From Macrostomum lignano (Eukaryota): a stretch of 64,000 nucleotides of DNA. The translations under genes and the position numbers were made by a program. This document shows positions 1 to 64,000 of this stretch, piece after piece. Below the pieces are notes generated by a model. That model had not been told where the DNA came from and made no database searches. It worked only from the letters and a program-made list of their open reading frames with translations. Each line of letters starts with the position of its first letter. Position 1 is the stretch's first letter. The stretch lies in assembly GCA_002269645.1 (NCBI GenBank), contig NIVC01000102.1, forward strand, positions 701,950 to 765,949, given 5' to 3'.

Positions 1-43
1 CATACTCTATCATTCTACTCTATCTACCAAATGCAACTCAAAG

Positions 44-247
44 GACCCGCGCAAGTGCCTGGCCGAGGGCAAGGCCGTCACCGAGTGCGGCCTGGAGTTC
101 TTCCGCCAGATCAAGCGCCACTGCGCCCTGCCGTTCGAGCGCTACTTGAACTGCTTTGAGAAGCGCTCGACCTCTTATAACCGGCCGGCCTACTGCCGGC
201 GGGAGCAGGGCCCGTTTGACGACTGCGTGAGGCAGCACCTGGGACAG
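44..247 (+). CDS. NDUFA8: NADH dehydrogenase 1 alpha subcomplex subunit 8, internal exon (gene starts upstream of window)
   Basis: Translates DPRKCLAEGKAVTECGLEFFRQIKRHCALPFERYLNCFEK...YCRREQGPFDDCVRQHLGQ, matching the CX9C pattern and DPRxCLxEGK/FFRQIKRHC motifs of NDUFA8. Donor CAG|GTAGGT at 247/248; the acceptor at 43 is less certain. Confidence 0.88.
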
Positions 248-289
248 GTAGGTGATCGTGCGGACGGCTATGTCCTGTCACCTGTTTTA

Positions 290-1280
290 GATAGACACCG
301 GTTATCACCTGTATTATACACCGGTTATCACCTGTATTAGACACCGGTTATCACCTGTATTAGACACCGGTTATCACCTGTATTAGACACCGGTTATCAC
401 CTGTATTAGACACTGGTTATCACATGTATTAGACACCGGTTATCACCTGTATTAGACACCGGTTATCACCTGTATTAGACACCGGTTATCACCTGTATTA
501 GACACCGGTTATCACCTGTATTAGACACCGGTTATCACCTGTATTAGACACCGGTTATCACCTGTATTAGACACCGGTTATCACCTGTTTTAGACACCGG
601 TTATCACCTGTATTAGACACCGGTTATCACCTGTATTAGACACCGGTTATCACCTGTATTAGACACCGGTTATCACCTGTATTAGACACCGGTTATCACC
701 TGTATTAAACACCGGTTATCACCTGTATTAGACACCGGTTATCACCTGTTTTAGACACCGGTTATCATCTGTTTTAGACACCGGTTATCACCTGTTTTAG
801 ACACCGGTTATCACCTGTATTAGACACCGGTTATCACCTGTATTAGACACCGGTTATCACCTGTATTAGACACCGGTTATCACATGTATTAGACACCGGT
901 TATCACCTGTATTAGACACCGGTTATCACCTGTATTAGACACCGGTTATCACCTGTATTAGACACCGGTTATCACCTGTATTAGACACCGGTTATCACCT
1001 GTATTAGACACCGGTTATCACCTGTATTAGACACCGGTTATCACCTGTATTAGACACCGGTTATCACCTGTATTAGACACCGGTTATCACCTGTATTAGA
1101 CACCGGTTATCACCTGTTTTAGACACCGGTTATCACCTGTATTAAACACCGGTTATCACCTGTATTAGACACCGGTTATCACCTGTTTCAGACACCGGTT
1201 ATCACCTGTATTAGACACCGGTTATCACCTGTTTTAGACACCGGTTATCACCTGTTTTATCACCTGTTTTAGACACCGGT
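290..1280. repeat. 23-bp minisatellite (TAGACACCGGTTATCACCTGTAT)n, about 43 copies, filling the NDUFA8 intron
   Basis: Period of 23 read directly (e.g. 361, 384, 407). Confidence 0.97.
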
Positions 1281-1309
1281 TTATTCCCCCAAACCGCAAT
1301 CCCCCCCAG

Positions 1310-1585
1310 GAGCGGCCACCTCCCGGCTACTTCAGCAAGATCCGCTTGCACGACAGCCAGCGGCCGCGCCATCCGGTGCCGCCAGCCCCCATGCCGCAGC
1401 GCATCGAAGAGCGAGACTTGGACAGCGTCACTGAGCCGCCCGGCACCCCCGACCCGCTGTTTGCCTTCAACAGCCGCGACACCTCGGAGGAGGGTCAGCG
1501 CCGAGCCAGAGAGTGGCTCAGGCTCGACAAGGAGCGGACTACTAGCAGGAACTTCGTGCCACCGGCTGACGATAGCTCTGAGTGA
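1310..1585 (+). CDS. NDUFA8: NDUFA8 last coding exon
   Basis: Acceptor CCCCCCCAG at 1301-1309; phase-0 join gives LGQ|ERPPPGYFSKIRLHDSQRP, matching the RP..G..SK...RP motif. Stop TGA at 1583-1585. Confidence 0.8.
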   Translation, partial: ERPPPGYFSKIRLHDSQRPRHPVPPAPMPQRIEERDLDSVTEPPGTPDPLFAFNSRDTSEEGQRRAREWLRLDKERTTSRNFVPPADDSSE

Positions 1586-1784
1586 ATGCGGAACAGGAAA
1601 ACTGCTAAACTGCATGGCTAAACTGAAACTTAAAATATATTCTAGTAGGCTTTAAGTGGCACCGCTTGCTCGCTTGCTTGCGATTTGCACACAATATTAC
1701 TATAGAGTTAGTTTAATGTGTAGCTTTTTCATTTTAGAGTCCCAAGTTTGAAAATGTGTTCAATTTGGATCCTTTGTTTTTATC

Positions 1785-2430
1785 CCCATAATAGATTTAT
1801 AAATAGCCCCATAATGGGATTCCAAAATATCCCCATAATGGGATTCATAAGTATCCCCATAATGAGATTTATAAATATCCCCATAATAGAATTTTATAAA
1901 TATCCCCATAATGGGATTTTACAAATATCCCCATAATGAGATTCATAAATATCCCCATAAATGGATTCAGAAGTATCCCCATAATGAGATTTATAAATAT
2001 CCCTATAATAGAATTTTATAAATATCCCCATAATGGGATTTTACAAATATCCCCATAATGAGATTCATAAATATCCCCATAAATGGATTCAGAAGTATCC
2101 CCATAATGAGATTTATAAATATCCCCATAATAGAATTTTATAAATATCCCCATAATGGGATTTTACAAATATCCCCATAATGAAATTCATAAATATCCCC
2201 ATAAATGGGATTCATAAGTATCCCCATAATGAGATTCATAAATATCCCCATAATGAGATTCATAAATATCCCCATAATGAGATTCATAAATATCCCAATA
2301 ATGAGATTCATAAATATCCCAATAATGGGATTTTATAAATATCCCCATAATGAGATTCATAAATATTCCCATAATGATATTTTACAAATATCCCCATAAT
2401 GGAATTCATAACTATCCCCATAATGGGATC
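1785..2430. repeat. ~24-bp satellite (CCCCATAATGAGATTCATAAATAT-like) with a 122-bp higher-order repeat
   Basis: Monomers seen directly; the variant GTATCCCC recurs at 1851, 1973 and 2095. Confidence 0.93.
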
Positions 2431-2744
2431 CATAAATAGTTTTATATTGCAAACTAAAAAACAGAGCTTAGTGCAACCGACAACTTAAAGCCCATTACCT
2501 GTCCCACTGTACAACAAAATGTAGAGTCATATTGCCGTTTAAATAATTAATTAATGTGCTCATTTAAATATAATGTTTAATTGTTATAGGAACTTACTCT
2601 ACTACTGACTAATAGTCTAAAGGCAGTGTTGTTAGAACTTCATCAAATAGTAAACAGCATAGTTTTGAACCAAATCATGAACTTGTTTGCTTTTTATTCA
2701 TTTTATAAGTAGCTTTTATGTTGTACTTGTATAAACCCAGGTGG

Positions 2745-2960
2745 GTGAAGAGGCGGCACTGAGGCATCTGTGGGTAAAGGGGGGGGGGGGGTAAAGGGGG
2801 GCACTGAGGCATCTGTGGGTGGGTGAAGGGGCGGCACTGAGGCATCTGTGGGTGGGTGAAGGGGCGGCACTGAGGCACTGGGTGGGTGAAGGATCGGTAC
2901 TGAGGCACTGGGTGGGTGAAGGGGCGGCATTGAGGCATCTGTGGGTGGGTGAAAAAGCCG
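2745..2960. repeat. G-rich 30-33-bp tandem repeat (GGCACTGAGGCATCTGTGGGTGGGTGAAGGGGC)
   Basis: About 6 copies seen directly. Confidence 0.9.
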
Positions 2961-3942
2961 GCATTGAAGTTCATGAAAAAAAGGTTAATCAAAAGTTTCT
3001 CAGATCAAACAGTTGAAGTTAAATCAGAGTTGCGCTACGAAAATAATTTATGCATAAATTTTATTATAATTCGCATTTATGATGTGAATAACCAAGGCAC
3101 AGGTAAAATAATAGTAATAATTAAAATATCTTGGTAATCTATATAATACTCGTAAATGTAAAATCCGACTTTAAAATAAGGCATATTCGTGAACTCTGAG
3201 CATAATTCATATACTACTGCTTCTATGCGCGTATACAGTAGTATATAAAGCATTGTGAGCTAACATTAGCCATCAATTGTGCATCATCAGACACACGGAA
3301 TATAAACTGGAGCAATGATTAAGAAGCTAAAATATCCTTTAAAAGTGTGCCAACAGAAGTACATGTGTAGCTAGCTCGTCTGTTGAAGGCCGAAGGGTCC
3401 ATGCTGTTGTACACAAGGTACAATACTGGTTTGAAAGTAGAACAAATAGTTCGAATCTATAAATTATCATTTCTGTTTAGCAAGGGTTTTTTTGATATAA
3501 AATATCGCATTTTACACTAATTAATATAATTAATTAATCAAGATACACAGAATACTCTAATTACACTACTTATCAAAATAGCAGTAGTATCTCTAGGACA
3601 TTGGTCATTAAAATAGAGGCAGTCAGTTATACTACACGTGTACACTTCGAAATGTACAAAAATGCGAAATCTAAATATTTCAAGGTCGAAGCAGTTTTGG
3701 AGAATTTTTCCATTGAAATAAAATAAAAGTACATGCAAATCTAGTACTATTAGTAGGTTGCCAGCTATATAGGGCAAAAATACTATAGATGAAATCAACA
3801 ATTACAACATTTAACTGACACTTAAAGGAAAGGCAGTTGGTTCTTCAAGAAACTGTAATACAAGGCACAGTTCGGAGAGTATTACAATTTTATTCTTAAA
3901 TGAGTTTTAAGCAGAAATTAATCTCTTAATTGAATAGCGGAT

Positions 3943-4190
3943 CTACTTTGCACTAACCGGTCCACCATAGATGCTGCTTGCCTTGACCTTCAGGAATTCC
4001 GTCATGCCTTCGTCTGCCTGCTTGGTCAGCTGGTCTCTCAGCTTGGCCTGATGCTCCTTCATGGTGACATTGGCTGGCAGCTTTCTTGAGCCCCCGACGC
4101 TGATCACCCACGGATGGCAGAGCACGTCCACTGCGGTGTACCGTCGTCGTCTGTCAACTACTAACAGGCGCTGGATGAGGTCTTTAGCCG
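3943..4190 (-). CDS. DCLK: Doublecortin-like kinase, exon 5 (last)
   Basis: Phase-1 join gives SAKDLIQRLLVVDRRRRYTAVDVLCHPWV; acceptor CCAG at 4191; stop TAG at 3943-3945. Confidence 0.92.
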
Positions 4191-4585
4191 CTGGAATTCC
4201 GGTTTGAAAATAATTATTACAGTTAGAAAAACAAATTTGTTTTAATTTATTTAATTTCATACCTTCTTAGAGTCTACTATTTTCCAAGAAATCATAACAT
4301 TATACACGACTCAAAATCTGTGCTTGAAAAATTCTATTAAAATAGTAGCTGATTAGTTTCTAGGAAACTTCCTAGAACTTATTTAAAATTCTAAGAAAAA
4401 ACTTCGAAACCTACGAGAAATAAAAGTAGGAGATATTTGGTGCTTCAAAATATTTTCCGGGTTTTTGGCACCGGTTTAAATTTGCCAACGAGTTGAAGTA
4501 AAAAAAACGAATAAAAAACACATTCATTCGTACATTATTTCAGTAAACACCATAATATTCGATAAAAGTATAATTCAAAACTCAC

Positions 4586-4753
4586 ACAGCGAGATGTGAT
4601 CCCAGTAGGGACTGAGGAACTCAAACACGCCCGATTTGATAAACTGGAACAGTTCCGTTTGCCGGCGTTCCCGGCTTCGGAAGGGCGGAAATCCGCACAG
4701 GAGAATGTACGTGATGACGCCAAGAGCCCACAGGTCCACCTCGAGACCATAGC
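4586..4753 (-). CDS. DCLK: Doublecortin-like kinase, exon 4
   Basis: [27 protein letters not shown]...[13 protein letters not shown]; acceptor TGCAG at 4754, donor GTGAGT at 4585. Confidence 0.92.
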
Positions 4754-4809
4754 CTGCAGTAATCAAACATCATTAATCTTTAAATATTACTGTTGTAAAT
4801 ACTTTGACA

Positions 4810-5515
4810 CCTGCCCAACCTGTCTAAATAGATGTTTTACAAGTATAATTGGATCTTTCACCTGTCTAATTGGATGTTTCACCTGTCTAAATGGATGTTT
4901 CACCTGTCTAATTGGATGTTTCACCTGTCTAAGGAGATGTTTCACCTGTCTAATTAGATGTTTCACCTGTCTAATTAGATGTTTTACAAGTGTAATTGGA
5001 TCTTTAACCTGTCTAATTGGATGTTTCACCTGTCTAATTAGATGTTTCACCTATCTAATTGGATGTTTCACCTGTCTAATTTGATGTTTCACCTGTCTAA
5101 GGAGATGTTTCACCTGTCTAAGGAGATGTTTCACCTGTCTAAGGAGATGTTTCACCTGTCTAAGGAGATGTTTCACCTGTCTAAGGAGATGTTTCACCTG
5201 TCTAAGGAGATGTTTCACCTGTCTAATTAGATGTTTTACAAGTATAATTGGATCTTTCACCTGTCTAATTGGATGTTTCACCTGTCTAATTGGATGTTTC
5301 ACCACTCTAATTGGATGTTTCACCTGTCTAATTTGATGTTTCACCTGTCTAAGGAGATGTTTTACAAGTATAATTGGATCTTTTACCTGTCTAATTGGAT
5401 GTTTCACCTGTCTAATTGGATGTTTCACCTGTCTAATTAGATGTTTCACCTGTCTAATTGAATGTTTCACCTGTCTAATTAGATGTTTCACCTGTCTAAT
5501 TGGATGTTTCACTAG
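4810..5515. repeat. 21-bp minisatellite (GATGTTTCACCTGTCTAATTA/G)n, about 33 copies, in DCLK intron 3
   Basis: Seen directly; explains the 7-aa periodic ORFs in the track. Confidence 0.96.
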
Positions 5516-5619
5516 TTAAAACCGATATTTTATCCGTCTAATTTCTTTCCAAACAGCAATCCAGTTAGCTATAAGAGAATCAAGGTTACGTCTAGAAGTG
5601 AAGCAATAGCAATACTCGC

Positions 5620-5752
5620 CTCTCTCCTCCAGAATCTCCGGAGCAACATAGGTAGGGGTTCCGCAGACTGTGTAAATCGGCTTCTCAACCTCCATCGCTA
5701 GACCGAAGTCGCCCAGTTTCAAGCTGATCCGATTGTCTTTGGTGCGGTAAAC
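5620..5752 (-). CDS. DCLK: Doublecortin-like kinase, exon 3 (DFG to APE)
   Basis: [44 protein letters not shown]; acceptor GCAG at 5753; phase-1 donor is GCGAGT at 5619. Confidence 0.9.
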
Positions 5753-5794
5753 CTGCGGATGGAAGATAAAATGGCGTCATATTCCCATAACACT

Positions 5795-5925
5795 ACCAGA
5801 TCCCAAATCCCAGATCCAAGATCCTAGATCCCTAATCTCAGATCTCAGATCCCAAATCCCACGTCCCAGATCCCAGAATCCCAGATCCCGAATGCTCTCA
5901 AATCCCAGATCCCAAATCCATAATC
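5795..5925. repeat. Degenerate (CCCAGAT)n 7-bp repeat in DCLK intron 2
   Basis: Seen directly. Confidence 0.85.
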
Positions 5926-6024
5926 CCTAATATGTCCCCAAATTAGAAATTAGGCTCCTACACTCTGAACTCCCAACAAAGAGTAATTACTGTAATCCCT
6001 ACAAGGTATCAACTTGTCCCTTAC

Positions 6025-8116
6025 CAGCAAGTTCTCAGGCTTGAGGTCCCGGTGCACAATATTCCTGCTGTGCAGGTAGAACAGCGCATTGGCCATGTCA
6101 GCCACCATGTGAGCCGCCTGGGTCTCGTTGAACTTCACAACCTGACTGATGGCGTCAAACAGGTCGCCACCTTTGACCAGCTCCATCACCAGGTAGATCT
6201 CCGTGCGAGTCTCGTACTCCTCCACCAGGCGGACAATGTTATGATGCTGGCACATCTTCATGATGCGAACCTCATTGATCACCATGTGCTCCTTGCCGCG
6301 CAGCTTGGACTTGTCAATCACTTTCATGGCGTATTCGTTTCGGCTCTCCTTCTTGACGCAGGCCCGGACGATGGCGAAGTTGCCGTCGCCCATGGTTTTG
6401 CCCAGTTCGAAGCGTTCGTTGATGAACCGGCTGGATGAGATGGGGCGGATCAGCGGCCGCTGGGAGTCGGGCGGGGCCGGCGGCTGCTGCTGCTCATCCG
6501 ACTTCTCACTCTCCGACTGACGCTTCTTCGATGCGCTCTTCTTGGGAGTCTTGAGAGTTTGTCGTTGAGGCGATTCCTTCTTGGCCTTCTCCTTGGCCGA
6601 CGCCCGCTGTTGCTGGTCCTTCTTTTCATCAGGCTTCCTAGGCGTCTCCTGGACGCTGGAAGCTTCATCAGATGGTGTGGCGGCTGCTGCGGTAGCGGTG
6701 GCGGTGACAGTGGCTGCGGCAGTGGTGGCCGCCGTGGCCTCCTTCTCTTCCTCGCGCACCGGGGACAGGACCCGAGCCACCGGAGTTTCCGGTTTCGGTG
6801 TGGATGACCGTCTTGACTGTTGATGTTGCTGCTGCTGCTGCTGCTGAAGCTGCCTTGGCGATGGGTGCTTGGGAGATTTTGTGTCGGCGGCTGCCACGGC
6901 GGCAGGTTCCGGTGGAAGCTGCGGAAGCGACGGCAGTGCCTGATCAGCTTCCTGCTGCTGCTGCTCCTCTCGCTGCTCCTCCTGCTGCTTCTTCTCCTTG
7001 CGCGCCTGCTTCTCGTCTGCTTTTCGAGATTTCTCAGCAGTCTGCGGCTCCTTGGAAGAGGCTTGGATCGGTGGCAACACAACTCGACCCTTGGCTTGCT
7101 GCTGCTGCTGCTGTTGCTGCTGTTGTTTCCCTGCCGGAGTCTCGCGCTGTTTACCCAACCGGCGCTGCTTGTCCTTCTTCGCTGTCGCTGCCTCATCAGC
7201 CAGTCGCTGCTCCTCCGCCAGCCTCTGCTGCCGGCTGATCTCCTCCGGCTCCTGCGGCTGCTGCTGCTGCTGCGATGGCGGCTCGTGGATCAGCGGCAGC
7301 GGCTTCGAATGCCGCCGGGCTGCCAGAGCCTGGCGCAGCGGCTCGCCTCGGAGCGGAGCGGCGCCGGAGGTCGGGGTGGACGCCGAGCCCTCAGCCTCCT
7401 CGTAGCCGCTGTCTCGCTCTTCAACGCGCGGAGGCGGCAGCTGCTGCGGCTGCCGAGACTGCTTCTGCTGCTGCTGCTGCTGAGCGGTCACGTGACCCTT
7501 GCTGCCGCGTCGCTTCTGCTGGCGTCGGAGCCGGCGCTCCCAGTGTCGGAGCAACGACTTGACTTCGGCGTTCCCGGGTACAACTCGTCCAGCAGGTCGG
7601 ACACCCGATCCAGCGTCATCGCCTCCTCGCCGGAGCTGCCCACGAAGATCTCCTCGTCGCGGAACAGGTCGCCGACGTCCCGAACGTCCCTGCCGGCGAT
7701 GCTCCACAGTCGGCGAAGTCGCCCGCCGCGCCGTCCGCCGCCGAACGAGTCGGAGATGTCGGCCAGCAGCTGCTGGAAGCTTTGCACCCCGCGCCTGTTC
7801 AGCAGGATCTTCACCACCTGGCGCGGCCGCTGACCGTCCTTGATGACGGTGATCACCTTGGGCTGGCGGGGGGCACCACCGATGCCAGCGGAAGCATCGG
7901 CGCCGGCTCCGCTGCCAGCCTCGTGTCCGCGGGATCCTCGGAGAGCGGCGAAGCGGCTGGACTCGGGCGGGTGCTTGAGCTGCAGAGCCTGCGGCTGCTG
8001 CTGGCCGTGGTGCTGCCGCTTCAGGAACCTTGATGGCGGGAACGCGTTGTAGCCGGCGAATTGGGAGCTGCTGCCTGTGTAGATGGCGGAGTCGAAGTTG
8101 CCGCTGGACTGCGCGC
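6025..8116 (-). CDS. DCLK: Doublecortin-like kinase, exon 2 (second DCX domain, Q/E/P-rich linker, kinase N-lobe to HRDLKPEN), with a 1-nt frame break near 7575
   Basis: Acceptor TCAG at 8117, in phase with exon 1. DCX2 (VITVIKDGQRPRQVVKILLN) lies in one frame, and the linker plus kinase (MGDGNFAIV, YAMKVIDK, HRDLKPEN) lie in the -1 frame. Donor CTG|GTAAG at 6025/6024. Confidence 0.88.
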
Positions 8117-8154
8117 CTGAGAGGGTTTGATAGACGGCACTGTAGTTAGGGATC

Positions 8155-8272
<118 letters not shown>

Positions 8273-8573
8273 CTCATCTACCTATCAGGTTCTTTTGAAA
8301 CTAGAAAATGAAAAACCGAAAGGAAAATCGATAATTTCTAAAAAACACAGCCTATGTTAAAATGATAAAGGTGCACTAAACAAGGTGAGTGCAAGAATTC
8401 TAATAAATTGATTCAACCCCTAGCATCAGGGGCAGGCAAAAGGATTTTTTAAAAATCTCTTACCCTCTAAAACAGGGAACAGAAGAATTGAATATTGACA
8501 GTTAGAAAGCTGCGTGAATGTGTGAACATGCGAACTCAATGCGGTGAGTTGCCAGTAGTCTCAATCAGCTCAC

Positions 8574-8949
8574 CTTTGCCCCAGGGCAGCAGCTCGGCGG
8601 CTCCATACTTCACAGGCTTGAAAGTCTCATTGCCAGCGCACACGTACGCGCCGCCGTCCCGCAGGTCGGAGATGCTTCCAAGGCGTCGGCCGCTGCTGGG
8701 CGAGAACAGCTGCCTGACGCCATTGGGCAGGTACAGATTCTGCGGCATCCGGTACGTCAGGTCCTGCAGCAGGTCGTTGTAGGACACGTACCTGTTCGGC
8801 GTGATGCTCACCTTCTTGCCCTTGAAGAAGATGTCGCCGTTGCAGAAAATCACTATCCGCTTCTGCCGGCGCCGCTCCTCCCTGGCCTGACGTCGGGCGG
8901 CCAGGAGGCTGCCAACATTGCCGCTGTGCTCCATCAGTGCGCTGGTCAT
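8574..8949 (-). CDS. DCLK: Doublecortin-like kinase, exon 1 (first DCX domain)
   Basis: gccATG at 8949; KRIVIFCNGDIFFKGKKVSIT...GVRQLFSPSSGRRLGSISDLRDGGAYVCAGNETFKPVKYG is a DCX domain; donor G|GTGAG at 8574/8573 (phase 1). Confidence 0.9.
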
Positions 8950-11900
8950 GGCACACGGCAGTCACAGCGCTCTGTGTCTGAACTCAAATTTGAAATTCAA
9001 TAACCAACTATGCCGGAATTGAATCGCAGTTTGTTTTGTCCACACTGAAATAATAAATTTCAGGAGAAAGTATTTGAAAAGGGCTTGAAACGCTCGGATC
9101 CCGTTTTTTAACTCATTTTGTCGATGCTTGGATACAGATAACACCTGCCTGTGTCTGTCAAACCAGTCTCTGTCTGCGCTGACCATAAATAATGGAGAGC
9201 GCGAGTGTAAGTGAGCTAGGATTTACTGTGCTAGAGATGAAGAGAAGAGAAGAGGGTAGGCAGGTAGGCAGCGACAGAGCAAAGAATGAAGTGCATCTTT
9301 ACTTAACCAACCGTCCAGCTGAAGGCATAAAAGGAGCCCATTTTGCAGCAGTTGAATTCAAAGGGAAAGAAAGATGAGATGAAGCTCTACGTTCATCCAT
9401 CGCGCATCTGCAGCGGCATTGGCAGCAAAGATTAAAAGCCAAAGAGTACAGTTGCTGCAAATGCCTATGAGGAATATAGGCCGGTTGGGGTGGGGGTGAA
9501 GCAGTCTTGGAGTCTTGGAAAGGCAGACAAACACCTCACCTGCCTTCCACCTGAAACTAAGCCTATTGAACAACGAACTGGCTTCAATCTCTTACCTCTA
9601 ACCCCCCCATAATTAAAAAAATACCTGCACACCCTAGCAACCACTGGCTTGCTCGCCAACTCCCCACAAAAGACGTTTTTCTGCTTTGTGTGCAAAGCGA
9701 AGCAAAGTACGCCAGTTCTCTTGTCGTCAGCTCATAACGGGTTGAGGAGGGCTGAGAAATGAGATGGGGGAGAGAGCGAGGGAGCGGTGGGACGGCAGTA
9801 GTCTATAGCAGATATCAGTCAGCTTGTGCTTTTTCGCTGTTTGCCAGAGCCTTGTTTACATTTGCTAGGGAGAGAGTGAGAATGCAACGGTAGAGAGAGA
9901 GATGGACAGATTTCAGCAGGGCAGAGTTTGAGCAGATCTTCTCCAGTTTCTTTTGTTTGTCATCCATGCAACCCCGTTATGGCTCCTGTCTTCTGTCTGT
10001 TTTAGAATTTTTAACTACGAATATTATTTTCTCGAATGTTTGAAACCAAAATGCTGGCTAAAAACGAAGGGTTCGAAAGTTCAGAAAAATAGCAAAAAAA
10101 GTACACGCTAAACTTATAAATTTAAACAATAATTAAGTCAAGATCAACATGACTGTCACTTCTTTGATGCTAAATATGGCTAATCAAAAAGTGCCAAAAA
10201 CATGAGACTTAAATCTTACACAGTGTTATTGAACTTTTGGTTTCTTTTAAATTTATAATTTTAAATTTTCAGCATAATAATTGTTTATAAAAAAGTTAAA
10301 CTATACTGCAAACTGATATAGAGTAAGCAATAACATTACATGCAGATATAATTTTGTCTCAAGCAAGAAAATTCTTAATTTTTCGCTTACACTCTAAGGC
10401 AGGAAAAAAAGAAGTATAAACTGCCATTTAGACAGAAGAAAAGAGTTCAAAGAAAAAACTGAAATTAAAAAAGTAATGAAATATTTTTAAAACATTCTTA
10501 GCTTGAATATAAAGTTTCTTTTAAATCAAAAATCAAAACTTTTGACAGCCAAAAAACATATTCCTTATAAAAATTTAAATGATTAAAAAACAAGCCACAG
10601 TAAGTCAGTGACTAGCTAAATAATGTTCAAGTAGGATTAAATAAAATAGTCCGAAATGAAAATAATTTCCTTTGTCCATTTAAATTAATCTTAAAAATGA
10701 TCTTATACTAATTGAGAGTTATTACTTATATATTAAACTACTAAAGTCTTGGCCACAAAAATAAAAAATTTTAAAACAAAATAATTCTACTATACTCTTA
10801 TGATTCTTATCTGACTGACTGATTCTAACACTAATAATACAATAATCCAAACTGAGATTCACACAATTTTCGACTATTATATATTGAATAGACACATGAA
10901 CTATGTCTATTGAACCATAGCTACAAAACTTGTGAAGGGCACTACAAGCTATCAAAAAGATGATAACGTGGCACGTGGCTGGTAGATGAAAACGCTACCA
11001 CTAGAAAGATCATCATACTTTGCTCTATCTACGCTCGTACTATGAAACTGCATCAAAATCAGTTTTCAAACCTAGTCGTAGTCGGTAGGGACGGTAGGCA
11101 GGTTAAGAATAGAAAACACATTCACCCTATTAAAATATTTTAGAAGGGCCTCAAATTTCGCAGTTTGCTTAGCAATCAGAGTTGCAAGTTGGACTGCACT
11201 ACCGTGTACGGTCTACCGTACCGTACCGTACCGTACCGTTTCTGAAAAGCTCGACATGAAAAATTAATTAAAAGTTATACCGTTAAAATAAATAATTTAT
11301 TGTTTGCACTAACAATAAGATACGTTTGGTAGAAAAGTATTTCAACTTAGTTCACACAAAACATTTTTATTAGATAAGCATCTCAGTAATGGTGCCACAC
11401 ATGTTAGCTAAACTAAAAATAATTTTGACAGTTTTTGCTTAATCACTTAAACATTTCTTAACATATCCGGAAAAAGAAGCCGCTATAAATGCTTACAGTG
11501 TACTTGCGTTGTAGCCAATGATAATTGTAATAAGTGAAAATAAAGGAATGAGATTTCATTCCTTGACAAAATTCAGTAACCAAATTGATATATTTTTAAT
11601 CGCTTCGTTACATGTATTATTGATATATCACCATATTGTGTGCGAACTGGCACAAAATGAAACCACTGGGATGGAGCCCAAAATGTGGGCTACTGACCAA
11701 GCCGACAGCCAACCAAATAATTTTTCGGACGGTTGACTAGAAGAAATGCCCCTTCCTCCTTTCATTCTTTTCCTCGTACGAGTAGTCTGCAAGATGGTGA
11801 TCAAAGCCACGAATAAAAAGGCTTCAAGGCCTAAACTGTCAAATCTGTTTAAGATTTAAGAAATTTACGAAAAACATGCATATTTTTCTGCTTTTCGAAA

Positions 11901-12029
11901 GCAAAAATAACCATTTATCTGCCAGGACTGTCGCGTTATCTTGCTGCAAGTATAGCTTTTGTTAACACCGCCAGCTTTATCGTTAATTCTTTGCTTTCCT
12001 GCACCATCAGATATAAATGGCTGTTGAGG

Positions 12030-13032
12030 TGTAGAGATCTTCAAACACAGTAGCCTACTAAAAGTAGTAACATAAAGTTATGAATACAAATTTAAAAATA
12101 GCTATGTGTCATACTCTATTTTAGTAATACCAGTCATATCACGCAAACAGCGAGTGGCTATATGCTATTGTTCGAAAAAACCGGTTCTCGACATCTATTT
12201 TTAGAACTTCCAAATATGGTAAATGTTAACCTGAATGTCTATTCAAAAACCCCACCTGTCAAATAATAAAATTCCTTTCGTGAACTCATCAAAAAACCGG
12301 TTTTGAGCTCAAGGTCGACTCAAGACCGAAAAATTGTGTATAAATACAAACGCAAAATCCGAGCTGAAATCTCGGACTCGGAGCAGCCTCCAAAGATATT
12401 GGGCTTTGCAAGAGCAGCCCAACGAGGCTATATCTCTGAGGAAGAGATAAACACCAATTGGTAAGCTTTGTTCAAGTCTTCGTTATTTTGATTATTGAGA
12501 GCGATTGTTATTGCCGGCCGTTACTGTTCAGTTGATTTTATTGAGTCTATTGAGTTTGAGGCCTCCCATTTTCCTAAGGGATTGGATAGGATCTGCGGAC
12601 CGATTCCGATACCCTTAGAGGATTATTGATTTGATTGATTTTGGTTATCCTAGATTAACCGATAGGAGAACACGACTCCGATTCCGTTAGTTCTAGAAGA
12701 AGACGCCCTTTCTGGAGGACCTCGTATAGAAGTTGATTTTGTTACTAGGGCGCATCGTTGACATTGATTTCGGCACTCGAGAATATATTGAATTCTGCAC
12801 TCGAAGAAATACTGCGACGTCGATTTAATTGTTACGCTTTCACTTTCGGCCGATTCTAGACTTCAAGAAGACTACCCCGGGAGGAACAGCTCTAAGGAGA
12901 CGAGCTCTACAGACGCGCGCGACAAAGAAGAGGAGCCCGCAACAGTAAGTGATCACTGATTTTGTTCCCAGGCTTAAGTGTCTGGAAGTAGGAGTTTTCG
13001 GGAGACTGATCACCTCCCGAATCAACTCTTCA
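12030..13032 (+). mobile_element. Probable solo LTR related to the LTRs of the 44.2-54.8 kb element
   Basis: Starts TGTAGAG like the intact LTRs, ends CTCTTCA, and is flanked by GAGG on both sides (12026-12029, 13033-13036). TATAAATACAA at 12339, GTAAGC about 120 nt later, and a second GTAAG about 90 nt before the end give the same layout as the intact LTR. Confidence 0.55.
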
Positions 13033-13547
13033 GAGGTTCTCAAAGTTTCGGACGCGGTGCAGGAAACTTCCTGAATTTTCTTTTCTAAATTTGTCCCTGA
13101 TAGGGGAATAAGCAGTCCAGCTGCAGGCTCAGCCAGCTCAGCCGTGAACCTCGTTCTCTACTCGTTCTCTAAACACCCACCTCCTGGACTCCGGAGGAGG
13201 ACCGCGCTGAGGACGCCGGCACTACCGGATCTCCCTGCGCAGCATTGCTTCCCGTGGTTGCCAGGGGTTAGTGGAATTGGCGGCGAAGACTCAAAGCTGC
13301 ATCCGGTGCCCCGCGGGGCCCCCTCTAGCTGAGTCAGGACAAAGTCACTGTAGTTTGGCATTCACCGCAGGAAATTCAAATTTTTCAACAAATAAAAAAA
13401 TTCTCGGTAACGAGACACGAGTGGGCAAAAAAATCAAATAGAATCCGCTTGCTAAAAATGTTTATTTAAAAGCGATTCGCATCGTCTATCGTTATTACTT
13501 TGACCAATTTCTTAAACAAAACATTTTACCGACAGCTACGAGCAAAA

Positions 13548-14291
13548 ATGCTCAGCGTATCGAACATTGTGGCCTGGATGACTCTTGTCCTTGGCCTCAC
13601 CAATGCCAGCGAGCAGCAGTACAGCCTCATTGACGGCAGCCTCTGCATCAATGCCGAATTCATCGAGTTCCACCCAGCCGTGGTCAGAAAGCTGGCCTGC
13701 GCCTCTCTGTGCTCCCGGAAGCTGCGCTGTCAGGCGTTCAGCCTGGCTGACGGTCCGTGCCAGCTGTTTGTGTTCGACAAGTGCAGCAAGTCGGTGAGGA
13801 GCTGCGGCTGCTCCAGGAGAGGCCGGGTGTTTGTCAAGCAGCGGCCGGGACTCGAGGCGGGCGCGCTGTGTCCGTCTGGCTACGGCATGGACCTGTGCGG
13901 AGTGAAGTACAGGCTGTACTCTGGCATCGGGACGTGGTGGCCGAGCAGGCAGAAGTGCGAGTCAGAGAGCGGTCTGGTCATCATGGCCGACGTGACCAGC
14001 GAGCAGGAGATGAGCCACGTGAACTCCATCTACTCAACCTACAGCTCTGGACAATCGATCTGGCTCGGAGGCCTCCAGCCAGCAGGCAGTGCGGAGCCTC
14101 TGGGCGGCTGGTACTGGGTCGGCTGCAACACCAGCGTTGGCAGCTTCTGGGCTAAGGATCAGCCCGACAATTTCCTCGGAGGAGAAAATGTAATTTCAAA
14201 GTATCTGGATTTTATGGGTCTTACGGATATCGGCGGCAAGTACGATGCTATTTCCAATGTCCTGTGCGAGTGCCTGTCGCCATTTGCTTAA
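13548..14291 (+). CDS. Secreted PAN/apple + C-type lectin domain protein, copy 1 (247 aa, intronless CDS)
   Basis: Signal peptide MLSVSNIVAWMTLVLGLTNA; PAN-like C..LC.....C.AFS....C.L; CTLD with IWLGG, GGWYW, FWAKDQPDN, ENVI and a terminal LCEC. Confidence 0.85.
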   Translation: MLSVSNIVAWMTLVLGLTNASEQQYSLIDGSLCINAEFIEFHPAVVRKLACASLCSRKLRCQAFSLADGPCQLFVFDKCSKSVRSCGCSRRGRVFVKQRPGLEAGALCPSGYGMDLCGVKYRLYSGIGTWWPSRQKCESESGLVIMADVTSEQEMSHVNSIYSTYSSGQSIWLGGLQPAGSAEPLGGWYWVGCNTSVGSFWAKDQPDNFLGGENVISKYLDFMGLTDIGGKYDAISNVLCECLSPFA

Positions 14292-14599
14292 TTCTGAGAA
14301 ACTGCAGATACCAGCAGACAAGAGGAGTCGAATGAAGAAATTTATTCTTAAAACTACATTGCTAACGTTATGAAAGTGACTATCAATAACTTTGAATAGT
14401 TTCCAAAAGTGAATAACTATTCATAAAAAAAATCTCCTGTATAAAGTAGTCTGTTAAATTTCTCAATGCAACTATCTGAAACGGTAGGCAATTCAGCTCG
14501 ACTTTAAGATCATCCTAATAGAAATGCCGAATAATAATTAAAAACTGCTCGAATACAGATATGTTTAAAAGGGCTCCATTATAATGTTGTCTGTGGATC

Positions 14600-14908
<309 letters not shown>

Positions 14909-15394
14909 CTTGTAATTCTTAGGTGTTTATTGGCAATAATAACTTTTTTTAAAAGCACGATATATTCAATATTCAAATTAAGTTACGAGCTAAAATACTA
15001 AATGTGCACCAAATCCTGTTGGTAAAATAATCCAGTTTCAACCTGCTTGTAGTGTAACTGATTCACCAGCCTAATGACTTGTACATGTACATGTACTTAT
15101 AATCTTGCCCCAGTGTACACTGAAGACGGACGTCTGGGCATTCATTCATTCCATACTATTAAAGCTCTCTCTCTATTGCAGCAATGTACACTCTGGCAGT
15201 GGAGTGGTTGGCATTGCCTGTAGGGCTGAGTAACACTTTCAGCCGCATTGTGTATTGCTCAGAGCTGCTCAAACAAGAGAAAGAGACGGGGAGAGGAAGG
15301 AGAGCAGCTGCACTGAAAGCCAAAGGAAAGTGTGGCTTGGATACCGTGTCCGTTTTCAGCTGTACAGCCAGGCCGAGAGAGACCTTTATTTGCT

Positions 15395-15700
15395 TGATTG
15401 CTTGCTTGTCCATGAAGATATCAGAGTTCGCTTGCCTTGACCGATTTTCTTCAAACTTGCACCATTCGATCAGAAACTTTCCCGTGACGGTACATGTGTC
15501 TTGGCTAAGAAATTGCTCGATGCTACGGGGATTAAATATTCGAAAAACATGATTTTTTGCAAAGGTCAAGCAGACTTTTTGACTTGAAATGCATTGTGAG
15601 AATGCTAGAGAAAAAACTGACTGGTTGAAACTCTGATTCTGATAAAGATTGCATCACAACAAAGTGAAACAGTCCTGAGTAATTGATTATGTCATAGCTG
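15395..15700 (+). mobile_element. Dispersed repeat, DINE/HINE-like non-autonomous Helitron-type element (other copies at about 19400-19570, 56085-56420, 59569-59900)
   Basis: Shared core CCGATTTTC(T/A)T(C/G)A(A/G)ACTTGCAC..TTCGATCAGAAA...GGCTAAGAAATTGCT, preceded by a short (GCTT/GTTT)n tract. The family assignment rests on resemblance to DINE-like elements. Confidence 0.55.
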
Positions 15701-17499
15701 CTTCGTATGACTTTTACACGAACTGACTTTGTGTGAGTGTTCCTGTAACGCTCTGGAGATTGAACTGATTGACCAATTTTGATGGCGTTTTCGCAAACAT
15801 TTTTGTAATTATCTGGTAAAAAGCCATTTAAAACTTCTTTAATGCTAAAGGTATTAAATATTTAAAAAACGAGTTTTCCCAATGCTTTTAATGGGAGACC
15901 AAACCAGGTTGAATTCTTGACTGGCTGAATTCCAATTTAAAAAATGATTGCGCCACAACTTTTCCCTCTTCACTGTTTAGGCCCCAATACTTGCTGCTGT
16001 GTGCAAGGGAGAGGAAAATGCTCAGTGGCTGCGTGTGCACATTCTGACCCTGGCTGTCTGACTGGCGGACTCTATAGAAAATTGCTATTTATATATTTCA
16101 CTCAACTGTGCATCGGCTCCCTCCGCCTGCACACAACCTGTACACACTGAGCAGCCTATCACTGCTATGTATTTAACTGCAGTTCTGAAGAATATATGGC
16201 TGATTTTGTTGCCCCCCGATCAATAGGCGGAGTAGCCGCACTGTAGGCACTAGGACTAGGTTTAGGCTATATAGGGCGTAAGGTCCCAGGTTCAAGTCTG
16301 CCTCACAGCGGACAGTTAAAATTAAATTTATTTTTTTGTAGCTTGTGCATCGACTACTTGGAACATTTTTGCTTAACTAACAAGGCACACTAAATAATGA
16401 ACTAAAAAATGAACTATTTTTGCTATTCGGCACAAGTCGCTAAACAAATTTGATTTGTAAAAAGCTGCTTGGAGTATTAGTGATCCCACTGCCTGTATGT
16501 ACCGAAAATTTTTAGATTGTTAAAAGGAAAATTGCAGTTTGCTGAGGAGCCTGAGGAGCCGGTCGAGACGAGAACTGCAGACTGATGAGGGAATAAATGA
16601 GAATTGTTAAGGGAACAGTTGCTAATTGCAAATGGAATGACTGCAGATTGCTGAGGGGAACAGCAAATTGTCGAAGGGATCATTGCAGACTGCACAGGGG
16701 ACAGACTGCAAACTGCTGAGGTAGTTTCTCCATACTTATGAGCGTATAGCTGCAAACTGGTGCGTCAGATAACTGCGGACTGCTTGGGGGATAATGGCAG
16801 ACTGTACGTTGCGCCACAAAATTTGAGCACAGGGGCGTATTCTACTCTACCGGTAATTGACTGCTCGCGGCTGGCTGCCCCTACTCGCTCGTAAAATGAA
16901 AAGTCATAATATAAATCCGTTTTCGACCATCATCCAATAGGCACAATAGCCGCGTTTTTGGCAGACATTAACAGGCATATAGACTAAGCAGAAAGTCAGC
17001 TTCATAGAGAGTTTTAAAATTTTTTTTTAATGATACATTTCTGGGGCAACGTTTTTTTCTACACAGCGATACTAATCATTAGTTGATTAAGGGTTGATTT
17101 GCAGAGAGTACGAGTATCATGAAGTGGTTTCTTAATCTTATGAAGTGGTTTCTAATCTTATGAAGTGGTGCTAATCTGGGTGGAAGTGGTACTATTTGGC
17201 GGGGTGGTGCTAATCTAAGTGGGAATGGTACTAATCTAGAAGGGAGTGATACTAATCTTGCAAAACTGCTGGTGAACCATTGCTAATCTACTAGTTAAGC
17301 ATTATTTTTATTTAAAGCAGTATTTAACAGTATTTAATAGTAATTCAACTAGAAGCCAGTAAAGGGTAAATTTAGTAAAAGTACGAGTTTTGAAAAAATA
17401 TATATATAGTTCTTGAAAGAGTGGCTAAAAATTTTCTACGAATCTTCGAACGGACTTTAACGGCTAATGAAACGAAAGAGTATTATGGTAAGGAATTAT

Positions 17500-18220
17500 A
17501 AAACAAGTACAGCATGAACTTGGTGGAGAGCAATTCATCTAATAGGTGGTTAAGATAGGTATATAGGTATTAATCAGTCAATATCAAACATCGAATGTAA
17601 AGACTGTTGGCAATATTACTTTATTAGGCTTCTAAGAATAAAAGATATTTTTTTAAAAAGGAAATAACCAAAAATATTGCGTTTAAAACAAAGTGTTAGG
17701 TAGGCTTTAGTTGTTAGAAATTAAAGTATTTACGGTATACGAATAGACGCGTAATGCAGTAGCAATTGCATCGGTATTTGTACATAAAAATAGGCAGGGA
17801 CATGTAAAAAGGAGATGTAGCACAAGGGGATAACATGAAAGCTAGCAGGTAGCTATAACAGAGTTGCAAGTGGTTTTAGGTAGGTTAGGAAGGTATTTGT
17901 AGAAATTTGTTTGATTTTGTCGATGGTCTTGACTCTTGAGATCAGTACAGGTTAATTGCTAGAGGTCCCCAGATTTCACAACCATACGTTATTAACTGGT
18001 GGACCAGAGAGTTGAATAGTCTACCGATGAGCATGATGTCCAGCGTGGTGTCTTTGACTTTGTGCAGCAGTGAAGACATTGCAGAATTACTTTGTTTGAT
18101 CTCATAGGCAATGCATCTTTTAAATTTGTTATTGGGTTCAAAGATGATACCCAGGTATTTGAATTCATTGACTTCTTCAATCTGTTGCTTTTCATAGAGG
18201 ATTTCAGGATCGTTCCGCTC
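17500..18220 (-). mobile_element. Decayed LINE ORF2 fragment (C-terminal part of the RT region)
   Basis: IEEVNEFKYLGIIF...LFNSLVHQLITYGCEIWG, typical of CR1/L2/RTE-like ORF2; stops downstream. Confidence 0.75.
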
Positions 18221-18982
18221 ATGACCTGCTGACATGAGCGGAACTTTTCATAAATCGAAAACGAAAAAAACAATTTTTTTAAAAATAATTCACTCGCTTA
18301 AACCATAAAACAAAAGATACATGTCATAATTTTAAGCGCATTTCAAAACGTATAAACTATATTGTAGCTTTTACAAATTTTGGTTTTACAAAAAAAACTT
18401 TTAGAAAAACTTATCAGATTTCGCTTTTATTATATGTTCTTCCAGCTATTCATGGTATATGATTTAGATGTTTGTACCTTAAATTACCTGAAAATTGAAA
18501 CTCATATCACCTGAACGTGCCTGCGGACAAAAAGTATTCCAAAAACCTTTTTTCTCTGGAATAATAGCAATTTCTACTGAGTAGGAATAGCTGCTAGCTG
18601 AAATGCTGTTATTTCTACTAAATAAGTAGTGTAAGAAGAACATTAGCTATTGCGAGAATTGCAATTTTCCTTGCAAGAAAATTGCAATTCTTACGCTTTG
18701 CCTCAAGATAATTGCAATTACATGAAATTTACGCAAGAAAATTGCACGAACCGAAATTTCCGCGCAATTTGGGTGGTCATGTGAAGAAGATACTGAAATT
18801 CAGTACGCTTAGGATATCGTTTCCATATACTACTTACATGTACTTCATTTTACAATAGTAGTATAATTTTGGTTTTTGCGTTAAATCTGCCTAAAAACAA
18901 CCCCATTCTGCCTCTAAGTAGTCACGTCTCGTGCCCAAACCCGGACCTACTTTTTGACATTTTTGAGGCCAAAGAAATTCTT

Positions 18983-19108
18983 AGATGAGCCACGTGGACT
19001 CCATCTACTCAAACTACAGCTCTGGACAATCGATCTGGCTCGGAGGCCGCCAGCCAACAGGCAGTGCGGAGCCTCTGGGCGGCTGGTACTGGGTCGGCTG
19101 CAACATCA
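18983..19108 (+). pseudogene. Internal fragment of the lectin gene (CTLD middle)
   Basis: MSHVDSIYSNYSSGQSIWLGGRQPTGSAEPLGGWYWVGCN, nearly identical to copy 3 and truncated at both ends. Confidence 0.9.
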
Positions 19109-22100
19109 GTTACTTGTCATCATTCTTTCGTAGTTTGGAGTTTTTCTACAACGCCAAGCAACATAATTTACTTGACGGATCATTTCTGAGAAGCGATCCG
19201 TGCTAAGGCCGGTTCGCATCACCGCCAAGTGGCTTCGCAGGTCAAAGATTGCTCAAATCAATGTATGAGTGCATCTAATTTTCCTAGATAAATTTGTTAA
19301 AAAGAATTCGCACAACACTTTACTGCATACGATTGAATGTCCTCTACAAAACTTGTAAAAATATACTAAAATTTGTTCCCTATACTAAAAACGGATTGTC
19401 TGTCGATAGGTATATGATTGATTTCAGAATGAAATGCTTAACCGATTTTCATAATAAATGTACCGTTCGATTAGAAAGTTTTCAGTGACGAGTGTCGAGG
19501 CTTAGAAATTCTTCAATGCTAAGGGGATTAAATATTTTAAAAACATCTTTATTGCAAAGGTCAAGCCGAAGTTTTGACTAATTGATGTATCCACGCTCTG
19601 GTCGCGGGATCTGGTGGGGGAATTTTTTCGGAATCTCCCAGATCTCCTTTGACCCACCGGGCAGAGCTGTAGAGACTGGGCCGGGTCCCTGACCAGGCCA
19701 ACTGACTCCCGCTCTGTTGCATCCCCTGCCGGCTCTGCCTTCCCCATTTTTGATGCGCCCCACCCCAAGTATTATGTACTTCTCATGTTTTAGCCCGTTT
19801 TTCTTGCGCTGTCCCCTTCTCACCCCGTGCTTACAGTATTGCCTGTGCTCACCATCGCCCCATATCCTTTTAGAATCCCAAACGGTGATGCAAGGCTTCT
19901 GACCCTTCCCTCACCCCGATGACTCATCCCCCCTCTTTTCTCAGGCCATTGTTCTCTTCTCAAGATTTCTCATGTGACACCCACCCCTCCTCCACTTCTA
20001 TTGTTCTCGTTTTTGATTCTTTTGTTATCAATAACCTTTATATTACTTAACTATCACATTTTCCCAGATTTTCTAGTTCTTTTGTTCTCCTGTTCGCACC
20101 CAATTAGCACCTTTTCTCCAATGTTTACTTTTCTATTGTTCTCGGTTCTTCCCAATTATCCCCGATTTCCATTTCCTTTGTTCTCGGTCTGGATCCCATT
20201 GTTCTCAATGCTTGCTTGCGCAACACTTCTTCGAGCCCCCGCCGTGCTCATTTCCCCCACCCCTACTCTGGATTGCGCAATTGTCCCATTTCTCATGTTG
20301 CTATGCCGATCTCATGCTTCTCATCATGACTCATTCTGACGTCATTTTCCTGGCAGCCAATCAGAGAGAGGGAGTCATGGAAACGACCTCGGAGCGGCGA
20401 CCGTGAGGACTATTTGAGGAAGCGATTTTCGGCGTGAGAGCCACAAGTCTTTCTTGCTTTCTTTTTTTTGGTAAAACCCTCCCGGAAGGTAAGGTTAGGT
20501 TTTCAAGCCTACCGGATTCCCTCTCGTCCTATCCTCAGACTTGCCGTCAGACGCCGGTCTGACCCCCCGTTCGTCTATAGGACGAACCTCTGCCGGCCTG
20601 CGGTCTGTTACCGCCAAGTTCCTTTAGCTCCCCAAGCGAGCTCGCCTGTCGGCCCGCGGTCTGACACCGCCCAGAATCCTCAGCATCGCCTGTGCCACAT
20701 CAGCGCCTCGTCGCTTCAGCGCATCGCCGCTACACTGTCCGCAGTCTACAGCCGCGCCAGGTCACTCCAACGCTCTCTCTCTGTGAGGCTGCCGGTGAGT
20801 TCCTGTACTAATTTGTACTCTGATTGCCTTGGCTTATCGGGGGTTTGCTTATTTTCCATTGCTTGACTAAAGAACTGAGCCATTTGTGTACCGTACTTTG
20901 CTGTATTTTACTCAATAGTTAAGCCGCCTAATTGCCTGATTATTTCGCCTAAGGGTCTAATTGTTACCGATTACTAAACACCTCATTTTTCACACCTTCA
21001 CTATCATTTCACTCATGGCTTGCTGAGCCTTTCTCCTTGGGTGGCAAAGCATAAGGAAATTTGGGTAAGCTAATAGCCCTCCCCCGTGCAAAGCCCGCCT
21101 GTGAGTGCGTGCTGCGGGTCCGCGTGTGCGTGCAGTAGAGGTAATTAGCGAGTCATGGAACAGAATGGCAGTAGAAAGGTTGCAACACCCTACTTACGCG
21201 TCCCTTCGCCCTGAGCAATCTAAACTATAGCTAGTACATGTTCACCTCACACTACTCTTAGTAATTGAAGCCGCAAGTCCGCCTCATTCACAGCCACAAA
21301 GGATCCCCTGCTGAGAAATGCTCCAGATTGATCCCAGAGTTCCCAAATATGCCCCAAGCAGAGTCCCTGTAACTCGGCTGCATGCGTCCCACCTGTTAGC
21401 CTAAATCCCCTGGTAACCAATCCAGACGGGGCTCTAGCCTCGAAATGTCTGGTTGTAAGATCCAGGTGCGCCAGTCACATAGAGTGGTGGCAGCCATTCG
21501 GTCACACTGTGACCGAGTGACCAATTATTGCACCTTGGCTACAGGTGGGGTCCATGTGGGTCCTTGGCCCTCTGCATGGTCACAACAACGCTACCAAAGT
21601 GGGACAGTCTGGTGCTGGAGGTCCGTCAGGTCATTGCCCGGTCATAGGCAGCCTACGGTCATAATTGCCCCCTATGGTCTTACGCTCTCCTCCCCGCGGA
21701 GCGGACGGTCATCAAGGGCGGTTACATCATAATGAATGCAAAACAAAAAGCCTGACTGACTGAATTCTTTTCCTGATTAAGATTTCACAACAGCCTTTTT
21801 ATTTAACATCAGTTGACGCGCTGAATTGTGACTCAGAGTTTAATTGTGTCAACAATTTGGAAAACACAGTTTGGAAGCAGAGCATAAGACTGCATAGCAA
21901 CTTAGAACTAACTTAACCCTGTCGAACATAAAAAGTCATTGGGGAATTGCTAAGAAGTCATGCGACTCATAGGGTAAATTGCTTTTATGTCAAGTCTCGG
22001 GGGGGATTGCTATAATCCGGTGAGCCTTGTGGATAATTTCGGAGATTTCAAGGCTTACAGGGGGATAGCTGAGATGTGAAGACTCATGGGGAAATTACTG

Positions 22101-22139
22101 AATTGGACTCATAGGGGGTTGCTGATGTAAGGCTCTCTT

Positions 22140-22870
22140 CTAGTTCTAACGGATTCTGCTGTGTTCTTGAGACCTTACAACCGAGATGGCGGTAGACTAT
22201 TATATTTTTCGTTGTCTCATCTTTTTTGATAACTCAAATAACAGATAGGCATTTATTTTGTGAATTAAGTTCTCCAAAAGCAAGGAAGAAAAAGTGCCTC
22301 TCGGGGCTGAACTTCCGTCTATTTTAAAAATACCCACAAGTTCATCCCCAGCTGCCGTCGATGGGGTGGGATGTCGCGTGGTTAACAACGGAAAGTTTTT
22401 CACAAACAGCGCTTGCAATTAGCATTCAACAGCCTTACAGCGAGGGTGGGGCGGTTAGACTCATCCGTTTACTCTGGTTGAGTCAGAGTATTTGGGGGAA
22501 GTCAGTCCTGAGTTCTTCACTGTCCTCTTGTGCGGCCCGGTCCGCGCGTCCATCCCTCGGTTGCTACGCTCCTCGGGGTTGGCCGTCGGTCTTGGACGCC
22601 TCCATAGAAGCGGCGTCCGTACCGGGCTCATTCAATATTCTCCACTCTCCGCCTGTCAGCTGCATCGCCTTTGAGCTTCTTTACTTTGAAATGGATGGTG
22701 GCTGCTGTAGCGTTTTTTTCCGGCGATGCTGCATTCTACTGTGGGCCCTGCTTGTTTGCTGAATTCCATTGTCTTGGCTGCCTCAATATTTATACCTGCT
22801 TCAGTTTTCTCCAGCCTTGCCTCATTTACTGCCCTTGGCTTTGTCTCATTATAAGTCTACAATCTTATAT
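22140..22870. repeat. Dispersed module M, probably a decayed TE (longer copies at about 29940-31330 and 42290-43720)
   Basis: Shared blocks GGATTCTGCTGTG.TCTTGAGA, CCCCTGCCGT.GATGG, TCCATCCCTCGGTTGCTACG and CCATTGTCTTGGCTGCCTCA occur in all three copies. Confidence 0.85.
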
Positions 22871-22989
22871 CTAAAGCTGAGTGGATCGATCGATCGACCG
22901 GCCGGGTTTAATGCGTATCTAAGTCTCTAAGTCTCTAAGTCTAGGCAGTTCTTGAGGATAAATCTAATTCCTTGTAAATAAACAAGGAA

Positions 22990-23770
22990 TAAACACAGAT
23001 TGCCTTTTGCCGGATCCAGTCCCAATTTTTGCCTCAATCAAATTCGGAAAGAGTTGCTTGACGATTAGCCTGGTGCCGTTACACAGCTTTGGGGCATTTA
23101 AATTGCGCAGTAGCACCCACTTTTAACTGGAGGTTGTGCGATGGCGTTCCAGGAGGCTCTAGAGAGCTTAAGAGCTCAATACATAGGAAACTCTACAGCA
23201 TTGTCAGCAGTCATTGTTGTGTCAATTGACTTGTAGCTGATGATATTGCCAGGCAGCTCATTGAGCAGCTGGGAGTTTATACTATTAGCTGCGTCATTCC
23301 TGGGACTCAAAATGGCTCTCTCTGACAGCCAGTCAATGTCAGAAAATCTGTGCGACAGGTTCAGGTAAACTTAGTAGCCTTGAGCTCCTGCATCGAAGAT
23401 GCGATTGTACCGAATGCAGCAATTGGTGACAGCCCATCCTCGGTACTGACCTCCAAGAGATTGATAGAAAATCGATGAGCCGTTTCATCACCACGGCTCT
23501 CTTGTTGATTCTTTGCGGCTGTTGGACGTCCAAACATGTTCAAGGGACGATCCGTCTCGTCTCGTTTCGTTATGGCATACGAGATAAGTTTTGTTCGCCC
23601 CTCATGCTTCAGTCCTCCTTTTCGGATCTTGGGTGCCGCAACCGCGTACGTCACAGATGTAGCTGCAGGCCATATCGATATCATGATGCTGTCATGTCGA
23701 AGGCCATTGAGACGTCACTGTTGAGGTCCTCAGTCCCGTCTGAACGCACGTCTGGCCCCGCAACTTGACA
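22990..23770 (-). mobile_element. Helitron RepHel (PIF1 helicase) remnant, internally deleted
   Basis: DWLSERAILSPRNDAANSINSQLL..LPG...YKSIDT and the LCNGTRL region, with frameshifts; the Walker A/B segment is missing relative to the 54.8-55.6 kb copy. Confidence 0.85.
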
Positions 23771-23889
23771 TTCTGAGCTTAGCCAAGTGGTAAACTTTCT
23801 TGAGTAGTACATAATAAATATACCAACATTCATTGTCCTGAGTATGCTAATATAAAAATTTACTGGTGGAGATTATTTGGGTCTATGAA

Positions 23890-24200
23890 ATTTGCTAGCA
23901 GGAAATCTGCTAGCCGAAGTTTGCTAGCGAGAAATTTGCTTGCCGAAATCTGCTAGCCGAAGTTTGCTAGGCGAAATGTGCTAGCCGAAATCTGCTAGCC
24001 GAAGTTTGCTAGCTGAAATGTGCTAGCCGAAATGTGCTAGCCGAAATCTGCTAGACGAAATCTGCTAGCCGAAGTTTGCTAGCCGAAATCCGCTAGCCGA
24101 AATCCGCTAGCCGAAATCTGCTAGCCGAAATCTGCTAGCCGAAGTTTGCTAGCAGGAATTTTGCAAGCGAGGATTTTGCTAGCCGAAATCTGCTAGCGAT
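23890..24200 (+). repeat. 14-bp tandem array (GCTAGCCGAAATCT)n, left arm of an inverted pair
   Basis: Seen directly. Confidence 0.93.
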
Positions 24201-24936
24201 AATCTAACCAAAACCGGCGAACAGCAATTTACGAAGTTGTAATTTGCTAGAGACATTTTTTATTGTCCAATCTGGACGACTTAATCTGCCGCCTAGCCTT
24301 CGCCGTGGGTTCTCGTACATGTACGTGTTAAAACGCAATCAGTAGATGACGTCATAGACAAAAAGAAAATAAGATTTAGGTTTTAACGTAGGTGGATTGA
24401 AAAGTTCATATACAAGCTATTGAATAAAGAAAATATATTACATCCATGATCACAGGGTAAGAGCTTGTGGGCCACACCTGCATAGAGTTTTTGCTTGTAC
24501 ACAGTGCCGTAAGCGATGGAAAATATCTATACATTAACAATACATATAGCTATAGTAAATTGTACCTTGGACATACATGTATCTAGCAATAGATACTGTA
24601 CACCAACATGTGTGTTACTGTATGCTAAAGTACTGTACATGCTAAAACTGCACTTGGAAATCATCAAAATCATTTATATTTTTTGTCCTATTTTACTCGT
24701 AGACATTTGATAATGTTTTAGCATCATCAGCTGTAAGGCCGTAGTTCAGGTAGCACAGGCAGCTGTAGTTCAGGTAGTTAAATTTAAACTTATCTATACA
24801 CACAACTTTCAGTCTTAATGGCTGGTAGTGGCAGTATATGGTATATAAGTTATATATTTACTCGTACGAATCAAAGCAGCTCAAATCGGAATCAAAACAC
24901 AGCAAATAACATGCAACAGCTACGAGAGCAAGGCAG

Positions 24937-25372
24937 CTAGCAAATTTCCTGCTAGCAGATTTCGGCTAGCAAACTTCGGCTAGCAGATTTCGGCTAGCAG
25001 ATTTCGGCTAGCAAACTTCGGCTAGCATATTTCGGCTAGCACATTTCGGCTAGCAGATTTCGGCTAGCATATTTCGGCTAGCAGATTTCGGCTAGCACAT
25101 TTCGGCTAGCATATTTCGGCTAGCATATTTCGGCTAGCATATTTCGGCTAGCATATTTCGGCTAGCATATTTCGGCTAGCATATTTCAGCTAGCATATTT
25201 CGGCAAGCAGATTTCGGCTAGCAGATTTCGGCTAGCAAACTTCTCGCTAGCAAACTTCGGCTAGCAGATTTCGTCTAGCAGATTTCGGCTAGCAGATTTC
25301 GGCTAGCAAACTTCGGCTAGCAGATTTCGGCTAGCAAACTTCGGCTAGCAGATTTCGGCAAGCAGATTTCCT
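24937..25372 (-). repeat. 14-bp tandem array (AGATTTCGGCTAGC)n, reverse complement of the 23.9-kb array
   Basis: Seen directly; shares rare variants with the left arm. Confidence 0.93.
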
Positions 25373-25579
25373 GCAGATCTCGTACTCCCGATTATTCCGA
25401 TCGCTAAGTAGGATTATAGATAGGCAAAAAATGACTTTTAGGAAAATCAGGAGCAAAATATCTTATTGTTATAACGTATTTTTACGAATATTAAAATAGT
25501 AAAGCATAAAATGTCATAAAATAAAATAAGTTAAATTCTTTATCATTAGCTAAGAAAAGGATTATTGCACAAGCAACGC

Positions 25580-26985
25580 TTAGGTGCTAGGGTGCTTGCT
25601 ATCTGGAGGGTGTTTACTATCTAGGGGGTGCTTGCTATCTGGGGTGGGGTGCTTGCTATCTGGGGTGGGGTGCTTGCTATCTGGGGTGGGGTGCTTGCTA
25701 TCTGGGGTGGGGTGCTTGCTATCTGGGGTGGGGTGCTTGCTATCTGGGGTGGGGTGCTTGCTATCTGGGGTGGGGTGCTTGCTATCTGGGGTGGGGTGCT
25801 TGCTATCTGGGGTGGGGTGCTTGCTATCTGGGGTGGGGTGCTTGCTATCTGGGGTGGGGTGCTTGCTATCTGGGGTGGGGTGCTTGCTATCTGGGGTGGG
25901 GTGCTTGCTATCTGGGGTGGGGTGCTTGCTATCTGGGGTGGGGTGCTTGCTATCTGGGGTGGGGTGCTTGCTATCTGGGGTGGGGTGCTTGCTATCTGGG
26001 GTGGGGTGCTTGCTATCTGGGGTGGGGTGCTTGCTATCTGGGGTGGGGTGCTTGCTATCTGGGGTGGGGTGCTTGCTATCTGGGGTGGGGTGCTTGCTAT
26101 CTGGGGTGGGGTGCTTGCTATCTGGGGTGGGGTGCTTGCTATCTGGGGTGGGGTGCTTGCTATCTGGGGTGGGGTGCTTGCTATCTGGGGTGGGGTGCTT
26201 GCTATCTGGGGTGGGGTGCTTGCTATCTGGGGTGGGGTGCTTGCTATCTGGGGTGGGGTGCTTGCTATCTGGGGTGGGGTGCTTGCTATCTGGGGTGGGG
26301 TGCTTGCTATCTGGGGTGGGGTGCTTGCTATCTAGGGGGTGCTTGCTATCTGGGGTGGGGTGCTTGCTATCTGGGGTGGGGTGCTTGCTATCTGGGGTGG
26401 GGTGCTTGCTATCTGGAGGGTGTTTACTATCTAGGGGGTGCTTGCTATCTGGGGTGGGGTGCTTGCTATCTGGGGTGGGGTGCTTGCTATCTGGGGTGGG
26501 GTGCTTGCTGTCTGGTGGGTACTTGCTATCTGGGGTGGGGTGCTTGCTATCTGGAGGGTGTTTACTATCTAGGGGGTGCTTGCTATCTGGGGTGGGGTGC
26601 TTGCTATCTGGGGTGGGGTGCTTGCTATCTGGGGTGGGGTGCTTGCTATCTGGAGGGTGTTTACTATCTAGGGGGTGCTTGCTATCTGGGGTGGGGTGCT
26701 TGCTATCTGGGGTGGGGTGCTTGCTATCTGGGGTGGGGTGCTTGCTGTCTGGTGGGTACTTGCTATCTGGTGTATGCTTGCTATCTGGGGGTGCTTGCTA
26801 TCTGGGGATGCTTGCTATCTGGGGGATGCTTGCTATCTGGGGGTGCTTGCTATCTGGGGATGCTTGCTATCTGGGGATGCTTGCTATCTGGTGGATGCTT
26901 GCTATCTGGGGGATGCTTGCTATCTGGGGGTGCTTGCTATCTGGGGATGCTTGCTATCTGGGGGATGCTTGCTATTGGGGGATCG
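25580..26985. repeat. G-rich 21-bp minisatellite (GGGGTGCTTGCTATCTGGGGT)n grading into 17-18-bp variants
   Basis: Over 30 consecutive near-identical units. The same family occurs at about 32985-33170, 37810-37880, 57205-57530 and 58950-59450. Confidence 0.97.
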
Positions 26986-27519
26986 AATTGCTGAGATTTC
27001 AAATATCTCTGAGGGAATTCTTGAGATGTTATGTCTTCTGCATCTTCTATGACTATTATTTCAGTTTCGATGGACTCTTCTAGATTAACGACATTAAAGT
27101 CGAAGTATGTGATTGTTTAATTGTAGCGAGTTACCAACGTACTTTCTTTTTTATCCTGCAGCAGTGGCTTGTTCTTTCTCTTTCTTTTAGTGGCGGCTCA
27201 TTAAGAGCTCTCAATTCTAGCACATAATGAATTGATGAAATTTAACGTGCGTCTTATACGCAATAGTTCATATAGCGCACATATAACATGAGATGTTAAG
27301 GCTGGGGGAATTGCTAAGATGTCAAGGCTCAACTGAAATGGGGGACCCATATCGGGGAGGTCAAAGTGGTCAAAAGAACCCAGAAAAGAATTAAATTTTC
27401 GTTTGGTAAGGTCTCGTCTGGGGCACTCTGGAGCTAAAATATTTCTTTCTCTGGCTCCCACTGGGGGAGTCTTTGTTGCAATCCCCTGTCCCTCTCCCGT
27501 TCCGTAGGACCCTGCTAGG

Positions 27520-27880
27520 ACTCAACGGCAGGGACACCAAGGCCCGGTAGCAATGGCCCTATCAGGTCATGGGTGCTTTGCTAAAAAACGCTACCTCCAT
27601 GGGAAAATCTGCAGTGAGGATGCCCATTCTGCATCTCCGGTGTCAAGAATGTGCAGCACTTCATCTGTGAATGCCCCGCCTACCTCGGGCACAAACCCGG
27701 ACGTTCTTTGACGTTTTCAGACCCGAGAATATCTGCCAGCTTGGCCTCGATACCTTAGGGCTACCGGGCGAGCGACCATTCACCTGCAGGACTCTCCAGA
27801 GAGGCACACCGCTGCGGACACCGGCACCACCGGATCTCCCTGCGCGGCATCGGTGCCCGTGGTTGCCAGGGCCAAGGCAC
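27520..27880 (+). mobile_element. Decayed LINE 3'-end remnant upstream of lectin copies (also at about 13175-13270, 34100-34390, 40015-40250)
   Basis: Homologous blocks precede each lectin copy; CAGCACTTCATCTGTGAATGCCC and GAGCACTTTATCTGTGACTGC encode HFICECP/HFICDC, resembling the C-terminal zinc knuckle of LINE ORF2. Confidence 0.55.
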
Positions 27881-28092
27881 AGTCAACATGGTGTGACACT
27901 CACCTCATTTTCTTTTCCATTTCCACCAATGAAAAATTTCCCGAAAAGGTAGCACACGATTGGTCAGGAAAAAGCAAATATTATCGGTTAGTAAATGGAA
28001 ATTTTTATGCTAAAAGCGATTTGCATCGTCTCTCGTAATTTGCTTTGACACACTTCAAAACCTAAAAGCTTACCCAACAGTTACGAGCAAAA

Positions 28093-28839
28093 ATGGTCAG
28101 CGTATCGAACATTGTGGCTTTGATGACTCTTGTCCTAATTAGCCTCACCACCGCCAGTCAGAAGGTGTACACCCTCATTGACGGCAGCCTCTGCATCAAC
28201 GATGAGTTTGTTCAGTCCTACCCAAACGAAGTCAGCAATGTTGGCTGCGCCTCTCTGTGCTCCGAGAAGCTGCGCTGTCAGGCGTTCAGCCTGGCTGACG
28301 GTCCGTGCCAGCTGTTCGTGTTCGACAAGTGCAGCCAGTCGGTGAGGAGCTGCGGCTGCTCCAGGAGAGGCCGGGTGTTCGTCAAGCAGCGGCCGGGACT
28401 CGAGGCGGGCGCGCTGTGTCCGTCTGGCTACGGCATGGACCTGTGCGGAGTGAAGTACAAGCTGTACTCTGGCATCGGGACGTGGTTGCCGAGCAGGCAG
28501 AAGTGCGAGTCAGAGAGCGGTCTGGTCATCATGGCCGACGTGACCAGCGAGCAAGAGATGAGCCACGTGGACTGGATCTTCACCAATGGTAGTAATTCGA
28601 ACTTCTGGCTCGGAGGACTTCAGCCAGAAGGTAGTGCGGAGCCTCTGGGCGGCTGGTACTGGGTCGGCTGCAACATCAACGTTGATCCCGCTTTTTGGGC
28701 CACTGACCAGCCGAATAACAACGGTGGCGGAGAAAATGTAATCGCGAGACAAGTCAATAAAATGGGTCTCACGGATAGTAGCGACACATACGGTGCTGTT
28801 CCGAATGTTCTGTGCGAGTGCCTGTCGCCTTTTAACTGA
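28093..28839 (+). CDS. Secreted PAN/apple + C-type lectin domain protein, copy 2 (248 aa)
   Basis: Same architecture as copy 1; QPN in the sugar-binding loop. Confidence 0.85.
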   Translation: MVSVSNIVALMTLVLISLTTASQKVYTLIDGSLCINDEFVQSYPNEVSNVGCASLCSEKLRCQAFSLADGPCQLFVFDKCSQSVRSCGCSRRGRVFVKQRPGLEAGALCPSGYGMDLCGVKYKLYSGIGTWLPSRQKCESESGLVIMADVTSEQEMSHVDWIFTNGSNSNFWLGGLQPEGSAEPLGGWYWVGCNINVDPAFWATDQPNNNGGGENVIARQVNKMGLTDSSDTYGAVPNVLCECLSPFN

Positions 28840-31800
28840 TTCTGAGACACTGCAGGCACCGCCAAGTAAGAGGAACCGGATGGACAGATTTAATCAAAAG
28901 TGCTCGTCACAACTGTGTGTAAGCGTCCAAATTTTTTATATAACCGCATGTCATAATTCAAACATCCCGTCTGCTTACAGTGCACAGATTTTTGTTAAAT
29001 TATTAACAAACCTTACGCAATGTATTCAAAATACTCTAATATAAGGGCCGAATAATAATCAATAGCTGCCGGAAGGCAGATGTTTAAAAGGGCTCCATTG
29101 TAGTGTCTGTGGATCTCTGTCTGTTGGTTTTATCAAATCAATTTTTTATAGTTATTAACGAATTTTATTACGACGCACTAGATACTACTACCTTGCTCAT
29201 ACATACATTTACTTTTTTAAAAGCACAAATCCCTAGTACCGTGCATTCAATACAGTTTTCTTCGGCACTTGTCGAGCGTGAAGCCACAATTAAAAATCCA
29301 GCTATTAACTTGATGCTGCAGCTTGTTCATGAGACAAGCTTCTACTTCAATTTTTAAACAAATCTCTGCCATAAACGAAACTGCAGTCAGTTTTAATTTA
29401 AAATCTGTTTGATCTTCTTAAATATAGTTGACCTCAGCTCAGTAATAGTCTGATGCACAAACAGTTTGCATCAAAAGCTACTTGTAATCATTCTTTCGTA
29501 GTTTGGAGTTTTTATACAACGCCAAGCAACACTGTGTACTCGATGATGGATCATTTCTGAGAAGCGATCCGTGTAAGGCCGGTTCGCATTACCCCACCAA
29601 GTGGCTTCGCGGGTCAAAGATTGCTCAAATGAATGTATGAGTGCATTTAATTTTAATTATCGAAAAATTAACAATTCGAACAACAAATTACATTCGAACA
29701 AGACTGCATTGCAACTGAGACTTGACTTCACCCTGTCCAACATAAATGACTCATTGTAAATTGCTAAGATGTCATGAGACTCACAGGGTAAATTGTTTTG
29801 CTGTCAAGGCTCGGGCGGGAATTTATGAGGCTTATTATGGGTAATTGTTGAGATTCAAGGCTCATGGGTAATTACTGAAATGGACTCATAGGGGGAATCG
29901 CTCATGCAAGACTCTATTTTCTAATGTTATGCCATCTTCTAGTTCTAGTGGATTCTGCTGTGTTCTTGAGAGCTTACAACCGAGATGGCGGTTTTTTATA
30001 TTCTTAATTCCTTGTCTCATCTTTGTCGTTAACTCAAATAGAGCATGGGACTTCAGTTTTTGAATTAAGCTCCTTAAAAGCGAGGAAGAAAGAAGTGCCC
30101 CTAGGGCTGAGCTCCCGTCTATTCTCAAAAATACCCCCAATTTCATCCCCTGCCGTTGATGGTTTGAGTTGGATGTCGCGTGGTTAGCGACGGCAAGTTT
30201 TTCACAAACAGCGCTTGCAATAGGATTAGCATTTAACACGCGAGTTGCTACGGGGAGGGGGCGAGGGTGAGGCGGTTAGACTCATCAATTTACTCTGGTT
30301 GAGTTAGAGTATTTGGGGGAAGTCTTTCACTGCCCTCTTGTCCGCGCGTCCATCCCTCGGTTGCTACGTTCCTCGGGGTTGGCCGTCGGTCTCCTCCACA
30401 AGAGTGGCCCCCGTGCTGGGCTCATCAAATATTCTCCGGCTGCAGCCACCTTCCCCTGTCAGCCGCCTCGCCGGTGAGCTTCAATTAACTTTGAAATGGT
30501 GAATGGCTACTGTAAATTTTTCCTACGTTGCTGCATTCCACTGGAGGTCCCTACATGTTTGCTGGATTCCATTGTCTTGGCTGCCTCATTATTTGTGCAT
30601 GCTTAAGTTTTCTCCAGCCTTGCCTCTCTTGCCTCCCTTGGCTTTTCTTCATTATAAGTCTATAAGCCGTTGAAACCCGCAGAATTCCGATCCCCGGAAC
30701 TATTTTTGCATACATTCTCGAATCTAAAATCATACTCAAACAAGAACTTGTTAATAGACTTAAACAAAACTTGGAGAAAACTCGCTTTAAAAAGTATACT
30801 TCTAGAATAGCTCGCAGAATAGAATATGAGACTCCCAACATCGAGAAATCGGAAAAATTAACAATAGTGTCTAAGTACTATAGAGAAGCTAAGCAGAGTA
30901 TATATGCTAGACAATGCAAAATTGGATAGGGAACATGTGTGAGGAGTGATAAAATGATATTTAGTATTGAAGTTGCCAATTTCTTAGCAAATCAAAGCCA
31001 AATTTCTATTCCGGTCTGCAGGGAAGGTTACTTGATGCTTGCTTCAGAAGGTTCGCAACAAATAGTTCAACCATTGTCTTTGAGTTTCGTGTTCTGGGGT
31101 TGGTCCCTTGTGTCAAGAACGTTTGAAAACTTAGTAACCAAGAAATTTACTCGTATTAAAGTAGGGAACTTCGTATTTCTGATAAATGTAGCTCGTAAAA
31201 AACTTGGACTTAGAAAAATTTCTATATTATAGTCCATGCAGTCTGTGAATATAGTCCAGTTGTAATGACTTTCACAGATGCTTATGACAGTGCTTGAATA
31301 TACACCAAATCCCCCCCCCCCGGGGAGCAAAGAGGAAGAGGCTAGCTGTAGATTTCAACGCGTGAGCATGCAACATAAAGTTGGCCATGTGAGAGAAACG
31401 GGATGACCCCAAGTTGATTCCGGCCACCTGTTTCCGGTCTGGCTGTGGACTTGCGATTTTTTGTGTTTTCCCATGCGCTACTCTGTACTCTGAGAGCTCC
31501 TGCACAGAAGATACGATTGTACCGAATGCAGCAATTGGTGACAGCCCATCCTCGGGACTGTTGTGTCCCGAGACGGACCAGCCAGCTTCGTCTCGCGCTC
31601 TGTACGAGCAGGGAGACTCAGCCCCAGTCCTGCTGCTTGCCAACCCACTGTCGCACAAACGCGCGGGCAGTAGGCCGGCAACCAGGGTCGCAGCGAACGC
31701 ACAGGCCCTGGTGACGATGACCTAATGGCGCTAGAGCCCAAATAACAAAAGCAAAACGATACTTACTGGGGCGTAGGTTGCTCACTCGGTGCTCAAAGCG

Positions 31801-32329
31801 TCTATGTTTGGATACGATTGCTAGCGCGATTGTATATTGTTTTTATTGGTTATGGTCGGAGCGGCGAAGGAGCCAGAGGAGAAACGATCAAAAGGTCAGC
31901 GAGGGGGAGGGGACAGGAGCGCACACCAATAAATATGTCAGTACAACATGGGGTGGGGCAAAAGCTGCAGGGTAAGAGAAAAGGCGGGGTATGCAGAGAG
32001 AGCGAGCGGGGATTGGCTGCAGCCACACAGAACGCGACTGGGGGTAGAAAACAAGAATTGCAGATAACAGCGACAGCCAATGAGAGGGCACGGAGGGGGA
32101 GGGATAATAATAATCAGGGGTGAGAAAATCGCAGACAAAGGCTAAACAACTACAATAATAATTCATCAATTGATTAGGTCTAGTGCAGTGACACCCAAAA
32201 TTAAGTAAGTACTTTATGAAAATAGCTCACAATAAGTTGTTAGCATGGAAGGGCGGGGAGGATTGGCAGAGGGAGAGAGAGAGCTACCGTATGGGCAAGT
32301 ACATTGAGTTACAAATTCACAACAGGACA

Positions 32330-32660
32330 GACCTCCAAGAGATTAATAGAAAATTGATGAGCCGTTTCATCGCCATAAACTGCAGCCTTGACGTTGGTTC
32401 GCAAGTGCAGCTTTTCAACTGATGGCCACAGATGAGAAGATTTGAGGCAATCATTGATCTCATCTTGGGCTGGGGTGCCGCGGAATCACAAGCAACGTCT
32501 GTCTAAAGTCTCCAGAGAGCAGCAGGGTGACACCACCCATGAGCTGGTTGTTGCTGCGCAGATCCTTTAGCGTCAGGTTAAGTGCTTCGAAAGCCAGTTT
32601 GTGGGACATGGTACACTCATCCCAGACAATAAGCTTGCAGGCTTGCCACTGGTCTTCTTG
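32330..32660 (-). mobile_element. Helitron PIF1 helicase remnant (Walker B region)
   Basis: ACKLIVWDECTMSHKLAFEAL...MGGVTLLLSGDFRQTL; a further short piece lies at about 31480-31560. Confidence 0.85.
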
Positions 32661-33225
32661 ACAGTGGACTTCGATTTTTGTATTTTCTCATGCGCTACTC
32701 CGTACTATTTTGAGTAGTGCATAAAAAATAACAAAATTCATTATACTGAGTACACAAATATGAAATTAATTGCTAATAGGGAATAGTCTGATTGCTAAGT
32801 AAACTTATAGATTGCCGAAAAAAGATTTTTTTTGAATATCAGGATCAGAAGATCGAATCGTTATTTTTTCCAAATTATTTATCTCTAGCTGAGAAAAAGA
32901 CTATTGCACTATATAAAGGGATTTTTGCTCCTGATGAGTAAAAGAGTATTGCACAAGCTAGGGAAATTGTTGTACTAGATTGCTATTGGGGGAGGGGGAG
33001 GCTTGCCATCTGGGGAATGCTTGCTATGTGGGGAATGCTTGCTATCTGGGGAATGCTTGCTATCTGGGGAATGCTTGCTATGTGGGGAATGCTCACTATC
33101 TGGGGAATTTTAGCTACGAGCTATCTGGGGAATGCTTGCCATCTGGGGAATGTTTGCTTGGAGGGATATAATTGCTGAGATGTCAAGGCTTACGGAGGGA
33201 ATTGGAACAACTGCGTCCACAAATT

Positions 33226-33310
33226 GAGACAGGGGCGCCCACCAAGAGACAGGGGCGCCCACCAGTTGACACAGGGGCGACAAGCAACCAACCAAGAGAC
33301 AGGGGCACCA
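33226..33310. repeat. 20-bp repeat GAGACAGGGGCGCCCACCAA (also flanking 37950 and 39961)
   Basis: Seen directly. Confidence 0.85.
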
Positions 33311-34571
33311 ACCAACCAACCAACCAAGACACCCTCTCCAATTAAAACTCTTGCGAACCCCAAATGATACAGTCAACGATAGCATTTTTCCCTGAGTTCG
33401 TTCGGTCAAGAGCGTCAGATAAAACTTATGGGTGTTGGCAAGGGAAGTCACTGCATGCTTGGCCTAATGAGGCGGCCGCAGAGTTTTTGTACTTTTAACG
33501 TGTATTACTCTATCATATCCATCAACTATTACCTACTAAACTTATTCGTCTAAATAAGTTCAACCTGTCAGGAATGTCAGGTGTTTGAATTCTAGACAGT
33601 GATTGCAGTGATGGGCTGGGTTCTAGCGTTAGCTGCTGTTGACCTCATGATTGATGCTGTAAATGCTCTTGTAAGTCTTTAGAATGATGAAACCATGAAT
33701 AGAAAGGCTTCAAGGCCTGACTGTCAAAGCTTGTTTAAGATGCGGCTAAAAGTTGAAAAATTGTAACGAATTGCCTTATACGGTATTGTTCTGTCAGTTC
33801 GACAGCTGAGCTTCCAGTCGTCGTGACCCCTGCATGACGACGCGGAACTCTTGGAGGAAATTTTTTTCAACTCAAACTTTTAACTCTGAATTTTGCTTGA
33901 GGGTAATAAGAAAGTTCCTTTCCCTGTGAATAATTCGGACGTTTCTTCTTCGTACTAAAATGAATGCCAGCTTATTGACCCCTTTGGATGACGAACCAGT
34001 AAGATTGTGATAGGGGGCATTGCCCTCTTCTGATTACATTGAAATAGCAGTGCCTCTGTGCATCATCTCCTGTCCTTTTTCTGCCCTCCAAAGGGCCCTG
34101 CTGGGATTCAACCGCAGGGACATCAAGGCGGTATAGCAAATGGCCTTCTCAGGTTACGGATGATTCGCTAAGTAACGCTACTACCAGAGGCAAATCTGCT
34201 GTGAGGAATGCCCATTTTGCTTCTCCAGTGTCGAGAAGCACTTCGTCTATGACTGCCCAGCCTTTAGAGGCTCAGGCTCACCTACCTCGGGCCAAAGTAA
34301 CCCGGACCTCCTCGACATTTTCAGCTCTGCCAGCTCGTCCGCTACCATAGGGCTACCGGGCGAGCGACCATCCACCTCCCGGACTCTACGAAGACTTATT
34401 GTAGACTTATAATGAGGCAAAGCCAAGGGAAGTAAGTGAGGCAAGGCTGGGGAGAACTGAAGCAGGCATAAGAGACCTACTTAAGCGCACTGAACAAAGT
34501 CGGATGCGCCGCTCTGTGCGCCCAGAACCAGCGCTGTCATGCTTCAGAGTATACTGTATACATGCTTCAAG

Positions 34572-35096
34572 CAGCTGTTCGTGTTCGACAAGTGCAGCAA
34601 GTCGGTGAGGAGCTGCGGCTGCTCCAGGAGAGGCCGGGTGTTCGTCAAGCAGCGGCCGGGACTCGAGGCGGGCGCGCTGTGTCCGTCTGGCTACGGCATG
34701 GACCTGTGCGGAGTGAAGTACAGGCTGTACTCTGGCATCGGGACGTGGTGGCCGAGCAGGCAGAAGTGCGAGTCAGAGAGCGGTCTGGTCATCATGGCCG
34801 ACGTGACCAGCGCTGAGGAGATGAGCCACGTGGATTCCATCTACTCGAACTACAGCTCTGGACAATCAATCTGGCTCGGAGGCCGCCAGCCAGCAGGCAG
34901 TGCGGAGCCTCTGGGCGGCTGGTACTGGGTCGGCTGCAACACCAGCGTTGACCCAACTTTGTGGAATGCTTATCAGCCAAATGCTGCTTCGGAGAATGTG
35001 ATTGCAAGGTTCTGGTATGACGCCAGACTCTCTGACCTGCACGAATCTTTTGCAACTGAGACAGTGCTGTGCGAGTGCGTCTCTCCGTTCAACTGA
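34572..35096 (+). pseudogene. PAN + C-type lectin copy 3, 5'-truncated (no signal peptide); CTLD frame intact
   Basis: Homology to the other copies starts abruptly at QLFVFDKC; open to SPFN-stop. Confidence 0.8.
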
Positions 35097-35769
35097 TTGC
35101 AGAGAATCGACAACCGATTTATTGAATTTAAACAGCTTTAAAAGATTTGACACAGTACCGTCCTTTGTTTACTGTAGCGTGAAGCACAATGACTACTGTT
35201 TTTCTTTGTAAACAGAACTTTTTGTCATGAATTCTTATTTATATTTTTAAGGATGCCAGGAAAGTTGAGGAGGAAACTTTTTTAAGGAGGAAAGTTGAGC
35301 AGCTGCAGGCCTGTAAGGGAAATTGTATTTGTCGAGTTGGCTGGTGCACTTGTAGAAAGGCTCGTGGTATGCTCTCGAGAAATGTATTGTTCTAGTGCTG
35401 ATGCGAATATGAAACAAAAAATTTAGGAATCTTTTTGTGTAAAATCTGCTGAAAAATAAATAGCTGTGACTAACCGATCGATTTAAACTTTTTTTGCTGC
35501 CTAACTTTGTCTTTACGTTTTGATTGACTTAGTAGAGCTTATAGATTAGGACTTTCTTAAAATCTGGGTGTGGGCTGCAGTGAGAGTCACTAGACGCTTC
35601 AAATATGGCAATATATTGAACAGCTGCATGTATAATGTCTGATATGCAAGTAGATTATTCCTGTTTGTTTACTTCTTGGATATAAAGCCACCTGAAAACC
35701 ATTGACTTCCGGCACTCCTAAACTATCAAATGAATTACACAAAGAAGAATAATTTTTTGCAGAAAGATT

Positions 35770-36132
35770 GTGGACGCCCTGACGCAATTGACTTCGACGA
35801 TAGCGTCCCGCAACCGCAGTGCCAAAGCAATTCTGCCAATTCCCACTGTACACAGGGACCATGCTGTACAGGGCCCTAAATTTCTAAACGTCAGGCATGT
35901 ACATTCTCTGTGCCGTCGGCGACTCCAGCTGGCAGGCCACATCATCCGCGCAGAGTCGTACTGCCCACAGCTAGTGCAGGAGATGCTGCTGCTAACGCTT
36001 CAGGCTCCCTACCGGCGGAGGCAGGCCCGCACTCGGCGTTTCGTCGACTGCCTGCTGGTTGACGCCGGCGCCCCGGATTTGGCCGACGGCGTGGCGTTCA
36101 TTCGTGACCTGGCCTTGAGGCGCGCCCTGTGA
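35770..36132 (+). mobile_element. RTE-like LINE ORF2 C-terminal fragment
   Basis: RRRLQLAGHIIRAESYCPQ...RRRQARTRRFVDCLLVDAG, typical of an RTE C-terminus. Confidence 0.7.
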
Positions 36133-36256
36133 CGCTGAACGTGTATTCTGGTGTTGTTCTGTGCCTTTCGGGTGAGCCCTCATGGTAGTGAATTTTCGTG
36201 CACACCAGCCTCAATAATGCGGCCGCTCGCGGAATCCAACCAGCTGGATCGGTGAA

Positions 36257-36510
36257 CTCTGGACAATCGATCTGCTCGTAGGCTTTCAGCCAGAAGGCAG
36301 TGCGGAACCGACTGTGGGCTGGTACTGGGTCGGCTGCAACACCAACTTTGGCAGCTTCTGGGCCACTGGCGAGCCCGATAACTACTTTGGAGGAAACAAT
36401 GTAATCGGAAAATAGCAGGACCTATTGGATCTCACGGATACCAGCGGCTCATACGCTGGTACGATGTTGTTTCCGATTTTCATTGCGAGTGTCTTTCGCC
36501 TTTTGATTGA
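36257..36510 (+). pseudogene. Lectin CTLD 3' fragment with frameshifts and a stop
   Basis: CNTNFGSFWATGEPDNYFGGNNVIGK then a stop; ends in a CECLSPF-like sequence. Confidence 0.85.
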
Positions 36511-37949
36511 TTCTGAGCAGCTGCGCAGGCATCAGATGAAGAGTTTAATTCACAAAATTATATTTCTAACGATATCAAATTGCCCGTCAATAACCGTGTA
36601 TAAGTGTCCAAAACTGATTAACTATTTATGAAATTCCATCTTTTTACACTGCACAAGATATTTAAATTTCGCAACCTACCTCTGATACCGTAAAGCAATG
36701 TATTTAACAACATACCAATAGAAGTGCCGAATAATAATCGATCACTACTCGAATATTACTGATGTTTAAAAGGGCTCCATTTTAGTGGTGTCCGTAGATT
36801 TCATGTCTTTTTGTTTTATCAAATCGAACAAATGTCGCACTTCGAAACTCACCAGACAAAAGCTACACGTAGTTTTCGTCGCGACCTTCGCGTCTCGTCC
36901 TTTTACTTAAGTAGTCCGTGTTCAAGGCTTCTTTGAATACTGCCTCTGTGAATCGCGTTTTGCTTGCAGTCTTTTGCACTTTTAAGTAAGAAGAGTTTAT
37001 ACTAGAAGATTTCAAGACAGCATAAAGCCTTTGCTTTATGAGCTTACGATGGGTGCAAATTTTGGTGTAATTTGGTTGAGCGGTTTAGGAGTACATAGCA
37101 ATCTATGTACAGTATTACAATATAAGCATGTTATAATTTTTGTTTAATTTAATAAGCTGGACTATTCCAGGTTCAATGTCCTTCTTTTCGGTTCTTGGGT
37201 GTCGCAACCGCGTATGTACATCACAGATGTAGTCGCAGGCCCTGGTCAACGCTCCATATCGATGTCATGGAGCTGTGATGTCGATGGCTACTAAGATGCA
37301 ACTGAGATGCCCTGCAACTTGACGTCTCTGGCTAGCCAAGTGGATCCACCGTGGAGCAACGCTAGGCAAGACGGTACAGGCTGTGGAATAGCGATTTTTT
37401 TCGTATTTTCTCATGCGCTGCTTCACACTGCTTTAATTAACACATAATTAACATACAAAATACATTGTAAAATGTATAAAAATATAAAAGAAATGCTGAT
37501 AGAGGTCACTCCAATCGCTAAGTAATAGATTGCAAAAATGACTTTTATAAAAATCAGGAGCAAAAGGATTGAATCGTTGTAGTTTATTTTTAAATATAAT
37601 AAAGTAGCACAGCGTAAGATGTCATAAAATAAGTTAAATTTTTTTATCTCTAGCTGAGGAAAAGATTATTTCATTAGCTGAGACATGGGTTATTGCACTG
37701 GCTGAAAAATTGATTAATGCAATACATGAGGAAAGGATTAGTTCACTAGATGAAAAAGAAATTACGATTGAGCAATTGCACTAGCCGAGGAAATTGTTGT
37801 ACTATAGATGGCTACCTGGGAGAGGGAAGGCGGTTCTTGCCATCTAGGGCTGTTTACTATCTGGGGAGTGCTTGCTCGGGGGAAATTTCCGAGATGTCAA
37901 GGCTTGGGGGGCATTGCAACAACGGAGCCCACCAAAAGACAGAGACAGG

Positions 37950-39961
37950 GGGCCCGTTCTATAAAACTTTCGTAAGTTCCGTCGTACGATCCAACTTACG
38001 CACGAGAGTTAAGCACCGTCTCAGAACGTTCTTAAGTGCGTTCGGTGAAACTTTCGCAGATGCGTCGTAACTTACGCAGTGGCTGAGATCAAACTTAGAA
38101 TTCATGACAGACTTTTTCCTCCGCCAGTGGTCTTTTTGAAACTGATTTTACCGTAATTGGAAAAACTCACGTTGCACTAGTAAATTAAAGTAAGACAAAA
38201 TCATCCTCATTTATCCATTACAAGCAATAGGAGCCATGGCAATTTTGTCACTGGTCGATTCCACTGTTGTATTTATCCACATCGGAAAACATTCCAACCG
38301 GGGTACCTTATTTATGCGCTATACAAATACGGCCCCTAGCGAATTCCTTAATTACGCTCCTAGTGTCATTTTGATACATCATATGTCATTAAAATTAAGC
38401 TGTTGACTGCTCTCATTACCCCGGTTTTTCTTTTCTATCGTCAGTCTTTCCTGCTCAACGCGTAGACGTTCCGTCTCGATCTTCAGCCTCTCTCTCTAGA
38501 CAAACAATCTGTCGTTTTCAACTTCCAATCGAGCTTCCTCCACCAGCTTCCTCCACCCGAAGACGTTTTATTTCTAAGCTTTCGATCAGCCCAAGTTTGC
38601 TCTGCTTTCACTGACGCTTCGTGTTCTTGGCAGCGGGGTTAGCAACAGACTCTTCACTTTCTTCGTCGTAAGCTGTCTCGTACTCAGGCGATGCGCTTCT
38701 GCCAACTGCTCCGGCAGATTTATCAGCAGGCGCACTTGCGATATCAATGTACTTGGCCGCCGAGATTGATGCTGCACTATTGGATTTAGGCAGCTGCAGC
38801 GTGTCAACACCACGTGGCACGCCTTCCACGGCCTGTTTTTGGATGGACTGCGCCGCCTTCTCCTCTAAACTCGACAGCTGTGGGGCCTGCGATGGACCGC
38901 CTCCTGTCTTAGCTTGCTCCTTGCGGATGCTGGCTACTTTGTGCTTCAGTTGACTCTTGAAGTCGGACCACCGCTTTCGGCAGTTCTCTGATGGGACTGT
39001 CGCTGGCTTTTTGTTTGGAGATGCGGGCTACCCATTCCGACCGTTTTTGATGACGCCATTTAGGGATCCACAAGCTAATTCTGAGAAAAATTTCAAGAAA
39101 AACGCGCATGACAATCGAGATGGCGTTCGGTGTTTTGAAAGCGAGATTTAAAACAGCTCGATCACAGCAGAGGAGCTTTACAGTTCAATCCGAGTAAGGT
39201 GTGCAACATCATTGTTGCATGCTGCGTGCTCCACAATTTCGCCGTGGCCAGAGCCATTCCACTTCCACCTGAACATCAGCCGCTAAAGTCATGGAAGCTA
39301 CTGCTGAAAATGAAGCCGCACTGGCTGAAGACACCGCTGCTGGTCGAGCAGAAAGGCAGCGGATCATGGAGCTACTCCCATCGTGACTGGCTTAAGCACA
39401 ATTGATGTTTCTTAATTGCTACTCAAACTTTAAATTAACAATTTTCTCTATTGTTTGATTTTTTCAGTCTTTAAACTTATTCAAATATACAGTAAAATAC
39501 GAAGTTTTTGACTGAATGAAGTCGGCGCTGTGCATTTTCACAACTAAAGAGTGACTTACGACAGGTCCGACCTGTCTTAGATTTACGGCGGAACTTAAGA
39601 AGCCGAAGTGACTTACGAAAGTTTCACCGAACGCAAATTTCCGCGTGCGCGATGACTTAAGAAGCTTCTTAAATCTAAGAACGGTCCTAAGATACTGTAA
39701 ACTGAGAGAAGGCGAGAGTTAAGCGAGACCAAAAACACACGAAGTGGCTAAAGCCACGCGCAACGATTTATATATTTGCAATGTACATCAATCAATGTAC
39801 ATCGCGATTATTTGCAGATGAATAACTCCGACCCAATAACAACCACACAACAGCGAAAACATTCACGCCTCTTACAATACGATGGTTTCACCGAAAATTT
39901 TACGACACGGCGCCAACGTAAGTTCGAACTTAAGGATACGGAAGCTTTATAGAACGGGCCC
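37950..39961. mobile_element. PIF/Harbinger DNA transposon, internally deleted (2.0 kb)
   Basis: Perfect 16-bp TIRs GGGCCCGTTCTATAAA (37950-37965 and 39946-39961) and a 3-bp duplication AGG. Transposase remnant on + (GDAGYPFRPFLMTPFRDP; CNIIVACCVLHNF; about 38990-39300). Myb/SANT-like remnant on - (CRKRWSDFKSQLKHK...KTGGGP; about 38400-38990). Confidence 0.9.
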
Positions 39962-40465
39962 AGGGGCTCCCACCAAGCGACAGGGGCGCCCACCAAGAGA
40001 CTCCGGTGTGGAGAATAAGGAGCACTTTATCTGTGACTGCTCATCCTCAGCTCAGGCCAGGCTCACCTACCTCGGGACCAAACTCGAACCTTTTCAGGCC
40101 CGAGAGTTTCTGCCAGCTCTTCGGCTACCTACCTAAGGCTACCGAGCGAGCGGCCATTCACCTCCTAGACTCTTCGAAGGCGCACCGCTGCGGACACCAG
40201 CACCACCGGATCTCTTTGCGCAGCACCATCTGCCCGTGGTCGCTAAGGCTTAAGTCAACATGGTGTGGCAATCACATCTGGGAGTTGAAATTTTCCACCA
40301 ATAAGAAATTCTCCGATGAGCTAGCCCATGATTGGTCAGGAAAAAGCAAATATAATCGGTTTGTTGTTGGAAATTTTCAAGTTATAGGCGATTTGCATCG
40401 TTTGTAGTTATTCCTTTGACAAATTTAGAAAAAACCCAGCAGGCTACTGACAGCTACGAGCAAAA

Positions 40466-41206
40466 ATGGTCAGCGCATCGAACATTGCGGCCTGGATAAG
40501 TCTTGTACTCGGCCTCACTACCGCCAGCCAGCAGGTGTACAACCTCATTGACGGCAGCCTCTGCATCAACAACGCGTTTATAGATTCCTACCCAACCGAA
40601 GTCAGCAGCGTTGCGTGCGCCGCTCTGTGCTCCCGGAAGCTGCGCTGTCAGGCGTTCAGCCTGGCTGACGGTCCGTGCCAGCTGTTCGTGTTCGACAAGT
40701 GCAGCAAGTCGGTGAGGAGCTGCGGCTGCTCCAGGAGAGGCCGGGTGTTCGTCAAGCAGCGGCCGGGACTCGAGGCGGGCGCGCTGTGTCCGTCTGGCTA
40801 CGGCATGGACCTGTGCGGGGTAAAGTACAGGCTGTACTCTGGCATCGGGACGTGGTGGCCGAGCAGGCAGAAGTGCGAGTCGGAGAGCGGTCTGGTCATC
40901 ATGGCCGACGTGACCAGCGCCCAGGAGATGAGCCACGTAGACTGGATCTTCACCAGCAATAGTAATTCGAGGTTCTGGCTTGGAGGCCGCCAGTCAGCAG
41001 GCAGTGCCGAGCCTCTGGGCGGTTGGTACTGGGTCGGCTGCAACACCAGCGTTGGCAACTTCTGGGCCAGTGGCCAGCCCGACAACTACGGTGGCGGAGA
41101 AAATGCAGTTACAAAATTCCACAACATCATGGGTCTCTCGGATGTCGGTGGCAGGTACTTTGCTGTTTCCAAAGTTCTGTGCGAATGCCTGTCACCTTTT
41201 GCTTGA
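40466..41206 (+). CDS. Secreted PAN/apple + C-type lectin domain protein, copy 4 (246 aa)
   Basis: Same architecture as copy 1; QPD in the sugar-binding loop. Confidence 0.85.
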   Translation: MVSASNIAAWISLVLGLTTASQQVYNLIDGSLCINNAFIDSYPTEVSSVACAALCSRKLRCQAFSLADGPCQLFVFDKCSKSVRSCGCSRRGRVFVKQRPGLEAGALCPSGYGMDLCGVKYRLYSGIGTWWPSRQKCESESGLVIMADVTSAQEMSHVDWIFTSNSNSRFWLGGRQSAGSAEPLGGWYWVGCNTSVGNFWASGQPDNYGGGENAVTKFHNIMGLSDVGGRYFAVSKVLCECLSPFA

Positions 41207-43759
41207 GAAACTGCAGGCAGCGTCAGACAGGAGGAACCATGGATGAAGAGATTTAATCGCAAAATTATATTTCTTATGCTATCAAAGAGACTGTCAATAA
41301 CCGTGTATAAGTGTCTAAACTGTTTATACAAACATCCCCTCTGCTCTTCTGTAGATCTCGGGCTTGTTTGTTTTAACAAATCTACGAGTATTTTATATTT
41401 TTCACCTAATTTTATTACGATGTAGAAAAAAGACAAATCTATAATACGAGCGCTCAAAAGTTTTTTATCACTTTACATAGAATTTGTTACTATTGTAGAC
41501 AAAGTCAGAATGCAAAATTCTACAGGTTTCTACAGGTTACTCTACAGGTTCTACAGTGCTACAGGTTTTTAGACTTTATGCCGCTGTTCATTAGCTAGGC
41601 TTTTGCTTTCGATTTTTAACCAAACCTTCTCTGAAAAAACAAAGTTGTTCTTATCCAAAATCTGTTTGAGCCTTTTATATATATTTGACACTGGTTATAC
41701 TCTGTTGCTTTAAACATTTTCCATCAAAAGTTTCTTGCCACCTAGGATTCAGGCTTCATTGTAGACCGATGTCAGTGAATCTAGCTATTGTCTGTTCGTT
41801 CTATCAAATCTAGTTTGAATTTATTACCCAGTTTTATAATGACACGATAGACAGTACCTATACATACGTGTAATTTTGCAAAAGCACAAATCTTTGATAC
41901 GAGCGTTCAATAGTTTACTTTGTCACTATTGTCGAGCATTAAGTCAAAATAAAAAATGAAACCTTTATTCTGCAGTTTATTAACCAAACTTTCACTTTGA
42001 CTTTTAACCAAACATGAAAATCAAAACTTTTAGTGGTAAATTTTAATAAAATTCAGTTCGAGCTACATGTATTTATACATATTTGGCCAAAGTTATACTT
42101 AAAATCTGATGCATAGACAGTTTCCATCAAGTTACTTGTCAAAAGTTCATCCGGTTAAAGGCCTTGTGAAGAACCTGCGAAAAAGAATTCGCGCAACACA
42201 TTTCATACGATCTAATGTCCCTCACAACCCTTTTCTAGTGATATAACTTCTTCTACATGTAGTTCTAATGAATTCCGCTGTCTTCTTCTAGTTCTAACGG
42301 ATTCTGCTGTGCTCTTGAGACCTTAAAACCTAGATGGCGGTCGGTGATATGCTTCTTTGTCTCAACTTTGTCGTTAATTCAGGTAAATGATAGGACTTCA
42401 GTTTGTGAATTAGGTTCTTTAAAAGCGAGGAAGAAATAGGTGAAATACACCAAATTTCATCCCCTGCCGTCGATGGGGTGAGTTGGATGTAGCGTGGTTA
42501 ACGACGGCAAGTTTTACACAAACAGCACATGCAATAAGATTAGCATTCAACACGCGAGTTGCTACGGGGGCGAGGGTGAGGCGCTTAGACTCATCAGTTT
42601 ACTCTGTTTGAGTTGGAGTATTTGGGGGAAGTCAGTCCTGAGTTCTTTCACTGTCCTCTTGTGCGGCCCGGTCCGCGCGTCTATCCCTCGGTTGCTACGC
42701 TCCTCGGGGGTGGCTGTCGGTCTTTGACGCCCCCGCTGGCTCCTCCTCAGGAGCGGCCCCCGTGCCGGGCTCATCTAATATTCTCCGGCCGGAGCCTGTC
42801 AGTCGCCTCATCTTTGAGCTTCAGTTAACTTTGAAATGGATGGTTGCTGCTGTAAATTTTGCCTGCGTTGATGCATTCCACTCGGGCCCCCTACTTGCTT
42901 GCTGCATTCCATTGTCTTGGCTGCCTCATTATTTATGCATGCTCAAGTTTTCTCCAGCCTCTCTTACTCCCTTGGCTTTCCTTCATTATAGGTCTACAAG
43001 CTGTTGAAATCCGCAGATTTCCAGCAGCTCCAGGAACTATTTTTGCACAGTCTCGAATCTAAAATCATCCTCAAACAAAAACTTGTTAATACCTTGTTAA
43101 TTGATAGTTAGAATAGAAGCAAAGAAAAACTTGGAGTAAGCTCGTTTTGAAAAGCATATTTCTAGAATAGAATAGAATCTGAGACTCCCAACATCGAGAA
43201 ATCGAGAAAATAAAGGTACTGTTTAGGTATTCAAGAGAAAGTCGGAGAAACAATGCGAGACAATGGCAAATCCGATAGGGAACACATTTGAGGAGTGGTG
43301 TAGTAATATTTAGTATTGAAACTGTCAATTTCTTAGAAAATCAAAGCCAAATTTCTGGTCCGGTTTGGGAAGGTTAATTGAGGCTTGCTTCAGAGGGTTC
43401 GCAACAAATAGTTCAACCAAATGTCCTTGATTTTTGTGTTCTGGGGTTGGTCCATTGTGGCAAGAAAGTTTTGAAAAGTTAATGAGCAAGAAAACAAATA
43501 AAATGGGGAACTTCGTAATTCTGATAAATGTAGCTCGTAAAACTTAGAAATAGAAAATGTTCTATCATATAGTCCAGTTGTAATAACTTTCACACATGTT
43601 TATCGCAGTGCCTGAGGATACACCAAATTCCTCCCCCGAGTTGAGCATAGCTGAAGAGGCCAGCTGGAGTTCGAACGCGTGAGCATGCAACATAAAGTTG
43701 AACATGCGAGAAGCAGAGTGACTTCAAGTTGATTCCGGCCACCTGTTTCCGGTCCGAAA

Positions 43760-44238
43760 GAGTATTAAGAATTCTCGGAATAAACAGACTGCCCTTTGCC
43801 GGATCCTGTCACTGTCACGACTGTTGCCTCAATCACATTCGGAAAGAGTTGCTTGATGATTAGCCTGGTGCCGTTACACAGCTTTGGGGAATTTAAATTG
43901 CGCAGTAGCATAACTGGTGCACCCACTTTTAACTGGAGGTTGTGCGATGGCGTTCCAGGAGGCTCTGGAGAGTTCAAGAACTCAATGGGAAACTCCACAG
44001 CATTGTCAGCAGTCATTGTTGTGTCAATTGACTTGTAGCTGTTGGTATTGCCAGGCATCTCCTTGAGCAGCTGGGAGTTGATACTATTAGCTGCGTAATT
44101 CCTGGGACACAAAATGGCTCTTCAGTCAATCAATGTCAGCCAGTCAATGTCAGAAAACATGTGCAGGTTCACGTAGACCTTTGGCTTAAGCTCCTGCACA
44201 GAAGATACGATTGTACCGAATGCAGCAATTGGTGACAG
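43760..44238 (-). mobile_element. Helitron PIF1 helicase remnant, 3' part (interrupted by the LTR element)
   Basis: YKSIDT...EFLNSPEPPGTPSHNLQLKVGAPVMLLRNLNSPKLCNGTRLIIKQL. Confidence 0.9.
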
Positions 44239-45095
44239 TGTAGAGTGTTCTACCTCCCGTTAAAAAAAGGTTAAAAGAAGATAATCGTATAATGCTACTA
44301 TAAGTAAGTAAGTACACGCATGTGCGCCTAAGCTTTGAATGAATCAAGCTAACAGAAAAATATGTTACCAGAATAATACGCCATGAGCCATTTTCCCCTT
44401 TTAGCGCAACACGAGAATTGTAATGATGCTATTTTGGATCAAAAACTTGCCTATAAATACAAGCGATCTGAAGCGGTATCGGAGCCATTCTCCCCACGGA
44501 AGAGGAGCGCTCCGAAGAGGAAGCCTTAGGAGGACTTCCTGATATACCAAGTCAATCGAGACTCGGTCGAGTTGTTGCGGTAAGCCTTCCTTATTTGCGC
44601 CGTTGTGTTAGAGACGTCTCGCTCAAGTCTATTGAGACTTGAGTCCATTTGAGTCTGTTGAGACTCCTGAGTCTGTTTAGACTCCATTGGTTGCAGTCTC
44701 CAGAAGGACTGCCCCTGATAGATCTTAGAGGACTATCAGTGGTTTCCGGAGCTATACCTAGAGTGCATAGAGGCACTGCTAGAAGAAGGAGGCTTAACTT
44801 AGACCGCAGTTTGGCGCAGGGATCCCATTGTTAATTCGGAAGCTTCCCATTGGTCCGAGCGACAGAATCCGGCCGGAACTATTTGAGGAAGAAAGAAGAA
44901 TCGGACCCGATCTACAAACGAAAGTCAGAAGTGACTATACGAGAACAACTGAAGACAATCGAGAACTACTCCGAGAGATCTCCAAAGGACTCAAGGTAAT
45001 TGAATACCTTCTGTTGACTTACTGGGTTGCCTAGCTGCTGAGCTAGCAGTGATTGTTCCTTGATTATCGAAAGTCGGGTAATAAGGAACACATCA
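44239..45095 (+). repeat. 5' LTR (857 bp)
   Basis: TGTAGAG...ACATCA; TATAAATA at 44452; nearly identical to 53960-54815. Confidence 0.97.
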
Positions 45096-45097
45096 AT

Positions 45098-45108
45098 TGG
45101 TGATCTCG
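45098..45108 (+). promoter_or_regulatory. Primer-binding site, probably tRNA-Trp
   Basis: TGGTGATCTCG 2 nt after the LTR; pairs with the canonical tRNA-Trp 3' end (PBS TGGTGACCCCG) using two G-U pairs. The tRNA identity is inferred. Confidence 0.6.
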
Positions 45109-45809
45109 CCCTCTCGGCACTACTCAAACTTTGAGCAATAGCCTGGCCAAGCTATTGTACAGTGACGAAAGAGCGACTTTATTAATTTTGCGCGCACGTG
45201 TTAGAGTTAACACTTTTCAAGTCCGTACGTTTTGAAACTCGAGTAAATTTTGGTGTACAGGTTTGAGCACCTGTCAATTTTGAGTACAGTTTGAGCACGC
45301 GTGTAAATTTTTGTTTTAACGAGCTCGAGCAAGTGTGAGTTTAAAATAAACCGAAATTAAATTCATCGGTACACTGAAAACAAACCGAAAATAAAAGAAT
45401 CGTCGACGCAAAACAAACAAAAAAATAACGGAAACATTTTGCCGGCACAAAAACTAAAACAAAACCGAAATTAATTGAAACTTCGTGAAGAGCGGAGTTA
45501 ATTGACAAAAAAAGGAAAGTCAAAGAAGAGAAAAAAGCCTTTGCAAAGCAAGAAGACAAAGTCCACTTCAACTTGAAGATACACTTTGCGGGACGCCGCA
45601 TAAGTGCGAAATCAGCAAGCGAACAGAACAAGTTCATTTGAGGACAACCAGTGGCAGCAAGCCACACTGCATTCGAAGCCAGCGAATAACAAATCGACAC
45701 CACAAGACAATTCGTTACAGTTGAGGTTTATTCCGAGGCAAACACCACACTGGACGATCCGTTACAAATCGATCCAGATCTTGAACTACCGTTCTACCCT
45801 ATCAACAAC

Positions 45810-46220
45810 ATGGCGCGGCGCAATCCAACGGTACACAGAGACATCAAAGAAACGGTCGGTACTTTCTCGATGGAGAAAGATTTTAACACATTTGTCGACC
45901 ATTTTGACCTGGTATGTAGGGAATACAACCTACAAAATCCAGAAAAGGCACAGCTGCTGCCACCTCTTCTCCAAGGTACTGCGCGAGAAATTTACGGCAA
46001 GCTGGATGCAGCAACACAGCAAAATTATCCAGCACTAATCATTCAACTGCGCGCGCATTTCAACCGTTGCGGCACAAACAGATCAGTGCTGCTGCACAAG
46101 TTACATAACAGAAGGATGCAAGCAACGGAATCCTTCCTCGCCTTTGTGGACGATATCCGCCAGATAATTAAGGCACTGCATCAGCCACCGCTGCAAGCTG
46201 CGGATCAGCAGCGGAGTTAG
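45810..46220 (+). CDS. gag: Gag N-terminal (capsid-like) part; frame breaks to the long ORF near 46172-46220
   Basis: First ATG after the LTR; FSMEKDFNTFVDHFDLVC...LQGTAREIY...RRMQATESFLAFVDDIRQII is a retrotransposon Gag pattern. Confidence 0.8.
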   Translation: MARRNPTVHRDIKETVGTFSMEKDFNTFVDHFDLVCREYNLQNPEKAQLLPPLLQGTAREIYGKLDAATQQNYPALIIQLRAHFNRCGTNRSVLLHKLHNRRMQATESFLAFVDDIRQIIKALHQPPLQAADQQRS

Positions 46221-49200
46221 CCGCAAGAGAGCGACAACGATTGATGGACCGTGAACAAAACCTCATCCAACACGTAATAAACAATGCACAGCCGTCACTG
46301 CGGGATAGACTTTTGCGCGAGAACATTGAAACCGAGGAAGACCTTTTACGGTGCGGAATGCAGTGGGAAGCAAGCGCTCCACTAATGACAACCGGCAACA
46401 ATGAAGTGCAGAAACTGACACAGCAACTAAACAAGCTGATGCAACATCAAACAGCCGTTATCGCCGAACAAAAAAGACGAAACGAACAAGCCTCAGCCAG
46501 ATGTTACTACTGCGGACAAGAAGGACATTACCAGATTAATTGTCCTCATTGGTCAACAAGATACGACAAGCCACGACAGATATTCAACAATCAGAAGCCG
46601 CAGAAACCATGGCAGCAATATCAAAATCGCCAACAACAAGGCATAAGACGCTTCGGAAATGATAGACGCTTCGGAAATAATGACCGCTCCGGAAATGATG
46701 GCCGCTTCGGAAACGAAGGCCGCTTCAGAAATAATGGCTACAGGCCACGCAACGCCAGGTACGCACAAAGACAGCCAACGCAAGCAATGCCACGATACGC
46801 GAATGCCATCACGTACACACCGGAAAATGAGCAGCAGGAACAGCAAGTGTTCACAATTGACGACTTGGAAATGGACTTCACAGTCCCGGAACTTGACATC
46901 AGCTTGATCGAAAAGAAGACGACGCACGAGGACAACACTGACAACACAGAAGAGGCGAATGAAACCGAAATGATCGAATTAAAAGAGACCACCGGAGACA
47001 GCAGAGAAAACAGGAAGAAAGTAAATCACAAGAAAAGGGAGGAGACGGAGAGCGACACCGGCAACGAAGAAAAGATGAAGACTGGCAGAGAGAACAACTA
47101 TGAATCGACAACAGTGGATGACGACAAAACAAGCACAAAAGACAAAGAAATGAAGGAAGAAGAAGAATGTATAAGTTACGGCAACGATCACGACTGCGAG
47201 GTGCATGATGACACGAACGGATACCGAGCCGAAGAAGGAATGCAGGAAGAACTGAGAGCGGAAAATCTAAGCTCCGACAGCGATCAAGGCTACGAGGTAC
47301 AATGGAAAGATGAAGAAATGGAAAAAGAACAAATGAAAGAAAAGCCGAGTTCCGACAGCGACGAATGCTACGAGATCCGATACAAACGAAATGGTGAAGC
47401 CTATATTCAAACGGTCGACTACAAGGCAGAGAAAAGATACCAAACGCAATGGAGTGAAACAACGGAAACATCGGAAGAAGCTGCAGACGAAGATACTGAC
47501 ATAACCAAAGAGCAAAGCAAATCAGAAGCCTTCCACCTGAATCAGCCAATGGAACAACCGAAAGAATACGATGCGGACATGGAGGATAACGAATGGCAAT
47601 CGCAGCCAATGCCAGCAAAGACAACGGCAAGGTCCAAGAAGTGGAAAAACTGGCTATACTGGATCATCGTGATACTACTGATAGCAGTAGTCGCCAAAGC
47701 AACGGCAACGGAAAAGCCAATGATTTGTCCAACGGATGCGCATATCCAACCGATGATCTACAAGATACCAACCGACATCAAATGCAGCTACTTCAAGACA
47801 AACCAGACGAAGCCAAAGAAGATTACACTCGATCTCTACAAGGCTAACATCAAGAAGCATCGACAACATGGAATAGTGTGCTTCAGAGACAAGCACCTGG
47901 TGGAAAAAGTTTGGCGCGGACAATGGAACCGGATCCGATTTAAACAACATGAACTACATGTGTCACACGCGGAATGCCTACAATGGAACCAAACACTGTT
48001 TTCAAAGGATGGTGAACTGGAACCAGATGAGAAGGTCGGCAACGCACAGCTGTTCAGAACAAAGAATTCAGCCAACGGTCGATACATTCACTTCTTCGGA
48101 AAATGGAAAGAATATATGGCACGCAACAGCTACTTGATCAGAAATATTCCATTCTACCACAATCCTTTTGAAAAAATGGAGTCGCTACAACTGCAATTAA
48201 GCGACTGCCGATACAGCAAAGGATGGTGTCCAACGCCGATACTGCGGAATGAGGAACTATACAGCTTACCGTTGAGTCCAACATATCATCAAGACTATCG
48301 ATGGCAAATTATACGCAGAGGCGACTCACGATATGAAGAACCATCTAAGTCACGACAATACTTCTTCGCGTGGGAAGTTGAGCCGGAAATTGACTGCAAG
48401 CTTCAAAAGTATCACACAGTTGAAAGAGGTCTACTGTCAAATACGTTTTTGGCAAAGTCAGGAGACTTGGCCTTGACGTTTCAAAAGAAGCCGGTTGAAC
48501 AGGAACTCAAATGCAAGGATACGGACAAGACGCTATTCATCTCGGAGCAAGAAATACCAGTCTATGTAAAGGATGACGACAAGCGAACCTTCCTGACGAT
48601 CATAAACGGAACGTATCAACAACAAGAAAGGCAACGACGCGACATCGAACGTCCCAAACTGGTGTCAAACCGACTACTGTCAGCAAAGATAACGGCTTTG
48701 GATCACAATCTACACAACCAGTTAAACCACTTGCATCGAACACTGGTACAGCTAACTTGCAAAATGCACGCAATCAACTTAAATTATGCCAGACAAAACT
48801 ACTATGTCAACCCTACGATGACTTTTCGTAAAATCACCGGAATGACGAACGTTTTGGCAGTTCCAATATACGAGCATCTGTTGATATACAAGTGCACGCC
48901 GATACAGCACTTCAACATCTTGCCGTCAAACACGTCAACAACCTGCTACGATAAGCCAAGGATTGAAGCGTTCTACGAAGGAAAACGAATTCAAGGATTC
49001 TTGGACACGGTACACAACATCATCGTTGGCACCGCAATACCGAGACCTTGCACCACGGCAGCAAACTACTATCAACTGGACAATGCACTACACGTCATCA
49101 AAACAACTGGAACGACAGCAAACATCACAGAACCGGAAGTAATCGTCGACGAAAACTACGACATGGAGGATTTGAAGATCCGATTCAACAGAACGAAGTA

Positions 49201-52200
49201 TACGCCATTCGCCGATATCCAACTTGACGAGATAACACCAGGATGGACGATCAACGACTTCTTGCAAGCGTTCATCACCCAACGCAAGATGATTCACCAG
49301 CTGTTCACAAGAAAGGACAAAGGAACCGGGACAGGAAGATTTCCCGTCCTTGTTTCAATGGACAGCGCCATCAAATCATTTTGGACAAACAGCTTCTGGG
49401 AGCTGCTCAATGGAAGAGGCAGCCTATATCAAGGCTTCATCTTCTACAGCGCCTGCGTTGTTTGGATAGTCACGGCGATCTTTATCATCTCGTCGATAGT
49501 ACGATGCTTCAACAACACTTGTCCCACAGCGAAACGAACAGTGAACGCCATCATGCAGAAGATACCAAGGGAAGAAGACAACAACTTGGAATTGACAGAG
49601 GATACACGTCAAGAAACTCAAGGACAGCCGACACCAGCAACGCGGCTATATCCATCGATTCCGACAACACCAACAGCACCGAGAATGCAGCCACCTACAT
49701 ATCAGCCCGAACAACACGAGCCAAAATGGCCGGAAAACTACGTCTGTACGCTACACGCCGAGATTGGCAAAGCAATGGCTCAGGTCATTGTCAACAACTT
49801 GCCATGTCGAGCACTACTGGATTCAGGCAGCTCAATCACAGTCATCTCGCAACAATTATGCAACAAGCTACGACTCGCGGTACGACCAGCAGCAATCGCA
49901 GTTGCAGGAGCAGGAGGACATTCGCTCAACATCCTAGGAAAAGCAGATATTGACTTGAAAATTGCTAATAAACAGCTGACGGTCCCGACGTACATCATCG
50001 ACAGACTACCAAACCAAGACGTCATCGTTGGAATAGACACGTTCAAACAGCTTCGACTACCATTGACCTTCGACTTCAACAAGCAAACGTTTAGGATCGA
50101 CACGGTGGAGCAACCACTGATCAATCAGATTCGAGTACTACCGAAAGTAACTCTGCAGCAAGATGTCATCATCCAGCCTGAAAGCGCATGTTGGGTCAGA
50201 GCGAAAGCGACCAGCGCGGCAGATGAAGCAATGATATTTGATCCGCACAGGAGAGTCACGGCGAAACATCAAATCATGATGCCTACGGCACTAGTGCTGG
50301 TTGCAAAAGATAAACAGCTGCCAGTACAAATCTTCAACCCGAACGCGGAAATGGTTCATCTACGACAAGGAATGTGCATCGGTCATCTCAACACTCAGGC
50401 ATCGGTTATGCTGATTGAGCACGCGACTCCACGAATAACGGAGGAAGAGTTCCAAAAGAAAATCAACCTGGACGACAGCCCGATTACGGAACAACAAAAG
50501 AAGAAAGTTCGACAACTGTTGTGGAAGTACAACGAAGCCTTCTACCATCATGATTACGACATCGGACGAGCTAAAGACATTAAACAGGAAATCAAGCTTC
50601 TACCGCACACGGAACCAATTCAGTGCAAGCCGTACCCGATCGCCAAGCATCTGCAACAACACTTTGACGAAATCATCGATAAAATGCTAAAGCACGGCAT
50701 CATCAGCAAAGCTATTTCGGCTTACTCCTCACCGTGCCTACTGGTACAAAAGAAGGAGACTAACGAAAGACGACTCGTATGCGACTTCAGACTGTTGAAC
50801 AAGTACATACCGACGGATCAGCAAAGCCTGCCGAAGATCTCCGAACTATTAGCGAAGCTCAACACGGCAAAACTGTTCACGGTATTCGACCTACGTCATG
50901 GATTTTGGCAAATAGAAATCGACAAGGAATCGCGCCAGTACACAGCTTTCAAGACCTACAATGGACAAGTCTACGAGTACAATCGATCGCCGATGGGACT
51001 TAGCAACAGCCCAGCAACGATGAGCCGACTGACAGCATACATGCTTGCAGGATGCACGAACCTGCTGCACTATGTCGACGACATTTTGGCCTATGGAGAG
51101 GATTTCGAGCGACTCTACGAAGCTACGGAGAAGGCCCTGGCGCTCATTCAACGCCAAGGTCTTAAGCTGCAACCGACGAAATGCAAATTCTTCCGAGACA
51201 ACGTGCGTTACCTAGGACACCAAGTGACAGCCAGAGGAATTTCACCGGACCCAGACAACGTGGAAAAGGTGAAGAAGTTTCCTACGCCAACCAGTATAAC
51301 GAAGGTCCAATCATTCCTTGGACTTGCGCAATACTTCAGGAAGTTCTTACCTAACTTCGCAAAGACAGCAAAGCCACTGTACGACCTGCTCAAGTTCGAC
51401 AAATGGAAGCAAGACAACTGGACACAAAGACAACAAGAAAGTTTCGACGAAATTAAACGACAGCTGACATCAGACAAACTGCTACAGCATCCAGACTTCG
51501 ACAAGCCCTTCATCATCGAGACAGACGCCTCAGGAACGGGACTCGGAGCAGTCCTACTACAGGAAACCGAGGACAAGAAGGAACGACCTATTGCCTACGT
51601 CAGTCGAGCACTCAAACCAAATGAGACAAAGTGGTCAGCTACGGAACGAGAGCTACTAGGAGTCTTGTTCGCCCTGCGACAGTTTCATTACTACATCTAT
51701 GGTTCTCCAATACAGACGATAGTACGCACGGATCATGCACCATTGACCTACGTCGTAACTACAAAAGGACAGACCAACAACCGACTTATCAGGATGACAC
51801 TCAAGATCCAGGATTACAACTACAAACTCGTCTACAAACCAGGAATTACCAACAAAGCCGCGGACGCCCTGTCAAGAGCCTATGAAGTCAACGCCATTCA
51901 TCCAATCCCTAACATCAAGGAGTTGGTGGATGAAACCGAGCGCAACAACTTCTACCAAGCGGTTAAAGACGACGACAAGAACATCAAACTCAGTCCCATG
52001 GAACGAAAATTCCTACGCAAGCAACGACAACACCTAACAATCAATAAGTCACGGCTCTACTGGATGAGCGACAATAAACCTAAGATCTACGTACCATATT
52101 CGTTTCGGCAAGCAATTCTCAACGAGCTGCACGACAACCCACTCGCTGGACACCTGTCGGCCGCAAAGACCATCGCGAGAGTGGAACAATACTACTTTTG

Positions 52201-53284
52201 GCCAACTATGTATGGCGACATCAAGCAGTATTGCAACAACTGCCATTCATGTGCTGCATCAAAGACAGGACGACGACAGAAACCGCAGCTACAGTCCATC
52301 CCGAAGTCGACTACAATGGACTGTCTAAGCATCGACATCACCGGACCACTGCCACCGAGCTGTCTCCAGGGCATCGCCTACACCTACATCCTAACCGCCT
52401 TGGACATCTTCTCGAAGTTTGCTATTGCCATACCGATACCGGACATCACAGCTCAGACAATAGCAATGAGTTTCTACAATGAAATCATTTGCAAGTACGG
52501 CACGCCGAAGAACCTCACCTCGGACAACGGATCGCAGTTTACGTCTCAACTATTTCAGCAAGTTGTGAAGATTCTCAACATTACGCAGATCTACACATCG
52601 ACCTACAATCCGAAGGCAAACATGGTTGAACGGTTTCACCGCAACCTGCACGAGATGATTACACATTTCGCGCACCAACAGCCGGAAGACTGGATCATCT
52701 ACCTGCAATCTGTAACAATGGCCTACAACAGCGCTATTCATCGATCAACGGACAATACGCCATTCTTCCTAATGTTTGGACGAGACTTCCAACCGCCGAA
52801 TCTGCTCGCACAGCAATTACTACCATCGCAGTACGTGGAAGTACCGACTTCCATTCAGAAATTCGTCACGCAACTACACCTCGCATGGAAGATCGCTAAG
52901 CACAACATTGACAACCAGGTGGCTCTGACCACCGGCAACGACGCGAGATCGACAACCCTGACGGCCGGCGACATCGTTTACCTACACTACCCGCCACAGC
53001 AGACGCATAAACACGCGCAGAAGTACAAAGGACCGTATCGAGTGGTCCAACTAACTTCACCGACAACGGCGCGTTTGGCTAATGTGCAAGATCCTCACCA
53101 ACATCAGTTCTACGTGCACATCCATCGACTAAAAAAGATTAACACGGACACGGCAACATTTCTGCCGTCACTGGACAACGCGGATCGCACGCGTTCAACG
53201 AACCGCCACATCGCGACGAAGCACGAGGAGACTCAAACGACAGAGGTGAGCCAGCCACATGGCTACAACCTACGACCACGCTAA
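46172..53284 (+). CDS. pol: Gag C-terminus (CCHC) - Env-like glycoprotein - protease - RT - RNase H - integrase polyprotein
   Basis: Frame is open from 46172. CX2CX4HX4C at 46502-46543; hydrophobic signal 47651-47707; RQRR 48629-48640; TM about 49436-49501; DSG 49820; YVDD 51071; ETDAS about 51518; HHCC and DDE integrase with GPY near 53030. Confidence 0.95.
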   Translation, partial: GTASATAASCGSAAELAARERQRLMDREQNLIQHVINNAQPSLRDRLLRENIETEEDLLRCGMQWEASAPLMTTGNNEVQKLTQQLNKLMQHQTAVIAEQKRRNEQASARCYYCGQEGHYQINCPHWSTRYDKPRQIFNNQKPQKPWQQYQNRQQQGIRRFGNDRRFGNNDRSGNDGRFGNEGRFRNNGYRPRNARYAQRQPTQAMPRYANAITYTPENEQQEQQVFTIDDLEMDFTVPELDISLIEKKTTHEDNTDNTEEANETEMIELKETTGDSRENRKKVNHKKREETESDTGNEEKMKTGRENNYESTTVDDDKTSTKDKEMKEEEECISYGNDHDCEVHDDTNGYRAEEGMQEELRAENLSSDSDQGYEVQWKDEEMEKEQMKEKPSSDSDECYEIRYKRNGEAYIQTVDYKAEKRYQTQWSETTETSEEAADEDTDITKEQSKSEAFHLNQPMEQPKEYDADMEDNEWQSQPMPAKTTARSKKWKNWLYWIIVILLIAVVAKATATEKPMICPTDAHIQPMIYKIPTDIKCSYFKTNQTKPKKITLDLYKANIKKHRQHGIVCFRDKHLVEKVWRGQWNRIRFKQHELHVSHAECLQWNQTLFSKDGELEPDEKVGNAQLFRTKNSANGRYIHFFGKWKEYMARNSYLIRNIPFYHNPFEKMESLQLQLSDCRYSKGWCPTPILRNEELYSLPLSPTYHQDYRWQIIRRGDSRYEEPSKSRQYFFAWEVEPEIDCKLQKYHTVERGLLSNTFLAKSGDLALTFQKKPVEQELKCKDTDKTLFISEQEIPVYVKDDDKRTFLTIINGTYQQQERQRRDIERPKLVSNRLLSAKITALDHNLHNQLNHLHRTLVQLTCKMHAINLNYARQNYYVNPTMTFRKITGMTNVLAVPIYEHLLIYKCTPIQHFNILPSNTSTTCYDKPRIEAFYEGKRIQGFLDTVHNIIVGTAIPRPCTTAANYYQLDNALHVIKTTGTTANITEPEVIVDENYDMEDLKIRFNRTKYTPFADIQLDEITPGWTINDFLQAFITQRKMIHQLFTRKDKGTGTGRFPVLVSMDSAIKSFWTNSFWELLNGRGSLYQGFIFYSACVVWIVTAIFIISSIVRCFNNTCPTAKRTVNAIMQKIPREEDNNLELTEDTRQETQGQPTPATRLYPSIPTTPTAPRMQPPTYQPEQHEPKWPENYVCTLHAEIGKAMAQVIVNNLPCRALLDSGSSITVISQQLCNKLRLAVRPAAIAVAGAGGHSLNILGKADIDLKIANKQLTVPTYIIDRLPNQDVIVGIDTFKQLRLPLTFDFNKQTFRIDTVEQPLINQIRVLPKVTLQQDVIIQPESACWVRAKATSAADEAMIFDPHRRVTAKHQIMMPTALVLVAKDKQLPVQIFNPNAEMVHLRQGMCIGHLNTQASVMLIEHATPRITEEEFQKKINLDDSPITEQQKKKVRQLLWKYNEAFYHHDYDIGRAKDIKQEIKLLPHTEPIQCKPYPIAKHLQQHFDEIIDKMLKHGIISKAISAYSSPCLLVQKKETNERRLVCDFRLLNKYIPTDQQSLPKISELLAKLNTAKLFTVFDLRHGFWQIEIDKESRQYTAFKTYNGQVYEYNRSPMGLSNSPATMSRLTAYMLAGCTNLLHYVDDILAYGEDFERLYEATEKALALIQRQGLKLQPTKCKFFRDNVRYLGHQVTARGISPDPDNVEKVKKFPTPTSITKVQSFLGLAQYFRKFLPNFAKTAKPLYDLLKFDKWKQDNWTQRQQESFDEIKRQLTSDKLLQHPDFDKPFIIETDASGTGLGAVLLQETEDKKERPIAYVSRALKPNETKWSATERELLGVLFALRQFHYYIYGSPIQTIVRTDHAPLTYVVTTKGQTNNRLIRMTLKIQDYNYKLVYKPGITNKAADALSRAYEVNAIHPIPNIKELVDETERNNFYQAVKDDDKNIKLSPMERKFLRKQRQHLTINKSRLYWMSDNKPKIYVPYSFRQAILNELHDNPLAGHLSAAKTIARVEQYYFWPTMYGDIKQYCNNCHSCAASKTGRRQKPQLQSIPKSTTMDCLSIDITGPLPPSCLQGIAYTYILTALDIFSKFAIAIPIPDITAQTIAMSFYNEIICKYGTPKNLTSDNGSQFTSQLFQQVVKILNITQIYTSTYNPKANMVERFHRNLHEMITHFAHQQPEDWIIYLQSVTMAYNSAIHRSTDNTPFFLMFGRDFQPPNLLAQQLLPSQYVEVPTSIQKFVTQLHLAWKIAKHNIDNQVALTTGNDARSTTLTAGDIVYLHYPPQQTHKHAQKYKGPYRVVQLTSPTTARLANVQDPHQHQFYVHIHRLKKINTDTATFLPSLDNADRTRSTNRHIATKHEETQTTEVSQPHGYNLRPR

Positions 53285-53404
53285 AGTTTCGAGAACAACC
53301 CCGTGTAGTGACCGGGATAAAGAATAGCACTACAGCTTCGCAAGCTTGTCGTAAAAGGCGACTAATCCGAGCGACACAAAGACAGCGACAAATTGACGAC
53401 AATT

Positions 53405-53779
53405 ATGGGCAACGCACTGTCGAAACAGGCGCCCCAGCCTCAGCAGCTATATGACTGCCCGATATGTTTAACTGATGACTTGGCTGTCAAGCCACCGACT
53501 ATTTGCATCAACGAACATAAAGTTTGCGGACAATGTTTAAGCGATTCACATTATATTCAGCCATGGCAGAATTGTCCCCTCTGTAGAGATAGTTTGCGAC
53601 AATGCGCCTATTGTTATTCTTGGCGCACGTTTCAATATTGTAACCACCAACATTTTATTTGCATGCACTGTTTGAAGCAAACCGCTAGTAGGGGCGTTAT
53701 AGGATGCCCCTTATGTAATAGTATGCCGCGAGACTGCACGTTTCGAAAGTGGTGTCGGATCAAACCTGATGCCACTTGA
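53405..53779 (+). CDS. Accessory ORF: N-myristoylation motif plus two RING-type zinc fingers (124 aa)
   Basis: ATG at 53405 gives MGNALSK; CPIC-x12-C-x3-H-x2-C-x2-C-x12-CPLC and CAYC-x8-C-x3-H-x2-C-x2-C-x11-CPLC. Confidence 0.8.
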   Translation: MGNALSKQAPQPQQLYDCPICLTDDLAVKPPTICINEHKVCGQCLSDSHYIQPWQNCPLCRDSLRQCAYCYSWRTFQYCNHQHFICMHCLKQTASRGVIGCPLCNSMPRDCTFRKWCRIKPDAT

Positions 53780-53944
53780 TGTCTACGCGATATTCGAGTT
53801 TTGACCGCAATATGTACTGAAAAGTTTTTAGAGTTTTGACCAAACCCTCGCTTCACTAGACGCGCACAAAATCAATTGTTTATTTCCTATATTAACTGAT
53901 CACCACAGAATTTTATTGTTAAAACTCGGGACGAGTTTTTTCGT

Positions 53945-53956
53945 AAAAAAGGGAGA
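53945..53956 (+). promoter_or_regulatory. Polypurine tract
   Basis: AAAAAAGGGAGA 3 nt before the 3' LTR. Confidence 0.85.
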
Positions 53957-53959
53957 TTT

Positions 53960-54815
53960 TGTAGAGTGTTCTACCTCCCGTTAAAAAAAGGTTAAAAGAA
54001 GATAATCGTATAATGCTACTATAAGTAAGTAAGTACACGCATGTGCGCCTAAGCTTTGAATGAATCAAGCTAACAGAAAAATATGTTACCAGAATAATAC
54101 GCCATGAGCCATTTTCCCCTTTTAGCGCAACACGAGAATTGTAATGATGCTATTTTGGATCAAAAACTTGCCTATAAATACAAGCGATCTGAAGCGGTAT
54201 CGGAGCCATTCTCCCCACGGAAGAGGAGCGCTCCGAAGAGGAAGCCTTAGGAGGACTTCCTGATATACCAAGTCAATCGAGACTCGGTCGAGTTGTTGCG
54301 GTAAGCCTTCCTTATTTGCGCCGTTGTGTTAGAGACGTCTCGCTCAAGTCTATTGAGACTTGAGTCCATTTGAGTCTGTTGAGACTCCTGAGTCTGTTTA
54401 GACTCCATTGGTTGCAGTCTCCAGAAGGACTGCCCCTGATAGATCTTAGAGGACTATCAGTGGTTTCCGGAGCTATACCTAGAGTGCATAGAGGCACTGC
54501 TAGAAGAAGGAGGCTTAACTTAGACCGCAGTTTGGCGCAGGGATCCCATTGTTAATTCGGAAGCTTCCCATTGGTCCGAGCGACAGAATCCGGCCGGAAC
54601 TATTTGAAGAAGAAAGAAGAATCGGACCCGATCTACAAACGAAAGTCAGAAGTGACTATACGAGAACAACTGAAGACAATCGAGAACTACTCCGAGAGAT
54701 CTCCAAAGGACTCAAGGTAATTGAATACCTTCTGTTGACTTACTGGGTTGCCTAGCTGCTGAGCTAGCAGTGATTGTTCCTTGATTATCGAAGTCGGGTA
54801 ATAAGGAACACATCA
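53960..54815 (+). repeat. 3' LTR (856 bp)
   Basis: Matches the 5' LTR; followed by ACAG. Confidence 0.97.
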
Positions 54816-55810
54816 ACAGCCCCTCCTCAGCACTGACCTCCAAGAGATTAATAGAAAATTGATGAGAAGTTTCATCGCCATAAACTGCAGTCCTCATGTT
54901 GATTCGCATGTGGAGCTTTTCATCTGATGGCCACAGATGCAAAGATGAGGCATGCATTTAGTCTCATCTGCTGGGTTGCCACGCGAAATTACGGCCAACG
55001 TCTGTCTAAAGTCTGCGGAGAGCAGCAGGGTGACACCACCCATGAGCTGGTTGTTGCCGCGCAGATACTTTAGCGTCAGGCTGAGTGCTTCAAAAGCCAG
55101 TTTGTGGGACATGGTACATTCATCCCAGACAATAAGCTTGCAGGCTTGCAACACTCTGACAGTGCCACTGTTCTTCTTGATGTTGCAAGGTAGTTTTTCA
55201 GCTCTTGACAGATCAAATGGCAATTTTAGTGTTGAGTGAGCAGTGCGACCACCTGGAAGTAGCGTGGCTGTGATTCCAGAGGAAGCGGCAGCAACTGCAA
55301 TCTCGCCTCCATGTCTAATCTTTGACAGAAGGAGTTTGATCAGTAAATTTTTTCCTGTCCCCCTGGAGCATCCTAGAAAAGTATTCCTCCTACATTGTTA
55401 TTCACTCTTTGCAGTACCTCTTGGTACGCTTCTGCCTGCTTAGGTAAAAGACGGGGTTCATTTTCCTCAATGAACTGACAAAGCTGCTCGCGGTCAAAGC
55501 TGGTTTCTCGCAGCATCTTCCTACTCAAATTCTCTTGTCGATGCTTCTCGGCTGTCGGACGTCCAAACATGTTCAATTGGGACGATCCGTCTCGTCTCGT
55601 CTCGTTATGGCAGACGAGATAAGTTTTGTTCGCCCATCATGCTTCAGTCAGCTTCTTTTCGGATCTTGGGCGCCGAAACCGCGTACGTCATAGACGTAGC
55701 TGCAGGCCATATCAATGTCATGATGCTTTTATGTCGATGGGCATTGAAACGTCACCGTCGAGGTCCTCAGGCCCGTCTGAACGCATGTCTGGCCCCGCAA
55801 CTTGACATCC
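54816..55810 (-). mobile_element. Helitron PIF1 helicase remnant, 5' part
   Basis: MLRETSFDREQLCQFIEENEPRLL, DAPGGTGK (Walker A) and IVWDE (Walker B); joins 44238 across the LTR insertion. Confidence 0.9.
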
Positions 55811-56659
55811 CGGGCTGGCCAGGTGGAATCCACCTTGGACCCACACTATGCTGGCCAGTACTGGCTGTGGACTTCGATTTTGTATTTTCTCATGCGCTAC
55901 TCCGTACTATTTTGAGTAGTGCATAATATATACACCAAAATTCATTATGCTGAGTACACAAAAATGAAACTAATTGCTGATAGGGAATAGTCTGATTGCT
56001 AAGTAAACTTATAGATTGCAGAAAAAAGACTTTTCTGAAAAGCAGGATCAGAAGATCGAATCGTTATAGTTTCCTTCCTATATACAAAAAATGAGTTGTC
56101 TGTGGGTATGCGATAGATTTCAGAAAAATTGGCTCAACCGATTTTCTTCAAACTTGCACCATTCGATCAGAAATTTTCCTGGGACGGTACATGCATCTTG
56201 GCTAAGAAATTGCTCAATGTTAAAGGGATTAAATATTCGAAAAACATGCTTTTTTGCAAAGGTCAAGCAGCTCTTTCGACCTGAAATGCATTGTAAGAAT
56301 GGTAGAGAAAAAACTGACTGACTGAATTTCAATTCTGATAAAGATTGCATCACAACAAGTTGAAAACATTGTCAAAGAAATGCACACACGACTTGATTTA
56401 AATTGCGTAACCAATATTGCTAACTTGAACTGAGACTGATACTGGCTGACTGAGAAATTGATTGTGTCATAACTTTTTACTTTAATTGACTTAATTTGCC
56501 TTGCCGAATTGAATTATAAGGGCCACAATTCATGTACTCCAATTGAAAAGAGATAGCCTAGATACAAACAGACTGGACTGCCAACGTAGCGACCTGGGTT
56601 CGAATCTTAGTAGTGAAAAATTTTTTTTTATTAAAACACCTTGAAAACACGAAACTGCT

Positions 56660-58900
56660 AAACATAAAAAAGCACAATGTCAAACATAAAAGAGGCACCA
56701 TGTCAAACATTACATGGGCACCATTTAAAACATATACGTGACTCTATGTCAAACATTAAAGAGCCACCATGTAAAACATAAAAGAGTCACCATTTCGAAC
56801 ATTAAAGAGCCACCATGTCAAACATTAAAGAGCCACTATGTCGAACATTAAAGAGCCACCATGTCGAACATTAAAGAGCCACCATTTCGAACATAAAAGA
56901 GCCACCATTTCGAATATTAAAGAGCCACCATGAAGAAAATTAAAGAATCACCATATCGAACATAAAACAGCCACAATGTAGAATATTAAAGAGCCACTAT
57001 GTCGAACATTAAAAAGCCACAGTGTCAAACGCTAAAGAGCCACTATTTCGAACATTAAAGAGCCACCATGTCAAACATAAAAGAGCCACCATGTCGAACA
57101 TTAAAGAGCCACCATGTCGAACATTGAAGAGCCACCATTTAGAATATTAAAGAGCCACCATGTCAAACATTAAAGAGCCACTATGTCAAACGTAAAAGTG
57201 ACCAAGATGCTTGCTATTTGGGGATACTTGCTATCTGGGGGATGCTTGCTATCTGGGGGATGCTTGCTATCTGGGATGCTTGCTATCTGGAGGATGCTTG
57301 CTATCTGGGGGATGCTTGCTATCTGGGGGATGCTTGCTATCTGGGGGGTACTTGCTATCTGGGGGATGCTTGTTATCTGGGGGATGCTTGCTATCTGGGG
57401 GATGCTTGCTATCTGGGGGGTGCTTGTTATCTGGGGGATGCTTGCTATCTGGGGGGTGCTTGCTATCTGGGTGATGCTTGCTATCTGGGGGATGCTTTCT
57501 CTCTGGGTGATGCTTGCTGTCTTGGGATGATTTCTTTTTGCATTGCACTTCATTTGAGCAGTTTGTCGGTTTTCTTTGTGAAGGTTTTTTTGTATGTCGA
57601 ATATTAAACAGCCACCATGTCAAACATAAAAGAGACACCATGTCAAACATAAAAGAGCAACCATGTCGAACATTAAAGAGCCAGCATGTCAAACATTAAA
57701 GAGCCACCATGACAAACATTAAAGAGCCACCATGTCAAACATTAAAGAGCCACCACGTCAAACATTAAAGAGCCACCATGTCGAACATTTAAGAGCCACT
57801 ATGTCAAACATTAAAGAGCCATCATGTCAAAAATTAAAGAGCCACCACGTCAAACATTAAAGAGCCACCATGTCGAACATAAAAAGAGCCACTATGTCAA
57901 ACAAACACGTGACTTCATGTCAAATATTAAAGAGCCACCATGTGAAACATACACGTGACTCCATCTCAAACATTAAAGAGCCACTATTTCAAACATAAAA
58001 GAGCTACCATGTCAGACATAAAAGAGCTACCATGTCAAATATACAAAAGCCATCATGTCAAACATAAAACAGCCACATATACGTGACTTAATGTCAAACC
58101 TTAAGGAGCCACCATGTCAAACATTAAAGAGCCACCATGTCGAACATTAAAGAGCTACCATCTCAAACATAAAAGAGTCACCATGCCAAACATAAAAGAG
58201 CCACCATGTCAAACATAAAAGAGCCACCATTTTAAACATATACGTGACTCCATGTCAAACATTAAAGCGCCATCATGTCAAACATATATGTGACTGCATG
58301 CCAAACATAAAAGAGCCACCATGTCAAACATAAAAGAGCCACCATGGCGAACATTAAAGAGCCACCATGTCAAACATAGAAGAGACACCATGTCAAACAT
58401 AAAGAGCCACCATGTAAAATATAAAAGAGCTACTATGTAAAATATAAAAGGGCCATCATGTCAAACATTTACGTGACTCAATGTCAAACATTAAAGAGCC
58501 ACCATATCGAACATTAAAGAGCCACCATATCGAACATTAAAGAGCCACCATGTTAAACATAAAAGAGCCACCATGCCAGACATAAAAGAGCCACCATGTC
58601 AAACATATACGTGACTCCATGTCAAACATTAAAGCGCCATCATGTCAAACATATATGTGACTGCATGTCAAACATAAAAGAGCCACCATGTCAAACAACT
58701 AAGCCACCATGTCAAACAAAGAAGAGACACCATATCAAACATAGAAGAGCCACCATGTCAAACATAACAGAGACAACATTTCAAACGTAAAAGGGCCGCC
58801 ATGGTAAACATAAAAGAGCCACTATGTCAACATTAAAGAGCCACCTTTTTAAACATAAAAGAGACACCGTTTCAAACATAAAAGAAGTGTCATGCCAAAC
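56660..58900. repeat. 23-bp satellite (TAAAGAGCCACCATGTCAAACAT)n, interrupted at about 57205-57600 by the G-rich 18-mer array
   Basis: Period of 23 seen directly (57061, 57084). Confidence 0.95.
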
Positions 58901-58949
58901 AAAATGGAGCCACTATAAATCTAAGGAAATATCTGCACTAGCTACTTTC

Positions 58950-59450
58950 TCTAGTGGATGCTTGCTATTTAAGGATGGATACTTGCTATCAAGGGGATGC
59001 TTGCTATTGGGAGATGCTTGCTCTTGGGGGGTGGAGGGTACTTGCTATCTAAGAGGGGGTTGCTAGATATCTATAAGGTCTCTTTGTATCCAGGTTAATG
59101 CTTGCTATTTGGGGTTGCTTGCGGTCTGGGGGATGCTTGCTCTTGGGGGGTGGAGGGTACTTGCTATCTAAGAGGGGGTTGCTAGATATCTATGAGGTCT
59201 CTTTGTATCCAGGTTAATGCTTGCTATCTGGGGGATGCTTGCTATCAGGGGTTGCTTGCAGTCTGGGGGATGCTTGCTATTTGGGGGATGCTTGCTATCT
59301 GGGGGATGCTTGTTATCTGGGGGATGCTTGCTATCAGGGGTTGCTTGCAGTCTGGGGGATGCTTGCTATCTGGGGTTGCTTGCTATCGAGGGTTGCTTGC
59401 TATCGGGGGGATGCTTGCTATCTGGGGGATGCTTGCTGTCTTGGGATGTT
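58950..59450. repeat. G-rich (GGGGGATGCTTGCTATCT)-family array
   Basis: Seen directly. Confidence 0.92.
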
Positions 59451-59541
59451 TTGTTTTTAGAGGGAATGTCTGTTTTTTTATGAAGGCTTTATTTTGCTGT
59501 CTATTTGTTATTTGTAAAGAACAAGGATTCTGTCCAGATGT

Positions 59542-59568
59542 CCCCCATCGGGGGGCGAAGATTGCTAG
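59542..59568 (+). mobile_element. Helitron-like 3' terminus (GC hairpin + CTAG); second copy at 62216-62242
   Basis: CCCCCATCGGGGGG, then 9 nt, then CTAG; the 62.2-kb copy has CCCCAACGGGGGGCGTAGATTGCTAG. Confidence 0.6.
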
Positions 59569-60194
59569 TCCAATATACTAAAAATGAAAATCTTGCTTGT
59601 TTGTTTGTACGCAATCGATTAGAGAAAAAATGGCTGGACCGATTTTCATGAGACTTGCACTGTTCGATCAGAAATTTTCCCGTGACAGTACATGCATCGT
59701 GGCTAAGAAATTGCTTGATGCTAAAGGCATTAAATATTCGAAAAACATGCTTTTTTGCAAACGTCAAGCAAACTTTTCGACTTGAAATGCATTGTAAGAA
59801 TGCTAGAGAAAAAATTGACTGGTTGATTCTGATTCTGAAATAGATTGCATCATAACTGAATTGTAACTCCAACTTGAATTGCGTCGCAGTATTGAAAATG
59901 CAGTGTGGAAGCGTAGCACCAGACGTGATTTAGATTGCGTAACCATATTCTCAACATTAATTGAGACTGATGCTGACTTGCCTGGGAAATTGATTATGTC
60001 ATAACTGCTTCGTGAGTGAGTGTTGAATTATATGAGTGCTACAATTTCAATTATAAATTCGATAAGATCTAGCCTAGATGTGAACAGACTGGACTGCTAA
60101 TGCAGCGACCTGGCTTCGAATCTTAGTAGCGAAAATTTTTTTATTAAAAGCTTTTATTCAAAAAATAATAAAGGACTAAAGGCGTAATGTAAAG

Positions 60195-61300
60195 AATCAT
60201 AGAATTGTCATGCAAAAAATCATAGAAGCGTCATGTAAACAATCCTAGAAGCGTCATGTAAACAGTCATAGAAGCGTCATGAAACAATCATAGAAGCGTT
60301 ATGTAAAATCATAGAATCGTCCTGCAAAAATCGTACCGGTAGAAGCGTCATGTAAAAATCATAGAAGCGTTATGTAAAAATCATAGAAGCGTCATGTAAA
60401 AATCATAGAAGCGTCATGTAAAAATCATAGAAGCGTCATGAAACATCATAGAAGCGTCATGTAAAAATCATAGAAGCGTCATGTAAACAATCCTAGAAGC
60501 GTCATGCAAACAATCATAGAAGCGTCATGTAAAAAATCATAGAAGCGTCATGTAAAAAATCATAGAAGCGTCATGTAAAAAATCATAGAAGCGTCATGTA
60601 AAAAATCATAAAAGCGTCATGTAAAAATCATAGTAGCGTCATGTAAAAATCATAGAAGCGTTATGTAAAAATGATAGAAGCGTCATATAAAAAATCATAG
60701 AAGCGTCATGTAAAAATCATAGAAGCGTTATGTAAAAATCATAGAAGCGTCATGTAAACAGTCATAGAAGCGTCATGAAACAATCATAGAAGCGTCATGA
60801 AACAATCATAGAAGCGTCATGTAAAAATCATAGAAGCGTCATGTAAACAATCATAGAAGCGTCATGTAAACAATCATAGAAGCGTCATGTAAACAATTAT
60901 AGAAGCGTCATGTAAACAATCATAGAAGCGTCATGTAAAAAATCATAGAAGCGTCATGTAAACAATCATAGAAGCGTCATGAAACAATCATAGAAGCGTC
61001 ATGTAAACAATCCTAGAAGCGTCATGTAAACAATCATAGAAGCGTCATGTAAAAAATCATAGAAGCGTCATGTAAAAAATCATAGAAGCGTCATGTAAAC
61101 AATTATAGAAGCGTCATGTAAAAAATCATAAAAGCGTCATGTAAAAATCATAGAAGCGTCATGAAACAATCATAGAAGCGTCATGTAAAAATCATAGAAG
61201 CGTCATGTAAAAAATCATAGAAGCGTCATATAAAAATCATAGAAGCCTCATTTAAAAACTAAAGAAAGTGTCATTTAAAAAATTAAGAAGCATCATGGTA
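60195..61300. repeat. 22-23-bp satellite (ATCATAGAAGCGTCATGTAAAA)n
   Basis: Seen directly. Confidence 0.96.
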
Positions 61301-63054
61301 GAATAAAAGAAGCGTCATATCAGACATGAAAGGTGTCATGTAAAAATTAAATGAAGCTATAGTGCTGTGCTAGGGAGAAAAACTGAGACGTCAAGGCTCA
61401 CAGAGAATAACTGAGATTTTGGGGGCGTTTCTGAGATGTCAAAGCAACAGTCAGAAGCTACTTCAAAGTTCATTTACTTTACTCAATTTTTTTATTACAT
61501 TCTTTGTTGGCTCGGCCACGGGGGGCGCTGATAGAAGAAGAGTCATGTAAAAAATAAAAGTAGCACTATGTATACATAAAAGAAAAGTCATGTCGAAGTT
61601 AAAAGATTCATTTGGGAATTGCTACGATGTCAAAGCTTGGAGGGAATCGTTATAGTGCTGTGATTCTTAAAGAAAGAATCACTAAAATGTCAAGGCTTAG
61701 GGGAGAAGAATTGCTGAGATTCAAGGCTTTAGGTTGGGTTAAAGTTAGGTTAGGTTAGGTGTGGGTTGAGGGTTATATTTTATCGGGTTTCAAGGTTAAC
61801 GGGGGATTTTTCAGATTTCTAGGTTTATGGAGGCCATCGCTGACATGTCAAGGCTTACGGGGGGAATAGCTGAGATGTCAAGGCTCACGGGGGTATAAAT
61901 GAGATTTCAAAGCTAAAGTCAGAAGCTACATGTAGTTTATTGAAAACTTTTTATTACATTATTTGATGCCTCCTCAGGGGAGGGATCGCTGATAAAAAAG
62001 CGTAATGTAAAAAATAAAAGAAGCTTCATGTCGAAGTTAAGAGATTCATTTGGGAATCCATTGCATTGCTGAGATGTCAAGGGGGGAGTTGATATGTTAA
62101 AGCTTGTGGGGGGGATTACTGACATGTCAAGGCTTACAAGGTTTGACAGGAGATTTTTTAAGATTTCAAGGATACATGTAGCTTATTAAAAAAACGTGTA
62201 TTGCATTTCTTTGGCTCCCCAACGGGGGGCGTAGATTGCTAGTCTCAATCTATAATTTTATCTCCTACCTACCTAATTATGTATGTTGTTAAAGCCAAGT
62301 TGTAATCAATTGTGTTCAATCTTACCCTCCTTACCTGTGTACGTTGCAAAAACCAATATTTAATCAATCGTTTTCAATCTCACTTTCTCAAATCGTTCTA
62401 ATAAAATCCTGACGATGCACCATGGCGTGCGAAACGCGTTGGAGTTATTAGAAATTGCAATCATATTCAAATGTTGATAATAAGCTTTCTAGAGATGAGA
62501 AGAGAGATGAAAGAAAAGAGGGATGAGGGAAGATACGAGAGAAGAGGGGAGAGAGGAGAGAGGGAAAAAGAGAATTGAGATGAGAGGAGAGACGAGGGAC
62601 GAGAGAGAAGAGAGGAAACAGAAGAGAAGATAGAAGTTTCAAAGGATCCAAGGGACGTAGGGAGAGTCAGGAAGAGGCCAGAGTTTGCCAATACATGTTT
62701 TAGAGTCAGACAGACATTGCCTGACATTCTGTGCAGCACCCCAACTAACAATATCAAATGTTTGCCTCAAATACTAATTTTACACGAATGTAATTCATTT
62801 TATGTTTACCTCTATCCTACTAACTATTAACAAGTTTTTGTTTGAGTATGGCCTCAGATTTCCGAATACATGCAAAAATAGTTCCGGGGATTGGAATTCC
62901 CCGGGTCCAAAATCCGCTGGTTTCAACAGCTTGTATATATGTCCCCGTCCCCGTCCCTCGTCCACGTCCAGAGCGACTAGCAAGCGGAGTTTCTGCGTGA
63001 CTTAGCTTAATACACACTGCTTTACTTTATTTCTCTCTGCTCGAAATCTGTCAG

Positions 63055-63638
63055 AACTCAAAGCAAGCATGGGCACTAGAGAGCCAAATTTACCCGAGAC
63101 TCTCGAGCGGCCTGAAGTTGTTGTTCTTGATGATCTAGAGAGTAACTTTCCCGAAATCGACAACGTGGTAAAGACAGACGGAGTTCTTTCAGTCGGTATA
63201 AACTTCGACAAATTTGAGGCGACAGTTCTGGAGAAACATAAAACTGACAGTTTTGAAACGGCCTACGATACTCGAGGTAATCCTAGAGGTCTCTGTCTCA
63301 TCATTAACAATAAAAGTTTTGCTGGTAAACTCAAAGACAGAATCGGAACGGATGTTGACCGTGATAATTTGAGCAATCTGTTCAGCAAACTTCTGTACAA
63401 AGTGGAGATTGTCAACAACCAAACTGCCGAGGGAATGAAGGAAGCATGCAGGCGCTTCATTCTCAATCCGGAGCACGAACAGTACACCTCATGCGTCTTG
63501 GCGGTTCTGTCGCACGGCACAAATGGCAAAATACTGGGCTCGGACAGCAAGCCTGTGGACGAGTACAAGGACATCCTTTCGCTGTTTAACAATCCAGATT
63601 GCAGGCTAGCCGGTAAACCGAAGTTTGTCATCATTCAG
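63055..63638 (+). CDS. Caspase exon (large subunit through GKPKFVIIQ); gene presumably continues beyond the window
   Basis: PRGLCLIINN, DRIGTDVD, CVLAVLSHG (catalytic His) and GKPKFVIIQ|GTAAAT donor just before the expected ACRG. Pyrimidine-rich acceptor TCAG at 63054; ATG at 63069. Confidence 0.9.
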
Positions 63639-64000
63639 GTAAATATACATGCAGGACAAACTGTACATTACTTTAAAACAGCCAAAGCCTCGATGCATTT
63701 CGCGGTTTTGAAACTTCAAGGCTTACCTCGCTGAATATAATTCCTAAGACACAGTACATCTCTATTCTTATATTAAACCCCAAAAGACTAACGCAGAATA
63801 AAAGCAAGTGGCACAAAAGACCGGCAGACGCGGCCCAGAAAGGGAAAACGAACCCCTTAAGCGACGAAATATATTGATTTTGTAATTTAAAAGAGAAAAA
63901 AAAATATTTTGCCAAAATTACGCCGACTCAGCGGCCGCGACGCGTGACTAAATAGCACAGAGCGGGGGGGAGGCTGCCCTAAGCCCTGCACGCACGCAGA

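Follow-up and report, generated by a model that had tools for sequence, protein, structure and literature searches.

What is an envelope-like segment doing in the middle of a retroelement, between its Gag and its protease? The question is raised by a 64,000-nucleotide stretch of the Macrostomum lignano genome (assembly GCA_002269645.1, contig NIVC01000102.1, positions 701,950 to 765,949), which we call the window and in whose coordinates the features below are given, all of them on the forward strand unless otherwise stated. A preliminary description of this DNA had seen a Gypsy element with a gB-like Env fused in frame between Gag and protease, and had suggested that this order might be new. 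Our analysis indicates that the region is probably a recent insertion of a multi-copy Ty3/gypsy endogenous retrovirus, an errantivirus in the broad sense, of GAG-ENV-POL organization with a gB-type Env, for which we infer expression as a membrane-threaded polyprotein.

The element as a whole occupies 44239-54815 (10,577 bp) and is bounded by direct repeats, a 5' LTR of 857 nt (44239..45095; TG...CA) and a 3' LTR of 856 nt (53960..54815), which are identical but for one mismatch and a single-base indel. The 4-bp target-site duplication ACAG is present with identical bases on the left (44235..44238) and on the right (54816..54819), and the window copy is a young, recent insertion. A PBS-like stretch beginning TGG (45098..45110) lies 2 nt 3' of the 5' LTR, and a polypurine-tract-like run (53945..53956) lies 3 nt 5' of the 3' LTR; a tRNA scan of the 64-kb window found no tRNA gene. 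Between the repeats a stop-free frame extends for 2370 codons from 46172 to the stop codon at 53282-53284, within which an ORF of 2347 aa starts at 46241, and an open frame of about 7 kb between near-identical LTRs is far beyond chance. Along this one frame we recovered everything that had been read there before, namely the CCHC knuckle, acidic linker, hydrophobic signal, 576-aa segment, TM, PR, RT, RNase H and integrase, and the quoted motif strings were all located in the window. The minus-strand ORF at 46899-47630 was interpreted as an artefact of the linker, which is A-rich and of low complexity. Exact-sequence look-ups returned no record for the window ORF or for two of its relatives, P0001 and P0068.

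The pol region (49700..53284) follows env in the same frame and encodes PR, RT, RNase H and IN without a break. Pfam matches place the aspartyl protease at 49775-50065 (residues 1202-1298, counted here and below from 46172), RT (RVT_1) at 50747-51226 (residues 1526-1685), RNase H (RT_RNaseH) at 51419-51817 (residues 1750-1882) and IN (Integrase_H2C2 and rve) at 52091-52612 (residues 1974-2147). The best PDB matches of Pol were to the Ty3 Gag-Pol polyprotein (7q5b, E = 1.5e-95) and to Ty3 RT (4ol8, E = 4.4e-68), and these matches, the order of the Pol domains and the LTRs with their target duplication support the classification of the element as Gypsy. Membership in BEL/Pao, at which a weak DUF1759 match (the sole Pfam match of the capsid part of gag) had hinted, is ruled out: Pol matches Ty3 and is without Peptidase_A17 and DUF5641, both of which are present in P0049, a true BEL/Pao relative.

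Upstream, gag (45810..47608) comprises a capsid-like N-terminal part, a CCHC knuckle and a long acidic linker, and it contains no stops and a single frameshift, because of which the window copy has no full-length Gag in one frame. The stop-free frame begins within gag, at 46172, and the capsid-like part lies in a different frame; this N-terminal piece, from the ATG at 45810, aligns with residues 165-278 of relative P0003 (E = 2e-14), and another relative, P0021, carries Ty3_capsid together with CCHC. The knuckle (zf-CCHC, 46502-46549, residues 111-126) was scored by Pfam at E = 1.9e-4 and 21.8 bits against a cut-off of 20.8. A programmed frameshift in gag is ruled out, since the two parts of gag share one frame in 5/5 other M. 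lignano copies of the element and the gene that holds the frame change varies from copy to copy.

A PDB search with the single protein did not identify the inserted segment: phmmer with the window Env gave chance matches only, and a family profile was needed for detection. Such a profile (A1), built from the Env segment and 29 relatives, gave 50 matches in the PDB, all of them herpesvirus gB chains (best E = 1.7e-13), with a similarity that covers gB domains III-IV. The AlphaFold monomer model of Env (mean pLDDT 73.3) matched gB in Foldseek with an E of 5.7e-22 and a probability of 1.0 over 640-740 columns; the TM-scores against gB, only 0.3-0.4, come from modelling the monomer of what is a long protein of several domains. 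The match and the long helix of the model fit the elongated five-domain architecture of class III fusion proteins. Foldseek against BFVD found the class III glycoproteins of RNA viruses (rhabdo-, nyami- and chu-like; E = 1.2e-25), and as modelled the Env fold appears to resemble these about as well as it does gB. At the level of sequence, the window Env scored E = 6.6e-6 and 24.8 bits with Pfam PF24664 (Monjiviricetes fusion glycoprotein), under the 27-bit cut-off that is passed by relatives P0008 (49.8), P0018 (35.1) and P0028 (30.6), and the Pfam scan of the single Env protein gave no score with Pfam's gB family. The window Env shares with gB and the Monjiviricetes glycoproteins a whole-ectodomain fold, type I topology and, in the case of gB, profile similarity, but its identity to them is 10-14%, and it forms part of a retroelement polyprotein, where theirs are products of separate viral genes. 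Taken together, the gB profile and the structural matches to gB and to RNA-virus glycoproteins support a class III, gB-type fusion glycoprotein, in agreement with the gB-like Env that had been proposed by eye.

The env region is placed at 47609..49699 and comprises a signal-like stretch, the ectodomain, TM2 and a tail; its boundary with pol is approximate because no stop lies between the two. Hydropathy finds exactly two TM-like stretches in the entire 2370-codon frame, 47651-47695 and 49436-49501. The first is the hydrophobic core of the signal-like stretch, which has its own Met at 47609, a basic part and a KATA site, and these parts and the hydrophobic one are kept in other copies; the second is TM2, a predicted membrane anchor or stop-transfer span that corresponds to model helix 599-630. 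Env is accordingly predicted from sequence to be a type I protein, which carries a signal sequence and is anchored in the membrane by one C-terminal span. The intervening ectodomain (47708..49435, 576 aa) holds 12 Cys, six N-x-S/T sequons and one RQRR motif, just as had been counted previously, and all 12 Cys are common to 92-100% of the aligned relatives.

The furin-type RQRR site (48629..48640) borders a low-confidence loop just 5' of a long central helix, and several gB proteins have a furin-type site in this same place, just before the central helix. Its first Arg is common to 75% of relatives and the remaining positions to fewer. The helix itself, domain III-like (48671..48808; 46 residues, 348-393 of the modelled piece), has a block-mean pLDDT of 83-95, mostly above 90, falls inside both the PF24664 and the gB-profile matches, and encloses the stretch that had earlier been likened to the central helix of gB. 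Two candidate fusion loops had also been named. The first (47906..47926) lies in the model at the predicted tip of a beta-hairpin between strands 81-96 and 99-109; most relatives have aromatic or hydrophobic residues at this tip, and 85% of them are hydrophobic in columns 94-96. The second (48086..48106) is a loop that precedes model strand 160-172, and the columns adjoining it are aromatic in 53-72% of relatives. A fusion loop is a possible reading of the first candidate and a weaker one of the second.

If the segment had entered the window as a one-off insertion, or had been placed there by a chimeric assembly, other copies of the element would lack it. Five further copies, on five different contigs of the same M. 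lignano assembly, are colinear with the window element along their whole length, and 5/5 carry the segment at an env coverage of about 100%; their identity is 88-94%, as against the >98% criterion of Chary & Hayashi (PMC13524379), and M. lignano proteins 91-94% identical were also found. The same order is shared by a sister family and by nematode relatives, no observation spoke for a one-off or chimeric origin, and the probability that we assign to it is negligible.

The reading frame could be followed through these copies. In the window env and pol are unbroken and gag is broken once; in copy L002 env and pol lie in one frame, and in copy L006 one frame holds gag, env and the first part of pol. 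At least one frame change is found in each of the six copies examined (the window and L002-L006); some of these changes may be long-read assembly errors. The sister family, 31% identical, has at L001:3204-11762 a single uninterrupted, intron-less ORF in the order capsid-CCHC-TM-Env-TM-PR-RT-RH-IN, and is the only one among the copies examined with a wholly uninterrupted gag-env-pol frame. The in-frame arrangement capsid-CCHC-linker-TM1-ectodomain-TM2-tail-PR-RT-RH-IN is the ground plan of both the window family and this sister family. Among 63 Env relatives, which include proteins of the nematodes Globodera and Panagrolaimus, a CCHC is found upstream of Env in 24 and PR downstream in 20, and a Ty3-type Pol upstream in none (0/63). 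The position of Env between the Gag knuckle and PR, first noticed in the window, recurs in this way in the five copies, the sister family and distant relatives.

Comparison of the window with the other copies gave a dN/dS of 0.04-0.05 for pol, 0-0.15 for gag and 0.07-0.11 (about 0.08, at a dS of 0.2-0.4) for the env ectodomain; env is under strong purifying selection. These values bear on the proposal that Env has no role in fusion, and serves as a membrane anchor that would bring Gag and Pol to membranes within the cell, for retrotransposition that is wholly intracellular, or has been co-opted by the host. The partial conservation of the furin-type site among relatives would fit such a loss, but the ectodomain's dN/dS, the conservation of all 12 Cys and that of the hydrophobic hairpin tip speak for a retained role, and co-option is hard to square with the setting of Env, which is a mobile element present in several copies, with LTRs and a target duplication, and not a fixed host locus. 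We consider both versions of this proposal very improbable.

How, then, might a luminal glycoprotein be produced from such a frame? In the scheme that we infer, the genomic RNA would be translated into one membrane-threaded Gag-Env-Pol polyprotein. Synthesis of Gag would take place in the cytosol, the internal signal-like stretch with its small-residue KATA site would direct the nascent chain to the ER, and the Env ectodomain would be translocated, disulphide bonded and glycosylated, until TM2 halted transfer and left the tail and PR-RT-RH-IN back on the cytosolic side. Signal peptidase would release the N-terminus of Env and a furin-type protease may cleave at RQRR; cleavage on the cytosolic side would fall to the protease of the element itself. 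Because the polyprotein would be threaded, Gag and Pol would be brought to the membrane directly beneath Env. It speaks against this scheme that a single ORF would give the three products in equimolar amounts and that no signal regulating their ratio was found. Env would presumably serve passage from cell to cell, from the soma into the germ line for instance, which is likewise the likely role of Env in the insect errantiviruses gypsy and ZAM, themselves Ty3/gypsy elements with an env gene.

Translation of Env, or of Env-Pol, could alternatively begin at the Met at 47609, on a spliced subgenomic RNA or by internal initiation, in which case the Met would be the start of an ordinary N-terminal signal peptide, and it would matter little that gag is in the same frame. 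The conservation of this Met, ahead of the signal, fits separate translation equally well, the Met, basic stretch, hydrophobic core and KATA site that are kept in copies make up a textbook signal peptide, and it is from spliced RNA that retroviruses and insect errantiviruses make their Env. Chary & Hayashi (PMC13524379) note two kinds of flank for gB-type ectodomains, a signal peptide with a TM or a pair of TMs. However, the frame is open over the gag-env junction in the window, L003, L006 and the sister family, CCHC and Env stand within one predicted protein in the 24 relatives, and the acidic linker shows purifying selection of its own (dN/dS 0.05-0.15, window versus other copies). Separate translation is, in our estimate, unlikely, and the threaded Gag-Env-Pol polyprotein is preferred; since Pol still follows Env in frame, threading would be needed for an Env-Pol fusion in any case.

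Downstream of the long frame lies a small ORF of 124 aa (53405..53779) with a Met-Gly start of the myristoylation type and a Cys-rich, RING-like sequence. It is 97-100% identical across four copies; a database search found no homologues, its RING matches are weak only, and its single-sequence AlphaFold model (pLDDT 35.6) is unusable. Extra small ORFs, alongside a continuous gag-env-pro-pol ORF, are reportedly present in the nematode elements known as NERVs. As a tentative and rather doubtful extension of the scheme above, the element may encode one Gag-Env-Pol polyprotein of flavivirus-like topology together with a myristoylation-type RING protein that acts as a matrix-like or host-directed accessory. 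Flavi-like polyproteins run from a cytosolic capsid through an internal signal, a luminal glycoprotein and a stop-transfer span to cytosolic enzymes, and their processing is split between host signal peptidase and the viral protease. The likeness of the window element to these viruses is topological, drawn from hydropathy alone, without homology, and the element is a reverse-transcribing one. If the extension is true, luminal cuts would be made by host signal peptidase and furin and cytosolic ones by the retroviral protease, and capsid and enzymes would reach the membrane under Env without a membrane-targeting signal in Gag. To our knowledge, neither a threaded Gag-Env-Pol polyprotein nor such a role for a RING accessory has been experimentally shown for any retroelement.

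The suggestion that the gag-env-pol order is new did not survive comparison with the literature. Insect errantiviruses have a class I (F-type) Env, encoded 3' of pol and made from spliced RNA, and join gag and pol by a frameshift. Elements with the arrangement seen in the window are described by Chary & Hayashi (eLife 2026, preprint 2023; PMC13524379), who report 1512 elements and find that the errantiviruses of Nematoda, Bryozoa and Platyhelminthes have only HSV/gB-type ENV, in the order GAG-ENV-POL; for gag-env-pol in nematodes they cite Sacco et al. 2022. The window element is a further member of this class, with which it shares a Ty3/gypsy pol, a gB-type Env between gag and pol, a flatworm host, several similar copies (here at 88-94% and not >98% identity), an ectodomain between two membrane spans, a conserved cysteine pattern and a furin site that is not universal. 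A single continuous frame and the topology of a polyprotein are without discussion in the text of PMC13524379, where the words polyprotein, in-frame and frameshift are absent; Macrostomum has no mention in the main text of that paper.

NERVs (Sacco et al. 2022, J Gen Virol, doi 10.1099/jgv.0.001739) reportedly resemble the window element in having a Metavirus-type pol and a captured glycoprotein gene 5' of pol; unlike it, they have nematode hosts, and the identity of the NERV Env to that of the window element is about 25%. In Atlas virus, an endogenous LTR element that belongs with the belpaoviruses of hookworms (Merchant et al. 2022, PMC9094657), Env is likewise part of one stop-free polyprotein, intron-less and 2828 aa long, but the pol is of BEL/Pao type, the order is Gag-Pol-Env and the Env is a class II protein of the phlebovirus Gn-Gc type. 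Single-ORF polyproteins that include Env are thus already known from Atlas virus.

The window element leaves the published picture of retroelement envelope capture unchanged, and adds to the recently described GAG-ENV-POL class a clean, young, almost unbroken example from a flatworm kept in the laboratory, with quantitative support for selection on env as strong as that on pol and for the single frame as the ground plan of two diverged families. It also makes testable by descriptive means, in a tractable animal, the question of how a retroelement may produce a luminal glycoprotein that is encoded midway in a cytosolic polyprotein.

The plus strand is free of stops from 46172 to a stop at 53282-53284, and within it lies an ORF of 2347 amino acids that starts at 46241. 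Pfam searches of this frame, with residue 1 at 46172, placed along it a CCHC knuckle (residues 111-126), an aspartyl protease (PR, 1202-1298), reverse transcriptase (RT, 1526-1685), RNase H (RH, 1750-1882), and the zinc and core domains of integrase (IN, 1974-2147). Five parts make up the interval between knuckle and protease: an acidic low-complexity linker, a TM-like hydrophobic stretch (47651-47695), a 576-residue segment (47708-49435) with 12 cysteines, six sequons and an RQRR furin-type site (48629-48640), a second TM-like stretch (TM2, 49436-49501), and a tail that lies ahead of the protease. The two stretches are the only TM-like ones in the whole 2370-codon frame. The preliminary description had given the absence of stops, the domain order, the cysteines, sequons and RQRR site, and the spans accurately. 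The frame starts within gag; the N-terminal, capsid-like portion of that gene begins at an ATG at 45810 in a different frame, and the window gag is therefore broken once, by a frameshift without stops, while env and pol are unbroken. The two gag parts were searched separately throughout. The coding strand has a very strong excess of A over T from 46001 to 48000 (AT skew 0.45), across gag and the acidic linker, and this A-rich composition probably accounts for a minus-strand ORF of 243 amino acids at 46899-47630.

The frame is enclosed by an LTR element of 10,577 bp (44239-54815). Its LTRs of 857 and 856 nt start with TG and end with CA, and all that separates them is one mismatch and a one-base indel; an ACAG target duplication stands on each flank, a primer-binding-like stretch (TGG...) lies 2 nt past the 5' LTR, and a purine run lies 3 nt upstream of the 3' LTR. 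Among solved structures, the Ty3 Gag-Pol polyprotein comes closest to Pol (E 1.5e-95), in a match that covers RT through IN. The element is a young Ty3/gypsy insertion. It is flanked by animal host genes, with a minus-strand protein-kinase ORF at 5950-7707 (Pkinase, E 4e-38; 6001-8000 is GC-rich at 63.6% GC) and a plus-strand caspase-domain ORF at 63069-63734 (Peptidase_C14, E 4e-28), each probably a host exon. The surrounding DNA is rich in short-period (14-24 nt) tandem arrays, among them 292-1259, 1781-2438, 4818-5512, 25590-26946, 56661-58885 and 60182-61318, and a related 18-21-nt repeat unit recurs at 25590-26946, 32994-33158, 57206-57526 and 59217-59445.

Alone, the 690-residue Env piece (47630-49699) found no PDB match by single-sequence search, and it matched the Monjiviricetes fusion glycoprotein family of Pfam (PF24664) at E 6.6e-6 with 24.8 bits, under the 27-bit cut-off. 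Scanned exhaustively with HMMER, 1.84 billion representatives yielded 63 Env relatives, and a profile of the piece with 29 of these retrieved 50 PDB matches, every one of them herpesvirus gB, the best (E 1.7e-13) in the domain III-IV region. An AlphaFold model built with the same alignment (mean pLDDT 73.3) has a 46-residue helix at 348-393 (block-mean pLDDT 83-95), beta-rich domains on either side, and a TM helix. The top Foldseek matches of this model in the PDB were gB of HSV-1, EBV, KSHV, HCMV, VZV, HHV-6B and PRV (E 5.7e-22 to 1e-18, probability 1.0, 620-740 aligned columns), with TM-scores no higher than 0.3-0.4, a range to be expected when an elongated protein is modelled as a monomer. 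Among predicted viral structures the best matches were glycoproteins of rhabdo-like, nyami-, orino- and chu-related viruses, together with some entomopoxvirus ORFs and gB (E 1.2e-25 downwards).

Taken together, the profile and Foldseek matches indicate that the segment belongs to the gB/mononegaviral-G superfamily of class III fusion glycoproteins, its likeness to gB and RNA-virus glycoproteins being that of the named matches, which do not distinguish the nearer branch. The profile, model and Foldseek comparison thus bear out the gB-like Env that had been proposed by eye. The stretch likened to the gB central helix falls within helix 348-393, and the two motifs noted after it fall in the following beta-rich domain. 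As for the suggested fusion loops, the first lies at a predicted hairpin tip in columns that are hydrophobic in 85% of relatives, and the second is less clear. All 12 ectodomain cysteines are common to 92-100% of aligned relatives; the RQRR site ends at the start of a disordered loop that precedes the central helix, and its first arginine is common to 75% of relatives.

The proteins nearest to those of the window are from Macrostomum lignano (91-94% identity), and five further copies, L002-L006, lie colinear with the window element on five contigs of GCA_002269645.1 at 88-94% identity, L003 and L005 being cut off at a contig end. Env is present in each of the five, at about 100% cover. We counted frame changes and stops against the window's proteins, searching each protein within a single frame, with env as cut here. 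Gag has one change in the window, L002 and L004, two in L005, and none in L003 and L006; env has none in the window, L002 and L006, one in L003 and L005, and four with two stops in L004; the gag/env junction is changed once, in L004, and pol once, in L006. Which gene is broken thus varies from copy to copy, and some of the frame changes may be long-read assembly errors. The capsid part shares a frame with the remaining gag in all five other copies; in L006 a single frame runs from gag through env into the start of pol, and in L002 env and pol have a frame in common. These scattered breaks and shared frames indicate that the family ground plan is a single frame that opens at the gag ATG and runs through to the end of IN. 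With env in every copy, the frame recurrent and a class III fold predicted, the data speak against the one-off insertion or chimeric assembly that the preliminary description had raised.

A sister family from this genome establishes the single-frame order as the ground plan. Its polyprotein, P0003, is encoded at L001:3204-11762, and since these 8559 nt equal 2852 codons plus a stop, the gene is without introns. From Env domain III to IN, 1612 colinear residues of P0003 match the window frame at 31% identity, and the window's N-terminal gag piece aligns to residues 165-278 of P0003 (E 2e-14). Along P0003 lie a CCHC (residue 396), two TM-like stretches (658-677 and 1479-1511), a protease motif (1632) and YxDD (2073). 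The same order, which had been proposed as worth seeking in other copies, extends to the wider relatives, found in Globodera rostochiensis and Panagrolaimus superbus among other hosts: 24 of the 63 have a CCHC upstream of Env in the same protein, and 20 have PR downstream, nine of these continuing through IN and several being on contigs too short for introns. None of the 63 has Ty3-type Pol ahead of Env. One of the relatives, P0049, is a BEL/Pao polyprotein of 2342 amino acids from a Logan contig (Peptidase_A17, rve, DUF5641); its ORF places a related Env downstream of Pol, so that the same kind of Env occurs in both orders and in two retroelement superfamilies.

Nei-Gojobori dN/dS between the window and its copies, over the longest single-frame alignment only, was 0.07-0.11 for the Env ectodomain (dS 0.2-0.4, up to 576 codons), 0.04-0.05 for pol and 0-0.15 for gag. 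By these values, selection has kept Env during diversification of the family, as expected if the element needs Env to propagate. The most conserved part of the element is the first 133 codons of gag, whose protein is identical between the window and all five copies (dN 0, dS 0.07-0.10) in elements that are 6-12% different overall. Between pol and the 3' LTR lies a plus-strand ORF of 124 amino acids (53405-53779), with a myristoylation-type start (Met-Gly, Ser at position 6), a Cys-rich composition and weak RING-finger matches; it found no homologue in databases. It is 97-100% identical in four copies of 94% identity, with dN/dS of about 0.1 in three of them, and its product may be an accessory or matrix-like protein.

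The abstract of Sacco et al. 2022 reportedly describes a continuous gag-env-pro-pol ORF in nematode elements. Errantiviruses of Nematoda, Bryozoa and Platyhelminthes have only HSV/gB-type ENV, in the order GAG-ENV-POL and in several non-monophyletic clades; their ectodomains may lie between two TM domains, and not all of them keep the furin site (Chary and Hayashi, PMC13524379). A passage of that survey credits the first such nematode elements to Sacco et al. 2022 (PMC13524379). Atlas virus offers an earlier published case of one stop-free polyprotein with Env as a part of it (PMC9094657), in Gag-Pol-Env order and with a class II Env. Frame analysis, profile and fold all confirm an in-frame gB-type Env in the window element; given these precedents, neither the gag-env-pol order, which had been put forward as possibly new, nor in-frame envelope fusion is novel. 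The contribution of the window lies in a well-preserved member from Macrostomum, in the frame and selection evidence, and in the small 3' ORF.

The start of Env comprises a Met, a basic stretch, a hydrophobic core and a small-residue KATA site, all conserved. The main rival to a single product is that Env or Env-Pol would be translated separately, starting at its own Met, from a spliced RNA. We infer that Gag-Env-Pol is most likely made as one membrane-threaded polyprotein: Gag and the linker would be synthesized in the cytosol, the internal signal would engage the ER, the ectodomain would be translocated, glycosylated and disulphide-bonded, and TM2 would stop transfer, so that synthesis of the tail and PR-RT-RH-IN would take place on the cytosolic side. 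The luminal cuts would fall to signal peptidase and a furin-type protease, the cytosolic ones to the element's own protease. Such a polyprotein, if made, would bring capsid, enzymes and envelope together for assembly at a single membrane site, with its products equimolar, as they are in Tf1-type single-ORF retroelements.

Follow-up and report, generated by a model that had tools for sequence, protein, structure and literature searches.

The window, a 64,000-nucleotide stretch of Macrostomum lignano DNA, contains at positions 44239 to 54815 a young LTR retroelement that is a member of a multicopy family; all features described here lie on the forward strand. The element is bounded by a 5′ LTR of 857 bp (44239 to 45095) and a 3′ LTR (53960 to 54815), both of the TG...CA type, which differ from each other by one substitution and one single-base gap, and it sits between two identical copies of a four-base target-site duplication, ACAG (44235 to 44238 and 54816 to 54819). 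Together with a primer-binding site (PBS), TGGTGATCTCGC (45098 to 45109), and a polypurine tract (53945 to 53956), these are hallmarks of Ty3/gypsy (Metaviridae) elements.

The N-terminal half of Gag, starting MARRNP, is encoded by a 136-aa ORF in frame 3 (45810 to 46220). It is followed by a 2,346-aa ORF in frame 2 (46244 to 53284), open from 46169, with its first Met at 46244 and its stop at 53284. This long ORF encodes, in order, the end of the capsid, the nucleocapsid (NC), a linker, Env, protease (PR), reverse transcriptase (RT), RNase H and integrase (IN). The NC carries a CCHC zinc knuckle at aa 87 (46502 to 46543; PF00098, E = 0.0028, just under the cut-off), the aspartic protease (49775 to 50065, with DSG at 49820) matched PF13650, PF13975 and PF00077, and RT, RNase H and the zinc finger and core of integrase (50747 to 52612) matched PF00078, PF17919, PF17917, PF17921 and PF00665. 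The PR-RT-RNase H-IN order with an upstream Gag CCHC is that of Ty3/gypsy elements; order alone does not exclude BEL/Pao.

Downstream of the long ORF, an accessory ORF (53405 to 53779) begins MGNALS and contains two RING-like Cys/His clusters. It is a shortened form of a 222-aa ORF found in other copies, the longer of which have a 100-aa extension; the MGNxxS start and the RING-like clusters occur in all variants of the family, and the ORF of a sister family begins MDCPIC. Arenavirus Z combines a single RING with C-terminal late domains. A Z-like matrix role for the accessory ORF was unsupported, given its two clusters, its lack of PTAP and PPxY, the MDCPIC start of the sister ORF and an Atlas match to Z that ranked only 17th (score, 0.87). 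As for a RING match in ORF3 of bdelloid elements, the word RING is absent from PMC5408684.

Reading frame of the family

The sequence-only reading had described one gag-env-pol polyprotein whose Gag begins MARRNP. That start exists, but in the window copy it opens a separate ORF, and gag is broken by a small deletion in the capsid region that shifts the frame and is private to this copy, from which no full-length polyprotein can be made. In the family, the unbroken arrangement does exist: 6 of 33 other copies fetched have a single ORF of 2,439 to 2,498 aa running from MARRNP through integrase. At the site of the break, the frame is kept in 30 of the 32 other measurable copies, one being off by a different amount and one not covering the site. 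As this break is peculiar to the window copy, a programmed frameshift there was rejected. Frame breaks in the other copies, present in 27 of the 33, are scattered, with no common gag/env or env/pol shift. One of the unbroken copies, L014, is 99.2 to 100% identical to 13 other fetched copies.

A single frame was also seen in 5 of 10 elements fetched from the other Env-bearing families of this genome. A word-indexed homologue search returned only two near-identical proteins, and a full HMMER scan returned 62; CCHC, Env and PR occur in one chain in 14 of 61 homologues, one of them named from a nematode. The nearest named proteins, at 94% identity, come from a flatworm.

A gB-type Env between two hydrophobic segments

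As judged from profiles and a structure model, Env is a class III, herpes gB-type fusogen. Its domain match to PF24664 fell under the cut-off (E = 7.5e-6), its profile matched gB (E = 1.4e-19), and the model (pLDDT, 78.8) aligned with Epstein-Barr virus gB in Foldseek (E = 2.4e-21). The dN/dS of Env is 0.05 to 0.09, near the values for PR and IN, indicating purifying selection. The Cys pattern, a furin-type site (RQRR, 48629 to 48640) and both hydrophobic segments are conserved.

These two segments are the most hydrophobic 19-mers of the 2,346-aa ORF (Kyte-Doolittle, 2.39 and 2.19; next, 1.51), and both were found as originally reported. In the first, the basic residues ARSKKWKN (47627 to 47650) directly precede WLYWIIVILLIAVVAKATA (47651 to 47707), which ends in A-T-A; the basic n-region, hydrophobic core and small-residue end make up a predicted internal signal sequence (47627 to 47707) that would likely be cleaved. 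The second, a predicted stop-transfer and Env transmembrane anchor (49433 to 49501), is followed by R at 49502, and the protease DSG lies about 106 aa past it. The Env ectodomain between them (47708 to 49432), predicted to be luminal, has 12 Cys and 6 N-glycosylation sequons. On hydropathy only, the ectodomain is thus bounded by a signal/transmembrane and a transmembrane segment, as in gB-type errantiviruses of the GAG-ENV-POL order.

The flanking charges point in the same direction. Basic residues flank both segments on the predicted cytosolic side. The basic/hydrophobic/small pattern of the first segment is kept in 23 homologues, in 21 of which the net charge drops from its N-terminal to its C-terminal side, and the second segment is followed by basic and no acidic residues in all eight Env-bearing elements compared from the same genome. 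Hydropathy, charge and comparison therefore support the topology put forward by the sequence-only reading, with Gag predicted to be cytosolic, Env luminal and Pol cytosolic. A conserved Met before the signal was rejected, as only 7 of 23 homologues have a Met no more than 30 aa from the hydrophobic core.

Between NC and the signal lies an acidic, fast-evolving linker of 265 aa (46814 to 47608; 31% D/E; dN/dS, 0.37 to 0.55), a predicted cytosolic tether. The earlier claim that the signal keeps Gag anchored holds in part: the anchor is predicted, but it need not persist. A protease-site-like word, YANAI (46796 to 46810), which resembles the word EVNAI at the RNase H/IN border, follows NC, and the anchor is therefore probably transient, like that of the flavivirus capsid. 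The pattern [VA]NA[IV], picked after the window sequence had been seen, occurs three times (0.09 expected), namely, after NC, in the Env tail (TVNAI, 49538 to 49552) and at the RNase H/IN border, and never in the ectodomain; YVCTL (49739 to 49753) is a candidate site at the protease N terminus. One distant homologue, P0025, has a 2A-like word, DVESNPGP, just before its signal, and a covalent Gag anchor is therefore not universal. As for 2A ribosome skipping elsewhere, no such word was present in the window element or in any family or related locus examined.

Late-domain motifs and a proposed assembly route

A cluster of late-domain motifs between the Env anchor and PR was overlooked in the sequence-only reading. 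It spans 49646 to 49702 and consists of LYPSI, PTAP and PPTY; YPSI is compatible with a YxxPhi sorting signal as well. Protease-site-like words flank the cluster. By the motif-to-partner assignments in an excerpt of PMC8952333, these motifs are of the ALIX, TSG101 and Nedd4 types, respectively, and are predicted to bind those partners. PTAP, YPx[LI] and PPxY are all present in the 33 readable tails of the family (34 examined).

The eight Env-bearing elements from the same genome are related and represent three or four independent lineages, with Env identities to the window of 23 to 65% where aligned. With motif sets picked after the window sequence was seen, six of the eight carry P[ST]AP, against 0.20 expected from shuffled sequences, and five carry [LI]YPx[LI], against 0.04 expected; PPxY was unenriched (one of eight), and one element, C103, has no late motif in its linker. 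None was found in the 130 codons preceding PR in 20 elements without Env before PR. Among 19 more distant homologues, in which some anchors were poorly placed, there were one P[ST]AP, one LYPxL, three YPxL and two PPxY (about 0.2, 0.1, 0.7 and 0.45 expected), so that the motifs appear barely enriched there. The cluster supports the prediction that Pol and the tail of Env are cytosolic. No published report of it, or of the protease-site-like words after NC and around it, was found in a search that did not cover the nematode endogenous retrovirus (NERV) paper of Sacco et al. (J Gen Virol 2022; PMID 35550022), which may already propose the same topology.

On balance, we favor a route in which the polyprotein is membrane anchored, threads the ER membrane twice, buds in an envelope by means of ESCRT and is then matured by PR. 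It is very likely that Gag would be synthesized in the cytosol, that Env translocation would begin at the internal signal and end at the second run, and that Pol would again be cytosolic. Signal peptidase would then likely cut after A-x-A and furin at RQRR, so that two pieces share one membrane, Gag with the linker and anchor, and Env with its tail and Pol. The Pro-rich stretch that follows the Env anchor may, somewhat more probably than otherwise, recruit TSG101 and ALIX, together with Nedd4 in the window family; the job done by p6 in HIV and by p2b, the late-domain peptide of RSV, would therefore fall to the Env tail and not to Gag. Finally, PR could free the core by cutting at the site just before itself and at the VNAI-like words that follow NC, lie in the Env tail and mark the RNase H/IN border. 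The covalent anchor would stand in for a myristoylated matrix domain.

Besides the weak enrichment in distant homologues, the motif-free C103 and the 2A-like word of P0025, further points speak against this route. With Gag held by its NC end and Pol hanging on the membrane, the geometry is awkward, and the core must therefore form or re-form after cutting. Moreover, a 1:1:1 ratio of Gag, Env and Pol has no explanation in the model. Slippery heptamers were rejected as a source of excess Gag; no in-frame heptamer was found in the unbroken ORF of L014, and none was common to all six ORFs scanned.

Both difficulties bear on an alternative with the same topology, which we consider unlikely. Here, PR would act early, releasing Gag and Pol at the ER, cytosolic capsid assembly would follow the pattern of ordinary Ty3/gypsy elements, and the PTAP/YPxL/PPxY tail would send Env or surplus Env-Pol to multivesicular bodies for sorting or destruction. 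The geometry problem would be avoided, and such destruction would also yield an excess of Gag; single-ORF gag-pol elements such as Tf1 obtain theirs by degrading Pol. Candidate protease sites lie on both cytosolic sides of Env, late motifs lack clear enrichment in distant homologues, and the same ESCRT machinery makes intraluminal vesicles (excerpt of PMC8952333). However, an intact Env fusogen under strong purifying selection is hard to explain without enveloped particles, and TSG101-type and ALIX-type motifs, paired as they are in HIV p6, are retained in three lineages.

It is still less probable, in our judgment, that the single ORF is a genomic arrangement only. In that case, translation of Env or Env-Pol would begin at the in-frame Met of MPAKTT (47609) on an RNA that is subgenomic, spliced or trans-spliced, and RNAs skipping env would supply Gag or Gag-Pol. 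This Met is seen in 30 of 34 family rows, and the downstream RING ORFs would in any case call for another type of RNA or for reinitiation; the single-ORF element Cer1 makes spliced and trans-spliced RNA, according to part of PMC3315495. In contrast, a Met near the core occurs in only the 7 of 23 homologues mentioned above, the sister family C717/C583 lacks it, and of the related copies C1695 and C3269 only one has it. Furthermore, the gag-linker-env frame is open across families only 23 to 65% alike in Env, despite the fast-changing linker. A start at the 47609 Met would give an ordinary 33-aa N-terminal signal peptide.

Transcripts were surveyed by placing contigs from four runs (four studies), among 14 presumed to be RNA, on positions 44239 to 53959. 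All 30 bins are covered, and the capsid is joined to the signal within single contigs (45914 to 47755 and 46037 to 47755). No GT..AG joint was present among the 15 joints listed of 29, and two long skips (45095 to 48476 and 48421 to 53299) are noncanonical and resemble deleted copies. Because contigs cannot show strand, starts or levels, a subgenomic env RNA was neither supported nor excluded by them. That Env is a nonfunctional passenger of an old viral insertion, with hydrophobic runs of no role, would suit the 27 frame-broken copies but is largely refuted by the low Env dN/dS, close to that of PR and IN; the kept Cys pattern, furin site and hydrophobic segments also speak against it, and it is highly improbable.

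Comparison with known systems

Like HIV p6 and other retroviral late-domain peptides, the window family has a Pro-rich peptide with PTAP and YPxL just before PR and between candidate protease sites. The difference is that the retroviral peptide is part of Gag, whereas here the predicted peptide lies behind the Env anchor. We tentatively suggest that the flatworm elements could be genuine enveloped viruses that assemble differently from retroviruses, having no matrix domain, a Gag anchored C-terminally by a signal, and late domains and enzymes on the Env tail. If true, a whole virion, with its parts at 1:1:1, would come from one ORF and mature after ESCRT scission, and there would be direct evidence of budding by a noninsect errantivirus. 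The late-domain cluster behind the Env anchor provides a specific, testable hypothesis of egress in a model flatworm in which RNA interference and microscopy are routine.

The flavivirus C-prM-E and alphavirus structural polyproteins combine a cytosolic capsid, an internal signal, a luminal fusogen and a stop-transfer segment, are cut by host signalase and a viral protease, and yield capsid and fusogen at 1:1. Their fusogen is of class II; that of the window family is of class III by prediction, with RT enzymes on the tail and putative late domains, and no homology is claimed. The NERVs of the Sacco et al. study reportedly have a continuous gag-env-pro-pol ORF and extra 3′ ORFs and are said to form a monophyletic clade with nematode hosts. 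The window family shares the continuous ORF in 6 of 33 copies, the window copy itself being broken. Its host is a flatworm, and it works like a NERV without being filed as one.

In foamy viruses, Gag lacks a myristoylation signal and budding needs an N-terminal type II membrane segment of Env (excerpt of PMC7828637). Gag of the window family also lacks that signal. The two differ in that foamy virus Gag binds the Env leader noncovalently, from a separate ORF, and the link in the window family would be covalent.

The gag-env-pol layout is already known, from nematode NERVs, which place Env before pol as cited in PMC13524379, and from the catalogue in that paper by Chary and Hayashi (eLife) of HSV/gB-type errantiviruses with this gene order in Nematoda, Bryozoa and Platyhelminthes. 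An ectodomain that may be flanked by two transmembrane segments has been described there, and the window family shares with these elements env between gag and pol, a gB-type Env and several near-identical copies. The words polyprotein, fused, budding, ESCRT, RING and myristoyl do not occur in the main text of PMC13524379, which gives no model of processing or egress, and the first of the six parts of PMC12801592 does not mention env. The element and its gene order are thus already catalogued, and the assembly and cell exit of such elements are the question addressed here. The window family matches the catalogued Mlig_errantivirus_2 of M. lignano in host and Env type, in its published PBS (listed as the reverse complement of the window PBS), in LTR length (about 863 bp, versus 857 bp in the window) and in span (about 10.59 kb, versus 10.58 kb).

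Copies, reading frame and insertion site

The LTR retroelement at 44239-54815 is flanked by an ACAG target-site duplication and has a PBS at 45098-45109 and a polypurine tract. A single substitution and a single-base gap are all that separate its 857-bp LTRs, so the insertion is young. It interrupts a Pif1-type helicase gene, now decayed, that runs on the minus strand, opposite the element (43765-44234 and 54820-55500; PF21530, E 1.1e-18), and is probably a Helitron. The leader holds three short imperfect repeats at 45240-45330 (GTAAATTTT...ACAG-like), which may act as signals for packaging or splicing. Outside the element, a 246-aa ORF at 40466-41206 has a hydrophobic start and, by eye, a lectin-like Cys/Trp pattern, with no Pfam match; the repeat holding it occurs four times in the window at ~90% identity (copies near 13600-14100, 28150-28650 and 34570-34950).

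The sequence-only reading had proposed a polyprotein starting at MARRNP. In the window copy, MARRNP is out of frame with the long ORF; the break in gag is a short deletion, absent from all 32 other copies that could be measured. Searching the genome at the DNA level listed 43 matches, from which 33 copies were fetched, and the frame from MARRNP to the integrase end was unbroken in six (2439-2498 aa). Two further copies were broken only near the integrase end, and the remaining breaks lay at scattered sites, where mutations and assembly errors are both possible. Given the private deletion and the unbroken ORFs elsewhere, the polyprotein belongs to the family and not to the window copy. Public-run contigs bridge 48421-53299 and 45095-48476 with non-canonical ends, probably from internally deleted family copies.

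Searching the genome with Env identified more families, with identities of about 70%, 31% and 23%, and a single Gag-to-integrase frame was present in five of ten elements fetched from other Env families (2458-2866 aa). In the 31%-identity families (loci L048/L050, elements C247 and C1672; L052/L054), the Env ectodomain exceeds that of the window by about 200-270 residues. The closest named proteins are from Macrostomum lignano (94% identity). A library scan placed CCHC, Env and PR on one chain in 14 of 61 homologues, some of them gene models, for which one chain need not equal one ORF; one of the 14 is assigned by name to the nematode Globodera rostochiensis, and a bryozoan protein falls in another cluster. 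Four homologous proteins (P0036, P0063, P0031 and P0051) have two consecutive protease-like domains between Env and RT.

Downstream of pol, the window copy carries a shortened first accessory ORF of 124 aa (53405-53779). Accessory ORFs also follow pol at L016, L028 and L035 and at L044/L045 and L046/L047. Fuller copies hold two tandem double-RING ORFs of about 222 and 210 aa, likely ubiquitin-ligase-like accessory genes, and other subfamilies keep a 70-aa stub of the first. This ORF starts MGNxxS in the window family and MDCPIC in a sister family; some contigs carry many matches.

Env identity and predicted membrane topology

The two hydrophobic runs between the zinc knuckle and the protease are the strongest two in the protein. 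The 575 residues separating them gave a weak PF24664 match, a profile built from 36 homologues matched herpesvirus gB (E 1.4e-19), and the AlphaFold model of Env (mean pLDDT 78.8) matched gB structures (E about 1e-21, TM-scores near 0.4). These profile and model matches identify the insert as a class III Env of gB type.

As to topology, the Env start could be placed in 23 homologues, all with a 15-residue hydrophobic core directly upstream, followed by small residues; net charge was higher before the core than after it in 21 of the 23. Such a pattern is typical of an internal signal and predicts a cytosolic N-side. The second segment is followed by a basic stretch with zero acidic residues in all eight own-genome elements, and the hydrophobicity of the signal region is kept despite only 69% identity between subfamilies. 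The Env ectodomain contains 12 Cys, 6 sequons and one furin site, and its dN/dS among natural copies is 0.05-0.09, versus 0.37-0.55 in the acidic Gag-Env linker. Together, these features support the earlier proposal of Gag in, Env out and Pol in, which is probably right for the family. In P0025, a distant homologue, a 2A-like DVESNPGP (residues 198-206) immediately precedes the Env signal sequence, which suggests that ribosome skipping separates Gag from Env in that lineage.

Late-domain motifs and candidate protease sites

A Pro-rich peptide that links the Env tail to the protease holds LYPSI, PTAP and PPTY inside 19 residues (49646-49702). By their sequence, these correspond to the three retroviral late-domain classes, binders of ALIX, TSG101 and Nedd4 ligases, respectively (PMC8952333). 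Of 34 own-family tails examined, one was left out for a frame break, and all three motifs were present in 33 of the 33 reading in one frame. Eight elements were sampled from the Env-bearing families of the genome: P[ST]AP was found in six tails versus 0.20 expected from per-tail shuffles, and [LI]YPx[LI] in five versus 0.04; collapsed to four lineages, each was found in three (P about 3e-4 and about 2e-6). PPxY was not enriched across these families (1 of 8), and the tail of one element, C103, had no late-domain motif of any class. Across 27 chains, P[ST]AP was present in 7 tails (3,341 residues), and the remaining 47,745 residues held it three times. The control set was 20 elements lacking an upstream Env, from eight lineages, chosen from 150 listed protease matches; in each of them the 130 codons preceding PR were free of late motifs, and 500 codons in any frame gave two PTAP, two PPxY and one YPxL. 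Only 6 of 19 more distant homologues had any late motif, near chance. For these flatworm lineages the predicted late-domain feature is firm; further out it is unproven. It is the addition to pursue, and it makes the egress question testable.

The word [VA]NA[IV], picked post hoc, occurs three times in the ORF versus 0.09 expected (at least three in 2 of 2000 shuffles): after NC, 14 residues past the Env anchor, and at the RNase H/integrase border. Other families have similar words at equivalent places, and we read them as candidate protease sites. Gag would then be anchored only until maturation, and the Pro-rich late-motif peptide, ~65 residues long, would be excised from the stretch linking Env tail to protease.

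Proposed assembly route and known systems

Most likely, a single polyprotein would be threaded through the ER, with signal peptidase and furin making the cuts, and would travel to a budding membrane. The signal anchor would hold Gag there, and the Env tail would hold Pol. ESCRT would be recruited by the peptide in the tail, after which the protease would free the core. This route leaves the core geometry unexplained: Gag would hang by its NC end and Pol would sit at the membrane, so assembly or reassembly of the core would have to follow cleavage. As a source of excess Gag, neither a shared slippery site nor a 2A was found in the window element's family. In the main rival, the topology is unchanged and cleavage is early, the late motifs serving sorting or destruction of Env-Pol. 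The second rival starts Env at the in-frame Met 47609, from a separate RNA; a Met lies within 30 residues of the core in only 7 of the 23 homologues.

In the ER-threaded polyprotein, the Gag anchor would resemble that of the flavivirus capsid, whose membrane anchoring lasts only until maturation, if the candidate protease sites are real. Nematode elements with a continuous ORF were reportedly described by Sacco et al. in 2022, and a topology model may already be contained there. Chary and Hayashi describe gB-type Env in GAG-ENV-POL elements of Nematoda, Bryozoa and Platyhelminthes, with ectodomains between two transmembrane segments, and their supplement table gives Mlig_errantivirus_2 (16 copies) with a PBS identical to that of the window element and a closely similar LTR length and span (PMC13524379). 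The words polyprotein, fused, budding, ESCRT, RING and myristoyl do not occur in the main text of PMC13524379. ESCRT use by errantiviruses is given as unknown in a 2012 review (PMC3383448), and literature searches of titles and abstract openings returned no report of late domains in such elements. Overall, the feature is real, and the element is of a known, catalogued kind. Foamy virus budding, which proceeds without Gag myristoylation (PMC7828637), offers an analogy for the budding proposed here.

Follow-up and report, generated by a model that had tools for sequence, protein, structure and literature searches.

Retroviral Gag proteins carry late domains, such as the PTAP and YPXnL motifs of HIV-1 p6, the YPDL of EIAV p9, and the PPPY of oncoretroviruses, and Ebola VP40 carries PTAPPEY. 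The NS3 protein of Bluetongue virus is located at membranes. In the parts of PMC7995964 searched, NS3 is described as a non-structural protein bearing PSAP and PPXY, the tail of HSV-1 gB is tied to ubiquitylation and MVB sorting, and late domains are said to work independently of position and often to be combined.

Errantiviruses with a GAG-ENV-POL layout and an HSV/gB-type Env are described from nematodes, bryozoans, and flatworms in the parts of PMC13524379 searched, where the spread between cells of env-carrying invertebrate retrotransposons is called elusive for most. The references there include Sacco et al. 2022, and one row of supplement 1 is Platyhelminthes_Rhabditophora_Mlig_errantivirus_2. 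The main text of that source gave 0 matches for "late domain", "ESCRT", "budding", "cytoplasmic", "RING", and "zinc finger", and tails and accessory RING-like ORFs are not described in the parts searched. Our literature searches, in which subscription journals were thinly covered, returned no report of late-domain motifs in these elements, no paper on such RING ORFs, and no demonstration of enveloped particles.

In this study, we examine the Env tail of one such element from Macrostomum lignano, in which an initial annotation had noticed three clustered motifs and had proposed budding signals on the envelope tail rather than on Gag. Comparisons with close copies, divergent families, and distant Env relatives indicate that the motif cluster is real and selected; its placement on a fusogen-Pol precursor is unusual, and its function is putative.

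Layout and setting of the element

The window, that is, the whole stretch of DNA analyzed, comprises 64,000 nt of assembly GCA_002269645.1 (contig NIVC01000102.1, positions 701,950-765,949, forward strand). It contains a young Ty3/gypsy LTR retrotransposon on the plus strand, with TG...CA LTRs, a target site duplication, a primer-binding site (PBS), a polypurine tract, and Pol domains in the order PR-RT-RH-IN. The 5' LTR (44239..45095) directly follows the duplicated ACAG at 44235-44238, and the 3' LTR (53960..54815) is preceded by the polypurine tract (53945-53956) and followed by ACAG; the two LTRs are near-identical, differing by 1 substitution and one 1-nt gap. The reverse complement of the 12-nt PBS (45098..45109) is the PBS catalogued for Mlig_errantivirus_2, which also has an LTR of ~860 nt and an LTR spacing of 9727, as compared to 9721 in the window (PMC13524379, parts searched). 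The element type is therefore already known, since that source catalogues both the family and its layout.

Gag, the gB-type Env, and Pol of the element share one reading frame, which is frameshifted in the gag of the window copy. A capsid-like N-terminal Gag frame (45690..46220) is cut off near 46200 from an open frame of 2370 aa (46172..53284) that holds the rest of Gag, a CCHC knuckle, Env, its tail, PR, RT, RNase H, and IN. The window copy thus has no intact Gag-Env-Pol frame, whereas several other copies of its family, here family A, have one uninterrupted frame of 2480-2538 codons. The nucleocapsid zinc knuckle lies at 46502..46549 (Pfam zf-CCHC, E 0.003, under the curated cut-off), and downstream of it in the Gag linker, four 18-nt repeats at 46649-46736 encode a repeat of the RFGND type. 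Pfam places the aspartyl protease (ALLDSGS), the first Pol domain, at aa 1202-1298 (49775..50065), and RT, RNase H, and integrase, in Ty3/gypsy order, at 50747..52612. Contigs from 4 runs, whose RNA nature was guessed, span 30 of 30 bins, with no GT..AG ends among the joints listed.

The element is inserted into a disrupted PIF1-like helicase sequence, probably a Helitron, which was recognized by eye on the minus strand at 43765-44121 and 54894-55397. Elsewhere the window holds large arrays of 14-24 nt minisatellites (154-1120, 25478-26980, and 56569-61320) and four to five copies of a dispersed repeat of ~500 nt (13594-14134, 28142-28679, 34572-34945, and 40512-41049).

Between Gag and PR lies a domain of ~600 aa with two flanking hydrophobic helices and a furin-type site. 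By hydropathy, Env starts with an internal signal-peptide-like helix (47651..47710), at a position common to other families, and its ectodomain (47708..49432), which includes the RQRR site (48629-48640), ends at a transmembrane (TM) helix of aa 1088-1113 (49433..49510). A six-domain Env profile run against the PDB matched chains of herpesvirus gB, at best with E 4.6e-13, and a single-sequence PDB search with Env returned no viral protein. Structure prediction reached pLDDT 30.8 from the single sequence and gave a partial model from 6 sequences (pLDDT 54.7, pTM 0.32), with which Foldseek found HSV-1 gB at E 1.1e-19 and a TM-score of only 0.22. A Monjiviricetes/rhabdovirus-like glycoprotein identity (Atlas score 0.90, low recognition) was rejected, as the profile and fold searches favor herpesvirus gB. 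By these searches the window element is an HSV/gB-type GAG-ENV-POL errantivirus, whose Gag and Pol are separated by a predicted class III ectodomain like that of gB. The nearest named protein, labelled Macrostomum lignano, is 93% identical; word-indexed homologue searches found only 2 close proteins, and none for the divergent family D.

The copy in the window is of the short form: its single accessory ORF (53405..53779), reduced in length, is cysteine-rich and RING-like and begins MGNALS. Long-form copies of families A and B (L068, L075, L061, L062, and L065) have two such ORFs between IN and the 3' LTR, each of which seems to encode a pair of RING-like Cys/His clusters and a helical C-terminal region; RING matches to them in Pfam were mostly under the cut-off (best E 1.3e-06). 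The first ORF of family A starts MGNALS or MGNAQS, which we take to be myristoylation-like. These ORFs could possibly encode a ubiquitin ligase of the element's own, which would fit the PPxY/ubiquitin theme.

The three motifs and their recurrence

Pattern scanning confirmed that LYPSI (49646..49660), PTAP (49670..49681), and PPTY (49691..49702), all on the plus strand, fall within 19 residues between the TM helix and the protease, as first noted. They occupy aa 1159-1177 of the 2370-aa frame, across which each is unique of its kind, and the trio begins ~45 aa past the TM helix and stops ~25 aa short of the protease domain. LYPSI is of the YPx[L/I] (ALIX) type and is also YxxPhi-compatible, PTAP is of the TSG101 type, and PPTY is a PPxY motif of the NEDD4/WW type, so that each matches the late-domain consensus P(T/S)AP, PPxY, or YPx(n)L/I. 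The Pro/Thr-rich Env tail doubles as the linker to Pol, a role that the initial annotation touched on only by placing the motifs between the TM and the protease. From the two hydrophobic helices that bracket the gB-type ectodomain, we infer that the motif segment is a cytoplasmic tail; the initial annotation was right to place it after the TM helix, and its cytosolic side is a prediction from hydropathy. All three motifs were present in 17 of 200,000 shuffles of the 98-aa tail, counted with a loose YPx1-3[LI] pattern.

Conservation was first assessed among close copies. Searches of the species' own genome gave at least 40 matches at the DNA level and at least 96 at the protein level. Of 89 fetched family-A loci, many being one place twice, 10 were removed because they contained stops or frameshifts or were short at the ends, and the remaining 79 reduced to 23 distinct sequences. 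Across these 23 copies, amino-acid changes affected 1 of 10 core motif codons, as compared to 30 of 62 codons in the rest of the tail (Fisher p 0.036), a test that is weak alone because the copies are related. The one change is PTAP to PPAP in a single copy; synonymous variants in the core motif codons number 6, and the variable residue of PPxY is T, N, G, or I. In six copies (L011-L016), the motif codons are retained despite a common frameshift in the proximal tail, which suggests a broken sub-lineage that was copied repeatedly. A YPAL/YPALII sequence in the family-A capsid, which family B lacks, was not counted as a late domain.

Further families were reached via a PF24664 search and weaker protein matches. 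The species has at least four further GAG-ENV-POL families, all deeply divergent: C, D, E, and F (L109-L118, L110/L114, and P0003). Families C and D each carry three CCHC knuckles. The Envs of A and B are 63-64% identical and those of C and D 60%, with 21-24% identity between A/B, C/D, and E, and tails of different families are dissimilar save for short motifs. The family B tail has PTAP then IYPKI (PNAP and IYPRI in one copy), that of C has PPAP then LYPKI, that of D has PSAP then IYPTI, and that of F (P0003) has PSAP then LYPTL; a scan of the family E tail (L110) found none of the three motifs. Across the six families' tails, YPx[L/I] occurs in 5/6, P(T/S)AP in 4/6, and PPxY in 1/6, and motif order varies. 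Comparison with the surrounding linker, the check originally suggested, thus supports the motifs on two counts, as their codons are better kept in family A and they recur in otherwise dissimilar tails. The original interpretation is thus supported in part, but the trio is not a conserved unit; in these sequences, it is peculiar to family A. The contrast originally drawn with Gag also needs qualification, for family-A Gag, when scanned, had no P(T/S)AP and no PPxY, but family B has PPPY or PPAY ahead of the Env signal peptide, toward Gag (L061 aa 590, L065, and L067), and none in its tail, as if this module had moved between two cytosolic linkers.

Recurrence was then measured in distant relatives. 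The Env profile, run against 1.84 billion representatives, gave 481 matches at E <=0.001, and the distant-relative counts given here and below come from the best 150 of these 481. With P0002 added, the set held 151 proteins, of which 146 were scored, with a TM call in 88 and none in 58; removal of 2 family-A proteins, 12 doubtful TM calls, and 1 short tail left 73 tails. P[TS]AP was found in 11 of the 73 (0.64 expected from shuffles), PPxY in 11 (1.55 expected), [LIVM]YPx[LI] in 8 (0.51 expected), and YPx[LI] in 10-11 (2.3 expected). At least one motif was present in 25/73 tails, as compared to 4.4 expected, and two or more kinds in 7/73, as compared to 0.14. None of 1000 shuffles attained the counts of P[TS]AP, PPxY, or [LIVM]YPx[LI]. 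Consistently, none of 12 permuted decoy motifs was enriched in these tails (the top one, PxPY, 4 versus 1.57), nor was P[^TS]AP (1 versus 3.8); YPxxx[LI] was likewise not enriched (3 versus 2.2) and was dropped.

The excess is specific to the tail. In the same proteins, the three motifs were at baseline in the pre-signal linker (3/54 versus 2.6) and in the ectodomain (6/73 versus 7.2), and Pol showed a slight excess of PPxY (3/17 versus 0.8). The tail excess was robust to use of all 86 undropped tails, to dipeptide shuffles, and to removal of five close rows; the wider set therefore bears out that the motifs are not chance. P0016 has an overlapping PTAPPTY. Motifs were present in 12/34 proteins with an in-frame protease after the tail and in 13/34 whose record stops after the tail, where some stops may be truncations. 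The motifs nevertheless appear conserved above the surrounding linker rather than universal, since 48/73 distant tails have none of the three kinds; of 20 proteins that have a long Gag part and no tail motif, 3 have a motif in Gag. In a quickly built Env tree (76 rows), motif presence needs at least 19 changes, 13 of them forced by starred branches, and is patchy and weakly clustered (19 changes versus 23 shuffled). Absence from intact relatives had been named at the outset as evidence against a role; the motifs recur in most families of the species, but family E and these 48 distant tails go without.

Release, sorting, and other readings of the tail

Because the motifs recur far above chance in distant relatives, they likely recruit ESCRT for particle release. 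We favor, with moderate confidence, the view that they are ESCRT- and NEDD4-recruiting late domains on the cytosolic tail of an Env-Pol precursor, on the basis of their location, their selective conservation, and the tail specificity of their enrichment. In this model, Gag would be held at the membrane by the internal signal peptide, which would also direct the gB-type ectodomain to the lumen, and the TM helix would bring the chain back to the cytosol, leaving the tail and PR-RT-IN suspended beneath the membrane as an Env-Pol precursor. At the site of budding of an enveloped particle, the motifs would recruit ALIX, TSG101, and a NEDD4-type ligase, and ESCRT-III brought by them to the bud neck would carry out scission. 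Pol would be released later, within the particle, by the viral protease. Single motifs would be exchangeable modules, gained, lost, and reordered between lineages. More tentatively, and short of calling it probable, we propose that one polyprotein spans the membrane twice, that its fusogen tail serves as both p6 and Gag-Pol tether, engaging ESCRT via three late-domain types and carrying Pol into the bud, and that late domains were gained repeatedly on gB-type Env tails of invertebrate retroelements.

Candidate host partners are encoded in the genome. A TSG101 UEV gene is over the Pfam cut-off, and its alignment with the human domain is gap-free (E 1.4e-44). Of the residues that we take to line the PTAP pocket, T58, Y68, N69, T92, M95, P139, and V141 are kept, and Y63 and F142 are replaced by H and V, respectively. 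ALIX V-domain exons also match over the Pfam cut-off. A complex prediction of the host UEV with a 33-aa tail peptide, made without an alignment, scored 0.31 against a mark of 0.34, which counts neither for nor against binding.

The main rival, which we consider less likely, is endosomal sorting of Env. The motifs would bind ESCRT, NEDD4, or clathrin adaptors, but would sort the Env precursor to endosomes or MVBs or clear it from the surface, and so set the assembly site or limit fusion toxicity instead of driving scission. YPSI, YPKI, YPTI, and YPTL all match the YxxPhi sorting consensus, and the generic Y[^P]x[LI] is mildly enriched in the distant tails (38 versus 23), so that part of the tyrosine signal may be endocytic. 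This enrichment is 1.6-fold, far below that of the proline form [LIVM]YPx[LI] (8 versus 0.51); moreover, dileucine signals are at baseline (9 versus 8.2), and P(T/S)AP is no AP-2 signal. The distance of motifs from the membrane, at least 40 residues from the TM call in 31/32 matches, is compatible with sorting or late-domain use. Precedents for sorting are the tail-dependent ubiquitylation and MVB sorting of HSV-1 gB and the use of PPxY-like motifs by host channels for endocytosis (PMC7995964, parts searched).

A further reading, which we judge improbable, is that env inserted into a p6-like Gag terminus, which this segment would represent. The viral protease would cleave it from the TM helix, or it would be a legacy of a budding ancestor, and it would be an Env tail by position only. 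Like lentiviral p6, it sits just before the protease (median distance to the protease motif, 58 aa), and the motif-bearing Gag-Env proteins P0032, P0039, and P0156 end after it, as Gag ends after p6. Yet P0034 and P0124, signal-peptide-first glycoproteins that are putative retroelement Envs, end in such motifs too. Other protease loci of the genome also argue against this reading. Fifty were fetched, and 13 clusters were made from 47 of them; an in-frame scan upstream of the protease found no motif at any site listed, and an any-frame scan of the 450 nt before it found no P(T/S)AP and no PPxY in the 13 clusters, and YPxI in 2/13, none in frame. Only seven clusters, at most putative sister lineages, are verifiably env-less, with a CCHC knuckle 55-122 aa before the protease.

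Chance motifs in a proline-rich linker are the least probable explanation and, for the motif set, largely refuted by these comparisons: the Pro/Thr-rich tail, the weak within-family test, and the patchy tree would suit it, but no shuffle reached the observed counts, and same-letter decoys and control regions stayed at baseline.

Comparison with known budding systems

If the motifs are late domains of the Env-Pol precursor, they would provide sequence-level evidence that GAG-ENV-POL errantiviruses exit as enveloped particles. Selection for ESCRT-type motifs specifically in the tail points to a definite mechanism, open to testing through the host, argues that these Envs act in budding particles, and places late domains on a fusogen-Pol precursor rather than on Gag or matrix. 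As young copies of the family are numerous, particles could be sought in the animal.

The window element has in common with the GAG-ENV-POL errantiviruses of PMC13524379, as far as the parts searched describe them, the Ty3/gypsy order of Pol, an Env between Gag and Pol, and a gB-type ectodomain between two hydrophobic helices. It resembles HSV-1 gB in its homologous ectodomain and in a tail tied to the ESCRT/MVB pathway, except that the parts of PMC7995964 searched tie HSV-1 gB to ubiquitylation and sorting and describe no canonical late-domain motifs for it. The three kinds of motif are those of retroviral Gag and Ebola VP40, likewise grouped in a disordered stretch that, like p6, lies directly upstream of the protease. 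In contrast, retroviral Gag and matrix carry the motifs on a soluble protein, whereas here they follow a TM helix and would sit on an Env-Pol precursor. Bluetongue virus NS3 is alike in having late domains outside Gag or matrix; the difference is that NS3 is non-structural and no fusogen, while the carrier in the window element would be the class III fusogen itself, fused to Pol.

Follow-up and report, generated by a model that had tools for sequence, protein, structure and literature searches.

The window analysed here, a 64,000-nucleotide stretch of the Macrostomum lignano genome, contains an LTR element (Table 1) whose LTRs, primer-binding site (PBS), polypurine tract (PPT) and order of protease, reverse transcriptase (RT), RNase H and integrase are those of an errantivirus of the Ty3/gypsy group. 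In its single gag-env-pol frame, about 600 residues lie between the CCHC knuckle and the protease, with a hydrophobic segment at each end (aa 469-490 and 1063-1090), a furin-like RQRR at aa 796 and cysteines, and the atlas clusters nearest to this region are class III fusion proteins (Monjiviricetes_fusion, score 0.90, to be taken as a lead only). With this putative class III env between gag and protease, the arrangement of gB-type errantiviruses, the element is, as judged from its sequence, a M. lignano gag-env-pol errantivirus with a gB-type env. In the window copy, a short deletion near position 46210 shifts the frame and disrupts gag. Because an env is already present between gag and protease, the open reading frame (ORF) studied here, ORF A, is an extra gene and no env substitute; the initial annotation, made from the letters alone, had put it in the usual env slot, which is correct for its position only.

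The element has seemingly been inserted into a minus-strand helicase-like reading frame (43765-44238 and 54816-55240), which we take from its motif to resemble Helitron/PIF1. Elsewhere in the window we observed long minisatellite arrays with units of 21-23 bp (154-1100, 4692-5600, 25478-26390, 56569-58130 and 60154-61320), and a dispersed repeat occurs four times (near 13761, 28309, 34572 and 40679).

Table 1 Features of the LTR element and its 3' cassette (positions are those of the window).
Feature	Position	Strand	Remark
Target-site duplication, ACAG	44235-44238 and 54816-54819
LTR element	44239-54815	+	LTRs 99.8% identical
5' LTR	44239..45095	+	conserved donor-like sites at 44580 and 44996
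PBS	45098..45109	+	12-mer is that listed for Mlig_errantivirus_2
gag, 5' part	45810..46243	+	starts MARRNP, without Gly2
Remainder of single gag-env-pol frame	46244..53284	+	CCHC knuckle, env, protease, RT, RNase H, integrase
Env, class III (gB-type), lying between gag and protease	47648..49513	+
Conserved non-coding RNA element	53300..53362	+	H-type pseudoknot (53300-53334) plus two small hairpins; candidate acceptor 53335 lies inside
ORF A, 124-aa truncated allele of the 222-aa RING-RING-helical accessory gene	53405..53779	+
MGNALSK start, N-myristoylation-like	53405..53425	+	one ORF A subclade only
RING1, aa 18-60	53456..53587	+	linchpin Arg61 next; predicted active, E2-binding
RING2, aa 67-104	53603..53716	+	RING1 duplicate without linchpin Arg; predicted structural
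Helical-domain remnant	53780..53877	+	in frame, stop-broken, then deletion
PPT	53945..53956	+
3' LTR	53960..54815	+

ORF A sits between the integrase stop and the PPT, and its description in the initial annotation, a 124-aa frame starting with MGNALSK and containing two C3HC4 fingers, was confirmed by the translation and by the ligand sets (C18/C21/C34/H38/C41/C44/C57/C60 in RING1 and C67/C70/C79/H83/C86/C89/C101/C104 in RING2). It is not intact, as had been supposed: a first stop falls at codon 125 and a second one near codon 145, the remnant behind the first stop still resembles a helical domain found in other copies (31 of 50 residues identical to the copy at locus L033, 26 of 52 to that at L031), and a deletion of about 1 kb has removed the remaining helical domain together with the entire paralogue B. 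Sister copies encode a full-length 222-aa ORF A, composed of two RINGs and the helical domain, followed by the 210-aa paralogue B, and three such genes are present at L036, L037 and L042; the 222-aa parent gene, its two to three paralogues, the env inside the polyprotein and the pseudoknot described below had all been missed in the first reading. Alignment with these copies identifies the window ORF as the first of the two to three paralogous genes, shortened at its C-terminus.

A genome search with ORF A returned at least 145 matches (150 scored of 212 candidates), 11 of them identical, including that of the window itself, by which count it is no chance ORF. Among the best 30 loci, 16 stop at codon 125 (one of these also at codon 114), seven are without this stop and end at codon 145 (one of these also at codon 82), and seven have a different 3' end, five of which read 222 aa; truncated forms of A thus outnumber full ones by 23 to 7 in these 30 closest loci. 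Among the matches listed, 20 (residues 1-90) carry one stop of a shared type, and in the single translated member of this set the stop falls at codon 71 and gene B is missing. The M. lignano assembly is described as redundant in the accessible part of PMC12801592, so that all such copy counts are inflated.

Distant subfamilies, with integrases 74-76% identical to that of the window, keep the cassette with two or three genes. The comparison of dN/dS across copies, proposed as a check in the initial annotation, gave values well below 1 (0.06-0.43) in all 48 computable pairs, in the RING and helical parts alike (60 pairwise comparisons of 22 natural sequences, 12 of them saturated; Nei-Gojobori, a rough method at high dS), and by this measure the twin-RING gene family is under purifying selection. 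Backbones that are 99.9-100% identical bear either a full or a truncated cassette and the dS of ORF A is 1.2-1.5 versus 0.26-0.45 for the adjacent integrase (three to four times as high), from which it follows that the cassette is exchanged as a unit. It is also dispensable in cis, judging by genomic copies with a stop-broken A and no B. An unbroken polyprotein frame was present in two of 20 other fetched copies, both with a full cassette, and most of the polyprotein breaks are frameshifts at private positions, which may be assembly errors.

Several further copies deserve mention. At L040:4379-7474 and L050:2981-6076, an internal deletion has left a 1,008-aa frame in which gag plus half of env runs straight into the tail of the integrase, without protease, reverse transcriptase or RNase H, while A, B and the pseudoknot remain intact; the signature of this deletion occurs in eight matches among those listed, two of which were examined. 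On contigs C2121, C1130, C87, C3033, C4009 and C272, fragments of several subfamilies are densely packed on one strand, with many 3' cassettes among them; these clusters could be piRNA-cluster-like traps or hot spots of nested insertion. A 335-aa ORF adjoins the three-gene cassette on the opposite strand at L037:2913-3947, and a divergent copy contains nested ORFs (L035:4813-5907 and 8373-9452) that resemble a DIRS-type element with a tyrosine recombinase motif.

Outside the M. lignano genome, homologues with the full architecture were found (P0003-P0005, E 1e-33 to 8e-38, and P0153); the matches of P0004 in the M. lignano genome are 23-37% identical, the one with the best E-value 30%. A word-indexed homologue search with the 222-aa query passed none of its 93 candidates and a profile search two of 537. 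A profile search also recovered a UniRef entry of M. lignano that is nearly identical to paralogue B.

Seven of the eight RING1 ligands are invariant in all 22 aligned sequences and the eighth is kept in 21, as in a C3HC4 RING fold. The first finger has a SIAH-like spacing, as the initial annotation had pointed out, namely C-x3-H, and the Sina_RING profile matches 19 of 22 family members (E 0.01 or better). For the window ORF itself, the Pfam RING matches are weak and fail to reach their curated cut-offs (zf-RING_2 at E 0.003; Sina_RING at E 0.02, with 15.5 bits versus a cut-off of 29.3). Profile matches to RING1B, SIAH1, TRIM5 and TRIM21 were obtained (E 2e-5 to 6e-5), and an AlphaFold2 model built on the 22-sequence alignment reached a pLDDT of 87.9 and a pTM of 0.79. 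Structure searches placed RING E3 domains first for residues 10-73 (Z 5.2, rmsd 2.0, 48 aligned), with matches confined to RING1, modest scores and no full-length match. The profile and structure search suggested in the first reading therefore upheld the RING fold, although with sub-cut-off Pfam scores for the window and a Z of about 5, which is ordinary. The RING1 and RING2 profiles align with each other (hhalign, probability 94.8%), and on this profile evidence RING2 is a duplicate of RING1; the residue next to the last cysteine of RING1 is an arginine in all 22 aligned sequences and in five of five outside homologues, whereas at RING2 it is so in none of the 22. A cationic linchpin residue positions the donor ubiquitin in RING E3s, according to the part of PMC12326332 that was available.

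The helical domain carries an invariant Trp-Pro and is all-helical in its model (pLDDT 81.8 when modelled alone). It shares no Pfam family, scored E 1.1 or higher against a viral fold library, and gave nothing clear in a fold search of its own, where the best match, the N-domain of ATP synthase delta/OSCP (Z 5.9, rmsd 3.2, 84 aligned), was tied with unrelated helical bundles, which is no proof of a new fold. A prediction of an A-B complex with alignments left out scored 0.00 and has no bearing either way. RBR ligases have an IBR domain between RING1 and RING2, and an RBR ligase was rejected as a candidate, since the six residues that separate C60 and C67 leave no room for it.

Directly upstream, a 63-nt block precedes ORF A in all sampled subfamilies. 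In its pseudoknot, the hairpin loop pairs with a downstream strand; 98% of cells are paired, compensatory changes occur at two of seven pairs, and the pairing exceeds all 500 shuffles and all slid controls (15 sequences), though the covariation equals about two independent events because the 15 sequences are related. A 20-mer of the block occurs 99 times in the genome versus zero times for its reversed control, and 97 of these 99 sites are followed downstream, at no more than 150 nt, by an ORF A match. A search of Rfam yielded no family above the gathering threshold (two chance-level matches, E 2.8 and 4.9), and a search with an RNA model over 18 sequence sources gave seven matches, all of them element-derived. 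The nested folding energy of the spacer was unremarkable (z 0.29) by a method that ignores pseudoknots. The block (53300-53362) is far more conserved than the flanking coding sequence and may be the crossover point of cassette exchange. In a decayed copy (L080:3200-4730), the changes in the RNA block are mostly C-to-T and G-to-A, as judged by eye, a pattern that suggests methylation- or deaminase-driven decay.

How the cassette is expressed was approached through splice sites and RNA. The donor sites proposed in the initial annotation stand as motifs (a 44580-like site in four and a 44996-like site in five of eight diverged-LTR loci). The proposed acceptors fared less well: 53308 is without its AG in five of 15 aligned spacers, and 53335 is conserved in 15 of 15 yet lies inside the paired structure. 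Contigs from three runs that we guess to be RNA (three studies) span the 3' end of the window type, and among the joints listed they contain no splice joint into A or B; the spliced mRNA postulated for ORF A found neither an LTR-to-ORF-A joint nor a leader end among the joints and ends listed. For gene B, the ATG follows a CAG in 11 of 11 copies, directly in nine and two bases later in two, and splice-acceptor-like sites precede it. The UniRef gene model of M. lignano, which may be a prediction and not a transcript, connects a B-type ATG with an LTR exon whose end is the 44580 donor. About 30% of M. lignano genes are trans-spliced and operons exist in this species, so that host trans-splicing offers a second route to gene B expression (PMC8629364, accessible part). 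One contig of run X3 starts at the G before the ORF B ATG, which fits the LTR donor exon or the spliced leader because both end in G (for the leader, the same part of PMC8629364), but since contigs cannot reveal starts this is a hint only. A 1,271-nt contig of run X1 is unbranched across the ORF B start site; run X2 gave no coverage of most of gene B, which carries no weight. Stop-codon read-through from the integrase was considered and rejected, as the ATG is preceded, 13 codons upstream, by an in-frame stop and the distance from stop to pseudoknot varies among subfamilies.

We consider it probable, though well short of certain, that the full-length proteins are element-encoded E3 ligases acting in trans, with RING1 as the catalytic and RING2 as the structural unit and the helical domain serving the substrate. 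The RING fold, the invariant Arg61 and the purifying selection lend inferential support to this reading. RING1 is predicted to bind and activate E2~ubiquitin and RING2 to pack on it as a structural partner, while the helical domain would, at a guess, select the substrate. A host protein, probably a defence factor, would be marked with ubiquitin for the benefit of the element, a target suggested by analogy with viral RING ligases. Gene B may be read from an RNA in which the LTR donor, or else the spliced leader, is joined to it, gene A expression may depend on the pseudoknot just upstream, and a myristoyl anchor would, within one subclade, direct ORF A to membranes. Action of the product in trans would let copies with shortened or broken cassettes still spread and would thereby explain the spread of cassette-less copies. 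A more far-reaching picture, in which an invertebrate endogenous retrovirus of complex-retrovirus layout encodes its own two to three E3 ligases of a new RING-RING-helical type, swaps the cassette behind a new structured RNA switch and destroys host silencing factors, with the truncated alleles being cheaters or membrane-anchored modulators, is put forward tentatively and seems rather unlikely to be right in all its parts.

For the allele in the window, the chances are even that the 124-aa ORF is a non-functional relic riding on an active backbone. It has lost the helical domain, which is under selection elsewhere, Gly2 is changed in two of the 16 copies of its type, a related 144-aa type has lost a zinc ligand in four of seven copies (pN/pS 0.38), and another subfamily has spread despite a broken ORF A. 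The LTR pairs of 14 of the 16 truncated-type copies are 99.2-100% identical, so the truncated form has spread recently and has had little time to decay, which makes its open frame weak proof of function. Against a relic speak all zinc ligands and Arg61, retained in 16 of 16 copies, the truncation point, which in the AlphaFold2 model lies directly past the helix that follows RING2, and the seven synonymous versus five non-synonymous variants in codons 1-108 (pN/pS 0.17), a ratio biased downwards because the loci were chosen by protein similarity. For a form with both RINGs and no putative substrate domain, relic and altered function are therefore about evenly balanced.

An improbable alternative for the family as a whole is that A and B regulate the RNA of the element itself, through Rev- or CERV-like export or splicing control exerted via the pseudoknot, with the RINGs as scaffolds and not ligases. 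The position of the pseudoknot hairpin directly upstream of ORF A matches (at the 97 sites mentioned) would suit such a role, as would the strong LTR donors, in the presence of which the genomic RNA has to avoid being spliced. The Cer1 element of Caenorhabditis elegans exports RNA through a spliced, cysteine-containing accessory protein, CERV (PMC10309623, accessible part), but the architecture of that protein, with H, M and G domains, differs from that of A and B. Moreover, only RING1 has the invariant linchpin arginine, as would be expected if it served E2 activation, and a single export function would presumably need no two or three paralogues.

MGNALSK is an N-myristoylation-like motif, and the arenavirus Z protein is small and has a Gly2, a RING and a late-domain motif. 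The initial annotation had accordingly offered two roles for ORF A, an E3 ligase or a matrix-like adaptor that compensates for an unmyristoylated Gag; the fold, Arg61 and the selection described above favour the ligase, and the Z-like membrane adaptor we regard as very unlikely. The likeness to Z lies in the small size of the window ORF, its Gly2 start and its RING, and Gly2 and Ser6 persist in four ORF A subfamilies that have diverged from each other's reference to 68-75% identity, next to a Gag that is without Gly2. In contrast to Z, however, ORF A has two RINGs, a native length of 222 aa with the helical domain included, and no PTAP, PSAP or PPxY late-domain motif by reading of the 124-aa and 222-aa sequences. 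Gly2 occurs in only five of 22 aligned sequences, all of one ORF A subclade, and in none of five outside homologues, which argues against a Z-like matrix role; ORF A is without it in subfamilies whose Gag starts identically (MARRNP), and copies with a broken ORF A have spread. The Z fold is absent from the fold-search rows displayed, an absence that amounts to no exclusion. The distribution of Gly2 is compatible with a myristoyl anchor specific to one lineage, but incompatible with an essential role as matrix.

That the ORFs are captured fragments of host RING genes carried as neutral cargo, for which the SIAH-like C-x3-H spacing, suggestive of a cellular or viral source, might speak, is most improbable and largely refuted by a dN/dS far below 1 across subfamilies, by intron-free ORFs that mostly lie beside element sequence in the fetched loci (yet seven of 14 checked loci are without a nearby pol match) and by a helical domain that in the model is no SIAH-type beta-sandwich.

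With a selected multi-paralogue RING cassette in a recently active errantivirus, and with a flatworm host amenable to transgenesis and RNAi, transposon counter-defence can be tested directly, and the identity of the substrate would reveal what restricts the element. The pseudoknot adds an RNA element that is linked to the cassette and uncatalogued. The 124-aa ORF alone carries less weight, being a shortened allele.

Compared with known ligases, ORF A shares the C-x3-H RING spacing of SIAH/Sina, in which the RING is followed by zinc fingers and a beta-sandwich substrate-binding domain; ORF A has instead a second RING and an all-helical domain, with no C-terminal beta-sandwich in the model. Viral RING E3 ligases act against host defence, and those of herpesviruses (ICP0), baculoviruses (PE38) and giant viruses have the RING fold in common with ORF A and make up the weak viral fold matches (E 0.009 or higher) as well as atlas leads; in contrast to the present family, they are encoded by large DNA viruses and not retroelements, and the match spans one RING only, never the full length. 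Retroviral accessory proteins such as Vif and Vpu recruit host ligases and encode no RING. Among the accessory genes that animal LTR elements carry, few have, to our knowledge, an established function.

Flatworm errantiviruses of the GAG-ENV-POL, gB type have been reported by Chary and Hayashi (PMC13524379), who list in the accessible part of their study a Mlig_errantivirus_2 with an LTR of about 864 nt, 16 copies and the designation ENV_HSV. The window element shares with it the host species, the gB-type env between gag and pol and the PBS 12-mer, and most likely belongs to this family, which is itself thus already catalogued. The 3' cassette and the pseudoknot are features of the window element for which we found no description under Mlig_errantivirus_2; the main text of PMC13524379 contains none of the whole-word terms 'RING', 'zinc finger', 'additional ORF' and 'accessory', and term look-ups in the available parts of PMC6338049 and PMC5408684 gave no mention of RING. 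Accessory genes of gypsy elements are known, whereas a separate multi-paralogue RING-RING-helical cassette or the pseudoknot was nowhere described in our literature search (with Repbase, the supplements of PMC12801592 and an earlier classification of M. lignano LTR elements outside its scope). CERV, like A and B, is an accessory protein of a gypsy lineage, one related to that of the window element, and it is made from a spliced mRNA, as proposed here for gene B; unlike A and B, it has exons in common with gag, a single Cys loop and no RING (PMC10309623, the part cited above). Also comparable are the giant Burro/GYPSM1 gypsy elements of planarians, which, as far as the accessible part of PMC6431247 describes them, also have env in frame between gag and pol and carry an AIR1 'RING Zn-finger' match along with MATH, BIR, BCL2 and SUMO-like domains related to ubiquitination or apoptosis, proposed there to interfere with host systems. 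Both are thus flatworm gypsy elements with ubiquitination-related domains; in Burro, however, these domains lie mostly within a 4,873-aa polyprotein, whereas the family described here has separate 3' tandem-RING-helical genes in two to three paralogues.
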